A stretch of DNA of 64,000 nt. It comes from Desulfurococcales archaeon (GTDB lineage Archaea; Thermoproteota; Thermoprotei_A; Sulfolobales; Desulfurococcaceae). The position numbers were made by a program, and so were the translations under genes. The notes beneath the pieces are model-generated. The model searched no databases. It was not told where the DNA came from and saw only the letters and a list, made by a program, of their open reading frames with translations. The stretch covers positions 32,001-96,000 of the forward strand of contig JALVYU010000026.1 of NCBI GenBank assembly GCA_027022365.1, in the 5' to 3' direction. Shown here in pieces: positions 1 to 64,000 of this stretch. Position 1 is the first letter of the stretch; every line of letters begins with the position of its first letter.

Positions 1-27
1 TTGATAAATATCCTATGGGGGTAGCAA

Positions 28-249
28 ATGGTAAAGGCACGGGATGTCGTTACACCCATAATAGGGTTTATACTCGTAGGTTTCAGTATCTATGTATTTC
101 TATCGGCCATAAGACTCATGATAATCCGTGATGTCCCGAGCAGTCTACTAGCTACACTAATAGGCTTTGTATCGCTAAGTGGCGGTATTACGATGATACG
201 CACATGGAGTCTTACAAGGTATCTTGCCGAGAAAAAAGAAGAGAAATAG
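28..249 (+). CDS. small membrane protein (2 TM)
   Basis: 73-aa ORF with two hydrophobic segments and a charged C-terminal tail. Confidence 0.7.
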   Translation: MVKARDVVTPIIGFILVGFSIYVFLSAIRLMIIRDVPSSLLATLIGFVSLSGGITMIRTWSLTRYLAEKKEEK

Positions 250-320
250 TCAGCCAGGGGTTCACTGCGCACATCACACCCCTGTAGCGGGGTGCTCGCC
301 AGCGGCAGGGCCTCTTCATA
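248..320 (-). ncRNA. candidate C/D-box sRNA
   Basis: GC-rich intergenic stretch; minus strand reads ATGAAGA (C) ... GCGA (D') ... CACCCC/GGGGTG hairpin ... GTGATGT (C') ... CTGA (D). Confidence 0.5.
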
Positions 321-394
321 CCAGTGTAAGATATTAGTGGTGGGACTCTAATTTTTAACTCACATATTACCAGTTTAAAGTTAGGTGGAGTACA

Positions 395-1453
395 ATGGTT
401 AGTGGCGAGTTACTGCAGTTCATGTCCCGAAGCATTAGCGGCGACATAATATATACTTCGACGACCCCGAATATCCGATTGGGCGGCTTCCACCCTTCTA
501 GGGAAACTATTCCCTTAAGCCTCGTCCATCCTAAAAATGCTGAGCTAGACTGTGCACTCCTTGAGATAGGAGTTATTGTTCCGAGACCGGACGTTCACTG
601 GAGGGTGAAGGTTAACGGCATATCTGTTACGAAGGAATTCAAACCGCATGTAACGGCCCGGCTTAAAACGGGTTTGTTTGCAAAACTTGTTTATGATATA
701 ACCAGTATCCTGAAGACCCCGGAGGGCCTCCGTAGAAGGAGAGTCAATGTAACCTTTAAACAAGATGGTGGCGAACACATAGTAATCGATCACATAGGGA
801 TACTGGCTCTATACAAAAGCGACGAAGCATACACGGACATCCTATACCTTAGCGGGGCACTAAGCATAGAGCCCGGAGAAGAATATTCTTCTGAACTAAG
901 ATACCCTGGATCAACAGGTGTTTTCAGGAGCACGGTCTTCCTGCCAAGTAAATACGCTAGGGGCTCTATCGTGATCGATGATAATCTCTCAATACCTCTC
1001 GAAGGATTCCAAGGTTACGACGAGGTAGTATCTCAACTAGACGGCATAAGTCCCGGAGTCCGTGTCAAGATAATTCATGAAGAAACGTCGACTCAGTATT
1101 TCCCGAAGGAGATGAGGGTTTCGAACATACTGGTATACAACACGAGATACAAGCCCACTAAGCTGGAGCTCGTCGATGTAGCCTATAATAAGAAGGGGGC
1201 CGAGGATGTGGATTTCATCATCAAGCTCGCAAACACTGGAGAGACAAGACCTGATATGAATATGGTTGTAATAATGTATTTAGGGAATGTTGCAGCTAGG
1301 AAGATCTTCCAGCCAATCGAGCCTGGCCAAGAGCGTGAACTAAGAATATCAACTAAGCTCCCGAAAGGAGAATACGATATTGTTGTTCGCATCATATGGA
1401 GAAAATTATCAAAGACGTGGTTTGAGGATCGGAAACTACGCATAAAGGTCTGA
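395..1453 (+). CDS. hypothetical beta-rich protein with C-terminal CARDB/Ig-like domain
   Basis: GGTGG RBS; C-terminus has I-K-L-A-N-T-G ... IEPGQE ... GEYDIVV pattern of CARDB-like domains. Confidence 0.6.
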   Translation: MVSGELLQFMSRSISGDIIYTSTTPNIRLGGFHPSRETIPLSLVHPKNAELDCALLEIGVIVPRPDVHWRVKVNGISVTKEFKPHVTARLKTGLFAKLVYDITSILKTPEGLRRRRVNVTFKQDGGEHIVIDHIGILALYKSDEAYTDILYLSGALSIEPGEEYSSELRYPGSTGVFRSTVFLPSKYARGSIVIDDNLSIPLEGFQGYDEVVSQLDGISPGVRVKIIHEETSTQYFPKEMRVSNILVYNTRYKPTKLELVDVAYNKKGAEDVDFIIKLANTGETRPDMNMVVIMYLGNVAARKIFQPIEPGQERELRISTKLPKGEYDIVVRIIWRKLSKTWFEDRKLRIKV

Positions 1454-1460
1454 ATAGGTT

Positions 1461-2285
1461 TCAAACATAGTGTATCTCCAAATCCTTACCATCCACATAT
1501 TCTTCTATGAGTTTCCGATGTTCTCTTCTCGTGCCTTTCTTTTCGACAACAATGATCTCCGGTGGAGGAACTGTTTTCTCTACCATCATGTCGAGAGTTT
1601 CGAATGACAGATATGGCAATGCATACTTGGCCATGATGTGGCCATACGTATATTTTTGCTCGAGGGCTAGCCTAGTGTGTTTTCTAGGATAGTGTCCTCC
1701 GCCTATCCCAATTGCTACTCGTGTCTTTAGAGGCCCCTTCTCGAGGAATTCCACGACGGCTAGGCCAACTACTTCGTGGTTTGAGGCAAGGCTCCATTCA
1801 TCCAATGAGCTACCGATCTCGATGAAGCATAGAGGCTTCGAAACCTCTGTTGGCCCGTGATGCGTAGCTTCATAACTGACCTCGTATTCCCTACACTTAC
1901 CTTTTTCTTCACAATAATGTTTGAGGCCAAGCAATAATCTATGAGACGCTGTCGAGAAAGCTGGTGCCAGTCTGCTTGGTTTACCACCATATGGTGCTTC
2001 AGGCCCATAGTTCCCCGTATGGTGTACGGTGAAACTCTTAACTCGTTTAGCGCTTGAGTGCCGCGAGAGTATAATGTATCCATCCATGTTGCCTACCCGC
2101 TTATCCAGGAAGTCGAAGTAAATAGTGTCTTCGCTAAACCCCACTAAGACGAAGCGTTTTTCCTCAAAACATTCTTCTGCTCCAGATATCTGCTCGCTGC
2201 ATTTCCCTAGGCTAAAATAGTCTCTGATCCAGTATGCAATACCTTTCCCGGCAGGGTCTTTCAGACTATATATTAGGCCATACAT
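1461..2285 (-). CDS. dtdA: D-aminoacyl-tRNA deacylase (archaeal DTD2/GEK1 type)
   Basis: Motifs SRHSS, TVHHTGN, EATHHGPT, FIEIGS, GIGGGHY. Confidence 0.9.
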   Translation of the reverse strand: MYGLIYSLKDPAGKGIAYWIRDYFSLGKCSEQISGAEECFEEKRFVLVGFSEDTIYFDFLDKRVGNMDGYIILSRHSSAKRVKSFTVHHTGNYGPEAPYGGKPSRLAPAFSTASHRLLLGLKHYCEEKGKCREYEVSYEATHHGPTEVSKPLCFIEIGSSLDEWSLASNHEVVGLAVVEFLEKGPLKTRVAIGIGGGHYPRKHTRLALEQKYTYGHIMAKYALPYLSFETLDMMVEKTVPPPEIIVVEKKGTRREHRKLIEEYVDGKDLEIHYV

Positions 2286-2388
2286 GCTCGCAGCACCATC
2301 AAGGCAATCATGTTATACCAGTGTAAGAATAGATTATGAAATAATGCTATTTAGGATATAGTGCTCGGAAAGAAGAAAGGGATTAACA

Positions 2389-3084
2389 ATGTTTAGGATT
2401 AATGAGAGTGTTTGGCGAAGACGTAAGATTGAGTTCTGGCAGAGGCTGTGGGAAGATCTCGAGATAGGGTATCTCGACGAAGATCTAATGCCGATCCTCA
2501 TACTATTCTATACAGACAAGAAAATACATACCTTAAGCAGCTGTAGTGGAAGAATAATCGTTGCCGATTCAACGTTTCCATGGAGCAGGGAAGAGACTAG
2601 TGTTGTATATAAGAAGCACTCCCCCATCAGCGTGGATGAAGTAGAGGATATCTTAGAATATTCTCCGGTGAGACGATTATGGCTTAATGTTACGGGCCCC
2701 ATAATACATGTTTCCGCCTTAGATATGGGTACTGCAGAGAAAGTCCTAGTTATTGCGAGGAACTCGGGAATGAAGCACAGTGGTATCCTCTCCTTGTCCG
2801 AGAACAAGGGAATAGTCCTCGAGCTTACAACAGGTGTTAAACTTACACATTTACTAAGAACTCCGGGAACACTGATTACTGATTTGTCTAAATTAGACAG
2901 GCTTATTGACATTGCGAACCAAGTATTATTAGAGGGTAAAAAGATTCTCTGTAGACTATATGCGGCTCTGAAAAAATATATGCCATTCATACCCGACGAC
3001 GAAATAATCAGTGATCTCAGAGGCCACGGTCTGTCTTTGGAAAAACTATCTCCTCCAAATTATTGTCAAGAACTCTTGTTATAA
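2389..3084 (+). CDS. taw3: tRNA(Phe) wyosine methyltransferase Taw3/Tyw3
   Basis: GYLDED, TLSSCSGRI, PIIHV, GMKHSGI motifs. Confidence 0.9.
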   Translation: MFRINESVWRRRKIEFWQRLWEDLEIGYLDEDLMPILILFYTDKKIHTLSSCSGRIIVADSTFPWSREETSVVYKKHSPISVDEVEDILEYSPVRRLWLNVTGPIIHVSALDMGTAEKVLVIARNSGMKHSGILSLSENKGIVLELTTGVKLTHLLRTPGTLITDLSKLDRLIDIANQVLLEGKKILCRLYAALKKYMPFIPDDEIISDLRGHGLSLEKLSPPNYCQELLL

Positions 3085-4216
3085 TATGATCGATTCTTTG
3101 CAACTCTTTTGAAAGAACGGACAGTTCTTTCTCCCCTATAGATATTGTTGGGTGCGATGGCCTCAGACGGCATTTTCCAACGTCAACGTTCAGCTCGTTA
3201 AACCCCATTCTCCTACCCAGCTCGATTATCTCTAGCTTATCCATGAAAGCAACAGGTCTGTACACTGGAATAGGCGAGAGCATAGTTAGGGCGGACATAT
3301 TATTTAGAGTTTGAGATGCAACCTGCCCTATCGATTCACCCGTGACTATTCCACGACAACCTATTTTTTGGGCTAACTTGAATGCGTATCTATACATTAT
3401 TGCTTTGCAGGCAATACACCTAATACCAGCGGGAATCTTAAGCTCTAGTAGAGGCTTTGATGCGTTCTTAATGATATAGGCCTTCATATCATACCACGGC
3501 ACCCACTCATATAGTAGTTTTAACGAGCGATGAGCTCTCATAATTGCCTTCTCCCCCCAGTACGGATATAAATCAACAAATAATGGAATAATCTTGACAC
3601 CCCGCTTCATTGCTAAGACTGACGCTACCGCAGAATCTACACCACCCGATACAAGCGATATGAGGCACCCCTCTACCCCGTACGGCAACCCGCCTGGGCC
3701 TGGTATTTCTTCGGTGTAGACGTATACTTTGCGCCGCCTTATCTCAACCCTGATCTCTATATCAGGCATATCTAGATCAATTCTCAATCCCGTCCTATAA
3801 GCTACTCTATCGCTAAGCTCCTTGGCTAGGCCACGCGAGGATATCGGAGCATCTCCTCGTATGACCCTTATAGCAAAACTATCTATATCGAGGAAAGAGA
3901 TTATCTCGATGATCGAATCAAGGATCTTTCTCGGAGAAAAATCTAACTGTATTGCCGGGCTAAAACTTGAAATCCCAAATACATGTCCAAGTATATCAAA
4001 TAGTCTATTGCTAGGTTCTGGATCGATAATTACTATCCTAGGTTCGTAAGCAACTATTTTTGTATCGAAACCTTCACGGACCAATCTTTTCTCTATGCTT
4101 TCCACTAGTCTATTAAACATATATTTTCGCGACCACGAGCCCAGTCTCACCATATACTCGCCGGGCCTTACAAGCGTGGTGTTCCATAGTTCATACGACA
4201 TTATAAGCACCATCAT
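3017..4216 (-). CDS. thiI: tRNA sulfurtransferase ThiI (THUMP + PP-loop)
   Basis: SGGVDS PP-loop, GPGGLPYG, CIAC, TGESIGQVASQT, RPV. Confidence 0.9.
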   Translation of the reverse strand: MMVLIMSYELWNTTLVRPGEYMVRLGSWSRKYMFNRLVESIEKRLVREGFDTKIVAYEPRIVIIDPEPSNRLFDILGHVFGISSFSPAIQLDFSPRKILDSIIEIISFLDIDSFAIRVIRGDAPISSRGLAKELSDRVAYRTGLRIDLDMPDIEIRVEIRRRKVYVYTEEIPGPGGLPYGVEGCLISLVSGGVDSAVASVLAMKRGVKIIPLFVDLYPYWGEKAIMRAHRSLKLLYEWVPWYDMKAYIIKNASKPLLELKIPAGIRCIACKAIMYRYAFKLAQKIGCRGIVTGESIGQVASQTLNNMSALTMLSPIPVYRPVAFMDKLEIIELGRRMGFNELNVDVGKCRLRPSHPTISIGEKELSVLSKELQRIDHIITRVLDNNLEEIVFPKTDRGL

Positions 4217-4276
4217 AGGTGTTGAGGGTAGGAGTTTTATTACTGTTTATTACTTTTTTTGTTTAGGCGATATTAT

Positions 4277-4621
4277 ATGTCAGACGAAACAAAATATGTA
4301 TCTTATGAAGAGTTCATGAAGATAGATCTTAGGGTAGGCAAAGTTATCAGTGCCGAAAGAGTCAAGGGAAGCAAAAAACTGTTAAGACTAATAGTTGATC
4401 TGGGAGAGCTCGGCAAGAGGCAGATCATTGCAGGTCTAGGCAAATGGTATGAGCCAGAATACTTTATTGGAAAGAATATCATCGTTGTCGCCAATCTACA
4501 GCCAAAGAAGATCTTCGGACTAGAGAGCCAAGGAATGTTGTTAGCCGCCGATACTCCGGAGGGAACGCCTGTGCTCTTAACAACCGATAAACCAGTAGAA
4601 CCGGGCGCCAAGGTTAGGTAA
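4277..4621 (+). CDS. tRNA-binding OB-fold protein (Trbp111/CsaA/MetRS C-domain)
   Basis: DLRVGKV, RQIIAGL, NLQPKKIFGLESQGMLLAA; start moved to ATG at 4277. Confidence 0.85.
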   Translation: MSDETKYVSYEEFMKIDLRVGKVISAERVKGSKKLLRLIVDLGELGKRQIIAGLGKWYEPEYFIGKNIIVVANLQPKKIFGLESQGMLLAADTPEGTPVLLTTDKPVEPGAKVR

Positions 4622-4650
4622 AAGGCCTTTGTAGTTACAAACTTTATTCA

Positions 4651-6054
4651 TTACTCGATCTTTTTCCTATATTTCATATATTTTATCATTGCTGCAAGAC
4701 TGGCGACTGCTCTTTCCGGACTGGGATAAGCTGGTATACCGTTCCTATTGAGTATCTTCATAGCTTCATACGTGTCATATCCTCCAACAAAACCAGCAAC
4801 TATTGGTTTCTGCTTGTCCTTATGCTTATTCACGACATCTATAATCGCTCTCGCCAGGTATCTCGGGTCTAGGATCGCGGTCCTACAATATAGAACAACA
4901 ATATTATCAACCTCAGGACTCTCATAAGCAGTTTCCAGTGCTTTGACATAGTTCTCAACGCCAGCCTGGCCAGTAAGGTCTACAGGGTTCTTGGGGCTAC
5001 CGAACCACGGCATAGCTTTTCTTAGTTCTTCCTTTAACTGCTCACTAGGCACTATTAGCTCGACGCCGTGCTCCTCCGCCGCATCAGTTGCTAGGACTCC
5101 GACTCCTCCACCGTTAGTTATTATTATTGTCTTCTCTCCACGAGGTATCGGTTGCTCTGCAAACGCTCTTGCCCAATCAAACATCTCCTCCACGGTCAGA
5201 GCTCTTAGGATGCCTGCTTGTTTAAATGCCGCACTATATATCTGATCGCTACCCGCGAGGCTACCAGTATGGCTTGCAGCTGCCTGGGCACCTCTCTTGC
5301 TACGGCCTGCCTTGATCACTATGACTGGTTTCTTCTTTGTGATCTTCTTCATTTCTGTTATGAATCTCTGGCCCTGTCCCGGCTTGAGTCCTTCGAGATA
5401 AATTGTTATTACGCGGGTGTTGGGGTCATCGGCTAGGAAGTGTGATACGTCTACTGGGTCTATATCGCACATATTACCCATGCTCACGATTGCCGATATC
5501 CCTATCTCCTCCATTATAGTCCAGCCCATGAGCGCTATGCCTAGGGCCCCGCTCTGAGTAATGAAGGCTATTGGGCCCGCTCTGAGGTCTTTGGGGCCAA
5601 ATGTGGCGTTCAGATTGGCTGGAGTATATGCTATACCGAATATGTTTGGCCCTAGAACCCTCATACCATATTTTCTCGCGATTTCAACGAGCTTCCTCTC
5701 AGCCTCTACATTCCCTACCTCACTGAATCCTGATGTGATTACCACTAGTACTTTTACTCCTTTCTTACCAGCCTCTTCAGCTACTTTTAGTACGACTGGC
5801 TCGGGAACAACGATTATCGCCATATCGACCTCGTCCGGTATCTCTGTAAGGGATTTATAGGCCTTCAATCCCAGGATCTGGTCGGCCTTCGGGTTTACTG
5901 GATATATCTTGCCTTTGTAACCACACTCTATGATGTTCTTGAGAATCGTATAACCTATTTTGCCGGGATGTCTGCTGGCCCCGACGACAGCTATGCTTCT
6001 CGGCTTAAAAAGAGCCTCAATATTTGGATCTACCATAAGCACCACCCAAAGCAC
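4651..6054 (-). CDS. acdA: acetate/acyl-CoA ligase (ADP-forming) alpha subunit
   Basis: AVVGAS CoA-binding fold, GPN, QSGALG, ASHTGSLAG phospho-His, NPVDLTG. Confidence 0.9.
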   Translation of the reverse strand: MLWVVLMVDPNIEALFKPRSIAVVGASRHPGKIGYTILKNIIECGYKGKIYPVNPKADQILGLKAYKSLTEIPDEVDMAIIVVPEPVVLKVAEEAGKKGVKVLVVITSGFSEVGNVEAERKLVEIARKYGMRVLGPNIFGIAYTPANLNATFGPKDLRAGPIAFITQSGALGIALMGWTIMEEIGISAIVSMGNMCDIDPVDVSHFLADDPNTRVITIYLEGLKPGQGQRFITEMKKITKKKPVIVIKAGRSKRGAQAAASHTGSLAGSDQIYSAAFKQAGILRALTVEEMFDWARAFAEQPIPRGEKTIIITNGGGVGVLATDAAEEHGVELIVPSEQLKEELRKAMPWFGSPKNPVDLTGQAGVENYVKALETAYESPEVDNIVVLYCRTAILDPRYLARAIIDVVNKHKDKQKPIVAGFVGGYDTYEAMKILNRNGIPAYPSPERAVASLAAMIKYMKYRKKIE

Positions 6055-6134
6055 GTATATACGCGTGTTTTTCTACGTAGACTTCAATATACACTGATTC
6101 GGATATGTAGGTAATAAGGATTAATCTTTAAAAT

Positions 6135-6746
6135 TTACAATGAAACGCTCAGATAATTGTGAATATTCCTTAGGAACCCGATTATACTCTGATTAACACA
6201 GATATCTGCTATTTCACAGTAGGGATTATAAGAGCTATCAACAACTACGAGTCGGACATCTTTAATCTTCGGTACAACAATCATGATGTTTATGGGGCTA
6301 AGATAAGGTGATACGCCCAAAACAACTATTGTGTCTGAAGCCATTAAGTCCAGAAGCATATCTCTGTATTTTTCATAACTTAGACACGATCCTGTAGTTA
6401 TAAGCTTTTCATCTTCATCGTCGTATAAAAGACACAATACTTGTTCCCCCATGTAGCATTTTGTTAGACAATAAGGTGATACGTCGATCAAATGATCTAT
6501 AAGTCCACGATCATATAACGCCTTTATGTTCTGTAGCATCCCAGCAGCGTCTTCAACAATATCTTTACATCTATTGTTCCAGCTGAGATCAGTAGCAATG
6601 ATTTCTTCCTTATCAATAAAACTATATCTGTATGGTTGGTAGTCGTGGTAAGGGTGATATCCTAGCTCTTTATAGAAACCACTTCCAAGAACTACTGTAG
6701 TCTCGTAGTCTCGCATAAGCCTTATGATCTCTGAATAATTATTCAT
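6135..6746 (-). CDS. degenerate sirtuin/DHS-fold-like protein
   Basis: VVLGSG near N-terminus, DTIVVLGVS-P and ADICV near C-terminus resemble Sir2 Rossmann strands; no QNID/HG catalytic motifs. Confidence 0.4.
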   Translation of the reverse strand: MNNYSEIIRLMRDYETTVVLGSGFYKELGYHPYHDYQPYRYSFIDKEEIIATDLSWNNRCKDIVEDAAGMLQNIKALYDRGLIDHLIDVSPYCLTKCYMGEQVLCLLYDDEDEKLITTGSCLSYEKYRDMLLDLMASDTIVVLGVSPYLSPINIMIVVPKIKDVRLVVVDSSYNPYCEIADICVNQSIIGFLRNIHNYLSVSL

Positions 6747-8529
6747 TCCTTTCCCCTGGCAAGAACTTCTGGAAATGCTGAACTGAAAAGGCGTTGTCAC
6801 ATACTAGTTTCAATGCTTTTTCATTAAATATAGTGAAAGTATAGTTTATGTTTACTAGTTTTAGTGAGCCTATTGGGAGGGGGATCTCGAAGGTAAATGT
6901 CAATCGTTCTATTTTACCGTTTTTCTCGAGTATTTTACGGAGTTTAGAGAGTATTTTACTATAGGTTCCCGAGACAGCCCTTGATGATTTTTGGACAACA
7001 TATTTTGCTTTACCATGTAGTCTGAGATCAGGTTTTAGATATTCTTGATATTCTTCGTAGAGGATATCGATATCGTCTGGGACGGCATAGACTTTGCCTA
7101 GGTGTGTGTAAATATAGAGGATTTCCCCTCTTTCCATTAATTTTCTAAGAGCTTTAGCCACAATGTCGTAAGGCCATCCGATCGCTTCTGCGATCCATTC
7201 TAAGGGCATAGGACGGCCTTCAAGGATCGAAAGTATCTTATCACGTGTTGTTCTTCGCCACAGCCTTTCTAGAACTTCTTCATCGACTGGTATGTCGATA
7301 CCGCTCTTCTTAGCAAACTCAAGAGAATCAACAAGGCTATCCATATCCGGTGTATCAGGCGTCACAATGTATGCTACGAACTTCAGTCCCTTTCTGCCCG
7401 TTAGCCTGAGGATACGTCCATGCCGTTGAATGAATCTTAGAGGGCTTGCGACATTGCTCCAGATAACCAGAAGGTCGGCCATCGGAAGATCAAGGCCCTC
7501 CTCGCCCGCCGAAGTAGAGATTACTACTTTTGTTTGTTCACTATGTGCTCTATGCAGTACCTTTCTTACATCTTCTTTCATCTTTGCCTTGCCATATATC
7601 GCAACTGCCCCATACTGCTTAGATAATATCTTCTCGAGATACTTCGCGATAATGACTCTATCGACAAATACTATAGCTTTATTGAAATCATGGTCCCGCA
7701 GTATACGTAGTAGAGCATCTAGCTTATGTGCAGGCCTGATCCCAGGCTTATCAAGATACGGCCTTATAGGTGATAATATGAATGACAGGCGCGACTCTTT
7801 ATCTATACTTTCCTTAAGTGCTAGTGCACCGTCTCTGACAAACCATCGTATGGCTAGATTAACTAGTCCCCGATCGCGACCCGAAAGATCTAGTCTGAGA
7901 TCTTCTAGTCTCTCCAGCAAGGATTTTTCTTCATTGTTTAGCTCAGCCTCATAAATTTCTCCGATCCATGGTGGGACATATTTCTTTATTCTCTCATCGT
8001 TCCAGCTCCATCTCCTGATAGGGCCTATATATCTAGTTATCTCCGGCTCTCGAGCACGAGGTATATGGGCGGAAAGCCCCAGCCTTCTATCGAACTTCAT
8101 CTTCTTCATGAATTCTGCATATGCATCCTTGCCCGTGGTATGGTGGCACTCATCAACAACTACGACATTGTATCCGAGCGAAGCTATTATCTCGTGGTCG
8201 CTCAAAGCAGTCTCAGGGGTTGCGACAGCTATCTTTGCACGCATCCACAAGCTTTTTCTCTTATTCTTCGGATACTTACCATGAATTGGAAGCGCCTTTA
8301 CGCCTAGAACTTTATTTATATAGGACGCTACTTGTTCGACGAGAATTCTCGAAGGCTCTAGGAAAATTATTCTTCTAGCCTCACCTGTTTCCATGAGTTT
8401 CTTAGCCCAGAGAATAGCTATCAGGGTTTTACCTGAGCCCGTAGGCATAACTACGACTGCGCCCTTACGTTTTAGAGCCCATTCAGCGGCTTCTATCTGA
8501 TAGTCTCTAGGCTTTATCTTAAGCCTCAA
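6739..8529 (-). CDS. SF2 DEAH helicase (Hef/XPB-like) with C-terminal wHTH
   Basis: PRDYQ Q-motif, PTGSGKT, DECHH, EEGLD, QRHGR. Confidence 0.85.
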   Translation of the reverse strand: MRLKIKPRDYQIEAAEWALKRKGAVVVMPTGSGKTLIAILWAKKLMETGEARRIIFLEPSRILVEQVASYINKVLGVKALPIHGKYPKNKRKSLWMRAKIAVATPETALSDHEIIASLGYNVVVVDECHHTTGKDAYAEFMKKMKFDRRLGLSAHIPRAREPEITRYIGPIRRWSWNDERIKKYVPPWIGEIYEAELNNEEKSLLERLEDLRLDLSGRDRGLVNLAIRWFVRDGALALKESIDKESRLSFILSPIRPYLDKPGIRPAHKLDALLRILRDHDFNKAIVFVDRVIIAKYLEKILSKQYGAVAIYGKAKMKEDVRKVLHRAHSEQTKVVISTSAGEEGLDLPMADLLVIWSNVASPLRFIQRHGRILRLTGRKGLKFVAYIVTPDTPDMDSLVDSLEFAKKSGIDIPVDEEVLERLWRRTTRDKILSILEGRPMPLEWIAEAIGWPYDIVAKALRKLMERGEILYIYTHLGKVYAVPDDIDILYEEYQEYLKPDLRLHGKAKYVVQKSSRAVSGTYSKILSKLRKILEKNGKIERLTFTFEIPLPIGSLKLVNINYTFTIFNEKALKLVCDNAFSVQHFQKFLPGERNE

Positions 8530-8577
8530 TTCTATTGACCATAGAATAGTGTTGTTGATTTATGGTAAAAAATTAGA

Positions 8578-9459
8578 TTAAAGATATCGCGCCGCACGCT
8601 TCATGATCTCTGCATAGAGAGTTATTGTATCCTCGTACTTTGTCTCTGGTGGGCCAGTATATATTATATGCATTCTCAGCGAGAAACCTCTCTCCTTAAC
8701 TTCTTTAATCATGAACCGTGCTATAGCCTCCGCTAACGGGTCTAGGCTCGGGTATCCCTTGCCCAGCGGGACTCTCTTCTTCAGTAGTCTTCTGCCAAAG
8801 TACACACCGGTTACCTGGCTAAATCTCAGGCTTAGGAAACCATTGCTCAGGGTTAGTCCTCTTCTCAGTACTCTCATCCAGAAATCAACCGTTGCCTCCT
8901 TGTCCGCAGCGATGAAGTTTCCATGCTGATCTATCCTTGTCTCATACATGAACACGTTCTCGAGCTGTAGGCTCGGTATTACTCTATCGCTCCCCACAGC
9001 CTCTATGATCGCTTTTATTTCATCTAGGCTTCCGAGCTGTCTTCGTGTATAAGTCGTTTCTAGACTGATATACATGTTCTCGGGAGCAGCTTCGAGAAGC
9101 TTCTTGACTACTTCGACCACTGCATCTATATCTCTCTGATCCATGAACACCCTCCAGCCTATGTGGAGGTTGAATACCTCAGCTCCAGTAATTGCTGCCT
9201 TCTTGATGGCTGCAACTAATGCCTTCTCAATTCTTTCCTGAATATATTTCGAATCTGTCACCAGATTATAGTATGGTCCGTGAGCTACTATTGTCGTGAA
9301 CGCTTTCTTCGCAAATTCGCCGTAGGCTTCAAAGTATTCTTTTCCACGGCTCTTCCTCGAGAAATCCCATGGTGGTATCTCGGTTAGCCTCATTCCCAAT
9401 GCCGCTGCTTTTGTCGCGGTACTAAGGGCGTTATATGTTCCCCAGTCGAAGAGTATCAT
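8578..9459 (-). CDS. xylose-isomerase/AP endonuclease 2-like TIM barrel
   Basis: AHGPYYNL, LHIG, SLET, GSLDE. Confidence 0.65.
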   Translation of the reverse strand: MILFDWGTYNALSTATKAAALGMRLTEIPPWDFSRKSRGKEYFEAYGEFAKKAFTTIVAHGPYYNLVTDSKYIQERIEKALVAAIKKAAITGAEVFNLHIGWRVFMDQRDIDAVVEVVKKLLEAAPENMYISLETTYTRRQLGSLDEIKAIIEAVGSDRVIPSLQLENVFMYETRIDQHGNFIAADKEATVDFWMRVLRRGLTLSNGFLSLRFSQVTGVYFGRRLLKKRVPLGKGYPSLDPLAEAIARFMIKEVKERGFSLRMHIIYTGPPETKYEDTITLYAEIMKRAARYL

Positions 9460-9565
9460 CGGTGTCTCACCCCATTATAGCTCATATAAATTGTATCGGT
9501 TTACTAATTATTTTCTACAATACAATACTATTTTAATTGCTAAATATAATTGTTTCTTCAATGCT

Positions 9566-10159
9566 CTACCTGTACGAGATTATTCTCAGTTTTTCAAGAT
9601 CATATTCGAGCAATATATATCCTCCACGATAACATGGCGATGGCGACAAATAGAGGATATCGTTCTTCTCAATGATGACGGGGGCCTCATAGCTCAGACC
9701 CACCACAACGAGTGAAGGAGAAGCCGACTCTACAATTTTGTCCAGGAACCCATAGCCGACACAATAGCGTCCCATGAATTTGTTTCCGAGAAGCAAAGGG
9801 GGATAATAGGTCACGAATATATCGTAGTCGTCTTCGCGGAGCCTATCCACTACTTCCTGGTTTACATTAACTCCTAGGCCTGCAAGCTTTATTCTTTCAG
9901 AACCTATGCTGAGCGCCAATGTTTTGCCGTCCAGGAGAACACCTCTCGTCTTCAACCATTTGGAAATAGAGGGATCATCGTTTTCACCTATCACTCCCAC
10001 GATATACCGTGATAAATGCGACAGGAAATCAAGGATTTCAGGCGAAGAGATATCACCTGCCGAAATAATAATGTCGGGCCGAACCCTTATCTCTGCAAAT
10101 ATACTATGGACGGTGGCCTCGTTGCACAGGCATTTCCTGATACAGAGAATCAAGGCCAA
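9566..10159 (-). CDS. calcineurin-like metallophosphoesterase family (degenerate)
   Basis: AGDI, GENDD motifs; several metal ligands absent. Confidence 0.5.
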   Translation of the reverse strand: MALILCIRKCLCNEATVHSIFAEIRVRPDIIISAGDISSPEILDFLSHLSRYIVGVIGENDDPSISKWLKTRGVLLDGKTLALSIGSERIKLAGLGVNVNQEVVDRLREDDYDIFVTYYPPLLLGNKFMGRYCVGYGFLDKIVESASPSLVVVGLSYEAPVIIEKNDILYLSPSPCYRGGYILLEYDLEKLRIISYR

Positions 10160-10161
10160 CC

Positions 10162-11172
10162 CTATATCACCGGCACCAGTTTACCTCTGTGCTCATATAC
10201 ACCTAAGACGATCCTGTAATCTCCATACCACGAGCTCCTCTGAAGTAATCCTTCGACAATAGCGCATCCACCCTCATATAGAAACGGTATATATAGTGCT
10301 TCGAAAGAAGTAATTTTTCTGAGTTTATATTCCTTGCCTTGTAGAAACTCGTACTTGTTTATCAAGGCCTCCGATGGATAATTCAGGGCACTTAATTGGT
10401 GGTTATCAAAACATATTTTTACCTTAACGTATCCTGTGTTTCGCCATGGCTCCATTAAATCAAGGGATCTCGCTATACCATCATTATATATTATCGAATA
10501 ATCGATACCTTCTATCTTGCCTCGTCTCCAGGGCCTGTAAAAGTATTTACGTATAGTTTCTCTACTTATCCCTAATCGTTCTTCTAATCGTTTACTCCAT
10601 AAAGCTAGCTCATACTCATTAAACGTCCTAACAATACCCCTTCTTCCAACTGTCTCGCTGAGAGCTTCTATAACTTTTAGCGAGTCACGCCATCCGTACA
10701 CCGTAAGGTCTATATCGCTCGTGCCGGGCACATGGATGCCCACTAGAATTGAGCCGGTAATGCCTATGCTTACCTTGCCAGTATACATTTTTATAGTGTC
10801 AATTAGTTCTAGCGCAATAACTTCAAGACGATCTCTAGGATGGCAGATCAAGCTATATGTTCGTTGAATAGGGTCATATACCGCCATGATCTTATCACGA
10901 GGAATAATCGGGGATGAGCATCCATAGCTATGTATGTAAATCCTCCAGGGTGTGCTTCCATGTACCACTATGGGATCATATACAGGGACAAGTCTACGGT
11001 ACCTATATAGAGAGTCGTGCCAAGGACCAACTTGTCTCGAACCAGCACAATATTTTTGATAACCAACAACATATCCAGCTGAATGCGCATTACCAACAAC
11101 AACAGCATAACAATTATTTCTTAGCTTCAGATAATAGTGGTCAAGAACATCAATGTCTAACACATGGTTCAC
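10162..11172 (-). CDS. putative nucleotidyltransferase (Pol beta superfamily)
   Basis: GITGS...SDIDL motif. Confidence 0.7.
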   Translation of the reverse strand: MNHVLDIDVLDHYYLKLRNNCYAVVVGNAHSAGYVVGYQKYCAGSRQVGPWHDSLYRYRRLVPVYDPIVVHGSTPWRIYIHSYGCSSPIIPRDKIMAVYDPIQRTYSLICHPRDRLEVIALELIDTIKMYTGKVSIGITGSILVGIHVPGTSDIDLTVYGWRDSLKVIEALSETVGRRGIVRTFNEYELALWSKRLEERLGISRETIRKYFYRPWRRGKIEGIDYSIIYNDGIARSLDLMEPWRNTGYVKVKICFDNHQLSALNYPSEALINKYEFLQGKEYKLRKITSFEALYIPFLYEGGCAIVEGLLQRSSWYGDYRIVLGVYEHRGKLVPVI

Positions 11173-11230
11173 CGTATTGTAGGTATTACACCTACACTAA
11201 CTATGTAGTTATGTGAAGAAATAATAAGCG

Positions 11231-11917
11231 GTGATTCAAAGAATGGTGAAAATAATCTCATTCGATATTGATGGAACTCTTCTCGATAGCTATACTGGAA
11301 TACCGTTATTCTACAAGGACTTATTCATAAAGGAAAACAAATTGCTTACAAGGAGAAAAAACATAGATTTCCGAATGGTCTGTAGAGCAGAAGGTATGGC
11401 GGACGAGCTCGGGTTACTAAGAGATGAATGGTGGAGTAAAATACTTGGTATACGTGATCGAGTGCTATTTACGGAATTATTGGTCAGGTATTGGAAGTAT
11501 AGGATAGAGCATTCCAAACTACTGCCCGGCGCGCTCAAGGTATTGTTGGGCTTCAGAAGAGCCGGGTTTAAAGTTATAAGCATAAGCTACGGCGACGACA
11601 TATTAGGTCTTAAAAGATATAGGATTGCACTCTATGGACTGGAAAGATTTTTCGACGAAATAATAATAATAAATGACGACGTACCCACAAGGTCAGAAGC
11701 CATTAAGTATATTCTATGGAAGTATAGGCCTGAGAAGCTCGTCGTTGTAGATGACAAATGCAGAGTGCTTGAAAGCATTAAGTCTGAATCGGAAATTATT
11801 GAGACTGTCCACATGGTCTTTCCCTACCCCGAATGTATGGGGATACAATATAGAAGATGCGGTGATACAGAGGTCTATAATCTCTATGAGCTAAGAAAAG
11901 AATATGGTGTAATATAG
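11231..11917 (+). CDS. HAD-superfamily hydrolase
   Basis: FDIDGTL motif I, VVVDD motif IV. Confidence 0.8.
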   Translation: MIQRMVKIISFDIDGTLLDSYTGIPLFYKDLFIKENKLLTRRKNIDFRMVCRAEGMADELGLLRDEWWSKILGIRDRVLFTELLVRYWKYRIEHSKLLPGALKVLLGFRRAGFKVISISYGDDILGLKRYRIALYGLERFFDEIIIINDDVPTRSEAIKYILWKYRPEKLVVVDDKCRVLESIKSESEIIETVHMVFPYPECMGIQYRRCGDTEVYNLYELRKEYGVI

Positions 11918-11955
11918 TGTCAGGCTAGGGCTCGGGCCTCTACTCGTGACCGATG

Positions 11956-13158
11956 TTATACAGGTGTCGGTTCGTCAACCTCCTTGAGTTGCTCGATAAC
12001 ATATTTCCTTATCTCTTCAAGGCTGGGGAGCCGCCGGACTATATTACCGTTCTCAATATACTTGACCAGAAGGGGCTCGTAGCCCTGCGGAATACATCCT
12101 TTCTCGAATGGCTTTACTATATCGTTTAATCCGGGTCTTCTTCGAAGCAGTTGCTTGGCTCCAGGTAGCTTACCTCTCTTCGTGAATGGCACCCATTTCC
12201 CGTTTTCTTCGACCTCGACTATGTCGGCGCTGATATCGATTGAGGGCGGAAATGATACGCTTGTTCCTATTCCGAATGCGTCAACGATGTCTCTTAGTTC
12301 TACAAGGCTTTTCTCGTCAATGCCTCCGCTAACCACGATTTTTACATGTTTGTAGCCGTGGAGATCTAATGTCCATCTAACTTCTTCGACTATGGCCCTC
12401 ATATTACCTCTGCGACTACTAGGAGTGTCCAGTCTGACCCCATATAGTTTGTCTCCGAGGGTTTCAGCCGCCATGAGCGATTCTATGCGTTCATCATATA
12501 GTGTGTCGACGAGCATTATCCTTGGAACGTTTTCTTCAACTATTTCATCGAATGCTTTCCAGGCCTTCACCTGGTCTCCAAATACGAGTATGAGTGCATG
12601 GGGCATTGTACCGACTGGTCTTAACCCTAAATATTTTCGGCTTATTGTTCCAGAGACTGCGTCCATTCCCCCAATATAGGCGGCTCTATCCGCCATCGGT
12701 GCGAGGGCTGGGTGAAGAGCCCTTAGGCCGAAGAACAATAGTGTTTTATTCATTGCGAGTCTCTTCATCCTGGCTGCTTTAGAAGCTATGCTCGAATAAT
12801 GACGGAGTATTCCAAGGAGAGGAGTTTCGTAAATGGAGAAATCATCGTAATAACCTTCAATTATCATGAGGGGCTCTCCGGCTTTAAACAATGTACCCTC
12901 TAGTAAAGCATATACAGTGAGGGGTTTACCTTCAAGGAGCTTTAACGCCTCTTCCAGCCCTGCAAACACTGCCCATTCATAGCCTCTAGGCAACTTGTTC
13001 ACATGAAGTTCTATCCTGACTTTTTTCCTAAGGTTTTTTGCCCGTAGGATTTTACGTGTCCTTACAAAATAGATATCCGTTACCTCACCATCATAGATTT
13101 CCTTATCTGTCGCAATGTAGAAACGACGCATAATATTTTCTCCCATCGGTTCACTCAC
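11956..13158 (-). CDS. pncB: nicotinate phosphoribosyltransferase
   Basis: TDIYF, FGLR, GTMPH, LVDT, VRLDTP, VSGG. Confidence 0.9.
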
Positions 13159-13576
13159 CCATCACCATGACTATCACATGCCTCAACGATCTCGGTCCAT
13201 CCATTTCAACAACAAATATGTTCTGCCAAGTACCCCTCACAAGCCTGCCGTTTATCACCGGGAATACTCTATCGGCTCCGATCAATGCTGAACCTATATG
13301 AGCATGTGCATTATCATCTATAATGTTGTGTCTCCACTTACTACTGCCAGGCTCGGTTAGCTCCTTGATCTTCGCCAGTATATCGGATATAAGTCCGGAT
13401 TCGTGTTCATTAGCGATTATAGCCGCAGTTGCATGGGGGGCGAATACGAGGCACATACCGTTCTTAATACTGCTCTCCTCCACGATCTGCTCAACTTCAT
13501 GAGTGATATCTATGAGCTCGAACTTGTTATGAGTGGAGATTCTTATTTCACGGTAATAGACTTTCAAAGCATGCAC
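13151..13576 (-). CDS. yjbQ: YjbQ/UPF0047 family protein
   Basis: [25 protein letters not shown]. Confidence 0.9.
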
Positions 13577-13618
13577 CCAAGTCTTTTTTCAAACCGAATA
13601 ATTTAGATATAAGGAAAT

Positions 13619-14290
13619 TTATACCGCTCGATACACAAGCACTACTTCGCCAGTCATATGATCTACTTGTATTGATTCCAGCTTTAGTTCAATTATTCTA
13701 TTTAGCTCAATATTTATTGAAGGTGTGCCATTGAGTCCTATTATTTTCGGGGATAAACTCACGATCAACTCATCAACTAATCCCTTGATAATAAGTTCTC
13801 CGATCAATCTTCCACCGCCCTGCACGAGTACTTTGTCTACATGGTATTTCTTGTAGAGTACCTCGAAGGCCTCGGCAAGATCAATCCTATTTGTTTCGTC
13901 AAGGGGCTCAAGAAACTCTAATAGGACATTATTTTCAAACAATTTTCTTGCTTTAGAAGTTCCTAAGAATTTTGATGACGTGAATATTATCGTTGGTAAT
14001 ATCCTTGTGTCTAATACTTTAGCGCTTAAAGGTATTGTTAGATTGCCGTCAATAATTACCCGGTATGGTTTCTTCGGGGCACTGTCCAATGGCCTGGGGG
14101 CCAGAATGGGATCATCAACCACTACTGTATTAGCCCCTATAACTACAGCATCGACATTTCTGCGAAGATAATACATTCTCTCCAAATCCCTATAAGAACT
14201 CAGGAGAGTCCTCTTCCCTCTAAATCCGATCCGACCATCAACTGTTTGTGTAACAAATACTATGATATACGGTCTAGTATAGGTCTTCAT
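13619..14290 (-). CDS. RibD C-terminal/Rib7-type pyrimidine reductase
   Basis: TVDGRI, DAVVIGANTV..DDP.L, QGGG, LVDE. Confidence 0.8.
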   Translation of the reverse strand: MKTYTRPYIIVFVTQTVDGRIGFRGKRTLLSSYRDLERMYYLRRNVDAVVIGANTVVVDDPILAPRPLDSAPKKPYRVIIDGNLTIPLSAKVLDTRILPTIIFTSSKFLGTSKARKLFENNVLLEFLEPLDETNRIDLAEAFEVLYKKYHVDKVLVQGGGRLIGELIIKGLVDELIVSLSPKIIGLNGTPSINIELNRIIELKLESIQVDHMTGEVVLVYRAV

Positions 14291-14382
14291 TATACCATTT
14301 ACACCTAAGAACCATAGTATAATTAGTGAGTTTTTACTCTATTTTGTATTGGGTATTAGAGGAACGCGTTGAGGTGATCTAT

Positions 14383-14949
14383 ATGGAGGACTGGGAGAAG
14401 AGAAGGAAGGATAGAGAGTACCGAGATATATTCAGCATGATCGACGAGTTCATCCGAGAGATCGAGAGAGAATTCTACAGGTTCTTCAATGAAATAGAGT
14501 TCTCACCATTTACACCTCTATCGCTCGGCAAAGAAGGCGAGTACAAGATCATGGGCCCCTACGTATACGGTTTCAGAATAACAATAGGTCCTGATGGGAA
14601 ACCGATAATTGAAGAGTTCGGTAATGTAAGACGAGTACGCGGAAAGCCTAAGATCAGTGAGGAGCGCGAACCACTGGTAGACGTATTTGAAAACGATGAC
14701 GAGATAATTGTGGTGGCGGAGATACCCGGCGTCGAGAAAGATAACATAAAGGTAGAGGTTTCCGACGACAGGAAAAGGCTTATCATAAGGGCAAGCGATG
14801 AGAAAAGAAAGTACTATAAAGAGGTAGAACTACCAGCAGAAGTTGACCCGGAGAGCGCTAAAGCAAACTATAAGAACGGCGTTCTCGAGGTTAGGCTCAA
14901 AAAAATCAAGAATAAACAGAAGAAAACATATGAGATCAAAGTAGAGTGA
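14383..14949 (+). CDS. hsp20: small heat-shock protein Hsp20
   Basis: GPYVYGF, EPLVDV, AEIPGV, YKNGVLEV; GGTGA RBS before ATG 14383. Confidence 0.9.
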   Translation: MEDWEKRRKDREYRDIFSMIDEFIREIEREFYRFFNEIEFSPFTPLSLGKEGEYKIMGPYVYGFRITIGPDGKPIIEEFGNVRRVRGKPKISEEREPLVDVFENDDEIIVVAEIPGVEKDNIKVEVSDDRKRLIIRASDEKRKYYKEVELPAEVDPESAKANYKNGVLEVRLKKIKNKQKKTYEIKVE

Positions 14950-15008
14950 TTTTTTCCATAACAGGATAAATCTCTTCATAAAACCCAAATTAGGGGTGTT
15001 AAATATCT

Positions 15009-15536
15009 ATGCATTTGATTGTATTAAGCGATACACACGACAATATGCCTGTCATAAAGAAGCTCGTAGAAATTATTAACTCGAAGTACAAGGGCGATAA
15101 AATAATTGTGCATTTGGGTGACATGATAAGCCCCTTTGCTGCCCGCTACTTAGTTGAAAATCTTGAAGATATCGCGAGAGGTGTTTTTGTCTTTGGGAAT
15201 AATGATGGCGATAAGATATTACTGTCCAAAATACTTGGTAAAGCTGGATGGGAAGTATATAACGGTCCATCAATCATTGAAATCTTCAACAAGAAGGTAC
15301 TTGTGATGCACGGTTTTGACGGCCCAGAACATACCACGATGATCGCCGACACCCTATCACAGGCTGAGAATGTAGATGCTGTATTCTATGGTCATACACA
15401 TAGATTAGACTATAGGATCATTAAGGGAAAAATAATAGTTAATCCCGGCGAAGTATGCGGTTATCTAACAGGTAAGTCAACGTTCATGGTTCTCGACAAG
15501 GATACCTTTAAGCCGGAAATAATAGAAATACAGTAA
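15009..15536 (+). CDS. YfcE-like metallophosphoesterase
   Basis: SDTH, GD, GNND, HG, GHTH, NPGE. Confidence 0.9.
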   Translation: MHLIVLSDTHDNMPVIKKLVEIINSKYKGDKIIVHLGDMISPFAARYLVENLEDIARGVFVFGNNDGDKILLSKILGKAGWEVYNGPSIIEIFNKKVLVMHGFDGPEHTTMIADTLSQAENVDAVFYGHTHRLDYRIIKGKIIVNPGEVCGYLTGKSTFMVLDKDTFKPEIIEIQ

Positions 15537-15625
15537 ATCACCGTACAAACAATCAGTAGGTTTAAGAAAAACCAGGAATAGTTTATTCATAAGCACGTTT
15601 CTAAGGTTATGAATGGTGATCTATT

Positions 15626-16492
15626 ATGTTTGAGGGCAAAAAACTGAAAAGCGCGAGCATTCCCGAGGATGAATCAAAGAGACAATACCATATAATGGCT
15701 AAACCCGGTGATGTCAGCAGATATGTGCTTCTACCCGGAGACCCTGGCCGTGTGAGAAAAATCGCTTCTTACTGGGAAAAATCATGGGAGGTGGCCTCCC
15801 ACCGCGAATACCTCACATACAGCGGCTACTACAAGGGTGTATTTATCTCAGCCACTAGTACTGGAATAGGTTCTCCATCTACCGCCATTGCGGTCGAGGA
15901 ACTCGCCAGAATAGGTGCAGACACATTTATCAGAGTAGGAACAACAGGTGCTCTCAGAAAAGATGTCCGGGTAGGAGACCTGATAATATCAACCGCCGCT
16001 GTTAGACTGGAAGGAACAAGCAAGGAATACGTTATCCCAGAATACCCGGCATCAGCATCCATAGATGTCGTCATGGCCTTAATAGCCGCTGCCGAGGAGC
16101 TCGGGGTGAGATACCACCTAGGCATTACAGCCAGTACCGATAGTTTCTATGTGGGCCAAGAAAGACCTGGTTTAAGAGGTTATCTCCCACCCTTCAAGAA
16201 GGGATTGGTTGATTTCCTTCGCTCAGTAAATGTACTGAACTTCGAGATGGAGGCAGCGACGATATTCACACTAGCAAATATTTATGGGTTAAGAGCAGGG
16301 GCTGTATGCGCAGCAATAGCCAATAGGGAGACAGAAGAATTCGTTATGGAGGCTGGTGTTGAAGATGCTGTAAAGGTTGCAAACGAGGCCGTCAGGATAT
16401 TGTGCGAATGGGATGAAGAAATGGAGAAGCATGGCAAAAAGAACATAACGCCAGACATAATACGCGATTGGTTATCCAAGATAAGAGGTTGA
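15626..16492 (+). CDS. udp: uridine/nucleoside phosphorylase
   Basis: LPGDPGR, GIGSPS, RVGTTG, FEMEAA. Confidence 0.85.
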   Translation: MFEGKKLKSASIPEDESKRQYHIMAKPGDVSRYVLLPGDPGRVRKIASYWEKSWEVASHREYLTYSGYYKGVFISATSTGIGSPSTAIAVEELARIGADTFIRVGTTGALRKDVRVGDLIISTAAVRLEGTSKEYVIPEYPASASIDVVMALIAAAEELGVRYHLGITASTDSFYVGQERPGLRGYLPPFKKGLVDFLRSVNVLNFEMEAATIFTLANIYGLRAGAVCAAIANRETEEFVMEAGVEDAVKVANEAVRILCEWDEEMEKHGKKNITPDIIRDWLSKIRG

Positions 16493-17445
16493 ACGTTTTG
16501 AGGAAAAACAGACCCTTACACATAAGTGTGGGTAATCTTAACATAGACATATCTATGTATGTACAGTCTTTCCCCGGCCCGGATGAAAGCGTGATCGCAG
16601 ACGATGCGTTAATCTCCTGCGGGGGCTCAGCAACCAATTATGCTGTTGCTGTTACGTATTACGGGCACAAAGCCACCCTTATTGCGAGCACTTCGCAGAT
16701 CGGCTTCATAGATTATCTCCTAGAGGATCTAGAGAGGATAGGCGTGGATATATCATATATTAAACGTGTTCAAGGACCTCCTGGCATCGTATCAGTTATA
16801 GTTAGCAAGGATGGCGAGAAGATAATGATAAAGCACCGAGGGGCAAACGAGTTCCTAAGCCCTAACGATATACCAAGACAACTAATCAGTAGGGCAAACA
16901 TTGTTCACCTCGCAAGTATCCCTCCCTCAATAGCGGTAGAGATAGCTAAGAGAGCTAGCGGACTAGGAATACTTGTGAGCTATGACCCGGGCAATTACGC
17001 TCTATCGCTGCCAGCCGAAGTACGTGAAGTAATACCTTACCTATCCATACTCTTTGTCAACAGGAGAGAAGCTAAGGCCCTAGGAGGCACAAACATAGAT
17101 AAGATCGCTAGGCTAGGCCCTCAATACATAGTCGTTAAGAAGGGGCCTGGCGGAGCATTTGTCATAACACCAGGACGCCTCATATACTACGGTGTGACAA
17201 AACCTATTAGGCCCCCAATAGACTCTACCGGGGCAGGAGACGCGTTCGACGCATTCTTCAACGCGGTAATACTGGACTCAAAGGATCCGGGAAAAGCACT
17301 CATGTATGCTATCGCTGCAGGAGCACTGAAGACCACGTGCCGGGGAAGCAGGCTATGCTATGATAGGGCGTTGTTCAATCAACAACTATCCGAAACTAGT
17401 GTTGAAGCCCTCAAAAACCCTGAGGAATGGATCATAGAAGACTGA
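16468..17445 (+). CDS. PfkB-family carbohydrate/nucleoside kinase
   Basis: GGSATN, DSTGAGDAF. Confidence 0.85.
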   Translation: MVIQDKRLNVLRKNRPLHISVGNLNIDISMYVQSFPGPDESVIADDALISCGGSATNYAVAVTYYGHKATLIASTSQIGFIDYLLEDLERIGVDISYIKRVQGPPGIVSVIVSKDGEKIMIKHRGANEFLSPNDIPRQLISRANIVHLASIPPSIAVEIAKRASGLGILVSYDPGNYALSLPAEVREVIPYLSILFVNRREAKALGGTNIDKIARLGPQYIVVKKGPGGAFVITPGRLIYYGVTKPIRPPIDSTGAGDAFDAFFNAVILDSKDPGKALMYAIAAGALKTTCRGSRLCYDRALFNQQLSETSVEALKNPEEWIIED

Positions 17446-17451
17446 CAAGCT

Positions 17452-18144
17452 ATGAATGGATCACCGGATAGAACAGTGAAAACCATTAAAGATCACCATA
17501 GCGAAGAAAACGGTTCAACCGGTAATTATAGTAGGATATTTTTTCATCGGGAATTACTCCTTATATATCCTATAATAACAATAGATCAAGTACGCACGCT
17601 TATTCGATGCCAAGAGACATTTAAGGAAATCATTTCGAGTCTTGAGAAAGTAAAAATGCTTGTTATCATAAATGATAGAAACAAGGAGATAAACACTCTT
17701 TTAAAAATAATGTCAGCAGCAGTTGTGCGTGAACCCGAGCATTTAATCGAGATAGCCGAGAATATTTCAACTCTATTGGGATCCAGTAGCTTGAGCGAAA
17801 AAGAGCACGCTCTATACGAGCTATCATATTACAAGGAGATTTACGGCGAATTACTAATACTCGAACTGATCAAGGTTTGCAAAGACACTGGAATTCAAAC
17901 CATGCAGAAGGAAGAGACGAAGAGGCTATTCGGAGAAATATTTGCAGACAGATTAGATAAAAGGATGACTATAACGTTTATCTCTGAATATACTATCTGC
18001 AGGGACAGGGACAAATTAGTAGATATTTTAAAATGTATTGTTAGCCCGTTGAGCAAAAGATATACCATAACGTTTCTGTTACCGCAAGAACTATTGTTTC
18101 TAAAGAAACTAATTCCATGCAAACCAATTATTATACAGTGCTAA
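17452..18144 (+). CDS. hypothetical protein
   Basis: 230-aa ORF in operon context. Confidence 0.55.
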   Translation: MNGSPDRTVKTIKDHHSEENGSTGNYSRIFFHRELLLIYPIITIDQVRTLIRCQETFKEIISSLEKVKMLVIINDRNKEINTLLKIMSAAVVREPEHLIEIAENISTLLGSSSLSEKEHALYELSYYKEIYGELLILELIKVCKDTGIQTMQKEETKRLFGEIFADRLDKRMTITFISEYTICRDRDKLVDILKCIVSPLSKRYTITFLLPQELLFLKKLIPCKPIIIQC

Positions 18145-18165
18145 AATGTAGAAGAGGATATCATA

Positions 18166-18492
18166 ATGACTAAGAGGGAGGATCTAAAAATATATCGGAA
18201 CGAAGATGTGCTCGAGATAATCGCTGCTATACCTCGTGGGCATTACCATACGAGGTTTTTAATAAGATTTAAAGATCAGGAAATCCTATTACAAGAGGCA
18301 ACCATAGCAGCGATTGTTCGGGCTTATGCGTTGGTCTCCCTCCATCCTTTAAGAAGGGGGGTAATCCTAAGGAATAAGTCATTAAAGAAACATGAAAAGA
18401 AAATAGGCTTCGCCTACAACCAGTTAATCGAGATACCCGGTTCCGAGGAAGAAGCCTTAGACATTATTTCGTCGATCGTTGGTGATAAGTGA
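18166..18492 (+). CDS. hypothetical protein
   Basis: 108-aa ORF with GAGG RBS in operon context. Confidence 0.7.
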   Translation: MTKREDLKIYRNEDVLEIIAAIPRGHYHTRFLIRFKDQEILLQEATIAAIVRAYALVSLHPLRRGVILRNKSLKKHEKKIGFAYNQLIEIPGSEEEALDIISSIVGDK

Positions 18493-18495
18493 GAA

Positions 18496-18912
18496 ATGGC
18501 TAGGATTAAATATGTTCCCGACCAGAAAATCAAAGAGATCGTAGATACTATAGTGTCCTCTATACCAGAATATTTTAGCCATATAGATACTGCTAGAGTG
18601 TTCGTTTACAGAAGCTACAATAGTAGGAGCGGAGTAATAGCTAGGATCCATGGTTTTCCAAGGATATGGCAACTGGCGCTTGGAAGCAGGCCAGCCTATA
18701 TTATTGAGATTATAAGTGAGAACTTCGATCTTCTCCAATGCCATGACAAGATCAGAACAATAATTCACGAGCTCCTTCACATACCTAAAACGTTCAGTGG
18801 CGGTCTTCGTCCTCATGGTAGATACGTTAATCCACAGATAATAAACAGGGCCTTCCGTATTTTGTCCAGTAGACTGGAGATAGAGGATTTATGTAATAGG
18901 TTTGGGTGTTGA
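18496..18912 (+). CDS. putative zinc metallopeptidase
   Basis: HELLH (HExxH) plus downstream RPH. Confidence 0.75.
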   Translation: MARIKYVPDQKIKEIVDTIVSSIPEYFSHIDTARVFVYRSYNSRSGVIARIHGFPRIWQLALGSRPAYIIEIISENFDLLQCHDKIRTIIHELLHIPKTFSGGLRPHGRYVNPQIINRAFRILSSRLEIEDLCNRFGC

Positions 18913-18933
18913 AATATATCTTGGTGTTAGGAA

Positions 18934-20061
18934 TTGAAGCTCTACGAGTTTGAGGCAAAGAAGATTGTTAGGGACTATGGCATACCCGTACCAGATGGAA
19001 TGCTTGCGAGGAATATCGATGAAGCTGTAGAGGCCGCGAAGAAAATCGGGGTTCCCGTCGTCCTCAAATCCCAAGTACTCGTTGGTAGGAGAGGTTTGGC
19101 AGGAGGCATCAGGATTGCTGAGACGCTAGAGGATGTTGCTAGAGAGGCGGAGAATTTGTTTAATACTAGGATAAGGGGAGAAGAAGTAAAGTACCTCCTG
19201 GTCGAGAAGAAGATCGATTTTAAGCGCGAGCTTTACTTATCTCTCACAATAGATAGGGCCGCCAGGAAATATGTGTTCCTAGCATCTCCCCTTGGCGGTG
19301 TTGAAATAGAGGAGCTGGTTAAACAGTATCCTGACAAGTTATTGAAGCTTTACATAGACCCGGCTACTGGTTATTCGCCATACATGTCTAGAACAGCCGC
19401 CAAATTCTTGGGGTTGTCTAAGGAGACGTGGAAGGACCTGCATAGTATTATGAATTCTATGTATAAATTGATGATAGAGCTCGATGCTGAACTAGTTGAG
19501 TTTAACCCATTAGCCGTTACAGACAAGGGACTTATAGCGCTCGACGCGAAGATCAGGATTGATGATAATTCTCTATATCGTCACCCGGAGCTGCAGGACA
19601 AGGCCTTAAGAGAGCTATCCCCTAGAGAACAGGTTGCTAAGAAGTATGGCTTCTCGTATGTTGAGCTAGACGGTAATATAGGGATAATATGTAATGGTGC
19701 TGGATTAACTATGGCTACAATGGATCTAGTGGCATATTATGGTGGTAAACCTGCAAACTTTCTCGATATAGGGGGAGGCGCGACAAGAGAGCGTGTCAGA
19801 GAAGCCACTAAGCTTATTCTCACGCACGAAAGAGTAAAGGTAGTTCTGATCAATATTTTTGGAGGAATTACAAGGTGCGATGAAGTGGCACGAGGGGTGA
19901 TCGAAGCCGTTGAAGAGACAGGAGCACATAAACCCATAGTGGTAAGAATGCTTGGAACAAACGAGGAGGAAGGCAGGAGAATCTTGGAGGAATACGGCTA
20001 CAAGGTTTTCTCTGAAGCAGACGAGGCTGTGAAAAAGGCCGTAGAACTTGCAAGGAGGTGA
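18934..20061 (+). CDS. sucC: succinyl-CoA synthetase beta subunit
   Basis: [41 protein letters not shown]. Confidence 0.92.
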
Positions 20062-20067
20062 AAAAGT

Positions 20068-20940
20068 ATGGGCATACTCGTGGATAGAAACACTCGTGTA
20101 TTGATCCAAGGAATAACCGGAAGAGAGGGCTCCTTCCACACGAAGCTCATGCTGGAATATGGTACAAAGATAGTTGCAGGAGTTACCCCTGGTAAGGGCG
20201 GTCAAGTGGTACATGGGATCCCGGTATATGATACCGTCAAAGAAGCCGTTGAACACGTTGGCTCAATCGATGCATCCGTTGTCTTTGTCCCATCCCGTTT
20301 CGCCAGAGACGCTGTTCTAGAGGCGATTGATAATGGTATAAAGATCGTGGTAGTTATAACTGAGGGCATATCCGTTCACGACGAGGTCGTAATGGTTAAC
20401 CATGCAAAACATAATGGAACGATAATGATAGGGCCCAACACACCCGGCGTATTGACAGCAGGCGAAGCAAAGCTAGGGATCATGCCTGCACACGTCTTTA
20501 AGAAAGGATGCATAGGGGTTATCTCGAGGAGCGGGACTCTAACCTACGAGATAGCCAGGGAGCTAGGCAAAAAAGGATATGGCGTCTCAACAGTGGTGGG
20601 CATGGGCGGAGATCCTATTATCGGCATGAATTACATAGAACTATATGATCGCTTCGTTAGAGATCCTGAAACAAAAGCACTAGTAATCATTGGTGAAATA
20701 GGCGGTGATGCCGAGGAAAGATTCGCAAAATACTATGTGGGTACTGGGAGAGAAAAACCGATTGTAGCATATATTGCCGGAAGAACAGCGCCTCCGGGAA
20801 AGAGAATGGGGCATGCAGGTGCTATTATATCGATGGGGCTAGGAGACTATAAGTCCAAGAGAGAAGCATTAGAAAAAGCAGGCATACCTGTGGCCGATAA
20901 GCCGTCTGATGTGCCTAGGCTTCTAAGCGAAATACTATAA
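20068..20940 (+). CDS. sucD: succinyl-CoA synthetase alpha subunit
   Basis: [28 protein letters not shown]. Confidence 0.92.
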
Positions 20941-21007
20941 ACACGGTTAGCTAATCACACAAGTTTTATTTTTCACGAGACATAACTATTCTTTCAGGTG
21001 GAATATC

Positions 21008-21427
21008 ATGTCTGCAGTAGTGAAGGAGTTCGGCTCCTTCGGGGATCTATTAAAATCGATAGACAACGAATTAGCAGCTCTCCGTCAGCAGTTAGGCGAG
21101 TATTTAAGGAGACTAGAAGACATTAGGGCAAAAAGTGAGCAGGAAAGAAAGCTTAAGGAGCTATTGAAGAACCTCACCGGTGAAGAACCCAGCGGAAAAG
21201 GCAAGATAGTTGACCTCAAAGAATGCAAACTAATCATTAACCCCGACGCTGAACAGGAAGCAAGTGTTATGGAAGAATTGATCGACAGGATAAATAAGGC
21301 GATTCAGAACCTTCAGAGTATAAGGAAGGCATTAGAGCCTCTCTCAGGCGTAGAGGTCGAAGCAAAAATAGTCGTTATATATAAAGAAGGCGTCCCAACA
21401 ACAATAATGCTGAAACTAGCGTCCTAG
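21008..21427 (+). CDS. coiled-coil protein
   Basis: Heptad-rich 139-aa ORF, GGTGG RBS. Confidence 0.7.
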   Translation: MSAVVKEFGSFGDLLKSIDNELAALRQQLGEYLRRLEDIRAKSEQERKLKELLKNLTGEEPSGKGKIVDLKECKLIINPDAEQEASVMEELIDRINKAIQNLQSIRKALEPLSGVEVEAKIVVIYKEGVPTTIMLKLAS

Positions 21428-21553
21428 TCTGACCACTAGCTATTGTTAATGCCATTGAATACATAAACTAGAAAGATTTTGTGGAATTCTCTTGTCAATT
21501 CTCAACAATTATTTAAATCCGCCATTATCAATACTTCTAAAAAGGTGGTCCTC

Positions 21554-22087
21554 ATGGTTCTAGATAAGCTAGGCCCTGGCAAAAAAGCACCTGAAGAAGT
21601 AAATGTATTTATCGAAATACCTATGGGTAGCAATGTAAAATATGAGCTGGACAAGGAAACGGGGCTCATAAAGGTCGATAGAATACTATTCACAGCAATG
21701 TATTATCCATTCAACTATGGATTTGTTCCAGGCACTCTCGAGGAAGACGGTGATCCCGTCGACATACTGGTGATCTGTTACACACAGCTTCATCCAGGGG
21801 TAATCCTAAAAGCTCGCCCGATCGGCGTACTCCTAACAGAAGACGAAAAAGGCAAAGATGCTAAAATAGTTGCTGTACCTGTATCCAAGATCGATCCAAC
21901 ATGGGACAAAGTTAAAGACATTAATGATCTCCCAGCAATCATAAAGGAAAAGATCGCCCACTTCTTCGAGCACTACAAGGAACTTGAGAAAGGGAAGTGG
22001 GTTAAAGTAGTCGGATGGGAAGGAAGAGAGGCCGCACTAAAAAGAATAGAGGAAGCCATCAATAGGTATAACGAGTCTAAAAAGTGA
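21554..22087 (+). CDS. ppa: inorganic pyrophosphatase
   Basis: KYE, YPFNYG, DGDPVD, HFFEHYK; start moved to ATG 21554. Confidence 0.95.
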
Positions 22088-22094
22088 TCTACAA

Positions 22095-22757
22095 ATGATT
22101 CCTACGCATACTAAACTACTTGTTTTTACCATCGTCCTGATATTATCTTCATTATCGCTAAGCACAATTAGTTATAGCTCGATCACATCTTATACTGGCA
22201 CGCTTTACTATATAGTACAATTAAGTATTAACTCAAACAACGGGTTTTCTATCCCAGTAGAATGTGTGATCAAGGCTAGTGTTGTTAGGGATGAAATAAG
22301 ATCCGTAGAGATCATTAATCTGAACTATCTCTCAACATTTAATCTACCACCCGACATCCTCAAGATAATAGAGTATAGCTTGAAATACTGGCTAGGAAAC
22401 ATTGAGTTATTCTACCACGTTAGATCCGGTACAGAGACCTACGTGAGTATTGAGGGCAAAATTGTTAGGGCATACGTTATCACTCTAGGTAGGACAATAC
22501 AGTATAGAGAAGCTAATACTGGGTTCTATCTGGGCGGAATAATTAATGATATACCCTATAGAGGCGCAACAGGGACATATAGAATAAGCCTCATATCATA
22601 CTTGTATAAACTTAGTCCAGATATTATATTGAAGCAATTCGCCGTTATAAAGCCACCACGTGAACAGGTAATAGTATTCGGAACAATAATATTGCTGATA
22701 ATTATCGGAGGAGTAATACACACGTTTTATCGTTGGAAAGATTATAGATTAACATAA
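22095..22757 (+). CDS. signal-peptide and C-terminal TM anchored protein
   Basis: Hydrophobic N- and C-termini. Confidence 0.6.
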   Translation: MIPTHTKLLVFTIVLILSSLSLSTISYSSITSYTGTLYYIVQLSINSNNGFSIPVECVIKASVVRDEIRSVEIINLNYLSTFNLPPDILKIIEYSLKYWLGNIELFYHVRSGTETYVSIEGKIVRAYVITLGRTIQYREANTGFYLGGIINDIPYRGATGTYRISLISYLYKLSPDIILKQFAVIKPPREQVIVFGTIILLIIIGGVIHTFYRWKDYRLT

Positions 22758-22760
22758 AAT

Positions 22761-22825
22761 AATCAGAACGGCTCTTCTTCATCATCCTTCTATCAGTTCA
22801 GTTTCGCAGGCGTTCCTCATCAAGT
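22761..22825 (-). ncRNA. C/D-box guide sRNA
   Basis: Minus strand TTGATGA (C) ... CTGA (D') ... ATGATGA (C') AGAAGAGCCGTT CTGA (D), in an intergenic gap. Confidence 0.75.
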
Positions 22826-22853
22826 TAATAGCATTATGTGTTGAGGATAATCA

Positions 22854-24008
22854 TTATTTCTTCGATAACATATAATACACAAGCCTAGTATAGGCTGATA
22901 TTTCTTTGTGGAAACGAGTTCTGTCGAAGAATAATGAGCGTTTATGCCCATTCTGGCTAAGGGTTAACCATATATCATGGTTCATTATTACTTGTTTTAT
23001 CTTATACTTAAGATCTCGTGGTCCTTTATAGGGGAGACCTATGTTTATGTTTTTGGATAATATATCGGTCCAAGAACCACTGTTTATAGGTACGATAACC
23101 GGCGTGCCCGCAGCCATTGCCTCCACTATGCTTATTCCGAAATGTTCTCTCTCGGTGGGATGAACATATAGCATCGCCTTCCTATATAATTCTATAAGTT
23201 CTTCTCTCGAAGGATTTACGCGAATATCTAGGTAGTCCTCGACACCATATTTATCAGCGTATTCCATGAGTCTCTTCATCACTATTTTACTATACTTGCC
23301 TATGGCGCCTGCGAGTACAACCCTGTAACGGGTGAGGCCTAGTTGTTTCAGTATTTTTGCGACGAGAATAGCCTTTTCGGGCTGTTTTTCATATGATATC
23401 CTTGACACCATTAATACATAGGTATCCCTCTCCTCTCTCGGTAGAGGATTGTTTTTGAGCCCATTGAGATTAACGGGGGGATAGACTATGACTGGTCTTC
23501 TAAAGAGCATCTTTTCAACGAGCATTGCTGTGAAGCTGGAGTTAGCAAGTATTAGCTTTACTCTTTTAAGGCTGATCGGGGTGACCAACCTGTTAAAGAA
23601 TGAGTAGATATAGCCGCTTATCTTCAAAAGACCGCGTATCCCAGAGTAATAGATATCTGTTCTCAAACTGCTGGGAAAGTGAAAATAAATAATATCGGCT
23701 AGGCCGCTCAGCACATCACCACTGGTGTTGAATATTATGTCGGGATCACTGCAGTCTCCCAGACCAAACCTGAGATCCTCCAGGTGTATTCCATAGAATT
23801 TTGCCAGCCGTACAAGCTTATGTGGCGTATCGAGGGTCAAGCCGTGGAGATATACTCTAAAACCGTTCTTAGATAGAGCGATAGCGGTTTCGAGAGCCGT
23901 ATATTCCGCACCACCCATACCCATTAGCATGTATCCCGTCATATGGTGTCTAACGAGCACAAGTGGTTTTGATCGCAAGACCATGCACCGCTCATTCAAA
24001 TATGTCAT
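22854..24008 (-). CDS. GT4 glycosyltransferase (Alg11-like)
   Basis: GGAE, ANSSFT, SRISYEK, EHFGISIVEAMAAG. Confidence 0.85.
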   Translation of the reverse strand: MTYLNERCMVLRSKPLVLVRHHMTGYMLMGMGGAEYTALETAIALSKNGFRVYLHGLTLDTPHKLVRLAKFYGIHLEDLRFGLGDCSDPDIIFNTSGDVLSGLADIIYFHFPSSLRTDIYYSGIRGLLKISGYIYSFFNRLVTPISLKRVKLILANSSFTAMLVEKMLFRRPVIVYPPVNLNGLKNNPLPREERDTYVLMVSRISYEKQPEKAILVAKILKQLGLTRYRVVLAGAIGKYSKIVMKRLMEYADKYGVEDYLDIRVNPSREELIELYRKAMLYVHPTEREHFGISIVEAMAAGTPVIVPINSGSWTDILSKNINIGLPYKGPRDLKYKIKQVIMNHDIWLTLSQNGHKRSLFFDRTRFHKEISAYTRLVYYMLSKK

Positions 24009-25047
24009 CGATTACTTTTGGGCCCGGAAGCACGAGTGCTCTAAATCCTCTGGCTTTCAGCTCTGCGGCAAGCTTATACGGTTCTCCCTGACGACCAGCC
24101 TCGACAACAACCAGTTTCGGTCTTGCTCGCTCTACATACTCTACAAGCTCATCGAAATCTGCGTGATCACTTAGGGCTACCAGCCAGCTGTAGGGATCAA
24201 GTCTCTTAATCGGATCGTTAAACTCCCATCCACTCAATATTACGTAGTAGTAGTCACCATTTAGTTTCCTGTACTTCGCCCTCGACATATGTTGAAACAT
24301 GATATATCTACCGCTACTCTTGATCATATATCCCTTATTAGTTCTTAAACTATAGTATTCACCTATATCATAACCGTGTTTCTCAGCGATCCTCGTTACC
24401 CTATAGATTCTCTCAGGCATGAGGAAAGGCTCATTAACCCCATATTTTCTCAGTATTCTCATAGCCTCCTGCAATTTGCCGTGGTACCCGTATATTATGA
24501 CTGGCCCCTTGCGCAGCAGATCTGAGACCTGATCAACGAATAATTCCTCAATATCGTCCTTGAAAGGGCGACGATATTTTGGATCACCATATGTTGACTC
24601 AATAACAAGTACGTCGAGACCTCGCATTATCTCTGTTTCACCGCCAAGCTTAAAGTCTCCTGTATATCCTATCTTGTAGCCATCAACCTCAACAAGAACC
24701 TGACAGGCACCAATAATGTGTCTAGCGGGAATGAGTTTTATCTTCTCGTCCATGAACTCGACTTCTTTGTTATAGGGTAGAGGGACAACTTTGTTTTTGA
24801 AGATACTTCTATATTTTCCACGGACATATCCTAGCTCTAATAACAGATCAACTGTTGCTTGTGTGGCTATAATTGCCGATGAATGAACAATACTCTCGTT
24901 CAGCCCCACGACGTGGTCGTAATGAGCGTGTGTTATAACACGAACTAATCTCTTCCCAAACCCGTCGACCTCATATATTCTCCCAAGGAGAACAGCGCCT
25001 GTATCAAGTACGTTGACATATTTCAGCAGAGCTGCTAGCTGCGCCAC
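23992..25047 (-). CDS. metallo-beta-lactamase/beta-CASP nuclease
   Basis: THAHYDH, H, YTGD, ESTYG, SDHAD. Confidence 0.85.
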   Translation of the reverse strand: MAQLAALLKYVNVLDTGAVLLGRIYEVDGFGKRLVRVITHAHYDHVVGLNESIVHSSAIIATQATVDLLLELGYVRGKYRSIFKNKVVPLPYNKEVEFMDEKIKLIPARHIIGACQVLVEVDGYKIGYTGDFKLGGETEIMRGLDVLVIESTYGDPKYRRPFKDDIEELFVDQVSDLLRKGPVIIYGYHGKLQEAMRILRKYGVNEPFLMPERIYRVTRIAEKHGYDIGEYYSLRTNKGYMIKSSGRYIMFQHMSRAKYRKLNGDYYYVILSGWEFNDPIKRLDPYSWLVALSDHADFDELVEYVERARPKLVVVEAGRQGEPYKLAAELKARGFRALVLPGPKVIDDIFE

Positions 25048-25090
25048 TTCTATGACACCAAATCAGCCTCTAGGCCAGAAGATATAGTTG

Positions 25091-25804
25091 TTAGCCGATA
25101 AGACTCTTATCCACGGGTCTCCATCTCTGCTGGCTCGAGTCATAATATATTAGCCCGCTCCTCTTCAGCCTCTGAAATATCTCGTAGCCTATTGGGTCCA
25201 GAATCTTTTTGATCTCATCATCGATATTGGTACTTATCTCTTCGAATATCCTACGTTTTAGTTCAACCCAGTACTCCCTGTCTATAGCGACCCTCTCACC
25301 ATCGAGTACGATGACCTTTGCTCCTTCTCTTTCTAGATATTTGAAGAAACTATCCCTGTTCTTTAGCCCACGAAGACTGCTTTCAAACAATACTTTTTCT
25401 TCTCTGAGCCTTTCAATTCCTGATTTTCTCTGTCTCTTCGAAGGCTGTCTAGTGGGTTGATAGTACTGGTATCTCGCTGTTTGTTTGGATAACTTTGATT
25501 GTAACTCATTTATCCTGGTTTCGAGATTCTCGATTCTCTCGATCAATTCCGCATATTTTCTCTTCAGATCCTCTATGACAGAGACATACTGATTAATAAC
25601 ATCCTGCGTTATCCTAGCAACCATTGATTTTAGCTTAGCCCTATCTATTCCTTGTTGGACAGGTCTTCCTAGAGTCGAAAGCACTAGATCCCTTACATAC
25701 GAAGATAATAGTTCATATCCTTCCTCGGCGGCCTTCTCCTTCAAAGCCTCGTAGGTCTCCTCGTCAATCGTGAAAGCAACTATTCTCCTTTTCTTGGAAG
25801 ACGT
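25091..25804 (-). CDS. RHH (CopG-like) + coiled-coil + wHTH protein, apparent non-canonical start
   Basis: Frame stays open upstream of TTG 25744 (KRRIVAFTIDEETYEAL = RHH strand/helix); only ACG/ATT follows the GGTGG RBS. Confidence 0.65.
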   Translation of the reverse strand, partial: TSSKKRRIVAFTIDEETYEALKEKAAEEGYELLSSYVRDLVLSTLGRPVQQGIDRAKLKSMVARITQDVINQYVSVIEDLKRKYAELIERIENLETRINELQSKLSKQTARYQYYQPTRQPSKRQRKSGIERLREEKVLFESSLRGLKNRDSFFKYLEREGAKVIVLDGERVAIDREYWVELKRRIFEEISTNIDDEIKKILDPIGYEIFQRLKRSGLIYYDSSQQRWRPVDKSLIG

Positions 25805-25940
25805 AATACCACCCTCCTCTATGAATAAATCATATAGCCAACTATATTTGATAGTTTGGCAGGAGAAACAATATCAATGATAAGGTCCCTACCCGTTTAG
25901 CCGCTATAGGTTCCTCCATAAAGACTGGGGTGACACTGCT

Positions 25941-26789
25941 ATGCTATATAGTGATGCTCATCTTCATTCTAACCCTATATCCGGGCTTGGTGCTGAAAAA
26001 ATCGGGAAGAAAATGAGGGAAACTGGTGCATGGTTTGCATGCCTAGTTAGCCTCCCACCATACCATTATGGGTTTGGATTATCGGTAGACGATTACAGGA
26101 GATCAATAGATATGCTGGTGGGCGAGGCGAAGAAGCTTAGGGAGGCGGGGCTTAAGGTAAGAGTTCTTGCCGGGTTTCATCCGGCTGAGATAGATGAGCA
26201 TATGCGGCATGGACGTAGCCCGGAGGAGATCATAGATCTCGCGGAAAAGGTCTTCAAAATAATAGTTGAAAAGTTCAAAGAAGGAATCATCGATGGTATC
26301 GGTGAGGTTGGAAGACAGCATTACAGCACTGCTCCCAGTAGGATCGTCTTGTCGGAGCTCATAATGATCAGGGCTTTCGAGATAGCAAGAGACCATGGCA
26401 TGATCGTGCATCTTCATCTCGAACAAGGAGGATACACAACTGTTAAATCCATAGAAAGACTCGTTGATTTCATAGGGCTAAGGGAAGACACTGTTTTTCT
26501 ACATCACGTGACCTATAACGAGGCGGTGTACGCAGAGAAAACAAATATGAACTACACTGTTCCTGCAAAGTATAGATCACTCAAAAAAGTCTTCGGCTCA
26601 AACCTATCAAGGCTCCTGATAGAGTCGGACTTCATAGATGACCCTAAGAGACCCGGCGTATCATCTTATCCGTGGGATATACCTAGGAGGGTGGCCAAGC
26701 TGATCGAAGAAGGAATAATTGATGAAGAACAAGCAAACAAGGTTTTCATCGATAATACTGTGAAAGCCTATCGGGTCGAGCCTCCCTAA
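25941..26789 (+). CDS. TatD-family hydrolase
   Basis: DAHLH, GFHP, GEVG, HLH, ESD. Confidence 0.85.
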   Translation: MLYSDAHLHSNPISGLGAEKIGKKMRETGAWFACLVSLPPYHYGFGLSVDDYRRSIDMLVGEAKKLREAGLKVRVLAGFHPAEIDEHMRHGRSPEEIIDLAEKVFKIIVEKFKEGIIDGIGEVGRQHYSTAPSRIVLSELIMIRAFEIARDHGMIVHLHLEQGGYTTVKSIERLVDFIGLREDTVFLHHVTYNEAVYAEKTNMNYTVPAKYRSLKKVFGSNLSRLLIESDFIDDPKRPGVSSYPWDIPRRVAKLIEEGIIDEEQANKVFIDNTVKAYRVEPP

Positions 26790-27006
26790 GTAATCCGCTA
26801 AAAACAACTCCCTGATCGACATATTTTCTCTCCCGTCTCGCCAATATATGAACGTATGTCCTTAATTTTTCGTCACAGATGCTTCTTAAGGATCGGAATA
26901 TTTTATCTAGTTCCTGTATATTATCGACATCGACTATTATATCAGCACATTTCACGACTTTTATACGAAAAAACATATGGCTCACCAACACCGTTTGAGT
27001 AGCCAA
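26746..27006 (-). CDS. hypothetical protein
   Basis: 86-aa ORF filling gap; start uncertain. Confidence 0.4.
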   Translation of the reverse strand: MATQTVLVSHMFFRIKVVKCADIIVDVDNIQELDKIFRSLRSICDEKLRTYVHILARRERKYVDQGVVFSGLLREARPDRLSQYYR

Positions 27007-27022
27007 AATAAATTATGCATTA

Positions 27023-27340
27023 TTGGTTATACGTTATTTTGCCGGGTGCAGAACATTGGAAGCATCTAGCGACGTATGTGACATATGTGGCGAGCCTGGG
27101 GCACACCATGTTTGTAGGAGATGTGGAAGAAGAGTCTGTGATTTAGACTATGATGAAAATACGGGTTTGTGCAGAATATGTCTCGAAACTAATTGCGAGA
27201 TATGCGGTAAATACCCGGCAATCGGATACTGTATGGTTTGTGGTAGAGTAGGGTGTGAAGATTGCCTAGTCCAAATATCCACAGTTGCTTACGTCTGCAA
27301 AGAATGTATTAGGAAGGGGATGTACAGTCTTGATAAATGA
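27023..27340 (+). CDS. multi-CxxC zinc-finger protein
   Basis: Many CxxC pairs in two repeats. Confidence 0.75.
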   Translation: MVIRYFAGCRTLEASSDVCDICGEPGAHHVCRRCGRRVCDLDYDENTGLCRICLETNCEICGKYPAIGYCMVCGRVGCEDCLVQISTVAYVCKECIRKGMYSLDK

Positions 27341-28361
27341 TAAAAACTACTTATCAGAGGGTAAGCTTCCCTGGAGATTATTATCCGAGCTACTCGAACT
27401 CCTTCCCTCAGAGGACGTGGATCTAGTTATGGGGCCCCGCATCGGAGAAGATGCAGCAGTAATAAGGCTTAAAGATGGTTTTCTTGTAGCACACGCTGAC
27501 CCTATCACCACAGCTACAGCTATGATTGGCTGGCTTGCCGTACATGTCTCGGCAAATGATATCGCTGTCAGGGGTGTAAAGCCTAGATGGTTCATTCCCG
27601 TCGTTATGATCCCTGCTAAAACAAGTATTGAAACAATGAAGAAGATATTCATGGATATGGCCGAGGCTCTCAGAAGCATAGGGGGAATTGTTATAGGTGG
27701 ACATACAGAAGTTTCACCCGATCTTTCACACCCAATCATATCGATGACTGCAATAGGTTATACGCGGGGCAGAGTTATTTTTACAAGAGATGCTGAGCCT
27801 GGCGATAGGGTTATTGCCATAGGTCCCATAGGAGGTGAGGGAGCAGCCGTCATTGCAACTGATTTTGAAAAGGTTCTCATTGATAGAGGCGTCGAACCAG
27901 GTATCATCGTAGAGGCAAGAAAATATATCAAGGAGATAAGCGTAGTTGATAAAGCTTTGAGAATAAAAGACTATGTCAGCGCTATGCATGACCCGACAGA
28001 AGGCGGTGTTCTCCAGGCTTTAAGAGAAATAGCATTGGCGAGTGGGAACGACATAATTGTTGATAAGCGTAAATTCCCTATCGACAGCACGGTGAAGAAA
28101 ATCACAGATGCGCTAGGTCTTGACCCATTGAAACTATTAAGCAGTGGCGCTTTGATCGCTACTGTTCCTCCGAGATACTTGGAAAAAATAGAGAGCATCC
28201 TACAAGATCTAGGCGAGAAGTACAGTGTTGTCGGCGAAGTCGTTGAGGGTAAAGGAAGGCTGCTACTTGTAGACGATGAGGGAGAAACACTCATTGACAA
28301 TGACATCGTTGACGAGATATACATGGTCTGGAAAAACAATTTATTCCAACAACAACTCTAA
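27285..28361 (+). CDS. AIR synthase (PurM/HypE/ThiL)-family protein
   Basis: GEDAA, DPIT, ANDIA, GGHTE, MHDPTEGG; true start probably near 27330. Confidence 0.85.
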   Translation: MLTSAKNVLGRGCTVLINDKNYLSEGKLPWRLLSELLELLPSEDVDLVMGPRIGEDAAVIRLKDGFLVAHADPITTATAMIGWLAVHVSANDIAVRGVKPRWFIPVVMIPAKTSIETMKKIFMDMAEALRSIGGIVIGGHTEVSPDLSHPIISMTAIGYTRGRVIFTRDAEPGDRVIAIGPIGGEGAAVIATDFEKVLIDRGVEPGIIVEARKYIKEISVVDKALRIKDYVSAMHDPTEGGVLQALREIALASGNDIIVDKRKFPIDSTVKKITDALGLDPLKLLSSGALIATVPPRYLEKIESILQDLGEKYSVVGEVVEGKGRLLLVDDEGETLIDNDIVDEIYMVWKNNLFQQQL

Positions 28362-28379
28362 TCTTTATGGAAACATAAG

Positions 28380-28913
28380 GTGATCGTCGTGTCCAGGAAA
28401 GATTTACTAATAGAGGCAAAGAACGTGGCTGACTTATTGGCGAAAAGAGTAGATGATCGAGTATTATCAAAAGCAGCTCAACTGAAACCATCAATAATAA
28501 GTATTGCTCAAAGAATCTATGACCTAACAACATATCTATCGGCAATATTCAATAGTCTTGCGGAAAAGCTCGGAGGAGAAGAGCGCCCTGTAACGTCAAT
28601 AGGGCCCCATCTATACCTAGTGCTCACGGATGATAAGGTAGTTCTCATTAGGAGCAGGCCATACAGTATTGTTGTATCTTATGATAAGGGTAGGGACGAG
28701 ATAACGGTCAAAACTAGAAACGGCTATGCGGTATTCTCTCCGGGAAGAGTAGTGTTACAGAAACTGAACATGAAGATAGAATTCGATCCTACAGACGTTA
28801 TCGAGATAAGTAATAAGTATCCAGAGATAAAGTATCTGCTACGATTTATTGGCAAAACAATAGAGTTCACACTAGTACCTCTTCTAGAGAAGAGGATCGG
28901 TCTTAGCATCTAA
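28380..28913 (+). CDS. hypothetical protein
   Basis: 177-aa ORF with GGTGA RBS. Confidence 0.65.
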   Translation: MIVVSRKDLLIEAKNVADLLAKRVDDRVLSKAAQLKPSIISIAQRIYDLTTYLSAIFNSLAEKLGGEERPVTSIGPHLYLVLTDDKVVLIRSRPYSIVVSYDKGRDEITVKTRNGYAVFSPGRVVLQKLNMKIEFDPTDVIEISNKYPEIKYLLRFIGKTIEFTLVPLLEKRIGLSI

Positions 28914-29083
28914 GAAGACCATAATATAATCGAATTTTTACATGTTTAAAACTTATTTTCCATTATATTGTTTATGGAGAATCACGATGTTGTACAAAAA
29001 TCTATTTTATTTTTCAAAAACTAATCAGCTACGTCACTATTATCTGTTTCAATGTTTTCGTATTTAATGTAATTAAAATCTAT

Positions 29084-29734
29084 TTAGGGAGAAACCTCCC
29101 CAGCTTTTTCTTCTTCAGCGCCGACATTCAGTAGTTTCGGTAATTCTGCATACTTCTCCTTCATCTTCTGCTCCGCAACAACCTTTGCTTCTTCGAATAT
29201 CTTTCTCGCCTCGCTGTCTAAGCCTACATCGAACTGTGTGCTTATATCAGCTACTCCTGCACCTAGTGATGCTTCTAGTTCTCTCATAGCATATTGGAGG
29301 TCGATCCATATATCGGGCGCTACACTCCTTAGTACTCCTACGGCTTGTTTCATGACTGCGAGTACTGGCTTTAACTCGGTTATTGCTCCACCAAATATCA
29401 TAAAGGTCTCAAGTTTTATAGCAGCGTGTTCAAGTACATACTCTACCATTAGTAGTTGTTTAGATATCTTCCTTATCTCTGAGACTTCCTTCGCATACAT
29501 TTTAGCTCTAGCTTCATCCCTCTTCATGAGGGCCTCTACTACACGCTCGAAGAGCTCTCTGTCCTTCTGGCTGAGTCTATCAATGTAGCTCCTAACGCGG
29601 CCGATAGCCGTCTTTATCCTGTAGTGAGCCATTATAGCCTTCTTCTCTAGGGGCTCCTTATCGTTTTTGAAGAAGCTCTTTATCTTCTCCCCAACAGTTG
29701 GTTCACGCGTACCAAAGAGGTCGAATTGAGCCAT
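29084..29734 (-). CDS. cdvB: ESCRT-III/CdvB paralogue (CdvB1/B2-like, Snf7)
   Basis: DRELFERVV...RAKMYAKEVSEIRK, LE...KLET, EARKIFEEA. Confidence 0.8.
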   Translation of the reverse strand: MAQFDLFGTREPTVGEKIKSFFKNDKEPLEKKAIMAHYRIKTAIGRVRSYIDRLSQKDRELFERVVEALMKRDEARAKMYAKEVSEIRKISKQLLMVEYVLEHAAIKLETFMIFGGAITELKPVLAVMKQAVGVLRSVAPDIWIDLQYAMRELEASLGAGVADISTQFDVGLDSEARKIFEEAKVVAEQKMKEKYAELPKLLNVGAEEEKAGEVSP

Positions 29735-29863
29735 TACTATTCAGCCTCCAACGATGTATGTATCCGTTCCATAGATGGCAAGTCTTCTGCTTAAAAAAGA
29801 AAGGACTATTTGGCCTGATGACATACACATTTATATTTCCAACATTGACTGATAGAAAGACAG

Positions 29864-30244
29864 GTGATTATCATGACGACCGGTAGACAAATATTCATGA
29901 TAAAAAAGATAGTGAAACGATACGGTTTAATAGGCAAAGTAGCAGCACGATATGTCGCCGCAGGCTATGATGTAACAGTTAAACCTCCTATAAAAAGTGT
30001 CGACTTCATAGCATCAGGCCAAGGAAAGAGGTACGGGGGATTCATTGTTGCTGGGAAGACAAGCATAACCGCGGAAAAGATTGAGGAATTATCGAGGATT
30101 GCAAAATCTCATGGACTAGAGCCTTTAGTGATACTTTATGGACGGGGGGTAACAATTACTGCCGAAGCTCTGGAAAAAGCCAAAGAACTAGGTGTGAAAA
30201 TTAGAAGAGTAAGGCCTAGCAGACTGAGTATCAGGATTAAGTGA
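29864..30244 (+). CDS. restriction-endonuclease-fold (Mrr-like) small protein
   Basis: GYDV, VDFIA, T.EA.E.AK..GV pattern; catalytic E-x-K degenerate. Confidence 0.45.
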   Translation: MIIMTTGRQIFMIKKIVKRYGLIGKVAARYVAAGYDVTVKPPIKSVDFIASGQGKRYGGFIVAGKTSITAEKIEELSRIAKSHGLEPLVILYGRGVTITAEALEKAKELGVKIRRVRPSRLSIRIK

Positions 30245-30353
30245 TCAGGAAACACTATTTTAGCAATCTAAACACTACTTTAACGTTGTAAGAAGAATAA
30301 ACAAGAATATTTTATCAAATCTATCCACTATAGATCGGAAGAGATGACAACCA

Positions 30354-30650
30354 ATGAACAAAGAAATAATTGATCAATATATTATCTGTAGGGATAATTG
30401 CCCACTAAGATTCATTGAAGCGCTCGCTATGAATGGCTTCACAAAAGAAGCACGTGTTGAAAACTGCGATAAACCACACTATCAGAAAATCGTTGTAAGG
30501 TTAATTAATGATATGACAGTAGCTAGTGAATGTAGATTTGACGAAGAAGTAAGACAAAGCATGAAAATTATTGGTGTGTACATAGAACTGGCCCGAAAGA
30601 ATCGCGCGGCAGAACAGCTAGAAATTCTACGGAAACCAGCAATCGATTAA
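30354..30650 (+). CDS. hypothetical protein
   Basis: 98-aa ORF with four Cys. Confidence 0.6.
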   Translation: MNKEIIDQYIICRDNCPLRFIEALAMNGFTKEARVENCDKPHYQKIVVRLINDMTVASECRFDEEVRQSMKIIGVYIELARKNRAAEQLEILRKPAID

Positions 30651-30763
30651 TGCAACAATGTTTTATATCAATCTCTTAGAAATATCAATACATTAATTCT
30701 AGGGTTCCTAAGATAAAAACTTGAAGGTAAAGCTTGAAAACAATGAATAAAGAATACTAATTT

Positions 30764-30824
30764 TAGTGATGAATGGTATTACCGGCGACCAATTAAAGGG
30801 ATGAGCGGGCCCCATTTACTGAAT
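30764..30824 (+). ncRNA. C/D-box guide sRNA
   Basis: GTGATGA (C), guide TGGTATTACCG complementary to conserved 16S CGGTAATACCA, GCGA (D'), GGATGA (C'), CTGA (D). Confidence 0.8.
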
Positions 30825-30867
30825 AAAGTGTCCATAAAACATGCAATAATCAAGAAATTTTGTACTG

Positions 30868-32067
30868 GTGATTGGCCTGCGTACCCTTACTGCTGGTATG
30901 ATGTTCATTATTCTTGTAGCATTTTTACTCAATACGAGCCTAAATTATGCAGTTGGTCATGAATCTATAGCTATCCATGTAGAACTACTTGATGGTACAC
31001 CATTACCGAATGCAACTATATCGCTTATTCCCAGTAGTGATATTATGCATATCTACACAAACACTACCAATGCATCTGGTGTCTCAGTCTTCAATATACC
31101 GTCACCATTATCGGGTAACCTCAAGATCCATTTAACGATAGAATATAATGTATATGGGATCATCTATGACGGCGAGAAGACTATCGATACTATAACGCAA
31201 AGTAAACATATCATCAATATCATCCTCCCATACACAGTACTTAGCAAGGAAATAAGAATTACTGATGAGTACGGTGAAAACGTATCTGGCCATATAGCTC
31301 TATTATTTAATCATGTACGATTACTTAACGTAAACTTCAGTAATGGCGTAGCATTGATAAGTGGTAGAATGGGTAAACATGTACTCTTATGGTCGAACAA
31401 TACATTGTTTCAGAAAAGATATATGTTATATGTTACTGTCGGCAATACCTCAACAGGCTTTGAAGGAATACCCAGCAATATACATATCGATATAAGGCCT
31501 CCGAGAATTAAGGTGCTAGGAACCACGGGGAGATATTATCCTTCGCTCGGGATAATCCATGTGGAGCTTAAGCTGATTATCAGGGATGGGGTGACAACGT
31601 CTAAGGATACGGTTAAGGCAATAGTATTGTTGAAGCATTGTAGCATGGATGAATGCATATTTAAACCGGGAATCAAAACCTCGTTGGGTGGTCATTATTA
31701 TTCACAGTATATGAACGTCACCATATGGTACAATATTCAGCAAGCATACTTCGCAGGGGAAAAAGTGGCTAACATTAGCTTTATAGTATCAGTAGAGGAT
31801 CCGGGTAATCACTGTGTAGACATCGTTAGACATATTGTTGTACCTTTAAATATGGCTACGTCATCAAATACTTTAAGCTCAGCGAGTCCCCCAATGAGCA
31901 TTCAGAATGGCTCGGCTACTATCATAAGAACAATTAGTGGAGAAAAAGGAACTATAGCTAGTAATGCCAATCTTCTAAACTGGATTATCAGGAACACAGG
32001 TATTATCGTGTCAGTAATGATTGCATTTATTATTCTTATACTTGAAGCTCGCTATCATAGAGAATGA
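30868..32067 (+). CDS. secreted, C-terminally anchored surface glycoprotein
   Basis: Signal peptide, DGTPLPNATI/TNASG prealbumin-like start, many N-x-S/T sequons, C-terminal TM. Confidence 0.7.
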   Translation: MIGLRTLTAGMMFIILVAFLLNTSLNYAVGHESIAIHVELLDGTPLPNATISLIPSSDIMHIYTNTTNASGVSVFNIPSPLSGNLKIHLTIEYNVYGIIYDGEKTIDTITQSKHIINIILPYTVLSKEIRITDEYGENVSGHIALLFNHVRLLNVNFSNGVALISGRMGKHVLLWSNNTLFQKRYMLYVTVGNTSTGFEGIPSNIHIDIRPPRIKVLGTTGRYYPSLGIIHVELKLIIRDGVTTSKDTVKAIVLLKHCSMDECIFKPGIKTSLGGHYYSQYMNVTIWYNIQQAYFAGEKVANISFIVSVEDPGNHCVDIVRHIVVPLNMATSSNTLSSASPPMSIQNGSATIIRTISGEKGTIASNANLLNWIIRNTGIIVSVMIAFIILILEARYHRE

Positions 32068-32746
32068 GGGATCTCCTGTGCCTATTTGTCCTTATATCAC
32101 TTAATGCTTTAGCTGATAGCTCGAGAGCCTTACGTGAATTCAGTGATACGCCTACACCAGCCTTAAGATATGTTGGTAAGAGCTCCAATAGATCATTGAT
32201 GGCATCTGTACTTAATACGGCGATCATATTGTCCCCGCCTAGATAACCCGTAATACCTCCGAGACGAATAGTAGCTCTCGTTATCTCGCTATAAACACTC
32301 ATGATCTTGACATATGTTTCGAACACACTAGTCTGAATGGTTGTTCTCGTTATATTATTGAAATCTATGTGTACTACAGCCAGGGGTTCTTCCTCACCAC
32401 CAATATACACGAGTTTTTCGTCTTCTTTTTCCGCAATTCTGCTTGCCATTAGCTGTGCTGTGAAGGGCCTCTTATGCACTAGTGATACTACCCTCACACC
32501 TTTTGGAGAGAGCGGCTCAATATCTGTCAGTATTTCTTCAAGATCTTTTTCTTTAAAGCCATTACTGAGCGCTATGAAGTAATCGTATCTAACTGGTATG
32601 ACAAAGCCTCCTCTCCTAGAAAACATTCTCTGAAGACTTGAGTAGATATTTGATTGTAGCTCCTGTATCTTCCACTCCCTATCATAGCCTAGTGTCTCCG
32701 TCCACTCCCTGTACTCCAATAATTTTATGAGCGTTATACGGGGCAA
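32036..32746 (-). CDS. gch3: GTP cyclohydrolase III
   Basis: YREWTETLGYDREWKIQ, RYD, HID, YLGGDN; in rib operon. Confidence 0.9.
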   Translation of the reverse strand: MPRITLIKLLEYREWTETLGYDREWKIQELQSNIYSSLQRMFSRRGGFVIPVRYDYFIALSNGFKEKDLEEILTDIEPLSPKGVRVVSLVHKRPFTAQLMASRIAEKEDEKLVYIGGEEEPLAVVHIDFNNITRTTIQTSVFETYVKIMSVYSEITRATIRLGGITGYLGGDNMIAVLSTDAINDLLELLPTYLKAGVGVSLNSRKALELSAKALSDIRTNRHRRSLILYDSELQV

Positions 32747-32773
32747 AAGACTCTCTACCTATTCTATACTATT

Positions 32774-33241
32774 TTACTCAACGATGGCGGTCTCGTCAAC
32801 GCTTAGCTCTATTTCGCCGAGTTTCTTTGTCCTTAATATCATCTTCACAACGGCTTCTACGGCTCTTCTGGCATAGTCCTCGATTCTCTCCATTGCCTGC
32901 ATTCTTGTTGCTCCAGGCCCGATTATACCTAGTCCTACTGGTTTCCCATACTCTATCATTAGATCCATCATTTTCCTAGCTGTCTGGCCCGCCACTAATT
33001 CGTCGTGTTTTGTCTCCCCCTGTATGACTGCACCGAGAGCCACTACTCCGTCAAGCTCTTTTCTTTCTAGTAGTTTTTTCACGGCAAACGGTATCTCGTA
33101 TGTCCCGGGAACTTTCACTACGATGGGAACTTTTACGCCTAGGAATTTTGCATGATTTATTGCTTTCTGGAGCATTAGATAAGTTATATCATAGTTGAAT
33201 TCTGCTACGACAATGCCTATCTTTACATCCATTGTAAACAC
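32774..33241 (-). CDS. ribH: 6,7-dimethyl-8-ribityllumazine synthase
   Basis: [26 protein letters not shown]. Confidence 0.95.
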
Positions 33242-33246
33242 ACCAC

Positions 33247-33717
33247 CTACATTTTGAGCGGACCTACATCGGGCCTACCTTGTCTAAGGCCTTGCCCAGC
33301 ATATCTTGTAAGTGCTTCTCGTCCATGTCTAATTAGTTTTACAAGATTTAAAGCATGCTCCATCGCCCTGTTCTTAGCGATCTCGAGGAGCTCGTCCGGG
33401 TTATCAGCCTCATCCTCGTGTACTGTCACGTCAATAATGTGCTTACCGGTCATGATCTGGAGGATTATGAGGCCAGTGCTCATAGCTAAGTAGCTGTACT
33501 TATCAACCTGTTTGGCTCCCACCCAGCCCAAAGTTATGACAGCCTCACATCCTTCGTTCATTATAAGATTCCTAGCAGCCACTGGTATGTCTTTGATGCC
33601 GGGAACAGTGTATCTTATTATCTTTGCCTCGGGCAGATTTTCTTGGATAACTTTAATGGCGTATCTCGCCATATCTACCCTTGAAAATGTCGTGTCGACA
33701 ACGCCTATTTTAATCAT
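33247..33717 (-). CDS. ribC: archaeal riboflavin synthase
   Basis: [28 protein letters not shown]; start at ATG 33717. Confidence 0.92.
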
Positions 33718-34396
33718 ATAGGAAGCCCCTCTTCTCAGCCTCCGTAATGATGTCGAAGCCGTTGATGAAGAGCAGGCCGTTCCTCCTCGCAAATTTTCGT
33801 GCGTCTTCGTAGGGCAGGCTTATTCCCTCAGCAAGCATTTCCGCTATAACCACGCTAGGGGTTAAACCAGTGATCAAGGCTAGGGCTGTTGCGAGCTCCG
33901 TATGTCCCCGCCTATTCGCTATTCCTCTCGATGTTAGTAATGGAACATGTCCTGGAGCGTAGAACTCCCGCTTAAATGTTTCGATCGCTTCTGTACTGAA
34001 GCCCTTATACACTAGTTCTGCAACTTTGTGGAGACGCTTAATTGTTAATGCTTTATCGTTATCATTTATTCCCGTCCTAGTATCAACATGGTTTAGCCAT
34101 ATATTGAAGGCTGGAGGATCGCCGTATCTGGGCCTCTTAACACTAATTTCTCGTAGGACGGGGTGCTTCGATAGAAGCTCGTTCATGAACGGTAATTGAA
34201 GTGTTTCCCTGAACTTACTACCGGATACGAAGCATATCAGTCCTCCGGCGTTTTTCCTCAAATAAGTTATTTTCTTAGAGTCTATTACACCAGCATAGAA
34301 TATCATATCAGTCTCAGCTTCTCTCTCAGCACTATCAAACACTAAGACAGGCTTTCCTGAAAGGAGCTCGTTTCTAACAGCTATCCAATCAACCAA
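33710..34396 (-). CDS. ribB: 3,4-dihydroxy-2-butanone-4-phosphate synthase
   Basis: D..REAETD, TGIND.D, PGHVP, RRGHTE, AEML; start moved to TTG 34396 after GGTG. Confidence 0.9.
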   Translation of the reverse strand: MVDWIAVRNELLSGKPVLVFDSAEREAETDMIFYAGVIDSKKITYLRKNAGGLICFVSGSKFRETLQLPFMNELLSKHPVLREISVKRPRYGDPPAFNIWLNHVDTRTGINDNDKALTIKRLHKVAELVYKGFSTEAIETFKREFYAPGHVPLLTSRGIANRRGHTELATALALITGLTPSVVIAEMLAEGISLPYEDARKFARRNGLLFINGFDIITEAEKRGFLYD

Positions 34397-34480
34397 GTCT
34401 AGTACACCATTAGGATTCTGTTCTATAGTGTGTTTAGGGTACACTAATAATAAGGTATTCCTACCAAGATTACTCTTTGG

Positions 34481-34538
34481 GCGATGAAGATTCCTAGTCC
34501 AGTCCGATGGAGGTGAGGAAGGGATCTCCGGCACAGAG
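34481..34538 (+). ncRNA. candidate C/D-box sRNA
   Basis: GCGATGA/ATGAAGA (C) ... CCGA (D') ... GTGAGGA (C') ... CAGA (D) in the ribB/amidohydrolase spacer. Confidence 0.4.
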
Positions 34539-34541
34539 CCC

Positions 34542-35627
34542 TTGATCATAAATCTCGACAAGATACTTATGGGAGAAAACCTGGATGTGATCGAGCATGT
34601 CTATATTCAGATAGAAGACGGTATAATAACGGATATCGAGCAGACATGGTCGCCAGACGGATTAAATATTGGCGGGATCGCTTTACCTCTCCCAGTTAAT
34701 GCACATGTACACTTAAACGACTATGTTGCTCCGGAGTCCTGTATAGGTTATGATCTAGCATCGTTTGTGGGGAGCAAAGGAATAAAGTTACCCATTACAC
34801 GTTTGTTAAGACATAAATTTGTTGATAACCCGCTGGCCAAATCGATCAGTATATACTACGCCTTAGCTGATTTTCAAGAACACAAAGATTATTGTAGAGA
34901 AAACAAGGAGCTCATAGAAAGAAACGGGCCTAGGTACCTCGGGCTTTCCAGACCCTTTAATCCACTTGATACGGTAGAATACGATGATGTAGCAAGGATT
35001 TGCGGTGGTATAGGGATATCGAATCCGCTGAGGATACCTCCATATGTTATGGAAGAAATCTCCCGTCTCTCCCTCATGTATCCAGTCAGTGCGCATGTTA
35101 GCGAAACAAGGCGAATGGAAGATAGGGGTAGTCTTCACTATCTTTTGAATTATAGAGCGAGACTAGTTAGTGTTGTACATGGTATTTTTCTCAAAAAATG
35201 GGAGTTCAGACGGCTGGCAGAAGAAAATATACCGCTCGTGGTCTGCCCACGTAGTAACTTATGGTTTATTGGAAGAACAGCAGACATAGCTACTGCTCTC
35301 AAAGAAGGAGTTACCATAGCTTTGGGTACAGATAATGCAGGCTGTTTCCACCCAGATATCTTTGCCGAGATGGATTTGTTGTTCACAATATATAGAGGGA
35401 ACATCAATGCACGCGAGATTGTCAAGATGGCCTTTACTAATGGTTACAAAGCACTAGGTACATCGCCGAGATTTATAGATGTCAGACAACCAGCTGATAT
35501 GTTAATATTGAGAGAGCCTAGGCTTGCCAAATATTCATGGAACGTGTACGGCTCGATCATTAGAAGAGGTGCTTATTGTGATAAACTCGTTGTACGGGGT
35601 GGGGATATTATAAAGAGTTTTAACTAG
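34542..35627 (+). CDS. metal-dependent amidohydrolase (deaminase-like)
   Basis: NAHVH, AHVSE, VHG, CPRSN, LGTDN. Confidence 0.85.
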   Translation: MIINLDKILMGENLDVIEHVYIQIEDGIITDIEQTWSPDGLNIGGIALPLPVNAHVHLNDYVAPESCIGYDLASFVGSKGIKLPITRLLRHKFVDNPLAKSISIYYALADFQEHKDYCRENKELIERNGPRYLGLSRPFNPLDTVEYDDVARICGGIGISNPLRIPPYVMEEISRLSLMYPVSAHVSETRRMEDRGSLHYLLNYRARLVSVVHGIFLKKWEFRRLAEENIPLVVCPRSNLWFIGRTADIATALKEGVTIALGTDNAGCFHPDIFAEMDLLFTIYRGNINAREIVKMAFTNGYKALGTSPRFIDVRQPADMLILREPRLAKYSWNVYGSIIRRGAYCDKLVVRGGDIIKSFN

Positions 35628-35678
35628 ATAAGACAATACCTTTTCCCCGAATAAATCTAGGCAAAGGGTGTATGCTAA

Positions 35679-36785
35679 TTGTCAACGATACTAGACCCAT
35701 GGGGCCACTTTGCCATAGAGAAATACGAGAAACTCTTCAAACAATTCGGTATTCAGCCCATTGATACTGTTCTAGAAAAGCTCCCCGTTAAACACCATTT
35801 CTTCACGAGAAGAATAGTGTTCGGCCATAGAGATTTCGATAAATGGCTCGACGCCCTCAATCGTGGGGAAAAAGTCGCTGTATTGACGGGTTTCATGCCC
35901 AGCGGCCATACCCATCTAGGACACCTAATGGTTTTCGAAGAGCTAAAATATCTTCAGAGCCTTGGTGTACATGTTAAAATTGTAGTCGCAGATGCGGAAG
36001 CATATGCTGTCAGAAAGCTTGATCGTAGAAAAGTGATCGAGTATGGCTTAGAGTATATACGCCACGCCATAGCATGGGGGCTCGACCCTTCTAAGACCGA
36101 ATTCTATTTCCAGACGAACAATACAACCCCATACTATAGGCTAATCCAGATGTTCTCGAGAAAGATAACGAAGGCCGAGTTCGAGGCCATTTACGGTGAG
36201 GCTAGTCCGGGAAAAATCGTCGCAGCGCTGACACAGGCATCGGACATCCTCCATATGCAACTGAGAGCCTATGGTGGTTACAAACATATCCTTGTGCCAG
36301 TAGGCGCTGATCAAGACCCCCATCTCCGCCTAACAAGAGATCTAGCTGATAGATTTGCACAAGAGCTTGGTCTAAGGAGGCCTGCATCATTCTATCATAA
36401 ATTCATACGTGGCCTCGATGGAAACAAGATGAGCAGCAGCAAATCAGATTTCGCGATCCTCCTATTAGACAAACCCGAGGTAATTAAGAAAAAAGTAATG
36501 ATGGCGCTGACGGGCGGTAGGCCCACGGCTGAAGAGCAGAGGCTTCTCGGCGGCGAGCCAGAGAAGTGTACGATCTATGAGCTATATACATACTTTCTGT
36601 TACGAGACGATGAAGAACTAAAGAAACAGTACGAAAGGTGTAGGAAGGGCGAGATCCTCTGTGGTAAGTGCAAGAAGAACGCGCTAAAACTATTATTAGA
36701 GATGATCAAGACTCATCAGGAGAAATACAGAGAGCTCTTGGAGAGTCAGATTGTCGAAAAACACGTGGATATACCTGATTTCTAA
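35679..36785 (+). CDS. trpS: tryptophanyl-tRNA synthetase
   Basis: PSG..HLGH, GADQDPH, KMSSS, TGGR, CGKCK. Confidence 0.92.
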   Translation: MSTILDPWGHFAIEKYEKLFKQFGIQPIDTVLEKLPVKHHFFTRRIVFGHRDFDKWLDALNRGEKVAVLTGFMPSGHTHLGHLMVFEELKYLQSLGVHVKIVVADAEAYAVRKLDRRKVIEYGLEYIRHAIAWGLDPSKTEFYFQTNNTTPYYRLIQMFSRKITKAEFEAIYGEASPGKIVAALTQASDILHMQLRAYGGYKHILVPVGADQDPHLRLTRDLADRFAQELGLRRPASFYHKFIRGLDGNKMSSSKSDFAILLLDKPEVIKKKVMMALTGGRPTAEEQRLLGGEPEKCTIYELYTYFLLRDDEELKKQYERCRKGEILCGKCKKNALKLLLEMIKTHQEKYRELLESQIVEKHVDIPDF

Positions 36786-36799
36786 GACGTTATCACCCT

Positions 36800-37447
36800 T
36801 CATCCACTTATTTCCTCAACAAGACGTAATGCGACTGATAATGGATCATCAGCCTTCGTTATAGCGGAGCCCACAATTATTATTTCCGCCCCAGCCTCTA
36901 CGAGGGGCTTTGCCTTACCTGGCTTTATGCCTCCAGCTACGGCTACTGTTGCATTTAGCCGAGCTAGTTTCTTTATCTCGTTAACCATATCAGATGCTGT
37001 TATTCCTCTTCTCCTTTGGACATCTATGCCGAGATGATACAGTATTATATCCGCTCCGAGACTGATTACTTCCTCTGCTCGCTTCACCGGATCGGTACAG
37101 TTAATAAGGTCTACCATGACCTGTCCATTGTATCTGCGGGCTGTTTTTACAGCATCGATGATGGTCGAGTCATCAGCTAGTCCAAGCACGGTTACGATAT
37201 CTGCACCTGCTCTAAACATGATTTCGGATTCAAATCCTCCTACGTCCATTGTCTTTGTATCTGCAACCACTTTTGACTGTGTGATTTCTTTCAATAGTTT
37301 TACACTCAATGTCCCCCAGGATTTTATGAGGGGTGTGCCTGCCTCAATCAATAGTTTTTCTCTGTCAAGCTCGGAGGATAAGATGCTTGCAAGCCTTAGG
37401 GCGAAGGAGATGTTATCCGTGTCGAGGGCTACTTGAAGTAATGCCAT
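36800..37447 (-). CDS. hps: 3-hexulose-6-phosphate synthase (OMPDC/HUMPS family)
   Basis: LQVALD, EAGTPLIK, DTKTMD, H.GID.Q, VAGG, VGSAIT. Confidence 0.85.
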   Translation of the reverse strand: MALLQVALDTDNISFALRLASILSSELDREKLLIEAGTPLIKSWGTLSVKLLKEITQSKVVADTKTMDVGGFESEIMFRAGADIVTVLGLADDSTIIDAVKTARRYNGQVMVDLINCTDPVKRAEEVISLGADIILYHLGIDVQRRRGITASDMVNEIKKLARLNATVAVAGGIKPGKAKPLVEAGAEIIIVGSAITKADDPLSVALRLVEEISG

Positions 37448-37503
37448 TTATTCCACCATGCATATCCAATACTATAAAGTGTATTTGAATAGAGCGCCTA
37501 GAA

Positions 37504-38238
37504 GTGATTATCTTGTACAATATCAAGGAGGAAAAGACTAGGCTCCGGCGACTTATATGGGATCTCATGGAGAGAAGGAATATCTCGAGGTTCCCACGAC
37601 CCGTATATGGTAGGATACCTAATTTTGTCGGTGCAGAAGAGGCGGCTAAAAGGGCTTTATCGCTCAGCGAGTGGAGGAGAGCACTGGTTGTAAAGGTTAA
37701 TCCCGATTCTCCTCAGAGGCCGCTCAGAGAACTCGCACTTCAGGAGGGGAAGAAGGTTATAATGGCTACTCCGCGTTTGAGACGGGGATTCATAATGATC
37801 GATCCAGCATTTATCCCAAATTCTATGATCAAGTTTGCATCAACAATTAAGGGTGCATTTAGGCTGGGCAGACTTTTACGCCTAAGAGAGATTCCTCCCA
37901 TTGACCTGATAATTACTGGATGCGTGGCCGTTGATCGGAGAGGAAATAGACTAGGTAAGGGAGGAGGTTATGCAGAAATAGAATATGCCATACTAAGAGA
38001 ACTCGGCGTCATAGATGAAAGCACACCCGTTATTACAACAGTCCACGATATCCAGATAGTTGATCATGTTCCTAGAGAGGAGCATGACTTGACAGTAGAC
38101 ATAATTTTAACGCCAACCAAGACATTGAGAATAGAGCCTAGACCGCCAAAACCAAAGGGGATTTACTGGAACTTATTGGGTGAAAAGAAGGACCTGCCTG
38201 TCATCAAAGAACTGCAACAATTACTCTCTCGGAAATAA
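37504..38238 (+). CDS. 5-formyltetrahydrofolate cyclo-ligase family (COG0212-type)
   Basis: GRIPNF, KVNPDSPQ, RLGKGGGY, HD..VD. Confidence 0.85.
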   Translation: MIILYNIKEEKTRLRRLIWDLMERRNISRFPRPVYGRIPNFVGAEEAAKRALSLSEWRRALVVKVNPDSPQRPLRELALQEGKKVIMATPRLRRGFIMIDPAFIPNSMIKFASTIKGAFRLGRLLRLREIPPIDLIITGCVAVDRRGNRLGKGGGYAEIEYAILRELGVIDESTPVITTVHDIQIVDHVPREEHDLTVDIILTPTKTLRIEPRPPKPKGIYWNLLGEKKDLPVIKELQQLLSRK

Positions 38239-38280
38239 AACCCTTATTTTGAAACCATAGTTAAGAAAGTAGATAGGTGC

Positions 38281-39381
38281 GTGGTTGTGGATCCCAAGAA
38301 CCTGCTTGAAACAGCCAGAAATATAACAAATAACACACTGAGAGAAGTGCTTGACGAGGTTCTACGTGAGGCAAGCAGTGTAACGGCTTACGCATCGGAA
38401 CTAATAGACTTTATCAGCGATTACACATTGCGTGGTGGTAAGAGGCTGAGAGCATTCCTTGTACTGATAGGATATTGGGCGGAGAAGTGGGGTAGCGGAA
38501 ACCTTGACACGATACGATATATCATGGCCGCTATAGAGTTTATGCAGAGCTACTTCTTGGCCCATGATGATATAATGGATAGAGACACCATGAGGAGAGG
38601 CGGGCCCACAGTACACGTTATGTTTGAGCAGAGCTGTAGGGATAAATCCTTGCTGACTGATTGCAAACATTATGGTTTAAGTCAGGCTATTCTCGGGGGA
38701 GACTACTTAGAGAGCTTGACAACTTACTCTTTCTATAAATCGGGTGTAACTAGTGAAGATCTACGTAGGCTAATATATTACTATACTCGTGGTCTTCGCC
38801 TAGTATCGTATGGGCAATTCTTGGATGTTCTGATAGCCGGTCTACCTCTTGATAAGGTTACCGAGAAAGACGTGATTACAATCCATAAGTACAAGACGGC
38901 GTCCTACACCATAGAGCTACCATTATACCTGGGAGCAATCGCAGCTGGGTCGAAAAACCATAGGCTTTTCGAAGCCTTTACCGCTTACGCCTACCCCGCT
39001 GGCGTGGCTTTCCAGATACAAGATGATATCTTAGGCCTATACGGCGATCCAAAGGTTACAGGGAAGCCTGTTGGGAGCGATGTTAGGGAGAAAAAGAAGA
39101 CACTACTTGTTGTCAAGGCCTACGAATGGGGTAATGAAGAAGATAAAGAGTTTCTGAGACTAGTATATGATAAAAAGAAGCCTGAAGAGATAGGTGAAGA
39201 TGATATTCTAAGGGTTCAAGAGATCGTGAGGAAGACTGGTAGTCTTGATTATAGTTTGGGTTACATGCAGAGACTGACGAGAGAAGCTAAGGTCGCGCTT
39301 GATAATTGTGAGAATATAAGTTCTGAGGCTAGAGAAGTGCTTGAATGGCTCTTGGAGCTAATAATTAAACGCAAGAAATAG
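38281..39381 (+). CDS. idsA: polyprenyl (geranylgeranyl) diphosphate synthase
   Basis: GGKRLR, HDDIMD..RRG, GQ, KT, FQIQDDIL. Confidence 0.9.
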   Translation: MVVDPKNLLETARNITNNTLREVLDEVLREASSVTAYASELIDFISDYTLRGGKRLRAFLVLIGYWAEKWGSGNLDTIRYIMAAIEFMQSYFLAHDDIMDRDTMRRGGPTVHVMFEQSCRDKSLLTDCKHYGLSQAILGGDYLESLTTYSFYKSGVTSEDLRRLIYYYTRGLRLVSYGQFLDVLIAGLPLDKVTEKDVITIHKYKTASYTIELPLYLGAIAAGSKNHRLFEAFTAYAYPAGVAFQIQDDILGLYGDPKVTGKPVGSDVREKKKTLLVVKAYEWGNEEDKEFLRLVYDKKKPEEIGEDDILRVQEIVRKTGSLDYSLGYMQRLTREAKVALDNCENISSEAREVLEWLLELIIKRKK

Positions 39382-39397
39382 ACTGCAGGAAACTTGA

Positions 39398-39661
39398 TTA
39401 TTTTTGCTCTTCCGCCTCCTCCTTCTCTAGTTCCCTTATCATTTTCTCGACTTCTTCCGGGGGAAGGGACGGCGTAGTTGCTAGTACATAACCTATGTAA
39501 CCTATGATTCCAAATAATATGAGCATACTGAAATATACTGTTAATTTTATCACAATGATCGATATTGTTTCTCCTGCTCCGAAGACCAACCAAGTATAAA
39601 TGATTGCGAAGACCACTGCTAGACATATCAATAGAAAGCCGGCAAGCCTGCTATAACCCAT
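39398..39661 (-). CDS. small 2-TM membrane protein
   Basis: Two hydrophobic helices and acidic tail. Confidence 0.7.
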   Translation of the reverse strand: MGYSRLAGFLLICLAVVFAIIYTWLVFGAGETISIIVIKLTVYFSMLILFGIIGYIGYVLATTPSLPPEEVEKMIRELEKEEAEEQK

Positions 39662-39750
39662 AATTCATCACTCATTAATATGCTATCTATTAATTATCGA
39701 GTCGTCAGCATAAAAACTATGTATGAGAAAAGATTTATGGCTGATCGTCC

Positions 39751-40020
39751 TTGGGCAGAAGACGGGGAGAAATAGAGGAGTGGCTTAGGAAAGTTGTTTT
39801 CTCCGGCGAGAAAAACGAATACATAGTTTTTATTAAGCATCGAACCGATGAAGGCGTAATCTTAAGACCCATTCCAGGCAGGTTCATAGATGATCTTAGG
39901 CGGGGCTATCTATACGTTGGTGAGGAGATGATTCCTTTTCATCGAGTCGTCGAGATAAGAAGAAAAGATGGGACAATAGTTTACAGTAGGAGGATAGGGG
40001 AGAAAAAACAGGGCCTTTAG
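39751..40020 (+). CDS. UPF0248/DUF504-like protein
   Basis: IPFHRVVEI motif. Confidence 0.75.
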   Translation: MGRRRGEIEEWLRKVVFSGEKNEYIVFIKHRTDEGVILRPIPGRFIDDLRRGYLYVGEEMIPFHRVVEIRRKDGTIVYSRRIGEKKQGL

Positions 40021-41294
40021 ATCCAGCCCCTGAGCTTCATCGCTCTTACTACACGGTCTACTGCGATCGCATAGGCAGCAGCTCTCATTGGGTAATCGCT
40101 GTACTTCTTCTGCCATTCATCGAATACTCTGTTGAAGTTCCTGGTCATTATCCTGTCTAGTCTCTCGAGTGCTTCCTCGTCTGTTAGCCAGCAGCCCATA
40201 CGGTTGTGGCTCCACTCGATCCAGCTCATTGTCACGCCGCCAGCATTGGCGAGGATATCGGGCACTATGATTACGCCTTTCTTGTGGAGGATTTCTTCTG
40301 CCTCGGGGGTTGTCGGTCCGTTTGCACCCTCGCTGATAACCTTTGCCTTTATCTTGTCGGCGTTCTTGATGGTTATCACGTTCTCTGTCGCGGCGGGGAT
40401 AAGTATGTCTACATCTAGCTCTAGGAGTTCCTCGTTGCTGATTATCTTGACGTCTCCCTTCTTATAGTTAGTTACCTTTCTTGTCTCGTTCTTTACCTTG
40501 ATTGCTTCTTCAACATCGATTCCGTTGGGGTCATAGATTGCTCCGCTCCTGTCGCTAACTGCTACTACTTTGGCACCCCACTGCTTGAGGTAAAGGGCCG
40601 CGTACTGGCCTACGTTTCCGAATCCCTGGATCGCCACGGTCTTGCCCTCCACTCCACCGATCCAGCGCTTAGCAGCTTCTCTGGCTGTTAGGGCAGTGCC
40701 GTAGCCAGTTGATACTATTCTCGCGTGTAGTCCGCCCAGCTCTACCGGCTTAGCGGTTACTACACCCCAGGCATTGTAACCTACGATCTTGCTGTACTCG
40801 TCGAAATACCAGGCCATTGTCTGTGGGTTGGTGTAGACATCAGGAGCGGGTATGTCGACGTCAGGGCCTACGTCCTTGGCTATCGCTGCAAAGTATTTCC
40901 TGCTTAGCTCTTCTAACTCTCTCTGGCTTAGCTCCTTGGGGTTAACTCTTATTCCTCCCTTGCCACCACCATAGGGTATTCCTGCAAGGCTGTTCTTCCA
41001 GGTCATCCACATTGAGAGAGCCACTACTTCTCCGGGAGTCACGTCCTCACGGTACCTGATACCGCCCTTATAGGGGCCTAGGGCACTGTTGTGCTGGCTT
41101 CTCCAGCCAATATATACTTCGATCTTACCATTGTCTCTCCTTATGGGTATCTTGACCTGTACGAGCTTCTCTGGATGACGTAACACTTCGACGATCTCGT
41201 CAGGAAGACCGAGAAGCTTTGCTGCTTCTCGTAGCTGTTTTACAGCCATTTGGTAAGTAGGATCGTTTTCGTATAAGATAGGTGAGATCTCCAT
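40017..41294 (-). CDS. gdhA: glutamate dehydrogenase
   Basis: GPYKGG, GGGKGG, DIPAPD, QGFGNVG, EGANGP, NAGGV. Confidence 0.95.
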   Translation of the reverse strand: MEISPILYENDPTYQMAVKQLREAAKLLGLPDEIVEVLRHPEKLVQVKIPIRRDNGKIEVYIGWRSQHNSALGPYKGGIRYREDVTPGEVVALSMWMTWKNSLAGIPYGGGKGGIRVNPKELSQRELEELSRKYFAAIAKDVGPDVDIPAPDVYTNPQTMAWYFDEYSKIVGYNAWGVVTAKPVELGGLHARIVSTGYGTALTAREAAKRWIGGVEGKTVAIQGFGNVGQYAALYLKQWGAKVVAVSDRSGAIYDPNGIDVEEAIKVKNETRKVTNYKKGDVKIISNEELLELDVDILIPAATENVITIKNADKIKAKVISEGANGPTTPEAEEILHKKGVIIVPDILANAGGVTMSWIEWSHNRMGCWLTDEEALERLDRIMTRNFNRVFDEWQKKYSDYPMRAAAYAIAVDRVVRAMKLRGWI

Positions 41295-41511
41295 TCGGAA
41301 TCACCACTATTGTTTTCTGTACATTAAGAATATACTGTATTGTTAGGTATATATATTCTTCGGTAGAGTACTTATATGTTAATACTACTATGGGTGGGAA
41401 CTAAGTGGGTATATATGTGCATATAAATGGGCTGTAAATACCAAAATAGAATATCATATCATATATATCTACAAGAACAAGAGTTGTATATAGATGTATA
41501 TATAACAAAAC

Positions 41512-42702
41512 CTACTCTTCCCTTATAATCAACGTATCGCTATTCTCCTGAAGTGTTTTGAATAACTTGGATATATCTACATCCTTTATTGAAGGCAAAA
41601 TATGCGGCTTAGGCGGCTCCTCTCCGGGCTTTAGAGCTCCTCTTCTCGCCAGCTCCTCGACTATCCTTTTCTTAATAGTATCATCGGCCAACACACTATG
41701 ATATATCGTCGATAGACTCTTCTTGATCATGTCTGGTATGTGAGATTCATCTCTCTCCTCGTGTATATGGGGATTACGAGGCTCTATCTGGTATATCTCG
41801 ATCGTTTTCTCGAAGACATCTTTATCCACGTTCTTCTTTATCCCTGTGTACTCTTCGAGCATGTAGACTATTTCATAGGGCTCTATACTGAAGCCGCTCG
41901 CATAGGCTAGTTTGTCCACGAGCTCCATGGTCATAGCATGTTCTCCGGCGTTACTCGTCTTTATGATGTCCGTCTCGAACTTTGTCAGCCTTGCAATCAA
42001 CATGTTCATGAACCTATTAGTTATCTCTGATACACGCCCTCTTCTTCTGAAATAGAATCTTCTGCCTACAAACTTCGTCTTATATGGCCATTTTATTCGG
42101 ATCATAGTGTATGGTGATTGCGCCATGTAGAAGCCGGCTGCATAAATGTCAACATACTCGTTGACTGCTCCCGGTATATAGTTATCCGAGTCTATAAAAC
42201 CAACGTATCTTCTCCCAATGATCTTTGATAAGAGCAATCCCAGGACCATGCCTTCCCCCTTTCCATCTCTGATCCTCCCTGTTTCATCAAGAAGATAAGG
42301 ATAACCTGCCTCCACGAGTGCATCGCTAAAAGCCAGGTCTTTCTGGTGTATCATGAGAAAAGGCCGCCTCGTTAAGCGGTAGAACTGATATACTGTATCA
42401 AGCTCGATCCTATATCTGTCGATGGGTTCTCGTCGGCTATTAGAGACAATTATGACAAAAGCCTCATGCGGGATCCCGCTAAGAACTCCTTCAAGGACTT
42501 TTGGATTCTCGTCTTTAACCGGTATTATTATAGTCATATTTGACTCAAGCTCTTCGAGCTCCGCCCTACCAATGTTTATAGTGCCGGCCACATCGCCTAA
42601 TGGCCCGCTCGACTTACCACCTGTTAGCTCAAGCACCCTCTGAACATCGAAAAACTTGACAGCGCCAAATCGCTCCATATACCTGGGCATCTCTAGTCTC
42701 AC
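41512..42702 (-). CDS. mpgS: mannosyl-3-phosphoglycerate synthase
   Basis: ERFG, GIPH, HQKD, GKGEGM, GFIDSDNY.PG, GRVS, NAGEHAM. Confidence 0.92.
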   Translation of the reverse strand: MRLEMPRYMERFGAVKFFDVQRVLELTGGKSSGPLGDVAGTINIGRAELEELESNMTIIIPVKDENPKVLEGVLSGIPHEAFVIIVSNSRREPIDRYRIELDTVYQFYRLTRRPFLMIHQKDLAFSDALVEAGYPYLLDETGRIRDGKGEGMVLGLLLSKIIGRRYVGFIDSDNYIPGAVNEYVDIYAAGFYMAQSPYTMIRIKWPYKTKFVGRRFYFRRRGRVSEITNRFMNMLIARLTKFETDIIKTSNAGEHAMTMELVDKLAYASGFSIEPYEIVYMLEEYTGIKKNVDKDVFEKTIEIYQIEPRNPHIHEERDESHIPDMIKKSLSTIYHSVLADDTIKKRIVEELARRGALKPGEEPPKPHILPSIKDVDISKLFKTLQENSDTLIIREE

Positions 42703-42777
42703 TAATGCTTCACCCCCAGACTACTATATTTAGTATAGAGAGGAATAAAACATGAGTTGTAGAATCAACACTGTTTC

Positions 42778-43632
42778 GTGGTGTATATAGGGATGCACCT
42801 CGTTATAATGACTGATCTCGACGGATGCGTCCTTGATCCCAAGACATACAAGTATGATAAAGCACTTTCCCTGATACAAAGACTAAGAGAACAAGGCATA
42901 GAAATAATCTTTAACTCTTCAAAGACAAAAGCGGAACAGTTGCTCTACATGGATAGGCTAGGGCTAAAAAATATAGTTTTCATAGTTGAAAATGGTGCGG
43001 CGATCTATATCCCGAAAAAGAAAGGCAGCCTACATATTGTTAATAACACTATATGCAGGGATCACGGGGATTACTACGCTTGTGTTCTCGGTAAAAAGGT
43101 TGATGAGATAAAGAACATGATAAGTGACATTATAGAGAAGTACAGGGATCACATAATATGGATGGATGAGATCACACCAAGGCTATTTAGTGAGCTAACA
43201 GGCCTACCAGAGGACGAGGCCGTGCTCGCACTCAAGCGGGAATACAGCTATCTATTTATACCAAAGACGAAAAACAGGGCAATCATTGATGAAGTGCTAG
43301 AGAAAATAAGAAGGAGAGGTCTAAATATCCAAGTAGGCGGCGTCGGGATTAGCCAGATCAATGGAGACCATGATAAGGGCAAAGCTCTTCTCCTTCTAAG
43401 AGACATTGTGAAAGACTATAGGAATGCACACATAATAGCGGTAGGCGATGCTATGAACGATGCCCCAATGCTCAAGGCGGCAGATACAGGTGTGTTATTA
43501 GGAGTTAATCTTGACGTGATTAAAGCTACTAGACGTGACGATCTGATTGTGGTGAGAAACAAGGGTTCTCTAGCGTGGAGAAACATATTGGCAAGACTAA
43601 CAGGAAACTACGACTTAGTCGTTAGAGGATGA
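42778..43632 (+). CDS. mpgP: mannosyl-3-phosphoglycerate phosphatase (HAD IIB)
   Basis: DLDG, SSKT, ENG, REYS, DKG, GD..ND; adjacent to mpgS. Confidence 0.88.
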   Translation: MVYIGMHLVIMTDLDGCVLDPKTYKYDKALSLIQRLREQGIEIIFNSSKTKAEQLLYMDRLGLKNIVFIVENGAAIYIPKKKGSLHIVNNTICRDHGDYYACVLGKKVDEIKNMISDIIEKYRDHIIWMDEITPRLFSELTGLPEDEAVLALKREYSYLFIPKTKNRAIIDEVLEKIRRRGLNIQVGGVGISQINGDHDKGKALLLLRDIVKDYRNAHIIAVGDAMNDAPMLKAADTGVLLGVNLDVIKATRRDDLIVVRNKGSLAWRNILARLTGNYDLVVRG

Positions 43633-43636
43633 TGTT

Positions 43637-44801
43637 TTGGATGTAGCCCACACAGTATTGGCACTACTATTCGTTCTAGGTTTCCTTCTAGCCCTACTTG
43701 TTAGAAAGGCAAACCTATCAGGTGCAATCGGCTACCTCCTAGCAGGCCTCATAATAGGCTTAATGCTTCCAATTCCCGGAAAACTGATGTCTATGTTCGA
43801 AATATTATCCGAAGTCAGCATAATCCTCCTCTTCTTCGAGATCGGCTTTGAGATTCATATTGAGAATATAAAGGATATTATAAGACATCCCCTCTACATA
43901 TCACTTGTCGAGCTATTGCTTGCAAACGCTTTCACAATACTAATACTGTATCCCCTCGGAATACCGGTTTCACAAATAGTCATAATAGGTCTCATAGCTT
44001 CCTTCTCCAGCACAGTATTCACATATAAATTGTTAGAGGAACATAATCCATCACCTACTGTTATCAAGACTGTGCTAATGGTTGCCGCCGTTGAAGATAT
44101 AATCATAGTAATATCTCTTAACTTCATCAAAGGATTCGCCGACGGCATAATGTTAATCGTAGTTAAGACTCTCTTGTTCCTCCTCGCGGGAAGTATCGCT
44201 AGTTATTTATTCTCAAAATATGTCCTCTCAAGACTCATCTCCCATGACGAGCGTGGCCTGATACTGATGATATCTTATGGTTTATTCATGGGTGTTGTTG
44301 CAGACTACTTCGATCTAACACCCGCCCTCGGTGCATTCATAGGAGGATTATCGATATCTGCTGTCGAGCACAGCAAGCCCGTTATGAAGATGTTTAAGCC
44401 TGTAAGAGCTGTTTTCATAACAATTTTCCTATTATCTATGGGTGTGAACATCGCATTACTGCCGATTAGTTTTGAAATCCTCCTCGTCGGGATGACCATC
44501 GGTGCCGCTGTAGCGTTCATACATTGTTTCTCAACACTCCTTTCATGCATACTCGTCGGAAAAGGAAGCAAAAGAGAAAGAGTTGAGACAGGCAGCTATT
44601 TATCAACGGTTAGCGAGCTAGCATTAGTAATAGCATATTTCTCAATATATTTACGGCAGGCCTGACAGGATTGTATTCGTCGTGGCGTCAACCGCGATAA
44701 TAACTGGTTCGATCATTGCTTCTTATCTAGTAGAAAATTCTGGTGAGATAGAAAAAGGCTTTGGCAAGTTATGTAATACGATAAGGAGGCTCATAAGCTA
44801 A
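43637..44801 (+). pseudogene. CPA2 cation/proton antiporter with frameshift near 44650
   Basis: GYLLAG, LFFEIG, FSST, ED, LGAF, SELA motifs; final TM helix continues in another frame to TAA 44801. Confidence 0.7.
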
Positions 44802-44802
44802 T

Positions 44803-45363
44803 CTAGAACTTTACATATTTTTCGCCGGGACTACCACAGATGGGGCATTTCTCTGGGGGTTCCGAGCCTATATAGGTGTGGCCGCAAACCGGGCACACCC
44901 AAATATATCCATCTATAGGCATGTCTTGTCCTTTCTCAAGGTATTCCAATGCTTTCTTGTATAGCTCACCATGTATTTTCTCTGCCTCAAGCGCCCACTT
45001 GAAGCTCTGGAGAGCTTGTCTATCGCCTTGTAGTTCCGCGATCTTTATATAGGCTGGATACATTTCCTCTACTTCGAAGTTCTCGCCACGTATTGCCTGG
45101 CCAAGGTTCTTCCTGGTGTCACCGGGTCCGAATGCCGAGCCAGCAACTACTTTGAAGTCAGCGTCTAGTCCGCTTAATCGTCTGGAATGATTTCTAGCAT
45201 GTACATACTCGGCGTAAGCAATTGCTCTGAAGAGCCTAGCTATGTTCTTATATCTTTCACGCTCGGCTATTTCGGCATAGATGAGATAACGCATATGAGC
45301 CATAGATTCTCCGCCGAAGGCAGACATTAGAGCATCCCGAGTCATAGGACGGGGAGCATTCAT
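44803..45363 (-). CDS. rbr: rubrerythrin
   Basis: AFGGES, E..H twice, C-terminal CPVCG...CPICG. Confidence 0.92.
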   Translation of the reverse strand: MNAPRPMTRDALMSAFGGESMAHMRYLIYAEIAERERYKNIARLFRAIAYAEYVHARNHSRRLSGLDADFKVVAGSAFGPGDTRKNLGQAIRGENFEVEEMYPAYIKIAELQGDRQALQSFKWALEAEKIHGELYKKALEYLEKGQDMPIDGYIWVCPVCGHTYIGSEPPEKCPICGSPGEKYVKF

Positions 45364-45445
45364 GCTAACACCGACTTCATAATATGTTTAAAAAGACTAA
45401 AAGGGGTTTTCAGCCCTCACACGGCTTCGAGAAACTGTTTCGGAG

Positions 45446-45485
45446 CCCTCCCCCATCTATAAGATCATGTTTTTATGGGGGAGGG
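45446..45485. repeat. 11-bp inverted repeat at element junction
   Basis: CCCTCCCCCAT (45446-45456) N18 ATGGGGGAGGG (45475-45485). Confidence 0.7.
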
Positions 45486-46623
45486 GCAAGGGATGGTTCA
45501 GCTCCACTATGATATGAATAGTATAAAGGTATTAATAGAAAATGGTTGCAAAGAGTTAGGACCCATTTACTGCCGTGTTCTTGAGGATTTATTTTACGAC
45601 TATATGGGTGATACCAGAGTTTCAAGCCTCTCAACCATAAGGGTGGGGCTTGATAAGGCGTGGGTATTCCTCAGATGGCTCAAGGAGAGAGGTGTGAAGC
45701 CAGATAATATAGATGATAGGATCCTTAAGCGCTTCCTAGTAGAGATCAAGATGACGCGGAAACCAGGAACAGTTTTCAGCTACGTAAAAGCCCTGAAAAG
45801 AATGCTGAGAGTACTGGGCAAAGAAGAATTAGCAAACAAGCTAAAGTATCCCAAACAACCCGAAAAGGTTCCAGATCTCCCAAGCCCCGAACTAGTAGAA
45901 AAGATCATATCAGAGCTGAGGGATCCCTTCAAAACCATAGTAGCAATAATCTACGAGACAGGGGCCCGGGTCTCCGAAATACTAAGCCTAAAATACAAGC
46001 ACATCAAAGAGACACCTCAGGGATACTACAAGATCATAATTGAAGAACCAAAAAACAAGGAGTCAAGAACAATATACGTGATAAAATACGCAATGCTTCT
46101 AAGAAACTACTTACTACTACACCCAGGAAAACCAGACGAAATAGTCTTCAAATCACCAGTACACCCGGAGAAACCCCTAAAGCCGAGAAACGTCGAGCTA
46201 GCCCTCAGAAGGGCATCAAGAAAACACAACACACGGATCTACCCACACCTCCTACGACACCTTAGAGCAACCCTCCTAATCAAACAAGGCATGCCGGAGC
46301 GAATAACAATGAAGCTACTAGGCCACAAAACCGAGAAAATGATGAAAATATACGTAAACCTGGTTCAGAAAGACATTGAAGAAGCAGTACTAAAACACTA
46401 CGGAATACAGCCTCAAGCCCAGAACAACGGAAAAGAAGCAACTAAATGCCCAAGATGCGGAGCAACCAACCCCAAGGAAGCAAACTACTGCTGGAGATGT
46501 GCCTACCCACTACACCAACAAGCCGCATTACAATTAGAAATAAAAGAAAAAGACCTGGAAGAAAGACTAAGGAAATTGTTGGAAATTATAAAGAAACATC
46601 CAGAAATTCTCAAAGAGCTATAA
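45475..46623 (+). CDS. int: tyrosine recombinase/integrase with C-terminal zinc ribbon
   Basis: TGARVSE (R), K, HLLRH, LLGH, IY catalytic set; CPRC...CWRC tail; start may be 45493. Confidence 0.92.
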   Translation: MGEGQGMVQLHYDMNSIKVLIENGCKELGPIYCRVLEDLFYDYMGDTRVSSLSTIRVGLDKAWVFLRWLKERGVKPDNIDDRILKRFLVEIKMTRKPGTVFSYVKALKRMLRVLGKEELANKLKYPKQPEKVPDLPSPELVEKIISELRDPFKTIVAIIYETGARVSEILSLKYKHIKETPQGYYKIIIEEPKNKESRTIYVIKYAMLLRNYLLLHPGKPDEIVFKSPVHPEKPLKPRNVELALRRASRKHNTRIYPHLLRHLRATLLIKQGMPERITMKLLGHKTEKMMKIYVNLVQKDIEEAVLKHYGIQPQAQNNGKEATKCPRCGATNPKEANYCWRCAYPLHQQAALQLEIKEKDLEERLRKLLEIIKKHPEILKEL

Positions 46624-46666
46624 AGTCTATTCTAGAATTTTAGTGTATTTGTAAAGATTAATTTAA

Positions 46667-47719
46667 TTAGTTACTAGTATTTTTCATTTCTATAATTTGC
46701 TTTAATATTTTGTACGTTTTTTCCCAAGAACATGAGTTTCCTAATCCCTCGACATCCTTAATAATTTTATATAGTGCTTGTCTATCTATACATTTATTAA
46801 ATATTACATCTTGCATATCTGTAATGTAATCCCTTATAGTTAAATAAGCCATCCATCCGCAGATTTCTGTGAAGTATTTTAAGTATCTAAATAGTTCTTC
46901 AGGAACAGGTTCTAACTCTAACCAGTCTCTATCCGTTATGATTCTTTTTCCAACTTCGGAGAAAATTGGATGGATACGGTGTACGTATCTGGATAATTCG
47001 ACGTAAAGATTATTTATTTTCCCAAGAATATCCCCATCTATAATGTTCCATTCCTTCAATTGGACCAAGAGTTTAGTGAATTTACTTTCTGGATTAAAAT
47101 CTTTTAATTCATTGTCTATGATGTCAAAAACTTGTATAGAAGTATCCAATCGTTTATCTGCTAGCTCGCTAAGTACTTTAACTAAATCGTTAAATCCTTT
47201 TGAATCACCAAATCCTTTTATTTTTTCAATTTCTTTTGCATTATTACGATATTTTGGTATAGTAATTAGATCAAATATTATGCCTCTAACTATATCTTCT
47301 AAGACACTTCTTAGTTCTACATAAGCTACTGTATAGTAACCCATGAGGGCTGAAATTAATGAATGCTCAAGCAAAATTAATGCATCATAATGGTGAACCA
47401 TGTATGCTGAATGTAAATTCCAGAATTGTGTATGTAAAGATTCCTCACACAAACTCTTTGAGGGAAGCAGATTTATGACGATATTTCTAGATACTATAAA
47501 TGCATTCTGTGCTGTGCTAAGAGCTTCAACAGCATCATATGTTGTAGAAGGTTCTGGCAAGTTGCTAAGATTCTCGGCTATTTTCTCTATATATTTTCCT
47601 ACCTTCTTTATTATGTAGAGTATAAAATCTATAGATATAGCAGCCTTTTTAAACACTTCAGTGTTCTTCGGATCTTCTTGATGATTATGCAGTTTTTGAG
47701 AATCACTTATTTTAGACAA
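46667..47719 (-). CDS. AT-rich helical protein, HEPN-like
   Basis: A...LRSVLE and LY..LSRYVH motifs. Confidence 0.5.
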   Translation of the reverse strand: MSKISDSQKLHNHQEDPKNTEVFKKAAISIDFILYIIKKVGKYIEKIAENLSNLPEPSTTYDAVEALSTAQNAFIVSRNIVINLLPSKSLCEESLHTQFWNLHSAYMVHHYDALILLEHSLISALMGYYTVAYVELRSVLEDIVRGIIFDLITIPKYRNNAKEIEKIKGFGDSKGFNDLVKVLSELADKRLDTSIQVFDIIDNELKDFNPESKFTKLLVQLKEWNIIDGDILGKINNLYVELSRYVHRIHPIFSEVGKRIITDRDWLELEPVPEELFRYLKYFTEICGWMAYLTIRDYITDMQDVIFNKCIDRQALYKIIKDVEGLGNSCSWEKTYKILKQIIEMKNTSN

Positions 47720-47884
47720 GATGTACTAATCCCCAATTATATGCTATTATTTATTAAGTTTATGAAAATTTACTTATGTCGGCAATTAAACTCTCAGAAG
47801 CTTCACTTAAATTTGACGAATATTCTAGAAAGCTCTAATGATATAGAATAGAGAGGGATTTGCTGTTTCTAATAAAACTAATAG

Positions 47885-48496
47885 TTATGTTTTGTTTCTT
47901 TTATTTTCTTTCAGTCTTCTCAATAATGTTGAATATGATATATTGAGTAGTCTTGCACAGTCTCTTAGGCTAAGTCCTTTCCTGCGGTATTCTCGGAATT
48001 TCTTCCAGTCGATTTCTTTTCTCGGTCTGCCAATGTGTTTGCCCTGCATCTTCGCCCTCAGCATTCCTTCTCTGGTTCTTTGTCTTAGGAGTTCTCTTTC
48101 CCTCTCCGCGGCCCAAACCAGTACTGCTATGACTAGCTTTCTCACTTGTGGGTCTAGGTTTTGGAGGAACTTCTCCTTATCGCTGACAGTAATAACGGGG
48201 GAGTTCAGCTCCTCTAGCTCCTGGATGGCCCTGAGGGTTTCGTAGAATGTCCTCCCCAATCTGCTCAGCTCATATACTAGGACTGGCCTAGGCTTCTTCC
48301 GTGCATGCTCGATAAGCTCCTTGAAACCCTTCCTCTCCCAGGGAGGAACAGCCCCGCTAACACCAACGTCTTCAAACCACTCTACCACCTTGTAGCCGTT
48401 GGCATCAGCCCACCTCAGTATAGCCAGCCTCTGATTCTCAGGATGCTCCTCCCTCAAACTAACCCTAATATACGCATAGGCCTCGCTCGGCTCCAA
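47885..48496 (-). CDS. serine recombinase (resolvase/invertase) with C-terminal HTH
   Basis: YIRVS catalytic Ser, Q, D.GVSG, SRLGR, ERE...R, GRP, HTH. Confidence 0.92.
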   Translation of the reverse strand: MEPSEAYAYIRVSLREEHPENQRLAILRWADANGYKVVEWFEDVGVSGAVPPWERKGFKELIEHARKKPRPVLVYELSRLGRTFYETLRAIQELEELNSPVITVSDKEKFLQNLDPQVRKLVIAVLVWAAERERELLRQRTREGMLRAKMQGKHIGRPRKEIDWKKFREYRRKGLSLRDCARLLNISYSTLLRRLKENKRNKT

Positions 48497-48510
48497 AACC
48501 CATATCCCCT

Positions 48511-48556
48511 TTTTTACAATAATCTATTGTAAAAACCTAGGCTTTTAAAACTAGGT
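48511..48556. promoter_or_regulatory. two adjacent palindromes upstream of resolvase (res-like site)
   Basis: TTTTTACAATA-ATC-TATTGTAAAAA and ACCTAG-GCTTTTAAAA-CTAGGT. Confidence 0.5.
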
Positions 48557-48731
48557 GCAGAAGGGCCCCCTTTCGAAGCCGAAACGATCATACACTATAT
48601 AAATGAAAAATCTTCTTTGAAAATTCTAAAGAAGTATTATTTACTTGTTTAAATTGCTAGGAATATTTAATTTCTAGTTTTAAAGCTGGATAAATTAATA
48701 TCTTTAATGAAGCTGGCAAAATAAGGGATAT

Positions 48732-49467
48732 GTGATGCTGAGGAAAGCTATCTCGTTTGAAGACCGAGAGGCTATGGTTCTTCTTATCGCTGGTATAATC
48801 TTTATTCTGTTGGTGGGAATAAACTCTGTACTATATTATTATGGCAAGCTAGATGAGCTTTTTGTACATATTTCATTAATGGCTGTATATATTTTCACTG
48901 CGCTAGCGGTTCTATACCAGGCACTCTATACAAAAAGAATGGTTATAGAATCTAAGAGGGTACAAGCATGGCAGATAATAAGTAGTCATCTTTATCATCA
49001 TATAGCTGCATCAATCATGACCTTTAAGCTTGTAGCTAGAGATCTGGATAAATTATCTTCTAAGAAACATGCCGACTGGGAAACTATCAAAAAACTTTTC
49101 AGAACCCCTTTCGTAACCCATAATGCACCCTATATAATACAACCATATATAAAACCTAAACCAGGATTAGGCGCTGGAAGAGGAGCAGAAATATATCGCT
49201 ACAATCCCCGCATTTAATGAAGCCATAGAAGTGCTAGTAAAAGCATGTATAGTTTTAGGCGAGAAGGTGCTCAAAAAAGAATTAGAAAAACTCCGTGAAC
49301 AAATAAAAATGTTAGTAGTCGAAGAACCTAAACCTGAAAATATAAAAAGTATATTAACAACTTTAAAGAGCCATATCAAATCATTATCGGAAAAAGCCGA
49401 AGAAATATTCCATATACCTATAACTGAGCCTTTACTCGAAAGCTTTCAACCAAATATAGACAACTAA
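48732..49467 (+). pseudogene. membrane protein gene split by a +1 frameshift at ~49170
   Basis: Removing one G from TTAGGCG joins the 161-aa and 78-aa ORFs via ALEEEQKYIATIPAFNEAIEV. Confidence 0.6.
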
Positions 49468-49901
49468 TTATCATGTATCGAGTTTAATACATTGTAAAAT
49501 AGTAGTGTTGAAACTATTGAAACTATTTTATTCTTAATATTGATCGAGAAACACTGAAATATAAAGTATTTAATCTTTCGTTTAATCTTTCGGTCCCAAA
49601 GGCCAAAATAAAATTAACAAGCATTGTATCGTTTATGAATGCGATGAATTCTAGGCCATAATAATCCATATTCCACGAGTTTGTACGACCTGCCTATAAG
49701 CTTTTTCAGGGTATTAACTAATGCTCCAAATTGTGAAATATCATTAGGTTCAAGCCTACGCTTTGCTGTATTTATTCCACTTATTACTTGTATAGAAAAC
49801 GGAAATGCAGGGATCCCTAAATATATCAGCCGTTAGAAACCGTACAAAATAGAAGTTAATAAATAAATAATTATGCTTAACGAGTATATGGTGATACAAT
49901 A

Positions 49902-50828
49902 ATGGTTTCTGAAAATTTTTCATCATTTTCATTCGATGATCCCTCATTAATTCTTTCCATAATTTCGATCATTATATCAGCAACATCAGTTGCTGTAACC
50001 TTTCTATATAATAAACGCATGTACAAGCTAGCCTACGAACAAGACCTGTTAATAAGGAAGGAAAAACACTTCAATGAACTAAAGAAATACGTGATCGAGC
50101 CCCTTTTATATGAGGATAAGCGTTCAAGCTTTAATCCATACTTCTTCATAGACATGGTAAGATATCATTATCCTGAAGTAGGCGACCAAATAAAGCAACT
50201 AGTAAAGAAGTATAAATTATATGAAAACCTTGAAGAAAACATAGTAAATACTTGTCTTGCAATAATTAATGAAAAGGGAAGAAAGGAATCAATAGAATTT
50301 TCAATTACGAAATATAAATTAAAAGAACATTTGTCATCCATTATTCGTATTTTAATACACAATGAATTACAGTATCAAAAATACATAGACATAAAGCCTC
50401 CGCTAGAATTTCCTGTAGACGCCATACAAAATAAGGACAAACATAAATTAATTCAAATAACAGTTAGATATGAACTACGCTTCCTAGGGAGTACTATATA
50501 TGTGCATGAAGACGCTGATATAGTACTGAAAGCCAAAGAGGTTTTCTTAGAGGCACTTAATGAGATGCGAAACGATAAAAAATTAAGAAAACTAGCTGAG
50601 CAATATCAAAAAATAGGCCTAGAATTACCCAGATTGAACAGTAAAGTACGTAAAGAACTCATTCGCTTGCTCGAACAACCACCCACAGCACTAAAACTAG
50701 TTAACAATGTGCTATGCCCTTATATGAAAGGACAAGAAGATAAAGAATTTAGTAGGGAGGAAAAGACTATGATAGAGAATCTTTTAAAGAATTTCCCGGG
50801 AGAAAAAAGGGGATTTATTGTAGATTAA
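49902..50828 (+). CDS. N-terminal TM anchored helical protein
   Basis: GGTGA RBS; single TM then charged helical domain. Confidence 0.7.
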   Translation: MVSENFSSFSFDDPSLILSIISIIISATSVAVTFLYNKRMYKLAYEQDLLIRKEKHFNELKKYVIEPLLYEDKRSSFNPYFFIDMVRYHYPEVGDQIKQLVKKYKLYENLEENIVNTCLAIINEKGRKESIEFSITKYKLKEHLSSIIRILIHNELQYQKYIDIKPPLEFPVDAIQNKDKHKLIQITVRYELRFLGSTIYVHEDADIVLKAKEVFLEALNEMRNDKKLRKLAEQYQKIGLELPRLNSKVRKELIRLLEQPPTALKLVNNVLCPYMKGQEDKEFSREEKTMIENLLKNFPGEKRGFIVD

Positions 50829-51020
50829 TTTATTATTAAGTATTGTTCATCACTATCCTGTATCTATAATTAATTTTTGAAAAAGACTCCCACATAAGCT
50901 AATTCCTACCAAAGTCTCCTTTGAAGCCATGAGTTAAAGCTTTAAATTCCTGACCTTATTGATGTGGTTATGAAAAGGTTTATATGGTATGACAAGAATA
51001 CTTTCATCCTAGGTGATAGT

Positions 51021-51326
51021 ATGACCATCGTTAAGAAGACTGTGGCGCTTCATCCTTTAGTTGATAGGGCTGTTAGAAGGCTATGGGCTAGACTGATTGA
51101 GGCTGGACTAGATGCTTCCTATTCTACGGCATTAAACTTATTGGTCATGCTTTCACTTTGCTCCGAGAACCTGGAGGACATAGGACTTGATAAAAAACAA
51201 TGTATGGGCCTCATGCTAGACATACTATTCAGAAACCGTGAAGACATAGAATTCAGCGAACACATGGTCAGAGCAGAAGAAATACTCACGAAGAAGATCA
51301 TACAGTATTTGACAAGAAAACAGTAA
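51021..51326 (+). CDS. small RHH-like DNA-binding protein
   Basis: KKTVALHP..D..VR...SYSTALN; GGTGA RBS before ATG 51021. Confidence 0.55.
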   Translation: MTIVKKTVALHPLVDRAVRRLWARLIEAGLDASYSTALNLLVMLSLCSENLEDIGLDKKQCMGLMLDILFRNREDIEFSEHMVRAEEILTKKIIQYLTRKQ

Positions 51327-51329
51327 AAC

Positions 51330-51425
51330 AGGCCGGGGGGATGATGAGCGCTCGGCGGTTTTACCCTCCAGCCCCACATGGAGGGGATAAAGAGCTTTTA
51401 AGGCGCTGACCCATACCCCCGGCCT
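51330..51425. ncRNA. structured RNA candidate with C and D boxes
   Basis: 10-bp terminal stem AGGCCGGGGG/CCCCCGGCCT, ATGATGA at 51341, CTGA at 51406, inner CCCTCCA/TGGAGGG hairpin. Confidence 0.5.
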
Positions 51426-51539
51426 CCAATATACTACTATTTTTCAAAGCCTTATATAAAGATATGAATTCAGGAATTTCCGGAGGCCCTACTCCATGAT
51501 CGAGATGAGCATCGAGATTGAAGGTAAGAGAGTTTATTT

Positions 51540-51881
51540 CTATCCTTTACTCTCGCGGAATGGCCTCAATGATTTTGTCTCATTAATTACTAGCACGGGC
51601 TTTAATACCGTGGTCGCTGGGTTTACACATAGTGTTATAGAGCTTGAGAATATGTTAGTAGATAATATCTCTACTATGAATGAAATCGGGTTTTCTATAT
51701 CATGAACAGTAAGAGCCAGGGCCTCACTCAGCCGGCAACCAGTATACACTAAGATCGATACAAGCGCTAGATCGCGTATACCGTATTGCCCCCGCTTATA
51801 AGCTCTATACGCTCTCTTCAAAGCATCAACCAAAGCCTCAAACCGGGGAACATCATCAAGCTTTAGTTTAGGACCACTCAA
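51540..51881 (-). pseudogene. truncated tyrosine recombinase
   Basis: RDLALVSILVYTGCRLSEALALTVHDI (box I) followed by unrelated sequence; no HxxR/Y. Confidence 0.75.
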
Positions 51882-52085
51882 ACATTTCCACCTACTAATA
51901 TTATGATTTAAAAAACGGAAATTAAACTTCGGGATCTAATAACGTCCCATTTCCGAAAAGTATTGAAAACGGAAATAAATTCACTTATTGAATATCGATT
52001 CCTCTATGTGTTCAGAGTTAGGTTTATTGATATTCAAGTATAAATACAATGTATACTTAGAAGGTGAAAAATACCCAAGATCACC

Positions 52086-52481
52086 ATGAGTGTTTCCCAA
52101 GAAATACTAGCCAGACTGGGAATAGACCGTAGAAGAGCAGCTTCTCTCCCCAAAGAACAAATACTAAAACTCAGCAAAACCGTTGAAAGAACCACCTATA
52201 ACGAGAAAGTTCTCATAAAACTATCCCAGAAGCTCTATAATGAGCTCTCAACACCCTTAGATAAAGCAATAAAGGATGAAACAGAGAAGCTCACAATAAT
52301 AGATCTTATCCGCACAATATCAAATCTAGACATTCTCTACGAACTAATCAAAGGAGAAGCAAACACACCAATAGAGGACAAGATCCTAAAATACATAGGA
52401 CTTGAAATAGAACTACTAAAAACTACCCTAGAAAAAAGATACGAGCTATTCAAAAACTCGAACGCGCCAAAGGAGAAATAA
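52086..52481 (+). CDS. hypothetical helical protein
   Basis: 131-aa ORF with A/C-rich element-type codon usage. Confidence 0.6.
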   Translation: MSVSQEILARLGIDRRRAASLPKEQILKLSKTVERTTYNEKVLIKLSQKLYNELSTPLDKAIKDETEKLTIIDLIRTISNLDILYELIKGEANTPIEDKILKYIGLEIELLKTTLEKRYELFKNSNAPKEK

Positions 52482-52537
52482 GGTTACGTAGAGTCGAAAA
52501 CATTCTCTTATCTATAGAAAAATCTATCGAACATGAA

Positions 52538-52732
52538 ATGCTAACAGATATACTAAAAACCTCTATACATCTCCTAGCCTATGTAACAGGCCTAATACAA
52601 TCAGTAGACATAATAGGAAAGAATCTAAGAGAAGCAAACAAAGAATTATCACAAATGCTAGGCAACCTCCTAAACATATTAGAAGAAATAAATCCTCAGA
52701 AAAGGAACCGATCCTCAGAAATGTATGTATAA
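52538..52732 (+). CDS. hypothetical small protein
   Basis: 64-aa ORF. Confidence 0.4.
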   Translation: MLTDILKTSIHLLAYVTGLIQSVDIIGKNLREANKELSQMLGNLLNILEEINPQKRNRSSEMYV

Positions 52733-52760
52733 AATTATTCAAAAGGTCAAGGTATCATAA

Positions 52761-53837
52761 TTAGTTGACCCCTTCATATTTAACTATTAGCATATCTGAA
52801 GTAAACGCTATTGGAAAAAGATTAAGTTCTTCAGAAATTTTAACTATTTCTTCTTTTATAGCGTTTAAGATAATATTGTTTAATAGTTTGTCTTTCTTTT
52901 GATGAATATTGATTATATAATTAGCTGTTTCCTGTATAGTATATAAATTAAAGTCAGGAATAATTTCAATTATATTAAATCCCTCATTAAGTATATTTTC
53001 AACAATCTTCCTTTTATCTTTTGAAGCTACGTAGGGATACATTATATAGCCCTTTCTAAGACCATTAATCTTAAGAGCTTCTTTTCCACGTTTTATCCAA
53101 GTTAATAACTCTTTCATTGAATAATACGGATCGCATTCAAAGATATCGAAACGTCCTACGAGATCACGAGGTAAGGGATCAAATAGATCGTGATGTACTG
53201 TTTCTAGTGAAATTCCGTATTTATTTCCAATTTTGTTTAATTTATCTAATAAATCGGAATCCAAATCGATGACATATATTTTTAGATCAATTTCGTATTT
53301 TTTGAATAATATGCCAAGAGCAATGCTAAGACAATCATCATCGCCCAACATTACAGCATTTTTGAGTTCGAAACCATTATCGATTAATATTTTAATAGCT
53401 CTATTTACTATCGAATAAACATGTGCAGGGTATTGATTTAAATGACGTTTCAGTTTTATAGAGTTTCGAACATCATTTATCGCAGTTATTATTTCATAAA
53501 AAGTTTCTGAAGGAATATTTAATAACAATCTATTGTTAAGTGTTATTATTTTTTCTTCTTTAAGTATCTTCAATAAAGTATAAGAAGGTAAAATTCCTAT
53601 TTTTCTGACTATGTCACAAATAGACTTAAAATCAGAATTAGAAATAATAACTCTTGTCATGCATTCATAAAATATCTCATAAGGTATTTTTGAATAAAGA
53701 GCATTCCTTATTTCCTCTATATCTTTATATGTATTCGTATAAAGATATATTCCTATTTTTTCGAAGATCCTTATTATATATTTGGTTAATTGGTTAATGA
53801 ACGCATTATAGAGTTTATAACTCGTATTTGAATCCAT
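52761..53837 (-). CDS. BpsA-like (DUF43) aminopropyltransferase, SAM-dependent methyltransferase fold
   Basis: NQ, R, LGDDD.LSIAL, IDLD..L, HDLFDPLP, FD.F.CDP, IIPDFN.Y match branched-chain polyamine synthase motifs. Confidence 0.75.
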   Translation of the reverse strand: MDSNTSYKLYNAFINQLTKYIIRIFEKIGIYLYTNTYKDIEEIRNALYSKIPYEIFYECMTRVIISNSDFKSICDIVRKIGILPSYTLLKILKEEKIITLNNRLLLNIPSETFYEIITAINDVRNSIKLKRHLNQYPAHVYSIVNRAIKILIDNGFELKNAVMLGDDDCLSIALGILFKKYEIDLKIYVIDLDSDLLDKLNKIGNKYGISLETVHHDLFDPLPRDLVGRFDIFECDPYYSMKELLTWIKRGKEALKINGLRKGYIMYPYVASKDKRKIVENILNEGFNIIEIIPDFNLYTIQETANYIINIHQKKDKLLNNIILNAIKEEIVKISEELNLFPIAFTSDMLIVKYEGVN

Positions 53838-53854
53838 AAACTACACCCTATCTA

Positions 53855-54991
53855 TTATATTATGCCTTGATGAAAAAGTTTGTTTGAAAATGATTTTATA
53901 TAATGATATATATATTTCATAAGCTCACATTTATAGGTTACAGGAATATGTATATTGTTATAAAAATATTTACTCTCCAAGGGGCATTCACCACCACAGA
54001 TATTAATAGCTTTACACTTTAGACACTTAGGAATATTTACTGTTAATCTTTCATTCCATGTTTTAAAAGGATCTAATTTATCTAGTTCATTTAAATCCCT
54101 AATATTATTCACATCAATAAATTCAGAAGTTAAGGCAGCACAAGGACTAATGTACCCTCCCGGTGAATAAATAATATGAATACCACATCCAAAACAATCA
54201 GGAATAGGTGGTTCTTTTTTTAAATAATAGGATAGTGCTTCAGTTAACTTAGAGCTTATATAGGCATGCTTCTGGATGCTAACATTTAGTGCGTCCAGAA
54301 GAGCTTTAAATAACATCTGTGGGTCAAGAACTTCGTTTCTATTTCTTGCTATAGGTATATTTAAGTCTATGTACTTTGTTCGAGTAATATTTAATATATG
54401 AATTAGTGATTCTTTTATATGATTAATATTGTGTTTATGTATAGTACATGCTATTCTAAATCTTATATTAAATTTTCTTAAAAGATTAATAGCACTAACT
54501 ATCTCATGATACGAACCTGATCCGTCAGGTTTAATTCTCATGAGATCATTGATATTTTCTGGTCCGTCCAGGGATATTGCTATGTTTATATTTAATTCTT
54601 TTAAAAGTTTCACGATTTTTTCATCTATAAGTGTCCCGTTAGTTATAATAGAGATCGTATACGGGCCAGTATCATGTCTTAATATTATCTTTAATACTTT
54701 TTTAAACAATTCTTTATAGAGGAGAGGCTCTCCTCCATAAAATCTATATACTCTTCTTTTGTTTAAATTATGCCTTATGAACATTTTTAGAAAATATTCA
54801 AACTTATTAAAGTTAAATGTTTCATTTAAATTAAGTTTATGAACCAGATAACAATATCTACATCTAAGGTTACAGTGCCAAGTTGGTATTATATATAATA
54901 CTGAGTATTTTAATGAATCTCTATATTTTTTTATGCTTTTTATTAATTTTGATGTTTCATCGCTCAAAAAGCCAACACCTAGGATCTCCAT
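53855..54991 (-). CDS. radical SAM/SPASM enzyme (anSME/ranthipeptide maturase-like)
   Basis: CNLRCRYC, FYGGEPLL, TNG, SLDG...ND..R..GS, SPASM C..CLKC...ICGGECP...C. Confidence 0.88.
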   Translation of the reverse strand: MEILGVGFLSDETSKLIKSIKKYRDSLKYSVLYIIPTWHCNLRCRYCYLVHKLNLNETFNFNKFEYFLKMFIRHNLNKRRVYRFYGGEPLLYKELFKKVLKIILRHDTGPYTISIITNGTLIDEKIVKLLKELNINIAISLDGPENINDLMRIKPDGSGSYHEIVSAINLLRKFNIRFRIACTIHKHNINHIKESLIHILNITRTKYIDLNIPIARNRNEVLDPQMLFKALLDALNVSIQKHAYISSKLTEALSYYLKKEPPIPDCFGCGIHIIYSPGGYISPCAALTSEFIDVNNIRDLNELDKLDPFKTWNERLTVNIPKCLKCKAINICGGECPLESKYFYNNIHIPVTYKCELMKYIYHYIKSFSNKLFHQGII

Positions 54992-56024
54992 GGTTTAAGT
55001 CCATATAATAAATATAAGACATTGCTGGACAACCACCACATATCTTTTGGAATTTACAGAATCGGCATTTACCTATAGATTCCCTTGCTACTTGCCTGTA
55101 ATATATGATCTTTTTCTTTATAAACAATTTAGTATTTAGAATATTGCCTATAGGGTCAGGTATATATAAGCAAGGAAGGATTGTTCCATCAGGCATCATA
55201 TATATCTTAGATATACACATGCCACAATATTTCTCTAAGTTGAACGTTTCTTTTATTCTTGTTGTATTAATTTGTTCTAATTGTTTATTATATTTTTTAA
55301 GGATATATGGAACTATAAAAGGAATGGTAGTTTTTACTTTAAAATCATTACGACCGTTGAACATATATTGAATATTTTTCTTAATAATAATTTCAAATAA
55401 TCTTTCATAATCTTTTTTATTTAGTATAATATCTTTAAGATTCTTGGCGCGACCTACCGGGATCAAATCGGTTAAAACGATGCCTTTAGAACCTATATTA
55501 TAAGCAAAATCGCAAAGACTATCTACATAGTTCAAATTCGTTTTTGTGACAACAGATGCAATACTAAAAGGTATTTCGTGCTTTTTTAATAATTTTAAAG
55601 TTCTTAGAACTTTTTTGAAAGTACCTCTGCCCCTGAACACATCATTTATATATTCTAATGGTGCATCCAGACTTATGATTATATCTATATAATCTTTTTC
55701 TTTAGCTAATAAATTGACAAATTGTTCTTTAATCAAAGTTCCATTAGTATTGATTCCTACCCTTATACCATAATCAATAAGTCTTTTAACTATTTCCGTA
55801 AATTGATTACATAAAAAGGGTTCTCCTCCAGTTATACCTATTTCTTTTATATTTAAATTTGAAAGTTTTTCCACGATTTCTAACTTTATACCATAATTGA
55901 TTTCTTTGAATAATTTACTTAAATAAACATTTGAACAATATGAGCAGTTTAAATTACACCTGAAAGTAACAACCCAAGTTATGTATTTAATATTTTTTAA
56001 AAAATCATATATTTTTTCATGCAT
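54957..56024 (-). CDS. radical SAM/SPASM enzyme (PqqE/NirJ-like)
   Basis: CNLNCSYC, TGGEP, TNGT, SLD, RGRG.F, PVGRA, PDG..LPC, CRFC...CGGC...DPRC. Confidence 0.88.
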   Translation of the reverse strand: MHEKIYDFLKNIKYITWVVTFRCNLNCSYCSNVYLSKLFKEINYGIKLEIVEKLSNLNIKEIGITGGEPFLCNQFTEIVKRLIDYGIRVGINTNGTLIKEQFVNLLAKEKDYIDIIISLDAPLEYINDVFRGRGTFKKVLRTLKLLKKHEIPFSIASVVTKTNLNYVDSLCDFAYNIGSKGIVLTDLIPVGRAKNLKDIILNKKDYERLFEIIIKKNIQYMFNGRNDFKVKTTIPFIVPYILKKYNKQLEQINTTRIKETFNLEKYCGMCISKIYMMPDGTILPCLYIPDPIGNILNTKLFIKKKIIYYRQVARESIGKCRFCKFQKICGGCPAMSYIYYMDLNHGDPRCWLFER

Positions 56025-56053
56025 CTGTAGATCACTATTTAATATTATAGATA

Positions 56054-56194
56054 TTATGTTACGCCAGGACTAATTTGACACTTGCATTTAGCACATGCAG
56101 TCAATACATTATTTATTATCAACTTTAATACATCATCTTTATTGATAATAATTTCCTCCTCCGAAATTTTTGGATTAGCTAACTCAGCCAACAT
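56054..56194 (-). CDS. putative RiPP precursor peptide (46 aa)
   Basis: MLAELANPKISEEEIIINKDDVLKLIINNVLTACAKCKCQISPGVT; GGTGA RBS, TATA box, first gene of the rSAM operon. Confidence 0.75.
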   Translation of the reverse strand: MLAELANPKISEEEIIINKDDVLKLIINNVLTACAKCKCQISPGVT

Positions 56195-56226
56195 TGTCAC
56201 CTAATTTATTGAAATGTTTCATATTA

Positions 56227-56234
56227 TATATAAA
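56227..56234 (-). promoter_or_regulatory. TATA box of precursor/rSAM operon
   Basis: TTTATATA on minus strand about 33 nt upstream of ATG 56194, preceded by A-rich BRE-like bases. Confidence 0.55.
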
Positions 56235-56384
56235 ATTTATTGTTGGTCTTAGTTCAGTGTTATTAAGATAATTTATAAATACCATAATTGAAATATAGAG
56301 AACGAAGTACCAATAATATGGTTGCTTGACCAAGAATATTGGATATTAATTGATATACTGATCTTATATGATATTGGTGAAATA

Positions 56385-57665
56385 ATGTTTAGAAGAACGT
56401 ATGTATCATCGCTTTTTCTCGTATTGGTTGTTACTGTTGTTTTGCGGAGTATTGGTGATGTTGTTGAGGAGGTTACTGTTCCTTGGCAGGTGCTTGATTT
56501 TACGAATAGTATTTTTCTTGTTGGTGGTGTTTTTGTGTCGTATTTGTTGCCTTGGGTTTTTATTCCGTTTATTGCTGGTAGAGTTATTGATATTGCTAGG
56601 AATAAGTCCTTTGTTGTTGCTTTTTGTATGATTATGCAGATCTCGTCTGTTTTATTGATTATGTTCATGCTTTCTACTGGTTTAGAGACCTTATGGTTTC
56701 TCGGAATAGTCTATTTATCAATAATTGTTATAAGTACTACTGACTCTATACATAGGTATTTTGTGTTTACCAGCATTCCTGAACTAGTGGGGAAGAATGA
56801 GGCTCTCCTTAACAAGTTCAATAGTATTACAGAGCTTTCATCGGGAATAGGAACTATAGTCATGTATGTTCTCTGCGGATACTTGGTAGCAGTATATGGT
56901 TATAAGACGCTCTGGATAGACGTTTTATGCTTAACCATTATAGCTCTTCTACTAATCGATCTCAGCAGATCATTCAAAAAGAAACGCTTACGCTTCTACA
57001 AGGGTGCGTCTATGAATAAGGGCAAACAAATAAAATTTAAAGATCTGCTCAGTACTATAAAAAGGGATCCATTGGTGTTTTCTTACCTCGTTGTCGCTCT
57101 GGGTTTCAATTTCTTCACAGCACCCGTTTCTTTAGTTCTGATAAATTATCTTTACAATACCGTCGATGAACCCACTAAGTACTATGGCTTTATCATGGCG
57201 ATTTCAACTCTTGGAGCAATAATAGGTTCTGGCATAGTAGCTACGTATTCTAAAAAACTGAAATATATTTCTTGTATCATTATCGGGTTACTTGGTGAAG
57301 CAGTAGCTGTTGCAGGAGTATATTTCATAATAGCATATTCTAACGAATATTATAATTGGATACTTACCTTGTTATTAGTCACGGGTATGTATATGATAAT
57401 GGCTATTATGGGAGCAGTGCTGAATATAGGAGCTGATACATTGTTTCAAATGAGGATCCCAGAAGAAGTTCTAGGAAGTTTCAGGGGATTATTTGATAGT
57501 TTGGCCACTATTCCTATAGCATTATCATATATAGTTGTATCAACAATACTAGAGACGTGGGGATACACTATTATAACAGCATCACTAATGGGAATAGGAT
57601 CCATAATAATAGCCTTACTATACATAATCGCATATTCTATATTAATAAAGAAATTAAATACATAG
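56385..57665 (+). CDS. MFS transporter (Mef/DHA3-like exporter)
   Basis: About 12 TM helices, G..ID...K motif A, IPELV, Q..IPEE.LG; GGTGA RBS before ATG 56385. Confidence 0.85.
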   Translation: MFRRTYVSSLFLVLVVTVVLRSIGDVVEEVTVPWQVLDFTNSIFLVGGVFVSYLLPWVFIPFIAGRVIDIARNKSFVVAFCMIMQISSVLLIMFMLSTGLETLWFLGIVYLSIIVISTTDSIHRYFVFTSIPELVGKNEALLNKFNSITELSSGIGTIVMYVLCGYLVAVYGYKTLWIDVLCLTIIALLLIDLSRSFKKKRLRFYKGASMNKGKQIKFKDLLSTIKRDPLVFSYLVVALGFNFFTAPVSLVLINYLYNTVDEPTKYYGFIMAISTLGAIIGSGIVATYSKKLKYISCIIIGLLGEAVAVAGVYFIIAYSNEYYNWILTLLLVTGMYMIMAIMGAVLNIGADTLFQMRIPEEVLGSFRGLFDSLATIPIALSYIVVSTILETWGYTIITASLMGIGSIIIALLYIIAYSILIKKLNT

Positions 57666-57669
57666 CAGG

Positions 57670-58851
57670 ATGATTATGATGCAAAAGTCTCGTTTAAAAC
57701 ATTTACAGATATTACCAACATTATCGTGTAATATGAACTGTGATTACTGTTACATAAAATTTGCTCCTATGACACAAATTAATTATAAAATGAGTAATGA
57801 TACAGTTGATCTGATAGTTGAATCTATACGCCAAAAAAAGCTTCAATTATCTGATAATGCTACAATTACATTTCTGGGTGGGGAAGTAACTCTTTGTCCA
57901 GAAATTATAGATAGATTTTTTATAAAGCTTCACGACAATCTAAAGAAGAATAAATATATTATCAATATCCAAACTAATGGTTTAGAAATAAGTTCCCTCA
58001 TAGAGATATTACGAAAATTCAAAGATATTTTACCGCAAATAAACATAACGATTAGCATAGATGGTTTTGAAAAAATTCATGACTTTTATAGAAAGGACAA
58101 AAATGGCAACGGGACATTCAAGAGGATCCAAAAGAATTTAATAATGTTATTGAGATTATTGCATCCTAGCAAGATAACTATTCAGTCAACATTAACAAAT
58201 AAAACAAAAAATATTCATAATTTTATAAAAACCTTTCACTCATATGGTATAACAAAATTTCAACTAGTACCTGTAATCACTCCTCCAAGTCTTAGTCATA
58301 TGAGAATTAAACCAACGAATTACCTTGATGAATATATCAAAGTCATCGATTACTATTTTGAGTGCTTAAAAAAAGAAAATCCATTTACAGAAGATTTAAT
58401 ATCTCATTATTTATACAGAATATTGTCTTTAACTAATATCTTGACTAATCCAACTAATTTTCCTGAAAATATATGTCCTATAGGGGTTTCTGTTCTTGCA
58501 ATCGATCCTAAAGGATATGTATATCCCTGTTCAATGTTTGTAGGTTTTAAAGACTATTGTCTCGGAAGGATTGATAATATAGATAAGACTAAAGTAGAAA
58601 ATATAGTTCGGAAAGTAATACAGGGAAGAAGGAAATATTGTAGAAATTGTAAATTAATTAATATCTGTGATCATGGATGCGTAGCAAGAAACCTTATAGA
58701 AAAAAGTGATATAGCTATATTCCCTAAAGAATATTGTAGTATTAAAAGAAATATAATATTATATATTATCAAAAAGCTTTCTAGTATATTACCGAATCTC
58801 AATCCATATTTTCAACATATAGAAAAAGAATTAAGTTTACAGTATTTATGA
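57670..58851 (+). CDS. radical SAM/SPASM enzyme (anSME/ranthipeptide maturase-like)
   Basis: CNMNCDYC, FLGGE, QTNG, SIDG...HD..R...GNGTF, C..G...DPKG.VYPC, CRNC...C..GC...C. Confidence 0.88.
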   Translation: MIMMQKSRLKHLQILPTLSCNMNCDYCYIKFAPMTQINYKMSNDTVDLIVESIRQKKLQLSDNATITFLGGEVTLCPEIIDRFFIKLHDNLKKNKYIINIQTNGLEISSLIEILRKFKDILPQINITISIDGFEKIHDFYRKDKNGNGTFKRIQKNLIMLLRLLHPSKITIQSTLTNKTKNIHNFIKTFHSYGITKFQLVPVITPPSLSHMRIKPTNYLDEYIKVIDYYFECLKKENPFTEDLISHYLYRILSLTNILTNPTNFPENICPIGVSVLAIDPKGYVYPCSMFVGFKDYCLGRIDNIDKTKVENIVRKVIQGRRKYCRNCKLINICDHGCVARNLIEKSDIAIFPKEYCSIKRNIILYIIKKLSSILPNLNPYFQHIEKELSLQYL

Positions 58852-59321
58852 ATATAATTTTTAAATATCTTTGATAATCTAAGCAAATATTTTTTACCAA
58901 GCAGAGTTCTTTAGAAAATCTATAGCAACTATGTTGCTATAAATAACATCGTATTATATCCTTACAGCTTGACTACGAGAACGTATTCCATAATGTGTCG
59001 TTCAAAATTTACAATGGTCACGATGATTATACCGATTATCAATAAAAAATACTAATAATATAGATATTAACTCTCATATGAATTGACTGATTAATCTTAT
59101 CATAACTACGAAGGACATTGATCTAGCCCTATAGTTTGAGCGTATCGAATAGCCTTAGAAGAATAATGGTCCCGGTTAATATATGCATATACTAGAAGTC
59201 CAAGAATTCTATCTACTAAATTTTCTTGTCGCACCGCTTCCCCTCATTAATATTATAGACCTATATAAGCTGTCAAAACTTCTTCTAACAGGGTATTAAA
59301 TAATAATATACGGATTTGCGT

Positions 59322-61175
59322 CTAATAGGAGTGGGTAATTATATCAAGGGCTTTTTCTAGATCTATTTTTCCACCATACATTTGTATCGTTAATAGTAGT
59401 TTCACTGCCCATTCGCCGTGATGATCTCTTATTTGTGTTAAGAGTCTCTTGTCCAGTCCACGCATCGTGCCTGCAGGTGTTCGTGTTCTAATGTATTTCC
59501 ACAGGTCCGGGCTGTAATAGACCATGCCTTTCTCCAGGTCTACGGATATTAGTCCTACTTCTATTAGCTCGTATAGCTTTTTCCAGCCTGGATGTCTGGT
59601 GTAGTCTTCATATTTGGTCTCCTTGTCTAGTACTAGCTTGTTCTTCTTGAGGGCTTTGATGAGCTCTGGTATTATTTTCTTGATGACTATTTCGCCGCAC
59701 TGTATCACGGCCTGCTTGTAGAGGGGCTCGATAACGTTGACTAGGCCGGCTTCCCATAGTTGTCTTAGTTGTTGCTTGAGTCCTGGGCCTAGGCCTCTCC
59801 ACGCGGCCTCAACGATCTTTTCATAATCCTTCTCGGACAAAGTACATACTACTGGCTGCTTATTGAACACCGTCTCCACTAGAACCCGTTTCAGCCCCGC
59901 CTTAACCTCTGCTATCTCCCGGTGTAACTTGGCTATTGAGCCAGCAACATCTACGTGGGCCTGGAAGAGATTCAATAAGTCCTCAACACTCATCTCATTC
60001 TTTCTCCTACGGATCCTCCTCTCAATTCTCAGCGGTCCATCACCGTCGACACCACCCTTTAGGTAGGCAACCAAGTCCCCGGCCGTGAACTGGCCGGCCC
60101 GGAACTGGAGGCTACCCCTCCACAAATCACAGTGCAGGTCGACACGTAGAACAGATAAATCAACAACCCCAACCTCTACACCAAGAACCCCGGAAAGCTC
60201 CCCAACCAAAGCCTCCAGAAACCCCTCAAGCTCCCCGGGACCACTAAAAGACCCAGAAACAATAACCTCACAACCACCACTATATCCACACAAAACCCTA
60301 ACCCTACGACCCAAAACCTCAAACACAAACCCAAGCTTACCACCCATACCACTACCAACAACCCGAAAACCCCTCCTCGACAAACACACAAAACCACAAT
60401 GCCCCGGAACATACAAAACCAAACCATTAACACCACAAGAACCATCCTCACCACTAACACCGCCAAACCCAGCCGCAGGCGGGGCCCCTCCCCCAGCCTC
60501 CCCGATCACATTTTGCCCGGTATCAGAACCCTTGCTGGCGTCGGGGGCTTTACTACTACATATTAATGGTAATAGTGAACAAATCCTATTGGAAACCCTG
60601 TAGAGTCCCCGCTTAATCCTCTCGACATAGCCTGTTCTACGGAGCCTCCACAGATACTTCTTAACAAGATGGGGATCCAGTTTCAGGTAGAAGGCTAGAG
60701 TAGAAGGAGTAAACACCCGGAGCCTAGCTGCAGCCTCCAGGATCCTGCGGGAGACCATGCCTAGGAGACTAGGTCTAGGATGCCTTGAGACACTACTTGA
60801 GACACCCGGACCAGGAGTCACATCAACTCCATGAGACAAAGGACTAGAAGTCACTTCAAGACCATGAGACACCCTAGCAGAAGTCTCTTCACAACATGAG
60901 ACAACTCCATGAGACACCTGGTTGCTGGAGCACTTCTTCCTAGAGACAGGTAATAAGCCAGCAGCTGTCTCATTATAGGCTATATGAGACATTTGATTAG
61001 ACCTAGACCTCTTCGGAACATAGACTCCCAGAGCGATAAGCTTCCTACGAACCCAATCCTTAGAGATATAGAGGTTAAACCTAGAGGAAACCATACGGGC
61101 TATCTTACGGAGACTAAACCCTTGACGGTAGAGCTCTACGGTATACAAGAGAACAGGATCCAGGGACTGGGCCAA
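59322..61175 (-). CDS. putative replication initiator (HTH + wHTH + Rep_trans-like motifs)
   Basis: N-terminal HTH, wHTH (LWRLRRTGYVERIKRGLY), RVDLHCD...YLK...LRIER. Confidence 0.5.
   Translation of the reverse strand: MAQSLDPVLLYTVELYRQGFSLRKIARMVSSRFNLYISKDWVRRKLIALGVYVPKRSRSNQMSHIAYNETAAGLLPVSRKKCSSNQVSHGVVSCCEETSARVSHGLEVTSSPLSHGVDVTPGPGVSSSVSRHPRPSLLGMVSRRILEAAARLRVFTPSTLAFYLKLDPHLVKKYLWRLRRTGYVERIKRGLYRVSNRICSLLPLICSSKAPDASKGSDTGQNVIGEAGGGAPPAAGFGGVSGEDGSCGVNGLVLYVPGHCGFVCLSRRGFRVVGSGMGGKLGFVFEVLGRRVRVLCGYSGGCEVIVSGSFSGPGELEGFLEALVGELSGVLGVEVGVVDLSVLRVDLHCDLWRGSLQFRAGQFTAGDLVAYLKGGVDGDGPLRIERRIRRRKNEMSVEDLLNLFQAHVDVAGSIAKLHREIAEVKAGLKRVLVETVFNKQPVVCTLSEKDYEKIVEAAWRGLGPGLKQQLRQLWEAGLVNVIEPLYKQAVIQCGEIVIKKIIPELIKALKKNKLVLDKETKYEDYTRHPGWKKLYELIEVGLISVDLEKGMVYYSPDLWKYIRTRTPAGTMRGLDKRLLTQIRDHHGEWAVKLLLTIQMYGGKIDLEKALDIITHSY
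60785..60991. repeat. TGAGACA iteron-like array
   Basis: Seven direct copies (60786, 60798, 60832, 60865, 60897, 60910, 60985) and one inverted (60966). Confidence 0.8.
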
Positions 61176-61418
61176 AGCAATTACCCCTCGTGACGAGAGA
61201 TGACTATGTAGGCGGAATCACTGTATTTCTTCACGAGTCCTAACCAGCGGGTAACTGGTATGTGCCAAGCCTTGATAATACCTCCACGCCTACGTAGCAC
61301 AACAAGAACCAGCACACCGCGGAAAATGATTTTGACTAAACGCCTCCGAATCAATGCCTTAACCCTCAGGAAACACTTGTACGGCTACGTTTTCCGGGCA
61401 ATATTCTCGAGTAAAGTG

Positions 61419-61574
61419 CTAGGCGTAGGCCTTCGCCCTCCTCTTAGCGAGCAGGTATTTCACCAGGTAGGCTTCAGGACCGAGTCTAGAAAGAACCCTC
61501 TCCACGATAGCCGGATCCTCCTTCTGGATCTCCTCAATAAGTCTCCGGGCCTCCTCGAGGGCCCGCTTATTCAT
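61419..61574 (-). CDS. 51-aa hypothetical protein (possibly 5' part of a decayed gene)
   Basis: MNKRALEEARRLIEEIQKEDPAIVERVLSRLGPEAYLVKYLLAKRRAKAYA; start overlaps upstream stop. Confidence 0.5.
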   Translation of the reverse strand: MNKRALEEARRLIEEIQKEDPAIVERVLSRLGPEAYLVKYLLAKRRAKAYA

Positions 61575-62190
61575 TCCCCACAGCCTCTTCGAGGAGGGTC
61601 TTATGCTTGTTAATGATGGAGCGGGCTATGCGGAGGAGCCGATTAAACGTTGTTTCGCTGACGAGGGGTTTCAGCCCATCCAAGTCTCTATAGGAGAAAG
61701 TATAGCGGCCTCGGAGAAGCTCGTAGACGATATAGGATAGCAGGTATCTGCCGCGAATACTCCTATTAATAGCCAGAGGCTCGACTTCCCCGAGAACACC
61801 GATGATCCTGTCAAGGACCGGGCGTAGCCCCCTTTTCTCAAACCAGTCGAGAACCTCGATGCTCTTCCGAGAATACACAGTAAGCACAAACCTGCCCTGC
61901 CTAAGCAGCCTCTCCTCATCCACCATGTACCCCCGACTCGTAATAGACCTGGCGAGCCTGAGTAACCTGTAGTGTTTACGGAGCCTATGCTCAAGCCTCC
62001 TAAGCTCCCTATCGGCCCGGTAACCGTAGCGTCTAAGACGTTTACGCTACTCGATCCTAGCCCATTCCCTGGCCTCCTCCCCTACGTGAACCGGGCCGTA
62101 GTCGTAGATCCTGTCGACAACCTCCCCGGTATCCATGCATACTACTTCTCCACGCGTATAATCCCATATGAGCTGTCTACACTCATCCAT
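61567..62190 (-). pseudogene. TFB-type zinc-ribbon protein with in-frame TAG at 62047-62049
   Basis: MDECRQLIWDYTRGEVVCMDTGEVVDRIYDYGP; frame open after TAG into the 119-aa ORF; GGTGA RBS. Confidence 0.7.
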
Positions 62191-62422
62191 AGCTATCACC
62201 CAGCTCCTCCACGCACTCCTCCAACAGCTCCCTCTCCAGCCTGCACTCCCTATCCCACTCGAGACTGTGGACCCAGCACTCCAGGAGAGAATCAATAAAT
62301 CCCCTGCACCGAGCCCTGACAACACTGTAAGGCAACCCATACCTATCCGCAAGCTCCAAAACAAGATCCTCAACACGATGCACTAACACGGTTAATGGCT
62401 CGATATACATAAAAGAGATCAC
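62183..62422 (-). CDS. small hypothetical protein
   Basis: Overlaps neighbours in operon fashion; start uncertain. Confidence 0.5.
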   Translation of the reverse strand: MISFMYIEPLTVLVHRVEDLVLELADRYGLPYSVVRARCRGFIDSLLECWVHSLEWDRECRLERELLEECVEELGDSYG

Positions 62423-62685
62423 CTTGTTGAGCTCTGGGTTACTGTTTGAAGCTCTTTAGTAATTCTGTGAAGAACTTCAAGCCCCTTCTTTGTAATGGAG
62501 TATTTTCCTTTAGAAACTTTAATTACGAATCCATGGATTATCAGCTCCTTGATATTATAATATATTGTTCCGACTGAAAGACCCGTTATTGATAGTAGCT
62601 CACTCAGCGATTTTGGCCCATCGCTTAACGCATATAATATCTTGCCCTGTGAAGATAACATTTTAATTACTTTGACGTCCTGCAT
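62419..62685 (-). CDS. winged-helix transcriptional regulator
   Basis: GPKSLSEL...GLSVGTIYYNIKEL...GF...KYSITKKG. Confidence 0.85.
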   Translation of the reverse strand: MQDVKVIKMLSSQGKILYALSDGPKSLSELLSITGLSVGTIYYNIKELIIHGFVIKVSKGKYSITKKGLEVLHRITKELQTVTQSSTR

Positions 62686-62711
62686 GTTTCTTACCTCACT
62701 TTTTAAACAGA

Positions 62712-62942
62712 GTGCTTAAGGAACTAGAAAAGAGAGAACACCTGCTGATTTCAGAAGCTATAGCCATAGCGGGCTCAACAGTATTCTATCAGAGATACCT
62801 TCCATATCTCGAAGAAAAAGGATATGTTGTAAGCGAGAAAAAAAGAGAAGGGAGAAGAACAATAAGACTAATCAAGCTCACTGAGAAGGGCAAAAAGCTT
62901 CTCGAGCTCCTTGAGGAAATTAATAAGCTTGACAGGGAGTGA
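62712..62942 (+). CDS. winged-helix transcriptional regulator
   Basis: LEEKGYV...IKLTEKGK. Confidence 0.8.
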   Translation: MLKELEKREHLLISEAIAIAGSTVFYQRYLPYLEEKGYVVSEKKREGRRTIRLIKLTEKGKKLLELLEEINKLDRE

Positions 62943-62990
62943 GTATAGTGTAGGCTTCGATGAGTTAATGGTAGTGTTCGGGGATATTAG

Positions 62991-63704
62991 GTGCTTATAA
63001 CGGATAGGGAGTTTCTTCGCAAACGGGATAGAGTTGTTCGTGATTTAATGAGATTATTTGATTCTTTAGGTATTGATAAGGGGTTCTTGAATGAACTTTA
63101 TAGTTGTAAGAGGGTTTCAGAGTTCAAGGATTGTTTAACGAAAGTGCTGAATAGTATAGATGCCCGAGGATTGATAGAGGATAGGGATTCATTTGCCAGT
63201 GATCTTAACAAGATTCTTACCAGGATACTGTTGAAGGCTGTCTTCATTAATGATAAATGGATTATATTCTACAGGGGACGTGGAAAAGGTAGCCGTGCCT
63301 ATGGGAGAATACGTATAGTAGTAAGTGTTATAAGTGGGGGTATAGCGGGTTTCTTCTACCTAGGCCTCTTCCTCCTATTTTTAGAGGTATATGATTTTCC
63401 AGGATTCATAAAGTACTGTACGTGGATAGCATTCGCTTACAATTCTTTTTGGACCATAGGCTACTTTATCGGGCTAAGAGAATGGACTACGGGAAAATAT
63501 AGTGTTAAACAATATATTGTAAACACCCTCTATATCCTAGCCCTCAACATTGTATTAGCGATGGTGTTTAGCCTTTTATACAGGGGAAATCCCTCATATC
63601 TCCTATATGCAGTAATATACCTGGGTTTAGCTATACTTCCATTTAAACCTAGACAAGAACGAGGAGAAGCCCCACCACCAATCTTCATACCAATACCTGT
63701 ATAG
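62991..63704 (+). CDS. 4-TM membrane protein
   Basis: Soluble N-terminal domain then four hydrophobic helices. Confidence 0.7.
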   Translation: MLITDREFLRKRDRVVRDLMRLFDSLGIDKGFLNELYSCKRVSEFKDCLTKVLNSIDARGLIEDRDSFASDLNKILTRILLKAVFINDKWIIFYRGRGKGSRAYGRIRIVVSVISGGIAGFFYLGLFLLFLEVYDFPGFIKYCTWIAFAYNSFWTIGYFIGLREWTTGKYSVKQYIVNTLYILALNIVLAMVFSLLYRGNPSYLLYAVIYLGLAILPFKPRQERGEAPPPIFIPIPV

Positions 63705-63748
63705 CTTCGCTGGCTACCCCGTGGAAAGCTCTTCTACTAGCTTCTCTA

Positions 63749-64000
63749 CTATATTATATTATTGACTATATCTATGAATTTTCTGAAGTCATGGTTTTTC
63801 TCGGTCTCCTGCTTTATTACCGCGAAATAATCGGCAATAGTTTTCACGTTTTTCTGGGAGAGCAGTTTATTTATTCTATTTATGGATTCCAGCACGTTTT
63901 CGGCTGTTAATTCCCGGTTCATAAGGGCTTTGTATATTTCTTGTTTTAGCATTCTCCTTGCGGCTGGATAGACCCTTCTATACATGTTTATGTCAACTGT
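63749..64000 (-). CDS. hypothetical protein (probably runs off the window)
   Basis: ORF 63749-63985 near the edge. Confidence 0.45.
   Translation of the reverse strand, partial: TVDINMYRRVYPAARRMLKQEIYKALMNRELTAENVLESINRINKLLSQKNVKTIADYFAVIKQETEKNHDFRKFIDIVNNII

What the first reader, a model, noticed from the sequence alone, without database searches (positions are those of the whole stretch)
52761..58851. Candidate archaeal RiPP cluster: precursor + 3 rSAM/SPASM + BpsA-like aminopropyltransferase + MFS, carried on a mobile element
Seen: a very AT-rich island with a minus-strand operon (46-aa peptide, rSAM, rSAM, BpsA-like) and a divergent pair (MFS, third rSAM). Known: SPASM rSAMs beside short Cys-containing peptides install thioether or C-C crosslinks (sacti-/ranthipeptides), and MFS proteins export such products. 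Inference: a multiply crosslinked and possibly aminopropylated peptide from a thermophilic crenarchaeon. I do not recognise this enzyme combination from described RiPP classes.
Basis: partly seen in the sequence, partly recalled or inferred. Interest (0 to 1): 0.92.

Follow-up and report, generated by a model that had tools for sequence, protein, structure and literature searches.

The report
Orphan archaeal radical-SAM peptide gene cluster
A very AT-rich six-gene island on an integrated conjugative element of a hydrothermal-vent crenarchaeon most likely makes a small cysteine-crosslinked, possibly aminopropylated, exported peptide, but nothing closely similar exists elsewhere, so the chemistry remains inferred.

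Summary
Window 52761-58851 holds a minus-strand operon: a 46/48-aa peptide, two radical-SAM/SPASM enzymes and a BpsA_C-domain protein. A divergent pair encodes an MFS exporter and a third radical-SAM/SPASM enzyme. All catalytic motifs are intact. At 29% GC it is the most AT-rich 6 kb of the genome.

It lies in a segment of about 30-34 kb that three congeners lack. That segment starts at an integrase and carries conjugation-type ATPase genes, so the mobile-element claim holds.

The RiPP reading is the best explanation (about 0.55) but rests on anatomy, not conservation. The peptide and the BpsA-like protein have no close relative in the libraries searched, and the two radical-SAM enzymes tested (rSAM2, rSAM3) match nothing above 34% identity. 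No RiPP recognition element or leader protease was found. Relatives of the BpsA-like protein normally sit beside SAM decarboxylase and acetyltransferase genes (polyamine context), not radical-SAM genes.

One independent hint supports peptide tailoring. A metagenome contig (L148) carries radical-SAM/SPASM, then a PqqD peptide chaperone, then a BpsA_C gene 35% identical to the window's.

Crosslink type and aminopropylation are untested. Verdict: a plausible new variant of radical-SAM RiPP clusters; interest is moderate.

The parts
56054..56194 (-). Candidate precursor peptide, 46 aa (48 aa if the GTG at 56200 is the start): MLAELANPKISEEEIIINKDDVLKLIINNVL-TACAKCKCQISPGVT. Inferred split: leader of about 31 aa and a 15-aa core with 3 Cys, 2 Lys, 2 Thr and 1 Ser.
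   Evidence: ORF; sequence context. The 46-aa form is called as a gene in the public protein collection but has no relatives there. No Pfam or NCBIfam match. Shuffle statistics.
54957..56024 (-). rSAM2: radical-SAM/SPASM enzyme, 355 aa, of the MftC/ScmE/AhbD/NirJ-like branch. It lies directly downstream of the peptide.
   Evidence: Pfam. NCBIfam best hits are AhbD 151 bits (cut-off 500), ScmE 124 (400) and MftC 123 (265). Motifs. Best non-self relative is 31% identical. Nearest solved structures are SkfB and anSME.
53855..54991 (-). rSAM1: radical-SAM/SPASM enzyme, 378 aa, PapB/DynA/anSME-like. Its start overlaps the end of rSAM2 by 35 nt.
   Evidence: (PapB 128 bits against 340; DynA 125 against 450; anSME 120 against 349).
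52761..53837 (-). BpsA_C-family SAM/dcSAM-dependent alkyl(aminopropyl)transferase, 358 aa. GDDD at residues 165-168 and DPYY at 236-239. The N-terminal part (about 140 aa) has an unresolved fold.
   Evidence: Pfam PF01861 on residues 151-307. PDB 2qm3 and 5xnc at E 4e-11 and 7e-10. Alignment A1. Atlas neighbours carry PF01861. AF2 model pLDDT is 80-94 over most of residues 161-260 and below 50 for residues 24-106.
56201..56387 (.). Divergent intergenic (promoter) region between the peptide operon and the MFS operon. A TATA-like TTTATATA lies at 56234-56227 (minus strand), about 30 nt upstream of the GTG at 56200. That placement would give a leaderless or near-leaderless peptide mRNA.
   Evidence: Sequence read. 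The promoter reading is inferred from general knowledge of archaeal promoters and was not tested.
56322..57665 (+). MFS transporter of the drug:H+ antiporter / EntS-like type, 447 aa from TTG. The real start is probably the ATG at 56388.
   Evidence: PF07690 61.7 bits and PF05977 29.6 bits. TIGR00900 95.5 bits, below its cut-off of 319.6.
57670..58851 (+). rSAM3: radical-SAM/SPASM enzyme, 393 aa, the most PapB/CteB-like of the three. It has no N-terminal RRE domain.
   Evidence: PapB model 162 bits against a cut-off of 340. In the match to CteB (5wgg), query residue 4 aligns with chain residue 91. Best non-self relative among 1.84 billion representatives is 28% identical with E 1e-38, and no listed hit exceeds 34% identity. 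Motifs.
45425..64000 (.). Window part of a strain-specific integrated conjugative-plasmid-like element. It continues to about window-equivalent 75.9-79.1 kb. A second part lies at C26:247678 onward, across a 170-kb inversion.
   Evidence: Congeners G005 and G004 join window 45424 directly to C26:247677. No DNA match to 45425-64000 in 0 of 3 congeners. Synteny resumes at L031:15128 (G005) or 11922 (G004). HerA/VirD4-like ATPase, TFB-like and TBP-like genes. TraG/VirB4-like, VirB11-like and ParB genes.
45410..45424 (+). 15-nt att-like core TCAGCCCTCACACGG at the left junction. Its only other copy in the genome is inverted, at C26:247663-247677.
45475..46623 (+). Tyrosine integrase, 382 aa, the first gene inside the element.
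   Evidence: PF00589 81.2 bits.
47885..48496 (-). Serine recombinase (resolvase/invertase), 203 aa.
   Evidence: PF00239 111.9 bits.
51540..51881 (-). Fragment of a tyrosine integrase (113 aa), about 0.9 kb from the AT-rich cluster.
   Evidence: PF00589 25 bits, just below its cut-off of 27.1.

Best explanation
This is a horizontally acquired, so far unique, biosynthetic cluster for a ribosomally made and post-translationally modified peptide (RiPP). It is carried as cargo on an integrated conjugative element of a hydrothermal-vent crenarchaeon.

Proposed mechanism. The 46-aa product of 56054-56194 is the precursor. An N-terminal leader of about 31 aa presents a 15-aa C-terminal core (TACAKCKCQISPGVT) to up to three RRE-less radical-SAM/SPASM enzymes. 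These enzymes abstract hydrogen atoms from the core and most likely join the three cysteine sulfurs to carbons of neighbouring residues, giving sactionine- or ranthionine-type thioethers. The MftC/ScmE-like rSAM2 may instead perform a different oxidation or C-C coupling. The BpsA_C-family enzyme then transfers an alkyl group to an amine of the peptide (Lys36, Lys38 or a new N-terminus). That group is most likely aminopropyl from decarboxylated SAM, because the GDDD motif is kept. The MFS protein exports the product or protects the producer.

Shown: the genes, their motifs, the operon packing, the foreign composition and the mobile-element context.

Inferred: that the small ORF is translated, that it is the substrate, every chemical step, and export.
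For: 1. Anatomy. A short ORF with a Cys-rich C-terminus ends 29 nt upstream of rSAM2 on the same strand. It is followed by tightly packed rSAM1 and the BpsA_C gene, with a divergent MFS+rSAM3 pair.
2. All three radical-SAM proteins have complete CX3CX2C and SPASM cysteine sets. Their best curated-model hits are peptide maturases such as PapB, DynA, CbpB, ScmE and MftC. The nearest solved structures are the thioether synthase CteB and the peptide/protein-modifying anSME and SkfB.
3. The specific ORF configuration is rare in shuffles: 2 of 20000, with post hoc criteria.
4. The BpsA_C protein keeps GDDD (165-168), the Asp of the D-P motif (D236, matching Tk-BpsA D225) and Y299 (matching Y290). 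In BpsA these residues position dcSAM's aminopropyl group and activate the acceptor amine (PMC12979288, passages read).
5. The host has two AdoMet decarboxylase genes, so dcSAM is available. AdoMet_dc is also the commonest neighbour of the nearest relatives, 28 of 150, which supports dcSAM use by this branch.
6. Independent precedent for a BpsA_C enzyme in a peptide-maturation context: metagenome contig L148 has radical-SAM/SPASM, then a PqqD-family chaperone (PF05402 37.9 bits against a cut-off of 23.4), then a BpsA_C gene. That gene is 35% identical to the window's (E 8e-26) and shares its F-x-C-D-P motif.
7. The MFS belongs to efflux-type families.
8. All ORFs are intact despite the foreign composition. 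Contig pieces with few or no differences from the window occur in vent metagenomes of three further studies.
Against: 1. No conservation evidence.
- The peptide has no relative in 5.8 billion proteins, in JGI metagenome contigs or elsewhere in its own genome.
- rSAM3, rSAM2 and the BpsA-like protein have best non-self identities of 28-34%, 31% and 30%.
- rSAM3 was not found in 40 relatives. rSAM2 has no closer match than 32% identity in 400 genomes of the phylum.
2. ORF length alone is unremarkable: 388 of 2000 shuffles.
3. No RiPP recognition element was detected.
- rSAM3 and rSAM1 lack the N-terminal domain of about 90 aa found in CteB.
- No PqqD match lies in the cluster.
- The BpsA-like N-terminus gave no family match, shows no similarity to the L148 PqqD and folded with pLDDT below 50.
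4. The cluster has no leader peptidase.
5. Relatives of the BpsA_C protein rarely neighbour radical-SAM genes. Counts were 3 of 80 genome loci (two of them weak), 1 of 80 metagenome loci and 3 of 150 immediate neighbours. In L062 the pairing sits in a cluster that looks like small-molecule biosynthesis.
6. The acidic C-terminal cluster that carries aminopropyl groups in Tk-BpsA is not evident. In addition, E259 aligns with Val.
7. The core has no Asp or Glu. From recall, these are the acceptors used by PapB.
Confidence: 0.55

Rival explanations
1. Small-molecule pathway. The BpsA_C enzyme and one or more radical-SAM/SPASM enzymes build or modify a polyamine-like or cofactor-like metabolite, which the MFS moves across the membrane. 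The 46-aa ORF is spurious, or a regulator unrelated to the chemistry.
For: - The PF01861 family's only characterised activity is on polyamines (PMC12979288).
- The nearest relatives sit beside AdoMet decarboxylase (28 of 150) and GNAT (13 of 150) genes.
- In L062 a BpsA_C gene neighbours a radical-SAM/SPASM gene inside a cluster with a carbamoyltransferase, a methyltransferase, an FkbH-like protein and an ACP. No obvious precursor is present.
- rSAM2's best curated hits include the tetrapyrrole enzymes AhbD and NirJ2.
- The window cluster has no RRE and no protease.
- ORF length is not significant.
Against: - Three different SPASM enzymes, two of them nearest to thioether/peptide maturases, next to a Cys-rich C-terminal ORF in the canonical precursor position.
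- L148 links this BpsA_C branch to a PqqD peptide chaperone.
- The window cluster has no AdoMet_dc, GNAT or other polyamine gene.
Confidence: 0.15
2. The product is peptide-derived but is not a thioether antimicrobial. The peptide is matured into a redox cofactor or signal, in the manner of mycofactocin or PQQ. rSAM2 (MftC/ScmE/PqqE-like) would do the key step, and the other enzymes would act on different residues (Lys, Thr or the C-terminus).
For: - The named relatives of rSAM2 are mostly annotated as mycofactocin maturase or ScmE, at 26-29% identity. Curated models MftC (123 bits) and ScmE (124 bits) are among its best hits.
- The L148 radical-SAM enzyme also scores best against WgkB and MftC models and has a PqqD partner.
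Against: - All scores are far below the family cut-offs: MftC 123 against 265 and PqqE 75 against 381.
- No MftB/PqqD partner and no MftD/E-type genes are present.
- The peptide does not end in the Val-Tyr of MftA (the MftA C-terminus is recalled).
- An efflux-type MFS and carriage on a conjugative element fit a secreted product better than a cofactor.
Confidence: 0.15
3. Silent or decaying cargo. The cluster was recently acquired from a low-GC donor and does nothing in this host.
For: - Its GC is the lowest of the whole genome.
- It lies next to an integrase fragment.
- It was not found in any of the relatives searched.
Against: - All six ORFs are intact with every catalytic cysteine and motif.
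- A TATA-like box sits at the right distance from the peptide start.
- The pieces of this DNA recovered from vent metagenomes of three further studies show few or no differences from the window. This shows the DNA persists but says nothing about expression.
Confidence: 0.1

Closest known systems
Thioether-forming radical-SAM/SPASM RiPP maturases (CteB, PDB 5wgg; the PapB family of ranthipeptide maturases; sactisynthases such as AlbA and SkfB)
   Same: rSAM1 and rSAM3 share the radical-SAM core plus a full SPASM domain with two auxiliary-cluster cysteine sets. CteB and anSME are their best PDB matches, and PapB is their best curated model. A Cys-rich short peptide is encoded alongside.
   Different: - Scores are less than half the PapB cut-off: 162 and 128 against 340.
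- The N-terminal RRE of CteB is missing.
- The core has no Asp or Glu acceptors (PapB's acceptor preference is recalled).
- Three divergent enzymes, 25-29% identical to each other, serve one three-Cys peptide.
MftC / ScmE / WgkB / PqqE branch of SPASM enzymes, which work with a PqqD-type chaperone
   Same: rSAM2 aligns end to end with these models. Its database relatives carry those names. The analogous contig L148 has the chaperone.
   Different: rSAM2 is below every cut-off. The window cluster has no PqqD. The peptide is unrelated to MftA or PqqA, with no family hit.
BpsA, N4-bis(aminopropyl)spermidine synthase (EC 2.5.1.128; PDB 5xnc, 6j26)
   Same: PF01861 domain above its cut-off. The GDDD motif, the Asp matching D225 and the Tyr matching Y290 are conserved. 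The fold of the catalytic domain is modelled with confidence.
   Different: - Only 88 bits against the Pfam model, compared with 180-240 bits for the 15 full-length (338-551 aa) BpsA_C proteins found in the same phylum. The match covers profile positions 37-191 only.
- No NCBIfam hit.
- E259 aligns with Val, and no C-terminal acidic carrier cluster is evident.
- The N-terminal domain is different, with an insertion and without the CxxC.
- The gene context is radical-SAM enzymes and a peptide, rather than AdoMet_dc or GNAT.
Aminopropylated microcin C-type peptide-nucleotides
   Same: This is the only RiPP context for aminopropyl groups that my literature searches returned. A B. subtilis variant is reported to use dcSAM. 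I saw only the title of Kulikovsky et al. 2025, in a reference list.
   Different: There the aminopropyl group decorates the phosphoramidate of a peptidyl-nucleotide, not a peptide side chain (recalled). The enzymes are not known to me to be PF01861 members, and the paper itself was not read.
CrpC/CrpA of Methanococcus voltae (archaeal radical-SAM/SPASM enzyme installing ranthionine crosslinks)
   Same: An archaeal SPASM enzyme acting on a Cys-rich ribosomal product encoded next to it (PMC13692751; abstract and section 8 read).
   Different: CrpC has an RRE, belongs to TIGR04463 and modifies a large repeat protein. The window's rSAM1 and rSAM3 score only 80 and 70 bits against TIGR04463, whose cut-off is 525.

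Membership tests
Radical-SAM/SPASM superfamily (PF04055 + PF13186) | CX3CX2C motif that binds the SAM-cleaving cluster | tested here: met
   rSAM1 residues 40-47, rSAM2 residues 23-30, rSAM3 residues 20-27. PF04055 scores of 75.6, 85.6 and 61.9 bits.
Radical-SAM/SPASM superfamily (PF04055 + PF13186) | C-terminal SPASM cysteine set for two auxiliary clusters (CX9-17GX4C, CX2CX5CX2-3C, plus a distal Cys) | tested here: met
   All three proteins have the motif set. The Pfam SPASM model itself passes only for rSAM3 (23.7 against 21.5). rSAM1 and rSAM2 align end to end with SPASM-family NCBIfam models.
RiPP biosynthetic gene cluster (generic) | A precursor peptide gene adjacent to the modifying enzymes, with a leader and a core | tested here: inconclusive
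   A 46-aa ORF with a Cys-rich C-terminus lies in the canonical position. It has no homologue, no family match and no expression data.
RiPP biosynthetic gene cluster (generic) | A RiPP recognition element (PqqD-like domain), fused or stand-alone | tested here: not met
   rSAM3 and rSAM1 lack the N-terminal domain of CteB. No PqqD lies in the cluster. The N-terminal domain of the BpsA-like protein is unresolved. Not every radical-SAM RiPP enzyme needs an RRE (recalled).
PapB family ranthipeptide maturase (NF047865) | Score at or above the curated cut-off of 340 bits | tested here: not met
   rSAM3 scores 162.3 bits and rSAM1 128 bits.
Sactipeptide / ranthipeptide class | Cys sulfur linked to an alpha, beta or gamma carbon in the mature peptide | not testable with these tools
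   Needs mass spectrometry or NMR of the product.
Mycofactocin maturase MftC (TIGR03962) | Score at or above 265 bits, with MftA/MftB partners | tested here: not met
   rSAM2 scores 123.1 bits. No PqqD/MftB partner was found.
Anaerobic sulfatase maturase (TIGR03942) | Score at or above 349 bits | tested here: not met
   120, 77 and 100 bits for rSAM1, rSAM2 and rSAM3.
BpsA_C family (PF01861) | Domain score above the gathering cut-off of 27 bits | tested here: met
   87.7 bits on residues 151-307. Of 30 Atlas feature hits, 22 fall in PF01861-only clusters, and all ten best family-bearing hits share that family or clan.
[quoted passage not shown] | GDDD motif that positions the aminopropyl group of dcSAM | tested here: met
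   G165-D168 is invariant in the 17-sequence alignment A1 and aligned with the GDDD of 5xnc. Its role is taken from PMC12979288.
[quoted passage not shown] | Acceptor-site residues D225, E259, Y290 and Y316 | tested here: inconclusive
   D225 maps to D236 and Y290 to Y299, both conserved. E259 aligns with Val. Y316 lies outside the aligned stretch.
[quoted passage not shown] | C-terminal acidic cluster that carries aminopropyl esters (ping-pong mechanism) | tested here: not met
   The last 60 residues contain only scattered Glu residues (KEE, SEE) and no D/E cluster near the C-terminus.
Prokaryotic viperin (pVip) defence | Full-length match to a pVip model, with no SPASM domain | tested here: not met
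   Only the radical-SAM core matches (profile positions of about 2-198 of 257-262, 44-83 bits). SPASM domains are present.
Integrated mobile (conjugative) element | Absent from close relatives at a precise junction, with recombinase and transfer genes | tested here: met
   Junction at window 45424/45425 against G004 and G005. 0 of 3 congeners match 45425-64000. Integrase and resolvase. HerA/VirD4-like, TraG/VirB4-like and VirB11-like ATPases and ParB. A direct-repeat attL/attR pair was not found; only an inverted 15-nt core was.

The most novel reading that the evidence does not exclude
BpsA_C-family enzymes are an unrecognised class of RiPP tailoring enzymes. On this reading, they use decarboxylated SAM to put polyamine-like aminopropyl groups on lysine side chains (or the N-terminus) of a radical-SAM-crosslinked peptide. 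In the window's protein, the divergent N-terminal domain would do the leader-binding job that a separate PqqD protein does in the L148-type locus. The product would be a hyper-cationic, thioether-stapled peptide made by a hyperthermophilic crenarchaeon and spread by a conjugative element. To my knowledge it would be the first characterised RiPP from Thermoproteota.
Probability: 0.2. Interest if true: 0.8.

Novelty: new variant of a known kind. Interest (0 to 1): 0.55.

Why it matters
Radical-SAM RiPP clusters have been predicted across archaea by genome mining. One survey counted 962 biosynthetic clusters of all types in Thermoproteota and lists ranthipeptides and sactipeptides among the abundant archaeal RiPP classes (PMC12144867, passages read). 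That survey notes that few archaeal RiPP products have been identified; I recall none from a crenarchaeon.

If this cluster is active it would give three things:
- A tractable six-gene system for archaeal peptide natural products.
- Three very divergent RRE-less SPASM enzymes whose division of labour on a three-Cys core could be dissected.
- A possible new tailoring chemistry, dcSAM-dependent aminopropylation of a peptide by a polyamine-synthase relative. My four literature searches turned up no description of this.

Its carriage on a conjugative element also bears on how such traits move between hyperthermophiles.

Because it is a singleton with no comparative or expression support, its present value is as a hypothesis for the bench rather than as a finding.

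Tried and rejected
Complex prediction. rSAM3 (70-row alignment A3), three 4Fe-4S clusters, SAM and the peptide scored 0.02 and 0.05 against a mark of 0.32. The verdict was 'no answer'. This is not evidence either way.

Structure prediction. The BpsA-like protein was folded with the 17-row alignment A1. Mean pLDDT was 60, and residues 24-106 were below 50, so the idea that the N-terminus is an RRE or winged helix could not be assessed. No fold search was run on this weak model.

Expression. No RNA holder was listed for the stretch. The contigs laid from four other runs were short, at low depth, with few or no differences from the window. They therefore gave no variation for a selection test. 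The 'joints' reported had only 21-nt sides in AT-rich sequence and I disregard them.

Searches that found nothing:
- PADLOC gave only generic pVip core hits.
- IMG/VR scan with the BpsA_C alignment: none.
- Plasmid collection by tblastn: one unrelated 29%-coverage hit.
- tRNA scans of the window and of the next 20 kb: none.
- Direct repeats as att sites: none convincing.
- jackhmmer with two PqqD sequences over 160 loci and window 45-64 kb: only the query's own locus.

Limits of the neighbour surveys:
- Only the best 80 of 304 (genome contigs) and the best 80 of 320 (metagenome contigs) confirmed relatives were examined.
- Many contigs are short. The median metagenome locus is 6.3 kb.
- The Pfam tally used 150 of the 152 nearest-neighbour ORFs. 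The two for L111 were dropped at the 150-sequence limit.

Tools and material not available:
The contigs of P0002 (14.7 kb), P0155/P0301 (3.4-6.1 kb) and P0004 could not be inspected, and they may hold the most informative neighbourhoods.
- Supplements of the papers were not consulted.

Papers, and what I saw of each:
- PMC12979288: passages.
- PMC13692751: abstract, outline and section 8.
- PMC12144867: two passages.
- PMC13381572: one passage of its reference list only.
- All other papers: search listings only.

Full report
WHAT IS THERE.

On the minus strand, in order:
- A 46-aa ORF at 56054-56194, or 48 aa from the GTG at 56200.
- rSAM2 at 54957-56024 (355 aa), after a 29-nt gap.
- rSAM1 at 53855-54991 (378 aa), overlapping rSAM2 by 35 nt.
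- A 358-aa BpsA_C-domain protein at 52761-53837, after a 17-nt gap.

On the plus strand, across a spacer of about 120-190 nt:
- An MFS transporter at 56322-57665, which probably starts at the ATG at 56388.
- rSAM3 at 57670-58851 (393 aa), 4 nt after the MFS stop.

Pfam confirms Radical_SAM in all three enzymes, SPASM in rSAM3, BpsA_C (87.7 bits against a cut-off of 27) and MFS_1. A motif scan shows that each radical-SAM protein has CX3CX2C and the complete SPASM cysteine set.

The stretch has 29.0% GC. That is the lowest of all 1634 6-kb windows of a genome whose median is 44.9%.

THE PEPTIDE.

The ORF reads MLAELANPKISEEEIIINKDDVLKLIINNVLTACAKCKCQISPGVT. It is the only ORF in intergenic space within the cluster.

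A TTTATATA box lies about 30 nt upstream of the GTG. By general knowledge of archaeal promoters, that would give a leaderless or nearly leaderless mRNA.

I tried to quantify chance. A 46-aa ORF appears in 388 of 2000 shuffles of the spacer, so length means little. An ORF of 40 aa or more on the operon strand, ending within 60 nt of rSAM2 and carrying 3 or more Cys in its last 15 residues, appeared in 2 of 20000 shuffles. Those criteria were chosen after the fact.

The peptide has no family match and no relative in the 5.8-billion-protein collection, where the 46-aa form itself is recorded. It also has no relative in JGI metagenome contigs and none elsewhere in its own genome.

THE ENZYMES ARE ORPHANS.

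rSAM3:
- It was scored against 1.84 billion cluster representatives.
- Only two proteins reached E 1e-30: itself and a 764-aa double radical-SAM protein, 28% identical.
- It was not found in 40 relatives. The one other hit was 25% identical.

rSAM2:
- Its best non-self relative is 31% identical. Named relatives are called MftC or ScmE.
- In 400 genomes of the phylum the best match is 30-31% identical at 147 bits. That match belongs to a widespread 470-515-aa housekeeping-looking family, which also occurs in this genome on contig C31.

The BpsA-like protein found only one other protein, 30% identical over 51% of its length.

The three radical-SAM proteins are 25-29% identical to one another.

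Curated NCBIfam models rank peptide maturases first, but all far below their cut-offs:
- rSAM3: PapB 162 bits against 340.
- rSAM1: PapB 128, DynA 125, anSME 120.
- rSAM2: AhbD 151, NirJ2 136, ScmE 124, MftC 123.

The nearest solved structures are the thioether synthase CteB and anSME for rSAM1 and rSAM3, and SkfB and anSME for rSAM2. In the CteB match, rSAM3 residue 4 aligns with CteB residue 91 and rSAM1 residue 11 with residue 81. Neither therefore has CteB's N-terminal recognition domain.

THE BpsA-LIKE PROTEIN.

Residues 144-300 align with the P. furiosus homologue 2qm3, and residues 153-300 with T. kodakarensis BpsA 5xnc.

Using the review of BpsA (PMC12979288, passages) as the list of defining residues:
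- GDDD is conserved (G165-D168) and invariant in a 17-sequence alignment.
- The Asp equivalent to D225 is conserved (D236, in a DPYY motif).
- The Tyr equivalent to Y290 is conserved (Y299).
- E259 aligns with Val.
- No C-terminal acidic carrier cluster is evident.

Against the Pfam model it scores 88 bits over profile positions 37-191. The 15 full-length (338-551 aa) BpsA_C proteins found in other families of the phylum score 180-240 bits. PF01861 matched in 24 of 401 genomes, and none in the window's own family besides itself.

It is therefore a divergent family member that probably still binds dcSAM. It is not a canonical branched-chain polyamine synthase. The host has two AdoMet decarboxylase genes.

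Its first 140 residues or so align poorly with the winged-helix N-domains of relatives and match no family. They were modelled with pLDDT below 50.

DOES THE COMBINATION RECUR?

I took the 80 best BpsA_C relatives from one genome per prokaryote species and the 80 best from JGI metagenomes. I then scanned their flanks with the window's three radical-SAM proteins and its MFS.

Results:
- Radical-SAM neighbours appeared in 3 of 80 genome loci, two of them weak, and in 1 of 80 metagenome loci.
- An MFS relative appeared in 0 of 160.
- Among 150 nearest-neighbour ORFs of the genome loci, the commonest families were AdoMet decarboxylase (28) and GNAT acetyltransferases (13). Radical_SAM appeared in 3.

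The usual context of this enzyme family is therefore polyamine-type chemistry.

Two exceptions matter.
- L062 (a Clostridia MAG) has an AhbD/NirJ/WgkB-like SPASM enzyme next to a BpsA_C-zinc-ribbon protein and a GNAT. They sit in what looks like a small-molecule cluster with a B12-radical-SAM enzyme, a carbamoyltransferase, a methyltransferase, an FkbH-like protein and an ACP.
- L148 is an AT-rich 1814-nt metagenome contig. It reads radical-SAM/SPASM (WgkB/MftC-like), then a 91-aa PqqD-family protein (37.9 bits against a cut-off of 23.4), then a BpsA_C gene cut by the contig end. That gene lacks the N-terminal domain. It is 35% identical to the window's protein (E 8e-26) and shares its unusual F-x-C-D-P motif.

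PqqD proteins are peptide chaperones of RiPP pathways. L148 is thus the one independent sign that this BpsA_C branch has been recruited to peptide maturation. It also suggests, without showing, that the window protein's extra N-terminal domain could replace the chaperone.

THE MOBILE ELEMENT.

Housekeeping genes run up to window 45363: glutamate dehydrogenase, mannosyl-3-phosphoglycerate synthase, a Na+/H+ exchanger and rubrerythrin.

In two congeners (G005 and G004, 90-93% identical DNA) the sequence up to window 45424 continues directly into what is C26:247677 in this genome, in inverted orientation. A 15-nt core, TCAGCCCTCACACGG, sits at both breakpoints in inverted orientation and nowhere else in the genome.

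Window 45425-64000 has no DNA match in three congeners of 99, 93 and 69% completeness. Synteny resumes about 30-34 kb further on.

The strain-specific segment begins with a tyrosine integrase. It also carries:
- a serine recombinase and an integrase fragment;
- TFB-like and TBP-like genes, a transglutaminase-like protein and a HerA/VirD4-like ATPase.

The DNA beyond the other breakpoint carries TraG/VirB4-like and VirB11-like ATPases, ParB and a T2SSF-like protein.

I read this as one integrated conjugative-plasmid-like element split by a 170-kb inversion. Two elements, or an assembly join at a repeat, are alternatives I cannot exclude.

Within the element, the cluster's 29% GC contrasts with 37% to its left and 45-47% to its right. 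It is therefore cargo from a still lower-GC donor.

A protein 90% or more identical to the window's MPG synthase is labelled Crenarchaeota/Thermoproteota archaeon. The DNA occurs in runs labelled hydrothermal vent metagenome, from the likely source study and three others.

INTERPRETATION.

The most economical reading is a RiPP cluster:
- a leader-core peptide;
- SPASM enzymes of the kinds that crosslink cysteines;
- an amine-directed alkyltransferase with a dcSAM motif;
- an efflux pump.

I put this at about 0.55. Within it, thioether formation is at perhaps two in three, and aminopropylation of the peptide at somewhat under one in two.

The main rivals are:
- a small-molecule or polyamine pathway in which the ORF is irrelevant (0.15);
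- a peptide-derived cofactor or signal made by different chemistry (0.15);
- silent cargo (0.10).

None of the chemistry is shown.

COMPARISON WITH WHAT IS KNOWN.

Radical-SAM RiPP clusters are already predicted widely in archaea by antiSMASH-type mining (PMC12144867). An archaeal SPASM enzyme installing ranthionines has been characterised in a methanogen (PMC13692751).

Three things are unusual here:
- the enzyme set, three mutually distant RRE-less SPASM enzymes for one three-Cys core;
- the presence of a polyamine-synthase relative;
- carriage on a conjugative element.

Four literature searches returned no description of a PF01861 enzyme in a RiPP pathway. The only aminopropylated RiPPs they returned are microcin C-type compounds.

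I therefore rate it a new variant of a known kind, of moderate interest.

Noticed in passing
G000 contig C31:33234-33630 and 37455-38942 (L123:3235-3630 and 7456-8943): A second radical-SAM/SPASM protein (495 aa) lies about 4 kb downstream of a PqqD-family ORF (39.5 bits) on the chromosome. Homologues of this radical-SAM protein are widespread in the phylum, so it is probably a housekeeping maturase and not a second RiPP cluster.
   Followed up: partly
G000 contig C26:77424/77425 (window 45424/45425) and C26:247677/247678: There is a 170-kb inversion relative to congeners G004 and G005. Each breakpoint carries the same 15-nt core in inverted orientation, and each abuts conjugative-element genes. 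This suggests site-specific recombination between element ends, or an assembly join.
   Followed up: partly
L031:1052-2186 (window-equivalent 65052-66186): The integrated element encodes its own TFB-like (zinc ribbon plus HTH) and TBP-like proteins side by side.
   Followed up: no
L018-L021 (four genomes of the same phylum) and L062:8590-10283: A BpsA_C branch with a TDPPYT motif is fused to a C-terminal zinc ribbon and a GNAT acetyltransferase (544-551 aa). In a Clostridia MAG the same parts are adjacent genes inside a cluster with a B12-radical-SAM enzyme, a carbamoyltransferase, a methyltransferase, an FkbH-like protein and an ACP. Function unknown.
   Followed up: partly
L148:1-1814 (JGI metagenome contig): This contig carries a three-gene string: radical-SAM/SPASM, then a PqqD chaperone, then a BpsA_C enzyme without the usual N-terminal domain. 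It may mark an undescribed family of peptide-tailoring BpsA_C enzymes. The contig is cut at both ends.
   Followed up: partly
window 62276-62377 (-): A weak PqqD-like match (14.8 bits, E 0.06, below the cut-off) lies in a small ORF of the element, 3.4 kb from rSAM3. It is probably chance.
   Followed up: no
window 59322-61175 (-): A 617-aa ORF with a GC-rich, low-complexity middle and a weak AbiEi-type winged-helix match (23.8 bits) immediately flanks the AT-rich cluster. The sharp GC step there (27% to 51%) marks the cargo boundary.
   Followed up: no

Follow-up and report, generated by a model that had tools for sequence, protein, structure and literature searches.

The last gene of a compact radical SAM (rSAM)-peptide cassette in a Desulfurococcales archaeon encodes a divergent relative of the branched-polyamine synthase BpsA. 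The position of this gene suggests that its product transfers an aminopropyl group from dcSAM to a nitrogen of the modified peptide, a plausible but tentative reading of gene context. The cassette lies within a stretch of 64,000 nucleotides, hereafter referred to as the window, and its features are collected in Table 1. The system is small, comprising four genes, an exporter, and one more rSAM.

Table 1. Cassette genes, sequence motifs, and domain layout of the PF01861 protein (window positions).
Feature	Coordinates	Strand	Remarks
PF01861 (BpsA_C) aminopropyltransferase-like gene	52761..53837	-	358 aa, ATG start, frame open
Motif IV, DPYY (D236-Y239)	53121..53132	-	DPPE in canonical BpsA, DPPY in most of the family
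GDDD motif (G165-D168)	53334..53345	-	dcSAM aminopropyl-positioning loop of BpsA; read from sequence
Domain layout of the PF01861 protein			Helical N-terminal region 1-~110; class-I Rossmann catalytic domain ~110-300; 45-residue helical insert 300-344; last strand
rSAM/SPASM maturase B, 378 aa	53855..54991	-	Pfam Radical_SAM 75.6 bits; CX3CX2C at residue 40
rSAM/SPASM maturase A, 355 aa	54957..56024	-	Pfam 85.6 bits; CX3CX2C at residue 23
Candidate precursor peptide, 46 aa	56054..56194 (stop codon included)	-	ORF, acidic leader-like N-terminal part
TATA-like A/T-rich box (TTTTATATATAATAT) ~30 nt upstream of, and AGGTGA directly before, the precursor ATG	56197..56234	-	Read from sequence
MFS transporter, 447 aa	56322..57665	+	Pfam MFS_1 61.7 bits; TIGR00900 95.5 bits, under cut-off
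rSAM/SPASM maturase C, 393 aa	57670..58851	+	Pfam Radical_SAM 61.9, SPASM 23.7 bits; begins 4 nt past the MFS stop

The first-pass annotation had placed the PF01861 gene at the end of an rSAM-peptide operon, and this arrangement holds. The gene is the last of a tightly spaced co-directional run of precursor, rSAM/SPASM, rSAM/SPASM, and PF01861 genes. Only 29 nt separate the precursor from rSAM A, rSAM A and rSAM B overlap by 35 nt, and a gap of 17 nt, which contains an SD-like GGTG, lies between the rSAM B stop codon and the PF01861 ATG. The TATA-like box, a putative promoter, sits in a 127-nt divergent intergenic region common to the precursor and MFS genes. The divergently transcribed MFS protein is the likely exporter. 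Other scans of this region added little. The Rfam scan of positions 40000-64000 gave no matches, and the window contains no tRNAs. PADLOC left the PF01861 protein unmatched and returned only generic viperin-core similarity for the rSAM domains, PHROGs yielded nothing useful on the island ORFs, and a scan for sigma-70 promoters and intrinsic terminators, a method ill-suited to archaea, performed no better than shuffled sequences.

The cassette genes share a low GC content. Values are 0.269 for the PF01861 gene, 0.281, 0.274, and 0.272 for the three rSAM genes, 0.312 for the precursor, and 0.349 for the MFS gene, against 0.33-0.52 in flanking genes and about 0.43 in the window (genome ~43%). The cassette was therefore evidently acquired horizontally, and the PF01861 gene evidently came with it. 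The distribution of homologues is sparse. The gene is the only family match above cut-off in this 99.97%-complete genome, and homologues were found in none of 60 related genomes, save one 20.8-bit match. A profile search of 400 further genomes of the phylum returned 15 strong and two weak matches. Typing of the 15 strong matches against references (14 of them by BLAST) assigned them to canonical-like or GNAT-fusion types and not to the window clade. Among the same 400 genomes, the best match to rSAM A is 31% identical, and no orthologous cassette was found. A word-index homologue search recovered the window protein itself and P0002, and five proteins when an alignment served as the query. Viral contigs contained no relatives of the PF01861 protein, whereas a tblastn search of plasmids gave one weak match, annotated as belonging to the bis-aminopropyl spermidine synthase family. 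No convincing direct repeats mark att sites around the cassette.

Assignment of the protein to the BpsA/DUF43 family, originally made from its motifs, is borne out by Pfam score, motifs, and fold alike. The Pfam PF01861 (BpsA_C) profile matches at E 9.3e-25 (87.7 bits, cut-off 27), with residues 151-307 aligned to profile positions 37-191 of 243, and phmmer against the PDB returned 2qm3 (3.6e-11) and 5xnc (6.9e-10); the NCBIfam scan matched no model. Every motif listed at the outset is present, namely LGDDD, IDLD, HDLFDPLP, FDIFECDPYY, and DFNLY, with the defining residues at G165-D168; D191 and D193; D217 and P223; D231 and D236-Y239; and F296-Y299. Q135, G165, D166, D167, D168, and D193 are invariant in 81/81 aligned family members, and R146, S171, D217, D231, D236, P237, R250, F296, and Y299 occupy columns conserved in at least 90% of this 81-sequence alignment. 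The window protein retains all of these residues, and its sole departure among columns at that threshold is F247 to W. In BpsA of Thermococcus kodakarensis (Tk-BpsA), D159 and D160 are described as positioning the aminopropyl amine of dcSAM (PMC12979288).

The predicted structure agrees with this assignment. Two AlphaFold2 models (mean pLDDT 73.2 and 79.9) reach pLDDT 85-98 over residues 110-300. Foldseek places BpsA structures at E 2.5e-15 to 2e-12 (2qm3, 2.5e-15; 5xnc, 4.4e-14), and in VIA-align the BpsA crystal structures are the best match, with Z 24.2-26.1 and rmsd 2.1-3.5 A over 210-232 residues. The nearest folds after BpsA are amino-nitrogen methyltransferases carrying (N/D)PP(Y/F), such as METTL5 (Z 20.9) and N6AMT1/KMT9 (Z about 16). 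Confidence is lower in the N-terminal 110 residues (pLDDT 36-78) and in the 300-340 insert. Even with the 81-sequence alignment both segments reach only 51-78, and consequently no fold is claimed for them.

BpsA is an N4-bis(aminopropyl)spermidine synthase (EC 2.5.1.128), and the residue roles described for it include that of Glu259 in activating the acceptor (PMC12979288). The references used for comparison were the enzymes of T. kodakarensis (TK1691; PDB 5XNC/5XNF/5XNH), Thermus thermophilus (PDB 6J27), and P. furiosus (2QM3). The window protein has in common with BpsA the Pfam family, the fold, the GDDD motif, the motif IV Asp (Tk D225, equivalent to D236), Tyr290 (equivalent to Y299), and a helical N-terminal domain in the same place, and it has Phe345 at the position of Tyr316. 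In contrast, several hallmarks of the canonical enzyme are lost. V270/A271 lie opposite Glu259, in a loop whose alignment is uncertain by one residue; the only acidic residue nearby, D274, aligns to Tk D263. The CxxC insert that follows the N-terminal domain of BpsA is missing, whereas the 45-residue helical insert is a feature of the window protein and not of BpsA. The window protein also lacks the C-terminal ELYDDEE-type acidic lid, which serves as the aminopropyl carrier in the ping-pong mechanism of BpsA. Its tail past the conserved Ser347 has 11 residues, compared with 32 in Tk-BpsA (ending ELYDDEESST) and a family median of 37, and the four shortest of 81 tails are those of P0042, the window protein, P0003, and a metagenomic homologue (contig L065) described below. 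The catalytic domain has a pI of 7.1 and a net charge of 0, while values of pI below 6 are found for 9 of the 13 canonical domains and for 9 of the 12 in the DPPY class.

The weak score to Tk-BpsA (42 bits, versus 346.7 for the canonical member P0018), the DPYY motif, and the absence of both a Glu259 counterpart and the acidic lid together indicate that this is not a housekeeping BpsA. The divergent N-terminus reported earlier is likewise real, in that residues 1-135 have no Pfam match at E <= 0.01 and show only a weak hhalign alignment (E 0.004) to the winged-helix region at the N-terminus of canonical enzymes. The replacement of DPPE by DPYY, also reported earlier, needs a different emphasis. 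HMMER alignments to PDB 2qm3 and 5xnc do place the canonical DPPE opposite DPYY. The substitution is no unique departure, however, as motif IV reads DPPY in 128 of 236 family sequences, its commonest form, and DPYY is best viewed as a variant of it. The DPPY class, the uncharacterised majority of PF01861, resembles the window protein in having an aromatic fourth residue in motif IV and no Glu259. It differs in that a SAM decarboxylase is usually fused or adjacent, the tail spans 28-40 residues, and the catalytic domain is mostly acidic.

Phylogeny bears on the earlier proposal that the enzyme belongs to a repurposed, RiPP-associated clade distinct from housekeeping BpsA. In the maximum-likelihood (ML) tree, a 12-row clade (97/97) that contains the window protein lies apart from the canonical group (99/90), which supports the separation. 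A FastTree tree of 210 rows places it within a 149-leaf set (support 89) that holds DPPY-rich clades. On the other hand, an AU test does not reject a single clade of the window protein with canonical BpsA (p 0.156), and the only other member of the 12-row clade with gene context (L089) has neighbours that are not RiPP-like. The proposal of a separate RiPP-associated clade is therefore only half borne out.

One further locus links the family to peptide maturation. A second, independent operon, on metagenome contig L065, encodes, in this order, an rSAM/SPASM protein, PqqD (37.9 bits, cut-off 23.4), and a PF01861 protein, with stop and start codons overlapping on both sides of the PqqD gene. The L065 PF01861 protein is 33% identical to that of the window and has no N-terminal domain, and the L065 rSAM is 27% identical to rSAM A over the full length of the latter. 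The L065 protein forms a long branch without firm placement in the ML tree, and an AU test does not reject grouping it with the window protein (p 0.37). Such operons are rare. L065 is the only one of 85 other family loci with an rSAM/SPASM gene in the same operon as PF01861, in a count that leaves out the closest homologues (P0003, P0004, P0005, P0007, and P0008). Six other loci of the 85 have a flanking rSAM ORF, which is either convergent or at a distance of 1.8-6.4 kb, and unrelated genes intervene. Several candidates were set aside: Pfam does not identify the CX3CX2C ORFs beside family genes at L009 and L056 as radical SAM proteins, and the rSAM genes at L060, L038, and L083 are non-SPASM and lie about 4 kb away or in convergent orientation. 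At E <= 1, Pfam matches nothing in the 313-aa N-terminal extension of the L052 protein.

The gene could instead encode a non-canonical aminopropyltransferase for polyamines or small amines, serving the host or a mobile element and merely travelling with the peptide genes. Several observations are compatible with this alternative. Every characterised member of the fold covered in PMC12979288 works on free polyamines, most loci of the family resemble dcSAM/aminopropyl modules of two genes, with no peptide genes, and the host is a hyperthermophile, with two reverse gyrases, that has no other BpsA. The AU tests also leave a position next to canonical BpsA unrejected. Against it, the protein lacks a Glu259 counterpart, an acidic carrier lid, and an acidic catalytic domain suited to polycationic substrates. 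Moreover, the gene is close-packed behind two peptide maturases of the same aberrant GC, in a peptide-maturation operon and not the polyamine context of BpsA, and its L065 homologue overlaps the gene of a PqqD peptide-binding protein. A polyamine substrate is accordingly judged unlikely.

An aminopropyl group from dcSAM is most likely the group transferred, given the family link to SAM decarboxylase. A homologue of that enzyme is present at 42 of 85 family loci, fused in 15 and within 0.5 kb in most others, and AdoMet_dc fusions account for 4 of 29 long family proteins scanned. By Pfam, there is no SAM decarboxylase among the cassette genes, a point that would favour a different donor. SAM itself might tailor the peptide, giving either a methyl group (N-methylation) or a 3-amino-3-carboxypropyl group; both were entertained in the first-pass annotation alongside aminopropylation. 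The class-I methyltransferase fold, the N-methyltransferases that are the next-best structural matches, and the label 'predicted methyltransferase' in the source records of relatives all fit a SAM donor. Yet the Asp triplet of GDDD is invariant in 81/81 members, including the SAM decarboxylase fusions, and D159/D160 of Tk-BpsA hold the aminopropyl amine of dcSAM (PMC12979288), so that carboxylate-bearing SAM should be disfavoured. Furthermore, the host can supply dcSAM, as its genome encodes two AdoMet_dc proteins and SpeE. Transfer from SAM is thus quite improbable.

Whether the cassette makes a peptide at all depends on its rSAM enzymes and on the 46-codon ORF. The C-terminal end of the candidate precursor (...TACAKCKCQISPGVT) contains three Cys and two Lys, and a homologue search found nothing but the precursor itself. 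The best NCBIfam models for rSAM A are AhbD, NirJ2, ScmE, and MftC-like (123-151 bits, all under cut-off), and its PDB match is SkfB (6efn, 1.9e-14). rSAM B scores highest with PapB (128 bits) and DynA (125 bits), in each case far under cut-off, and its PDB matches are anSME (4k37) and CteB (5wgg), the CteB alignment beginning at chain residue 81. rSAM C reaches 162 bits with the PapB model (cut-off 340) and matches CteB (5wgg, 2.4e-16) from chain residue 91. A ~93% nucleotide-identical variant in another study's run keeps the PF01861 gene, with an in-frame 6-nt insertion, and in one contig of this variant 226 nt are missing, a stretch that takes in the 5' end of rSAM A and the greater part of the precursor ORF.

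These data can also be read as showing no RiPP, in which case the rSAM/SPASM and PF01861 enzymes would act on a cofactor, a nucleotide, or another small molecule, and the small ORF would be spurious. The tetrapyrrole-modifying AhbD/NirJ models are indeed the best for rSAM A, and the ORF has no homologue and is missing from one contig of the close variant. However, all three rSAMs fall far under every equivalog cut-off, and their best solved relatives are the peptide and protein maturases SkfB, CteB, and anSME. The ORF occupies the canonical precursor position, with TATA-like and SD-like signals and a three-Cys tail, and the L065 operon includes a PqqD-type peptide chaperone. The deletion in the variant also removes the rSAM A start, and it therefore looks like decay of the whole operon and not dispensability of the ORF alone. 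A cassette that makes no peptide is, on balance, slightly less credible still than one that uses SAM as donor. The least probable alternative is a non-catalytic or scaffold role, in which, for example, the winged-helix-derived N-terminal domain would present the leader to rSAMs without an RRE. None of the three rSAMs has an N-terminal RRE of the kind found in CteB and SkfB, the cassette has no PqqD, and the L065 protein lacks the N-terminal domain where a separate PqqD is present; yet the residues of the cofactor site and those invariant across the family have all been kept, and this speaks for catalysis. An hhalign comparison of the N-terminal region with L065 PqqD returned nothing, no RRE/PqqD-like domain was detected in the protein, and canonical BpsA has the same N-terminal domain, which was thus not acquired for leader presentation.

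The favoured scheme, aminopropylation of the peptide, would proceed as follows. The 46-aa precursor would be cross-linked at three Cys by the rSAM/SPASM enzymes. The PF01861 enzyme would then draw on host dcSAM to place one or more aminopropyl groups on a nucleophilic nitrogen of the peptide, with release of 5'-methylthioadenosine. The likeliest acceptor is the epsilon-amine of a Lys in the AKCKC core or a free alpha-amine. As the C-terminal acidic carrier lid is missing, transfer would probably be direct (ternary complex, SN2). The finished peptide would be exported by the MFS protein. In its most specific form, this scheme would make the protein the first BpsA-fold enzyme to aminopropylate a ribosomal peptide, acting directly and without a lid on the Lys or N-terminus of a thioether-bridged archaeal RiPP; that full combination is possible but doubtful.

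Protein lysines bearing polyamine-type modifications are known from deoxyhypusine on eIF5A and from diatom silaffins. An N6-aminopropyl-lysine product, possibly extended, would be chemically analogous should Lys be the acceptor here. The enzymes differ, since deoxyhypusine synthase, which is unrelated in fold, works with spermidine and NAD, and the silaffin enzymes are eukaryotic and have not been identified with PF01861. To our knowledge, the only established function of BpsA-family enzymes is to make free branched polyamines in thermophiles, and aminopropyl tailoring of RiPPs is known solely on the nucleotide part of microcin C. Microcin C, the product of the E. coli mcc cluster, is a RiPP with a tailoring 3-aminopropyl group (PMC6385645), and a B. 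subtilis homologue is reported to use dcSAM (Kulikovsky et al., JACS 2025, as cited in PMC13381572). In microcin C a peptidyl-nucleotide carries the aminopropyl group on its phosphoramidate, and the pathway requires the MccB adenylyltransferase, whereas none of the six cassette genes matches an MccB-type adenylyltransferase family in Pfam or NCBIfam.

Sactipeptides and ranthipeptides (SkfB, CteB/SCIFF, PapB) provide the best solved-structure and NCBIfam matches of the cassette rSAMs, and the core has three Cys, although the cassette rSAMs reach no model cut-off and have no RRE. A literature search found no paper linking PF01861 to thioether-forming rSAM/SPASM RiPP classes. Archaeal hyperthermophiles have very few characterised RiPPs. 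If the proposed role is correct, a peptide-acting BpsA-fold enzyme, a role with no described precedent in the family, would introduce a new cationic RiPP modification of +57 Da. Hyperthermophilic archaea would gain a covalently cationised peptide of polyamine-like character, and the lysine chemistry of hypusine and silaffins would have a prokaryotic counterpart. Such an enzyme would also provide the first functional handle on the DPPY-type majority of PF01861, for which we know of no member with a described substrate, and would open the class to substrates other than polyamines. Members of the DPPY class are often joined to AdoMet decarboxylase, GNAT, or carrier-protein domains or encoded beside them.

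The product of the PF01861 gene (the window protein) matches the BpsA_C family of Pfam with 87.7 bits (cut-off 27), over only profile positions 37-191 of 243, and matched none of the NCBIfam models. The BpsA/DUF43-type motifs that the first-pass annotation had listed for this protein (LGDDD, IDLD, HDLFDPLP, FDIFECDPYY, and DFNLY) can all be read in its translation. Pairwise HMMER alignments with two solved BpsA structures, 2qm3 from P. furiosus and 5xnc from Thermococcus kodakarensis (Tk-BpsA), place its DPYY (motif IV) opposite DPPE, as had also been proposed, and the observation at this locus is confirmed. Six positions are invariant in an alignment of 81 family members (Q135, G165, D166, D167, D168, and D193), and all are kept; of ten positions conserved in at least 90% of sequences, nine are kept, the exception being F247, which is replaced by W.

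In the BpsA passages of a 2026 review, the GDDD loop positions the aminopropyl group of dcSAM, Asp225, Glu259, Tyr290, and Tyr316 lie on the acceptor side, and a flexible C-terminal acidic cluster acts as aminopropyl carrier in a ping-pong mechanism (PMC12979288). When these residues are mapped via PDB alignments (chain number equals native number plus 20 up to Tyr316), the window protein retains GDDD, Asp225 (as D236), and Tyr290 (as Y299), whereas the Tyr316 site holds Phe345 and the Glu259 site V270/A271. The protein ends 11 residues past the conserved Ser347, whereas Tk-BpsA runs 32 more and finishes in ELYDDEESST. The median C-terminal tail among the 81 members is 37 residues, and the four shortest belong to P0042 (8), the window protein (11), P0003 (12), and P0013 (21). 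Against Tk-BpsA the window protein scores 42 bits, compared with 346.7 for P0018, a canonical member, and 151.7 for a Methanothermococcus member with DPPY at motif IV. Its catalytic domain has a net charge of 0 and a pI of 7.1; in its nearest relatives (P0003, P0004, and P0007) the domain is basic, with a pI of 9.0, whereas 9 of the 13 canonical domains and 9 of the 12 from the DPPY class fall below pI 6. The non-acidic character may partly be an effect of A+T-rich composition. By these features, the window protein does not belong with the housekeeping BpsA enzymes.

HMMER, run exhaustively against 1.84 billion representatives, found 775 relatives with E <= 1e-3; P0003 (39% identity across residues 118-304) was alone in reaching 1e-30. 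In a motif IV census of 236 sequences, DPPY occurs in 128, DPPE in 15, and DPVE in 12, while DPYY is confined to the window protein and DPYW to P0003; DPYY is therefore best regarded as a variant of the majority DPPY, not of DPPE. By the same count, canonical BpsA makes up the smaller part of PF01861; the larger part has, to our knowledge, no assigned substrate. In a careful IQ-TREE run (66 rows, 194 columns; bootstrap not fully settled), the window protein groups with P0003 (99/79), then with P0007 (96/82), within a 12-row clade (97/97), and characterised-type BpsA forms a separate group of 15 rows (99/90). A constraint that unites the window protein and the canonical group in one clade is not rejected by the AU test (lnL difference 24.6, p 0.156), so nesting inside housekeeping BpsA is absent from the best tree yet formally allowed. 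Two 515-aa members of the 12-row clade, P0033 and P0056, carry an N-terminal segment (~100-160) resembling the Frankia_peptide RiPP-precursor family (PF14407), with scores below the cut-off of 48 (27.4 bits, E 4e-6, and 40.1 bits, E 5e-10, respectively); it may represent a leader-like domain joined to the enzyme.

Features of the cassette and of the surrounding mosaic region (window coordinates)
Feature	Position	Orientation	Remarks
Tyrosine integrase	45475-46623		with zinc ribbon
Serine resolvase	47885-48496
Integrase fragment	51540-51881
PF01861 gene (window protein)	52761-53837	(-)	open frame, 358 residues
rSAM/SPASM B	53855-54991	co-directional with PF01861 gene	overlaps rSAM A by 35 nt
rSAM/SPASM A	54957-56024	co-directional with PF01861 gene	29-nt gap after small ORF
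46-aa ORF, candidate precursor	56054-56194	co-directional with PF01861 gene	acidic leader-like part, tail ...TACAKCKCQISPGVT
MFS transporter	56322-57665	divergent from operon
rSAM/SPASM C	57670-58851		4 nt after MFS transporter
617-aa ORF	59322-61175		GC 0.49; Gly/Ser/Val-rich middle, weak transcription-regulator match

The gene had been described as the last of an rSAM-peptide operon, and it does end the co-directional run: the 46-aa ORF, preceded by a TATA-like A/T box and AGGTGA, is followed by rSAM A, rSAM B, and, after a final gap of 17 nt with GGTG, the PF01861 gene. The three cassette rSAMs carry CX3CX2C at residues 23, 40, and 20, and none reaches an NCBIfam equivalog cut-off. Their alignments to CteB and SkfB begin past the N-terminal peptide-binding domains of those enzymes, so none has an RRE. 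The six cassette genes are one compositional unit, with a GC content of 0.269-0.281 in the four enzyme genes, 0.312 in the precursor, and 0.349 in the MFS gene, against about 0.43 for the window.

The host archaeon encodes TBP and two reverse gyrases, the latter indicating a hyperthermophile. In its genome, which is 99.97% complete, the window ORF is the sole PF01861 match above cut-off. Among 60 related genomes (5 from the genus, 31 more from the family, and 24 from the order), no homologue was found beyond one 20.8-bit match. Another 400 genomes from the phylum were covered, 17 of which have family members; the 15 strong matches, compared with references (14 by BLAST), are of canonical-like or GNAT-fusion types, and the 2 weak ones were left unclassified. 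A search of 400 phylum genomes for rSAM A found no orthologue above 31% identity. Together, these absences indicate that the cassette is foreign and that the PF01861 gene arrived with it. The cassette sits in a mosaic region (45475-61175), where several orphan ORFs with a GC content of 0.31-0.40 have no Pfam, PHROG, or PADLOC match; att-like direct repeats and tRNA were sought around this region and not found.

Operon DNA turns up in metagenome runs from hydrothermal vents, spread over four studies. Small contigs with zero or single differences from the window come from three runs of other studies, and run X8, from another study, holds a cassette variant about 93-94% identical that spans the PF01861 gene, rSAM B, rSAM A, the MFS gene, and rSAM C. 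Across 850 nt, 57 substitutions separate the X8 PF01861 gene from the window copy, along with an in-frame insertion of 6 nt in X8. One X8 contig (record 28) joins 55948 to 56175, losing window positions 55949-56174 and thereby the bulk of the precursor ORF together with the initial 25 codons of rSAM A, which reflects either a decaying operon in this strain or an artefact of assembly. The X8 MFS variant (~94%, window 56446-57680) lies on a contig of depth 200-300, the neighbouring cassette genes being mostly below 50; the MFS gene, or a similar one, may thus also sit in a far more abundant organism or element.

Among 85 other PF01861-family loci (56 from species genomes, 29 from metagenomes), a radical SAM ORF occurs in the flank of seven. 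In six (L038, L052, L060, L083, L089, and L090) it is convergent or lies at a distance of 1.8-6.4 kb, separated by unrelated genes, and is probably background. At L060 (L060:7236-9780), a canonical-like PF01861 gene stands tail to tail, at 5 nt, with a radical SAM protein bearing a helix-hairpin-helix domain, a different kind from those of the cassette. The seventh, L065 (L065:2-1813, on a 1.8 kb metagenome contig), is the sole other same-operon pairing of rSAM/SPASM and PF01861: an rSAM/SPASM gene (27% identity to rSAM A, full length), a PqqD-family gene (37.9 bits, cut-off 23.4), and a PF01861 gene follow one another, each start overlapping the preceding stop. The last encodes P0013 (224 aa at full length; 33% identity to the window protein), which has no N-terminal domain, DPIW at motif IV, and a short tail. 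P0013 is also encoded on a 6.6-kb contig. FastTree gives support 80 to a group of P0013, P0003, P0042, and the window protein; in the careful IQ-TREE analysis P0013 is an unplaced long branch, and its clade with the window protein and P0003 is not rejected (p 0.37).

SAM decarboxylase homologues occur at 42 of the 85 loci, at 15 of them as a fusion with the PF01861 protein and at most of the rest within 0.5 kb. In Pfam scans, AdoMet_dc fusions account for 4 of 29 long family proteins, and further fusion partners are GNAT, a (phosphopantetheine) carrier-protein domain, and an rRNA-adenine-dimethylase-like domain. Together with the invariant GDDD, the decarboxylase linkage points to dcSAM as the donor of the family. 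The cassette itself has no SAM decarboxylase; the host genome holds two AdoMet_dc genes and SpeE.

Two AlphaFold2 models of the window protein (mean pLDDT 73.2 from 15 sequences and 79.9 from 81) are confident in the catalytic domain, with pLDDT 85-98 over residues 110-300; the first 110 residues, predicted helical, and an insert at 300-340 are poorly determined. The best structural matches are BpsA crystal structures (Foldseek E 2.5e-15 to 2e-12; VIA-align Z 24.2-26.1, rmsd 2.1-3.5 A over 210-232 residues), followed by METTL5 (Z 20.9) and PH1948 (19.4), with N6AMT1/KMT9 and Trm11/14-type amino-nitrogen methyltransferases at Z about 16. N6AMT1/KMT9 targets Gln and Lys in proteins. The retained D-P-x-aromatic motif IV and the amino-nitrogen methyltransferases among the nearest non-BpsA folds suggest a nitrogen acceptor.

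The most likely mechanism, inferred throughout from donor to acceptor and given slightly less than an even chance, is dcSAM-dependent aminopropyl transfer to a peptide nitrogen. The rSAM enzymes would form thioethers in the peptide; during or after this step, the PF01861 enzyme would move an aminopropyl group from dcSAM to a Lys of AKCKC or a free alpha-amine, directly since the carrier lid is missing, and the MFS protein would export the product. Among the rival readings, a free-amine aminopropyltransferase riding on the island is unlikely, tailoring of the peptide with a methyl or acp group quite improbable, a cassette with a non-peptide product about as improbable, and a scaffold role very improbable. 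The interpretation of a BpsA homologue repurposed for peptide tailoring is partly supported: by its features the protein is not a housekeeping BpsA, it lies in an rSAM-peptide cassette, and the evidence, which is contextual, is coherent; the best tree sets the protein apart from canonical BpsA, with a joint clade not rejected. This reading of the window protein is readily testable.

Full-text literature searches found nothing tying the BpsA/PF01861/DUF43 family to RiPPs or radical SAM clusters. The aminopropyl decoration of a RiPP is described for microcin C in a passage that places the group on the peptidyl-nucleotide (PMC6385645). In the literature searched, this is the only RiPP precedent for such decoration; the microcin C pathway needs MccB, whereas the cassette has none. 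A dcSAM-dependent B. subtilis variant of microcin C was reportedly described in a 2025 JACS paper.

Follow-up and report, generated by a model that had tools for sequence, protein, structure and literature searches.

Does the short open reading frame (ORF) in front of a set of archaeal radical SAM (rSAM) genes encode a peptide that is modified by these enzymes, or is it a frame that arose by chance? The ORF heads a low-GC island (27–32% GC, 7.3 kb) of foreign composition in the genome of a hydrothermal-vent archaeon, and it lies within a window of 64,000 nucleotides, i.e., the whole stretch of DNA that was analysed. On the minus strand, the gene order is the ORF, rSAM1, rSAM2, and a gene for a BpsA-like protein, while genes for an MFS transporter and rSAM3 are divergent. 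On the whole, the ORF is probably the gene for a precursor peptide that is made on the ribosome and modified by rSAM enzymes to a product of the thioether type.

The ORF occupies positions 56054–56194 on the minus strand and comprises 46 codons and a stop codon (56054–56056). Its translation, MLAELANPKISEEEIIINKDDVLKLIINNVLTACAKCKCQISPGVT, matches exactly that given in the preliminary description. All three cysteines are held within the last 13 residues (Cys34, Cys37, and Cys39, in the order C-A-K-C-K-C), with Lys36 and Lys38 between them, so that the C-x-x-C-x-C pattern interleaved with two lysines was correctly described. Residues 1–33 have the look of an acidic leader, and residues 34–46, CAKCKCQISPGVT, that of a core; the net charge of the front part is −3.5, and that of the basic Cys/Lys tail is +1.7, in agreement with the acidic leader-like part claimed before. 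The gap to rSAM1, which is encoded on the same strand with its ATG at 56024, is 29 nt and not 30 nt as first stated. Nor is the ORF wholly unannotated, as had been supposed: the identical 46-residue protein, on two contigs, is already present in a collection of 5.8 billion proteins due to a prior call by a gene caller. A contig from an independent study spans 55921–56192 without a single difference, and in four DNA runs compared at 80% likeness, the short fragments obtained are identical or one letter off, with no differences within the ORF. None of the eight runs listed as carrying this DNA is an RNA run.

The expression signals are of unequal value. A Shine–Dalgarno-like AGGTGA (56197–56202, minus strand), the last base of which is 2 nt ahead of the ATG, can pair with the 3′ tail of 16S rRNA (...GGATCACCTCC) read in the same genome, and this upholds the GGTGA ribosome-binding site proposed earlier. 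An alternative in-frame GTG two codons upstream of the ATG would yield a 48-residue version; since this GTG sits within AGGTGA, the ATG is the likelier start. GGTGA occurs only eight times in the 7.3-kb island on both strands, including the copy at the ORF; another precedes the ATG of the MFS gene by 4 nt, and one of the four GTGATC sites is located 5 nt before the ATG of rSAM1. As for the predicted TATA box, the TATA-box-like stretch TTTTATATATAA is indeed present on the minus strand at 56224–56235, with its centre some 36 nt ahead of the ATG, and might serve as a promoter element; it carries little weight because such strings are common at 26% GC and do not discriminate.

The most serious alternative, which we regard as rather unlikely, is that the ORF is a chance frame in an AT-rich divergent promoter region, and that the enzymes act on another substrate, be it a precursor whose gene lies at another locus, some larger protein, or a small molecule (for example, a polyamine or a cofactor). 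The length of the ORF by itself is not unusual and lends some credit to this alternative: in dinucleotide shuffles of 56025–56400, an ORF this long or longer appears in 18.3% of 5000 cases (15.7% if only ATG starts are counted). Codon usage can be read both ways. The score of the ORF, 0.189 bits per codon, corresponds to the 59th percentile of real in-frame windows (0.169 ± 0.088) and exceeds those of all 340 frame-shifted and 507 of 510 antisense windows, which argues against a chance frame; at the same time, the ORF ranks only fifth among the 28 open small ORFs of the island, and the four above it are all clearly spurious, which argues for it.

The combination of features is more telling against chance. 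A joint shuffle test asked for an ORF of at least 30 residues that has the orientation of the operon, stops no more than 60 nt from rSAM1, and bears at least three cysteines in its last 20 residues; only 0.28% of 10,000 shuffles contained one, with the proviso that these features were picked after the ORF had been seen. A well-placed AGGTGA likewise counts against a chance frame, because a Shine–Dalgarno match of at least 5 nt stands ahead of only 20 of the 253 ATGs in the island. No other candidate with a Cys-rich tail is offered by the island: at least three cysteines in the last 20 residues are found in one of its 36 small ORFs, namely the 46-residue ORF alone, compared with 7 of 348 across the window. 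Two further ORFs considered as precursors were rejected. A 64-residue ORF on the plus strand (52538–52732) has no cysteine, is in the opposite orientation, and gives a sub-threshold Pfam match only, while a 49-residue ORF on the minus strand (56184–56333) has no cysteine either.

Searches for relatives of the peptide support the chance alternative in one respect and oppose it in another. The peptide is without any homologue, which favours a chance frame: it has no match besides itself among 5.8 billion proteins, and HMMER against 1.84 billion representatives returned only itself and one other protein, P0125, a 983-residue repeat protein whose eight matching stretches cover residues 12–32 only and were judged compositional. 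In 400 further genomes of the phylum, six-frame searches produced no significant match (best E-value 0.016), no precursor family of Pfam or NCBIfam matches the peptide (NCBIfam at E-values up to 0.01), and to the Atlas protein language model it is not a recognised protein (recognition of 1753, under the level of 2300). Against a chance frame, a second copy of the peptide is lacking in the genome.

The best non-self match of rSAM1 among 5.8 billion proteins has 31% identity, a scan of a genome-contig collection gave two partial matches at 32%, and 60 related genomes contain paralogues at 24–36% identity and nothing closer. rSAM2 finds no match among viral sequences, and rSAM3 matches 37 metagenomic loci at 22–36%. 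The BpsA-like protein is found in none of the 60 related genomes and, among the 5.8 billion proteins, matches itself and one other protein (30% identity over 51%). In the 39 loci retrieved, tblastn detected no match to the peptide, the BpsA-like protein, or the MFS transporter. Thus, the cluster is without a detectable syntenic relative in the collections searched.

The neighbours themselves are as claimed: the radical SAM/SPASM enzymes, three in number, are complete, and an aminopropyltransferase-type protein of the BpsA_C family has the GDDD motif. rSAM1 (355 residues; 54957–56024, minus strand; Pfam Radical_SAM, 85.6 bits) is closest to the AhbD, NirJ, ScmE, and MftC types; rSAM2 (378 residues; 53855–54991, minus strand) resembles PapB, DynA, and the anaerobic sulfatase maturase; rSAM3 (393 residues; 57670–58851, plus strand) begins 4 nt beyond the end of the MFS gene, has both Radical_SAM and SPASM Pfam matches, and is closest to PapB and CteB. 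rSAM2 overlaps rSAM1 by 35 nt and is followed by a 17-nt gap to the BpsA-like gene. The CX3CX2C site is intact in each enzyme (CNLNCSYC at residue 23 of rSAM1, CNLRCRYC at 40 of rSAM2, and CNMNCDYC at 20 of rSAM3), and the Pfam Radical_SAM scores lie between 62 and 86 bits. The SPASM cysteine set (CX2CX5CX2-3C and flanking cysteines) is complete in all three, although the Pfam SPASM model matches rSAM3 only, and in an alignment of 98 sequences, rSAM1 departs from none of the 14 invariant columns, seven of which are SPASM cysteines.

Peptide maturases are among the best curated matches of the three enzymes, a point for the precursor reading. Among curated models, PapB is on top for rSAM2 and rSAM3 (128 and 162.3 bits, below the equivalog cut-off of 340), and the SCIFF maturase model gives rSAM3 100 bits and rSAM2 74 bits at a cut-off of 425. 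For rSAM1, the top models are AhbD and NirJ2, followed by ScmE and MftC, with all NCBIfam matches below cut-offs; as AhbD and NirJ act on tetrapyrroles and not on peptides, this is a point in favour of the chance frame. The best solved relatives are CteB (5wgg) for rSAM3 and SkfB (6efn) for rSAM1, along with the anaerobic sulfatase maturase. Pairwise identity among the three enzymes is only 25–29%, a divergence that points to different chemistries and not to one cysteine per enzyme. The notion of three cysteines for three rSAM enzymes is therefore numerology and has no support; single maturases, e.g., AlbA or PapB, each install several links.

All three enzymes start at the catalytic core (the alignments begin at CteB residues 91 and 81 and at SkfB residue 113): residue 17 of rSAM1 aligns to SkfB residue 113, leaving no N-terminal extension, and residue 4 of rSAM3 aligns to CteB residue 91, leaving no N-terminal recognition domain. 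A RiPP recognition element of the PqqD type, which is frequent in such clusters without being universal, was not found by Pfam in any cluster protein; a hidden one might reside in the first 106 residues of the BpsA-like protein, which are modelled with a pLDDT below 50.

The BpsA-like protein (358 residues; 52761–53837, minus strand) belongs to the BpsA_C family (PF01861, 87.7 bits at a cut-off of 27). Besides PF01861, this is supported by sequence matches to BpsA in the PDB, by an Atlas score of 0.96 to a BpsA_C cluster, and by Foldseek, where the top nine matches are BpsA or its Pyrococcus orthologue. The protein bears GDDD at residues 165–168 and DPYY at 236–239, while about 135 N-terminal residues have no known fold. 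Gly165–Asp166–Asp167–Asp168 aligns to GDDD of 5xnc and is invariant in 14 sequences; according to PMC12979288, this motif positions the aminopropyl group of decarboxylated SAM. The residues of Tk-BpsA were mapped by hand, with a chain numbering offset of 20 set from the GDDD position: Asp225 (here D236) and Tyr290 (Y299) are kept, Glu259 is lost (V270), and Tyr316 falls beyond the alignment. The tail has just two EE pairs (KEEIVKISEEL), is poorly aligned with a pLDDT below 50, and shows no clear acidic carrier cluster. The loss of Glu259 together with the want of such a cluster makes both the activity and the donor uncertain. The single-sequence model has a pLDDT of 39, and with 14 sequences, residues of about 107–290 become usable.

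In the host, no other BpsA_C gene scores above the cut-off. Two SAM decarboxylase (AdoMet_dc) genes are present, so that decarboxylated SAM is available as a donor. Literature searches of main texts listed no paper that connects the BpsA family with peptide modification. Since BpsA itself works on polyamines, its presence fits a small-molecule substrate and thereby a chance frame; aminopropylation of the peptide lysines by the BpsA-like enzyme is plausible but unproven.

The divergent MFS transporter (56385–57665, plus strand; MFS_1, 61.7 bits; TIGR00900, 95.5 bits, below cut-off) is probably an exporter. The ORF list gives TTG 56322 as its start, and ATG 56385 has GGTGA (at 56376) 4 nt upstream. 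No leader peptidase is encoded among the cluster proteins, no tRNA genes or Rfam families were detected in the window, and no convincing direct repeats flank the island at its borders.

Co-folding of the leader with the enzymes had been suggested in the preliminary description, and for rSAM1 with the full peptide, it gave a positive result in the weak range. The score is 0.43 (runs of 0.49, 0.43, and 0.39), whereas the best of three controls reaches 0.02; the runs share at least 45% of contacts, and the pLDDT of the partner is at least 48. Of 80 solved complexes, 58 attain the pass mark, as do 2 of 110 mismatched pairs, and the passes scoring 0.60 or less include 7 of the 80 solved complexes and both mismatched pairs that passed, these counts being only a rough guide since a custom alignment was used. 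The pass may reflect likeness to solved rSAM–peptide complexes. The model thus lends weak support to a precursor role and speaks, to the same modest degree, against a chance frame.

It is quite improbable that the ORF is a true gene whose small product is something other than a substrate, such as a helper that binds a metal or cluster, a peptide for immunity or regulation, or a maturase partner: the C-x-x-C-x-C tail could bind metal, the nearest language-model look-alikes are the small Zn-ribbon-like YhfH and DUF4428 (with an uninformative best score of 0.79, below the useful level), and a helper might be expected given that the enzymes have no recognition domain, but 46 residues are too few for a PqqD-type recognition element (about 80–90 residues), no family match of any kind exists, and an acidic front with a basic Cys-rich tail right before the first maturase is the usual layout of a precursor.

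If the ORF is the precursor of a thioether-type peptide, the pathway might be as follows. With a promoter of its own, the ORF would lead a transcription unit that continues with rSAM1, rSAM2, and the BpsA-like gene. The acidic, amphipathic N-terminal part of about 33 residues would act as a leader and offer the basic 13-residue core to the rSAM/SPASM enzymes, at least one of which would link cysteine sulfurs to carbons of nearby residues, giving thioethers of the sactionine or ranthionine type; C37-K-C-Q40 fits the C-X-X-Q/D pattern. The BpsA_C-type enzyme would then alkylate an amine of the peptide, either on Lys36/Lys38 or at a new N-terminus, the likeliest group transferred being aminopropyl from decarboxylated SAM, and the product would be exported by the divergent MFS pump.

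A bolder version of the same proposal, which we hold to be unlikely as a whole, envisages a new class of peptides: on a small core closed by thioether bridges, the BpsA-type enzyme would add aminopropyl groups to lysine amines or to the new N-terminus, giving a polyamine-like polycation. A mobile element would have brought the island in, with a low-GC DPANN-type archaeon as a possible donor, and the product might act against competitors or viruses, e.g., by binding nucleic acids. Were it true, the BpsA family would have its first peptide substrate.

The locus deserves attention as a compact set of one 46-residue substrate candidate, three differing SPASM enzymes that have no recognition domain, and a single probable exporter, together with a member of a polyamine-branching family that has no known peptide substrate. 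Many clusters for rSAM-modified peptides have been predicted in archaea, while the archaeal RiPP products characterised are two in number, both lanthipeptides, according to the available text of PMC12144867. Aminopropylated lysine, if confirmed, would be a new post-translational modification for peptide natural products and a new function for the BpsA family. Even if the ORF is a chance frame, the product of three SPASM enzymes and a BpsA-like enzyme is still a question.

Among known systems, several can be set aside. In the case of mycofactocin (MftA–F), rSAM1 scores 123 bits against the MftC model (cut-off 265) over residues 14–217 only, and no other Mft-type genes were found among the cluster proteins scanned. 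Prokaryotic viperins are matched by PADLOC pVip in the rSAM core only (44–83 bits), the NCBIfam viperin model gives 78 and 53.5 bits at a cut-off of 180, and all three enzymes bear SPASM cysteines. Scores for the SynChlorMet and ACGX families are far below cut-offs. The HXS anti-phage system (HxsA–D) is similar in that paired rSAM enzymes mature the product of an adjacent gene in a mobile setting (PMC13128918, in the text available), but rSAM3 reaches only 108 bits with the HxsB model (cut-off 370), the peptide has neither histidine nor His-Xaa-Ser repeats, and no HxsD-like gene is recognised at the locus.

Two systems bear on the putative aminopropylation. Microcin C (MccD/MccE, with the MFS exporter MccC) is likewise an aminopropylated ribosomal peptide exported by an MFS protein, but its aminopropyl group is placed on a phosphoramidate and not on an amine, MccD/MccE are not of the BpsA_C type, and no rSAM enzyme takes part in the pathway as described in the available text of PMC4010828. 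With BpsA, the N4-bis(aminopropyl)spermidine synthase (5xnc, 6j27), the protein of the island shares PF01861, GDDD, the equivalents of Asp225 and Tyr290, and the fold. It differs in scoring 88 bits where the 12 canonical genes known from the phylum score 181–238 bits, in matching only profile positions 37–191 of 243 with its N-terminal domain unaligned, in having Val in place of Glu259 and no clear acidic C-terminal carrier cluster, and in being encoded in a peptide-maturation operon instead of among polyamine genes.

The closest parallels concern the thioether step. CrpC of Methanococcus voltae is an archaeal SPASM rSAM enzyme that forms ranthionine links on the Cys-rich CrpA encoded next to it (PMC13692751). 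Its substrate has a leader-like N-terminus, as the peptide here appears to have, but CrpA is large and built of repeats, and a recognition element is predicted in CrpC; CrpC modifying a large protein and not a short peptide is again in favour of a chance frame. Its family model, TIGR04463, gives rSAM2 80 bits and rSAM3 70 bits at a cut-off of 525. Sactipeptides (SkfA–SkfB, subtilosin AlbA) resemble the candidate precursor in a short core with cysteine donors N-terminal to possible acceptors. The differences are that rSAM1, which matches SkfB over the rSAM core only (residues 17–212, 57 bits), has no N-terminal domain, and that the core here is just 13 residues long.

Finally, ranthipeptides/SCIFF (CteA–CteB, PapA–PapB) differ from the candidate system in several respects: the enzymes of the island are without the N-terminal domain of about 90 residues seen in CteB, the peptide has three cysteines instead of six and no precursor family match, three unrelated maturases and a BpsA-type enzyme are present in an archaeal host, and the scores are far under the family cut-offs (340 for PapB and 425 for the SCIFF maturase). 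What is common to both is a precursor of about 45 residues with C-terminal cysteines that adjoins an rSAM/SPASM maturase, and one C-X-X-Q motif is present in the peptide described here.

The open reading frame (ORF) at positions 56054–56194 on the minus strand (ATG...TAA) encodes a 46-residue peptide, MLAELANPKISEEEIIINKDDVLKLIINNVLTACAKCKCQISPGVT, identical to the translation given in the preliminary description. Its interpretation there as a leader–core precursor has been borne out in part: a precursor role for the ORF, which belongs to an orphan cluster, is plausible though unproven, and the ORF probably supplies the substrate of the maturation route proposed here. The peptide carries Cys residues at positions 34, 37, and 39 and Lys residues at 36 and 38; residues 1–33 are acidic (charge −3.5), and residues 34–46 are basic (+1.7). 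The ORF listing gives a 48-residue form starting from an in-frame GTG two codons upstream. The stop codon is separated by 29 nt from the ATG of rSAM1, the first of three radical SAM/SPASM genes in the cluster. The ATG of the ORF is preceded, at a distance of 2 nt, by AGGTGA, which represents a 6-nt Shine–Dalgarno match because the host 16S rRNA ends in ...GGATCACCTCC; a TTTTATATATAA stretch lies ~36 nt upstream of the same ATG. Matches of at least 5 nt at −18 to −2 precede only 20 of the 253 island ATGs, and two more such motifs stand directly before the ATGs of rSAM1 and the MFS gene (56385).

Next downstream of the ORF, on the same strand, lies rSAM1 (54957–56024), overlapped by 35 nt by rSAM2 (53855–54991); 17 nt beyond the latter is the gene for a 358-residue BpsA_C-family (aminopropyltransferase-type) protein (52761–53837), hereafter the BpsA-like enzyme. 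Divergent from this operon, on the plus strand, an MFS transporter gene (ATG at 56385) comes just before rSAM3 (57670–58851), which starts 4 nt past it. For the MFS gene, ATG 56385, with GGTGA 4 nt upstream, is a likelier start than the listed TTG 56322, and it leaves a divergent promoter region of ~190 nt. No leader peptidase has been recognised in the cluster. At the low-GC island edge, two ORFs on the plus strand face the cluster: a 131-residue one (52086–52481) with no match in Pfam or PADLOC, and a 64-residue one (52538–52732) with a sub-threshold Pfam match only.

All three rSAM enzymes bear CX3CX2C and a complete SPASM Cys pattern, and their pairwise identity is only 25–29%. The best curated matches of rSAM2 and rSAM3 are peptide maturases (PapB, DynA, anaerobic sulfatase maturase), and the curated models nearest to rSAM1 are AhbD, NirJ2, ScmE, and MftC, with all scores far under the family cut-offs. 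Among solved structures, the closest relatives are CteB, anaerobic sulfatase maturase, and SkfB; since the alignments begin only at residues 91 and 81 of CteB and at residue 113 of SkfB, all three enzymes lack the N-terminal peptide-recognition domain of these relatives.

The principal rival explanation is that the ORF is a chance frame and the enzymes act elsewhere, which we regard as unlikely. The length of the ORF alone is not beyond chance: when the 376-nt region was shuffled 5000 times with dinucleotides preserved, a frame at least as long arose in 18.3% of cases (15.7% with ATG starts), and among open small ORFs its codon score ranks only 5th of 28. Placement and composition together are unusual: a frame of at least 30 codons that shares the strand of the operon, stops no more than 60 nt from rSAM1, and bears at least three Cys in the last 20 residues arises in 0.28% of 10,000 shuffles, a figure that is not a clean probability because these joint criteria were picked after the ORF was seen. 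A Cys-rich tail of this kind is found in 1 of the 36 small island ORFs, namely this one, and in 7 of 348 across the window. Against a table built from the five island genes, the codon usage of the ORF (0.189 bits per codon) ranks at the 59th percentile among 46-codon windows read in frame from real genes and exceeds 340 of 340 frame-shifted and 507 of 510 antisense windows. The other rival reading, that the ORF encodes a genuine small protein serving a different function, is highly improbable.

Searches for relatives returned little beyond the peptide itself. The exact 46-residue protein had already been predicted by a gene caller on two contigs in a collection of 5.8 billion proteins, where a word-indexed search yielded the self-match only. 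HMMER, run in full against 1.84 billion representatives, added one compositional match (a 983-residue repeat protein), and in six-frame searches across the phylum (400 other genomes) the best E value was 0.016, with matches mostly inside long frames. A contig of another study spans 55921–56192 with no differences, and the same strain occurs in other metagenomes with no variant inside the ORF; none of the sequencing runs listed as carrying this DNA is an RNA run. In the 5.8-billion-protein collection, the best relative of rSAM1 has 31% identity, and the BpsA-like enzyme has one distant relative (30% identical across 51% of the sequence); 60 related genomes hold no relative of the latter. Genome, metagenome, and viral scans gave only generic rSAM/SPASM genes (22–36% identity), none of which has a BpsA-like, MFS-like, or peptide-like neighbour.

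Co-folding, proposed in the preliminary description for the leader and each enzyme, lends weak support in the case of the whole peptide and rSAM1. Folded with the peptide and given a 98-row alignment, rSAM1 scored 0.43 (runs 0.49, 0.43, and 0.39), versus 0.02 for the best of three controls; at least 45% of contacts agreed between runs, and the partner pLDDT was at least 48. Of 80 solved complexes, 58 reached the mark, as did 2 of the 110 mismatched pairs, and scores up to 0.60 comprise just 7 of the 80 together with both passing mismatches, counts that hold only roughly here because our own alignment was used. Complexes of CteB with CteA and of SuiB with SuiA have been solved, and 5wgg is such a structure of CteB, a related enzyme, with peptide; the pass may thus partly reflect family likeness. 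As the genomic context had already made binding likely, the model is counted as modest support.

The BpsA-like enzyme scores 87.7 bits against PF01861 (cut-off 27) and matches solved BpsA chains by sequence; its nine best Foldseek matches are BpsA or the Pyrococcus orthologue. It retains GDDD (165–168), invariant in 14 aligned sequences, a motif that, according to PMC12979288, holds the aminopropyl group of decarboxylated SAM in position. Hand mapping on the BpsA alignment indicates that Asp225 (D236) and Tyr290 (Y299) are kept, whereas Val270 stands in the place of Glu259; no acidic carrier cluster is evident at the C-terminus, and residues 1 to ~135 gave neither an alignment nor a confident fold. 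With 88 bits, versus 181–238 bits for the 12 canonical genes found when 300 other genomes of the phylum were searched, it is by far the most divergent, and its nearest Atlas cluster is mostly Aenigmatarchaeota. The donor is available, since two SAM decarboxylase genes are present in the host. The host carries no further BpsA_C gene that exceeds the cut-off, and none was found in 13 genomes of its family, which speaks for a role tied to the island rather than a housekeeping one in polyamine synthesis. Methyl transfer is a fallback reading: after BpsA, the best fold matches are methyltransferases directed at amines and amides, e.g., METTL5 and N6AMT1, whose (D/N)PP(Y/F) motif the DPYY of the BpsA-like enzyme resembles. 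A second BpsA_C clade (loci L036 and L039–L042, protein P0004) has a DPPY motif and a zinc-ribbon-like C-terminal CxxC...CxxC, four members carrying a long C-terminal extension (~550 residues in total); the canonical clade, from which it is separate, has SEPLET in the position of DPPY, and the island enzyme is nearer the DPPY type.

The cluster has a GC content of 27–32% versus 41–52% in the flanks. Around it, the GC mosaic regions (27–52%) at 45475–51881 and 59322–61175 hold a zinc-ribbon-bearing tyrosine integrase (45475–46623), a serine resolvase (47885–48496), an integrase fragment (51540–51881), and a 617-residue ORF with a weak AbiEi-type (AbiEi_4) domain (59322–61175). The cluster thus has the look of acquired DNA, and its surroundings that of a mobile or defence-island-like region, perhaps of stacked mobile elements; neither flanking repeats nor a tRNA gene was found to define the island borders. 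The contig exceeds 566 kb in a 1.74-Mb genome (99.97% complete), whose rRNA genes fit archaeal models best among competing related ones (SSU 1170 bits, LSU 864 bits), and host DNA is present in hydrothermal-vent metagenomes. The 16S rRNA gene (genome G000, contig C7, locus L082, positions 1–1920) matched the archaeal model piecewise in one search: its positions 286–1256 (970 nt) span only 328 model positions, which suggests a ~640-nt insertion, possibly an rRNA intron, and its 3′ end differs between two model searches (1907 vs. 1846). A 186-residue ORF (44803–45363, minus strand) is rubrerythrin-like by eye, from its C-terminal CPVCGH...CPICG rubredoxin-type motif, and suggests an anaerobic or microaerophilic host.

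In the proposed mechanism, the ORF would be translated, and its acidic leader would deliver the basic core to SPASM enzymes that have no RRE. These may use the three Cys to build thioether bridges, for which the chances seem roughly equal either way; C37-K-C-Q40 conforms to the C-X-X-Q/D pattern given in PMC13692751. The BpsA-like enzyme might then place aminopropyl groups on Lys36/Lys38 or a new N-terminus, a doubtful step, and the MFS pump would export the product. No paper listed in literature searches on the BpsA family (DUF43/PF01861) and on aminopropyltransferases with RiPPs links that family to peptides. Microcin C bears its aminopropyl group on a phosphoramidate, needs MccD/MccE for it, and leaves through an MFS exporter (PMC4010828); among the papers examined it is the only documented aminopropyl decoration of a ribosomal peptide product. 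It is a possibility that rSAM maturases and aminopropyl transfer form a recurring archaeal pairing. Archaeal rSAM peptide clusters have been widely predicted, but in the passages on them the characterised RiPP products of archaea number just two, each a lanthipeptide (PMC12144867; PMC13635244). CrpC, the one archaeal rSAM/SPASM enzyme found characterised in the papers examined, differs in that its substrate is a large protein (PMC13692751). The main interest of the locus lies in the proposed action of a BpsA-type tailoring enzyme and three SPASM enzymes without recognition domains on one tiny core. It shares its layout with sactipeptide, ranthipeptide, and SCIFF clusters but fails every curated family test on score, and no recognition element was found; it would thus work like those systems while being a member of no named family.
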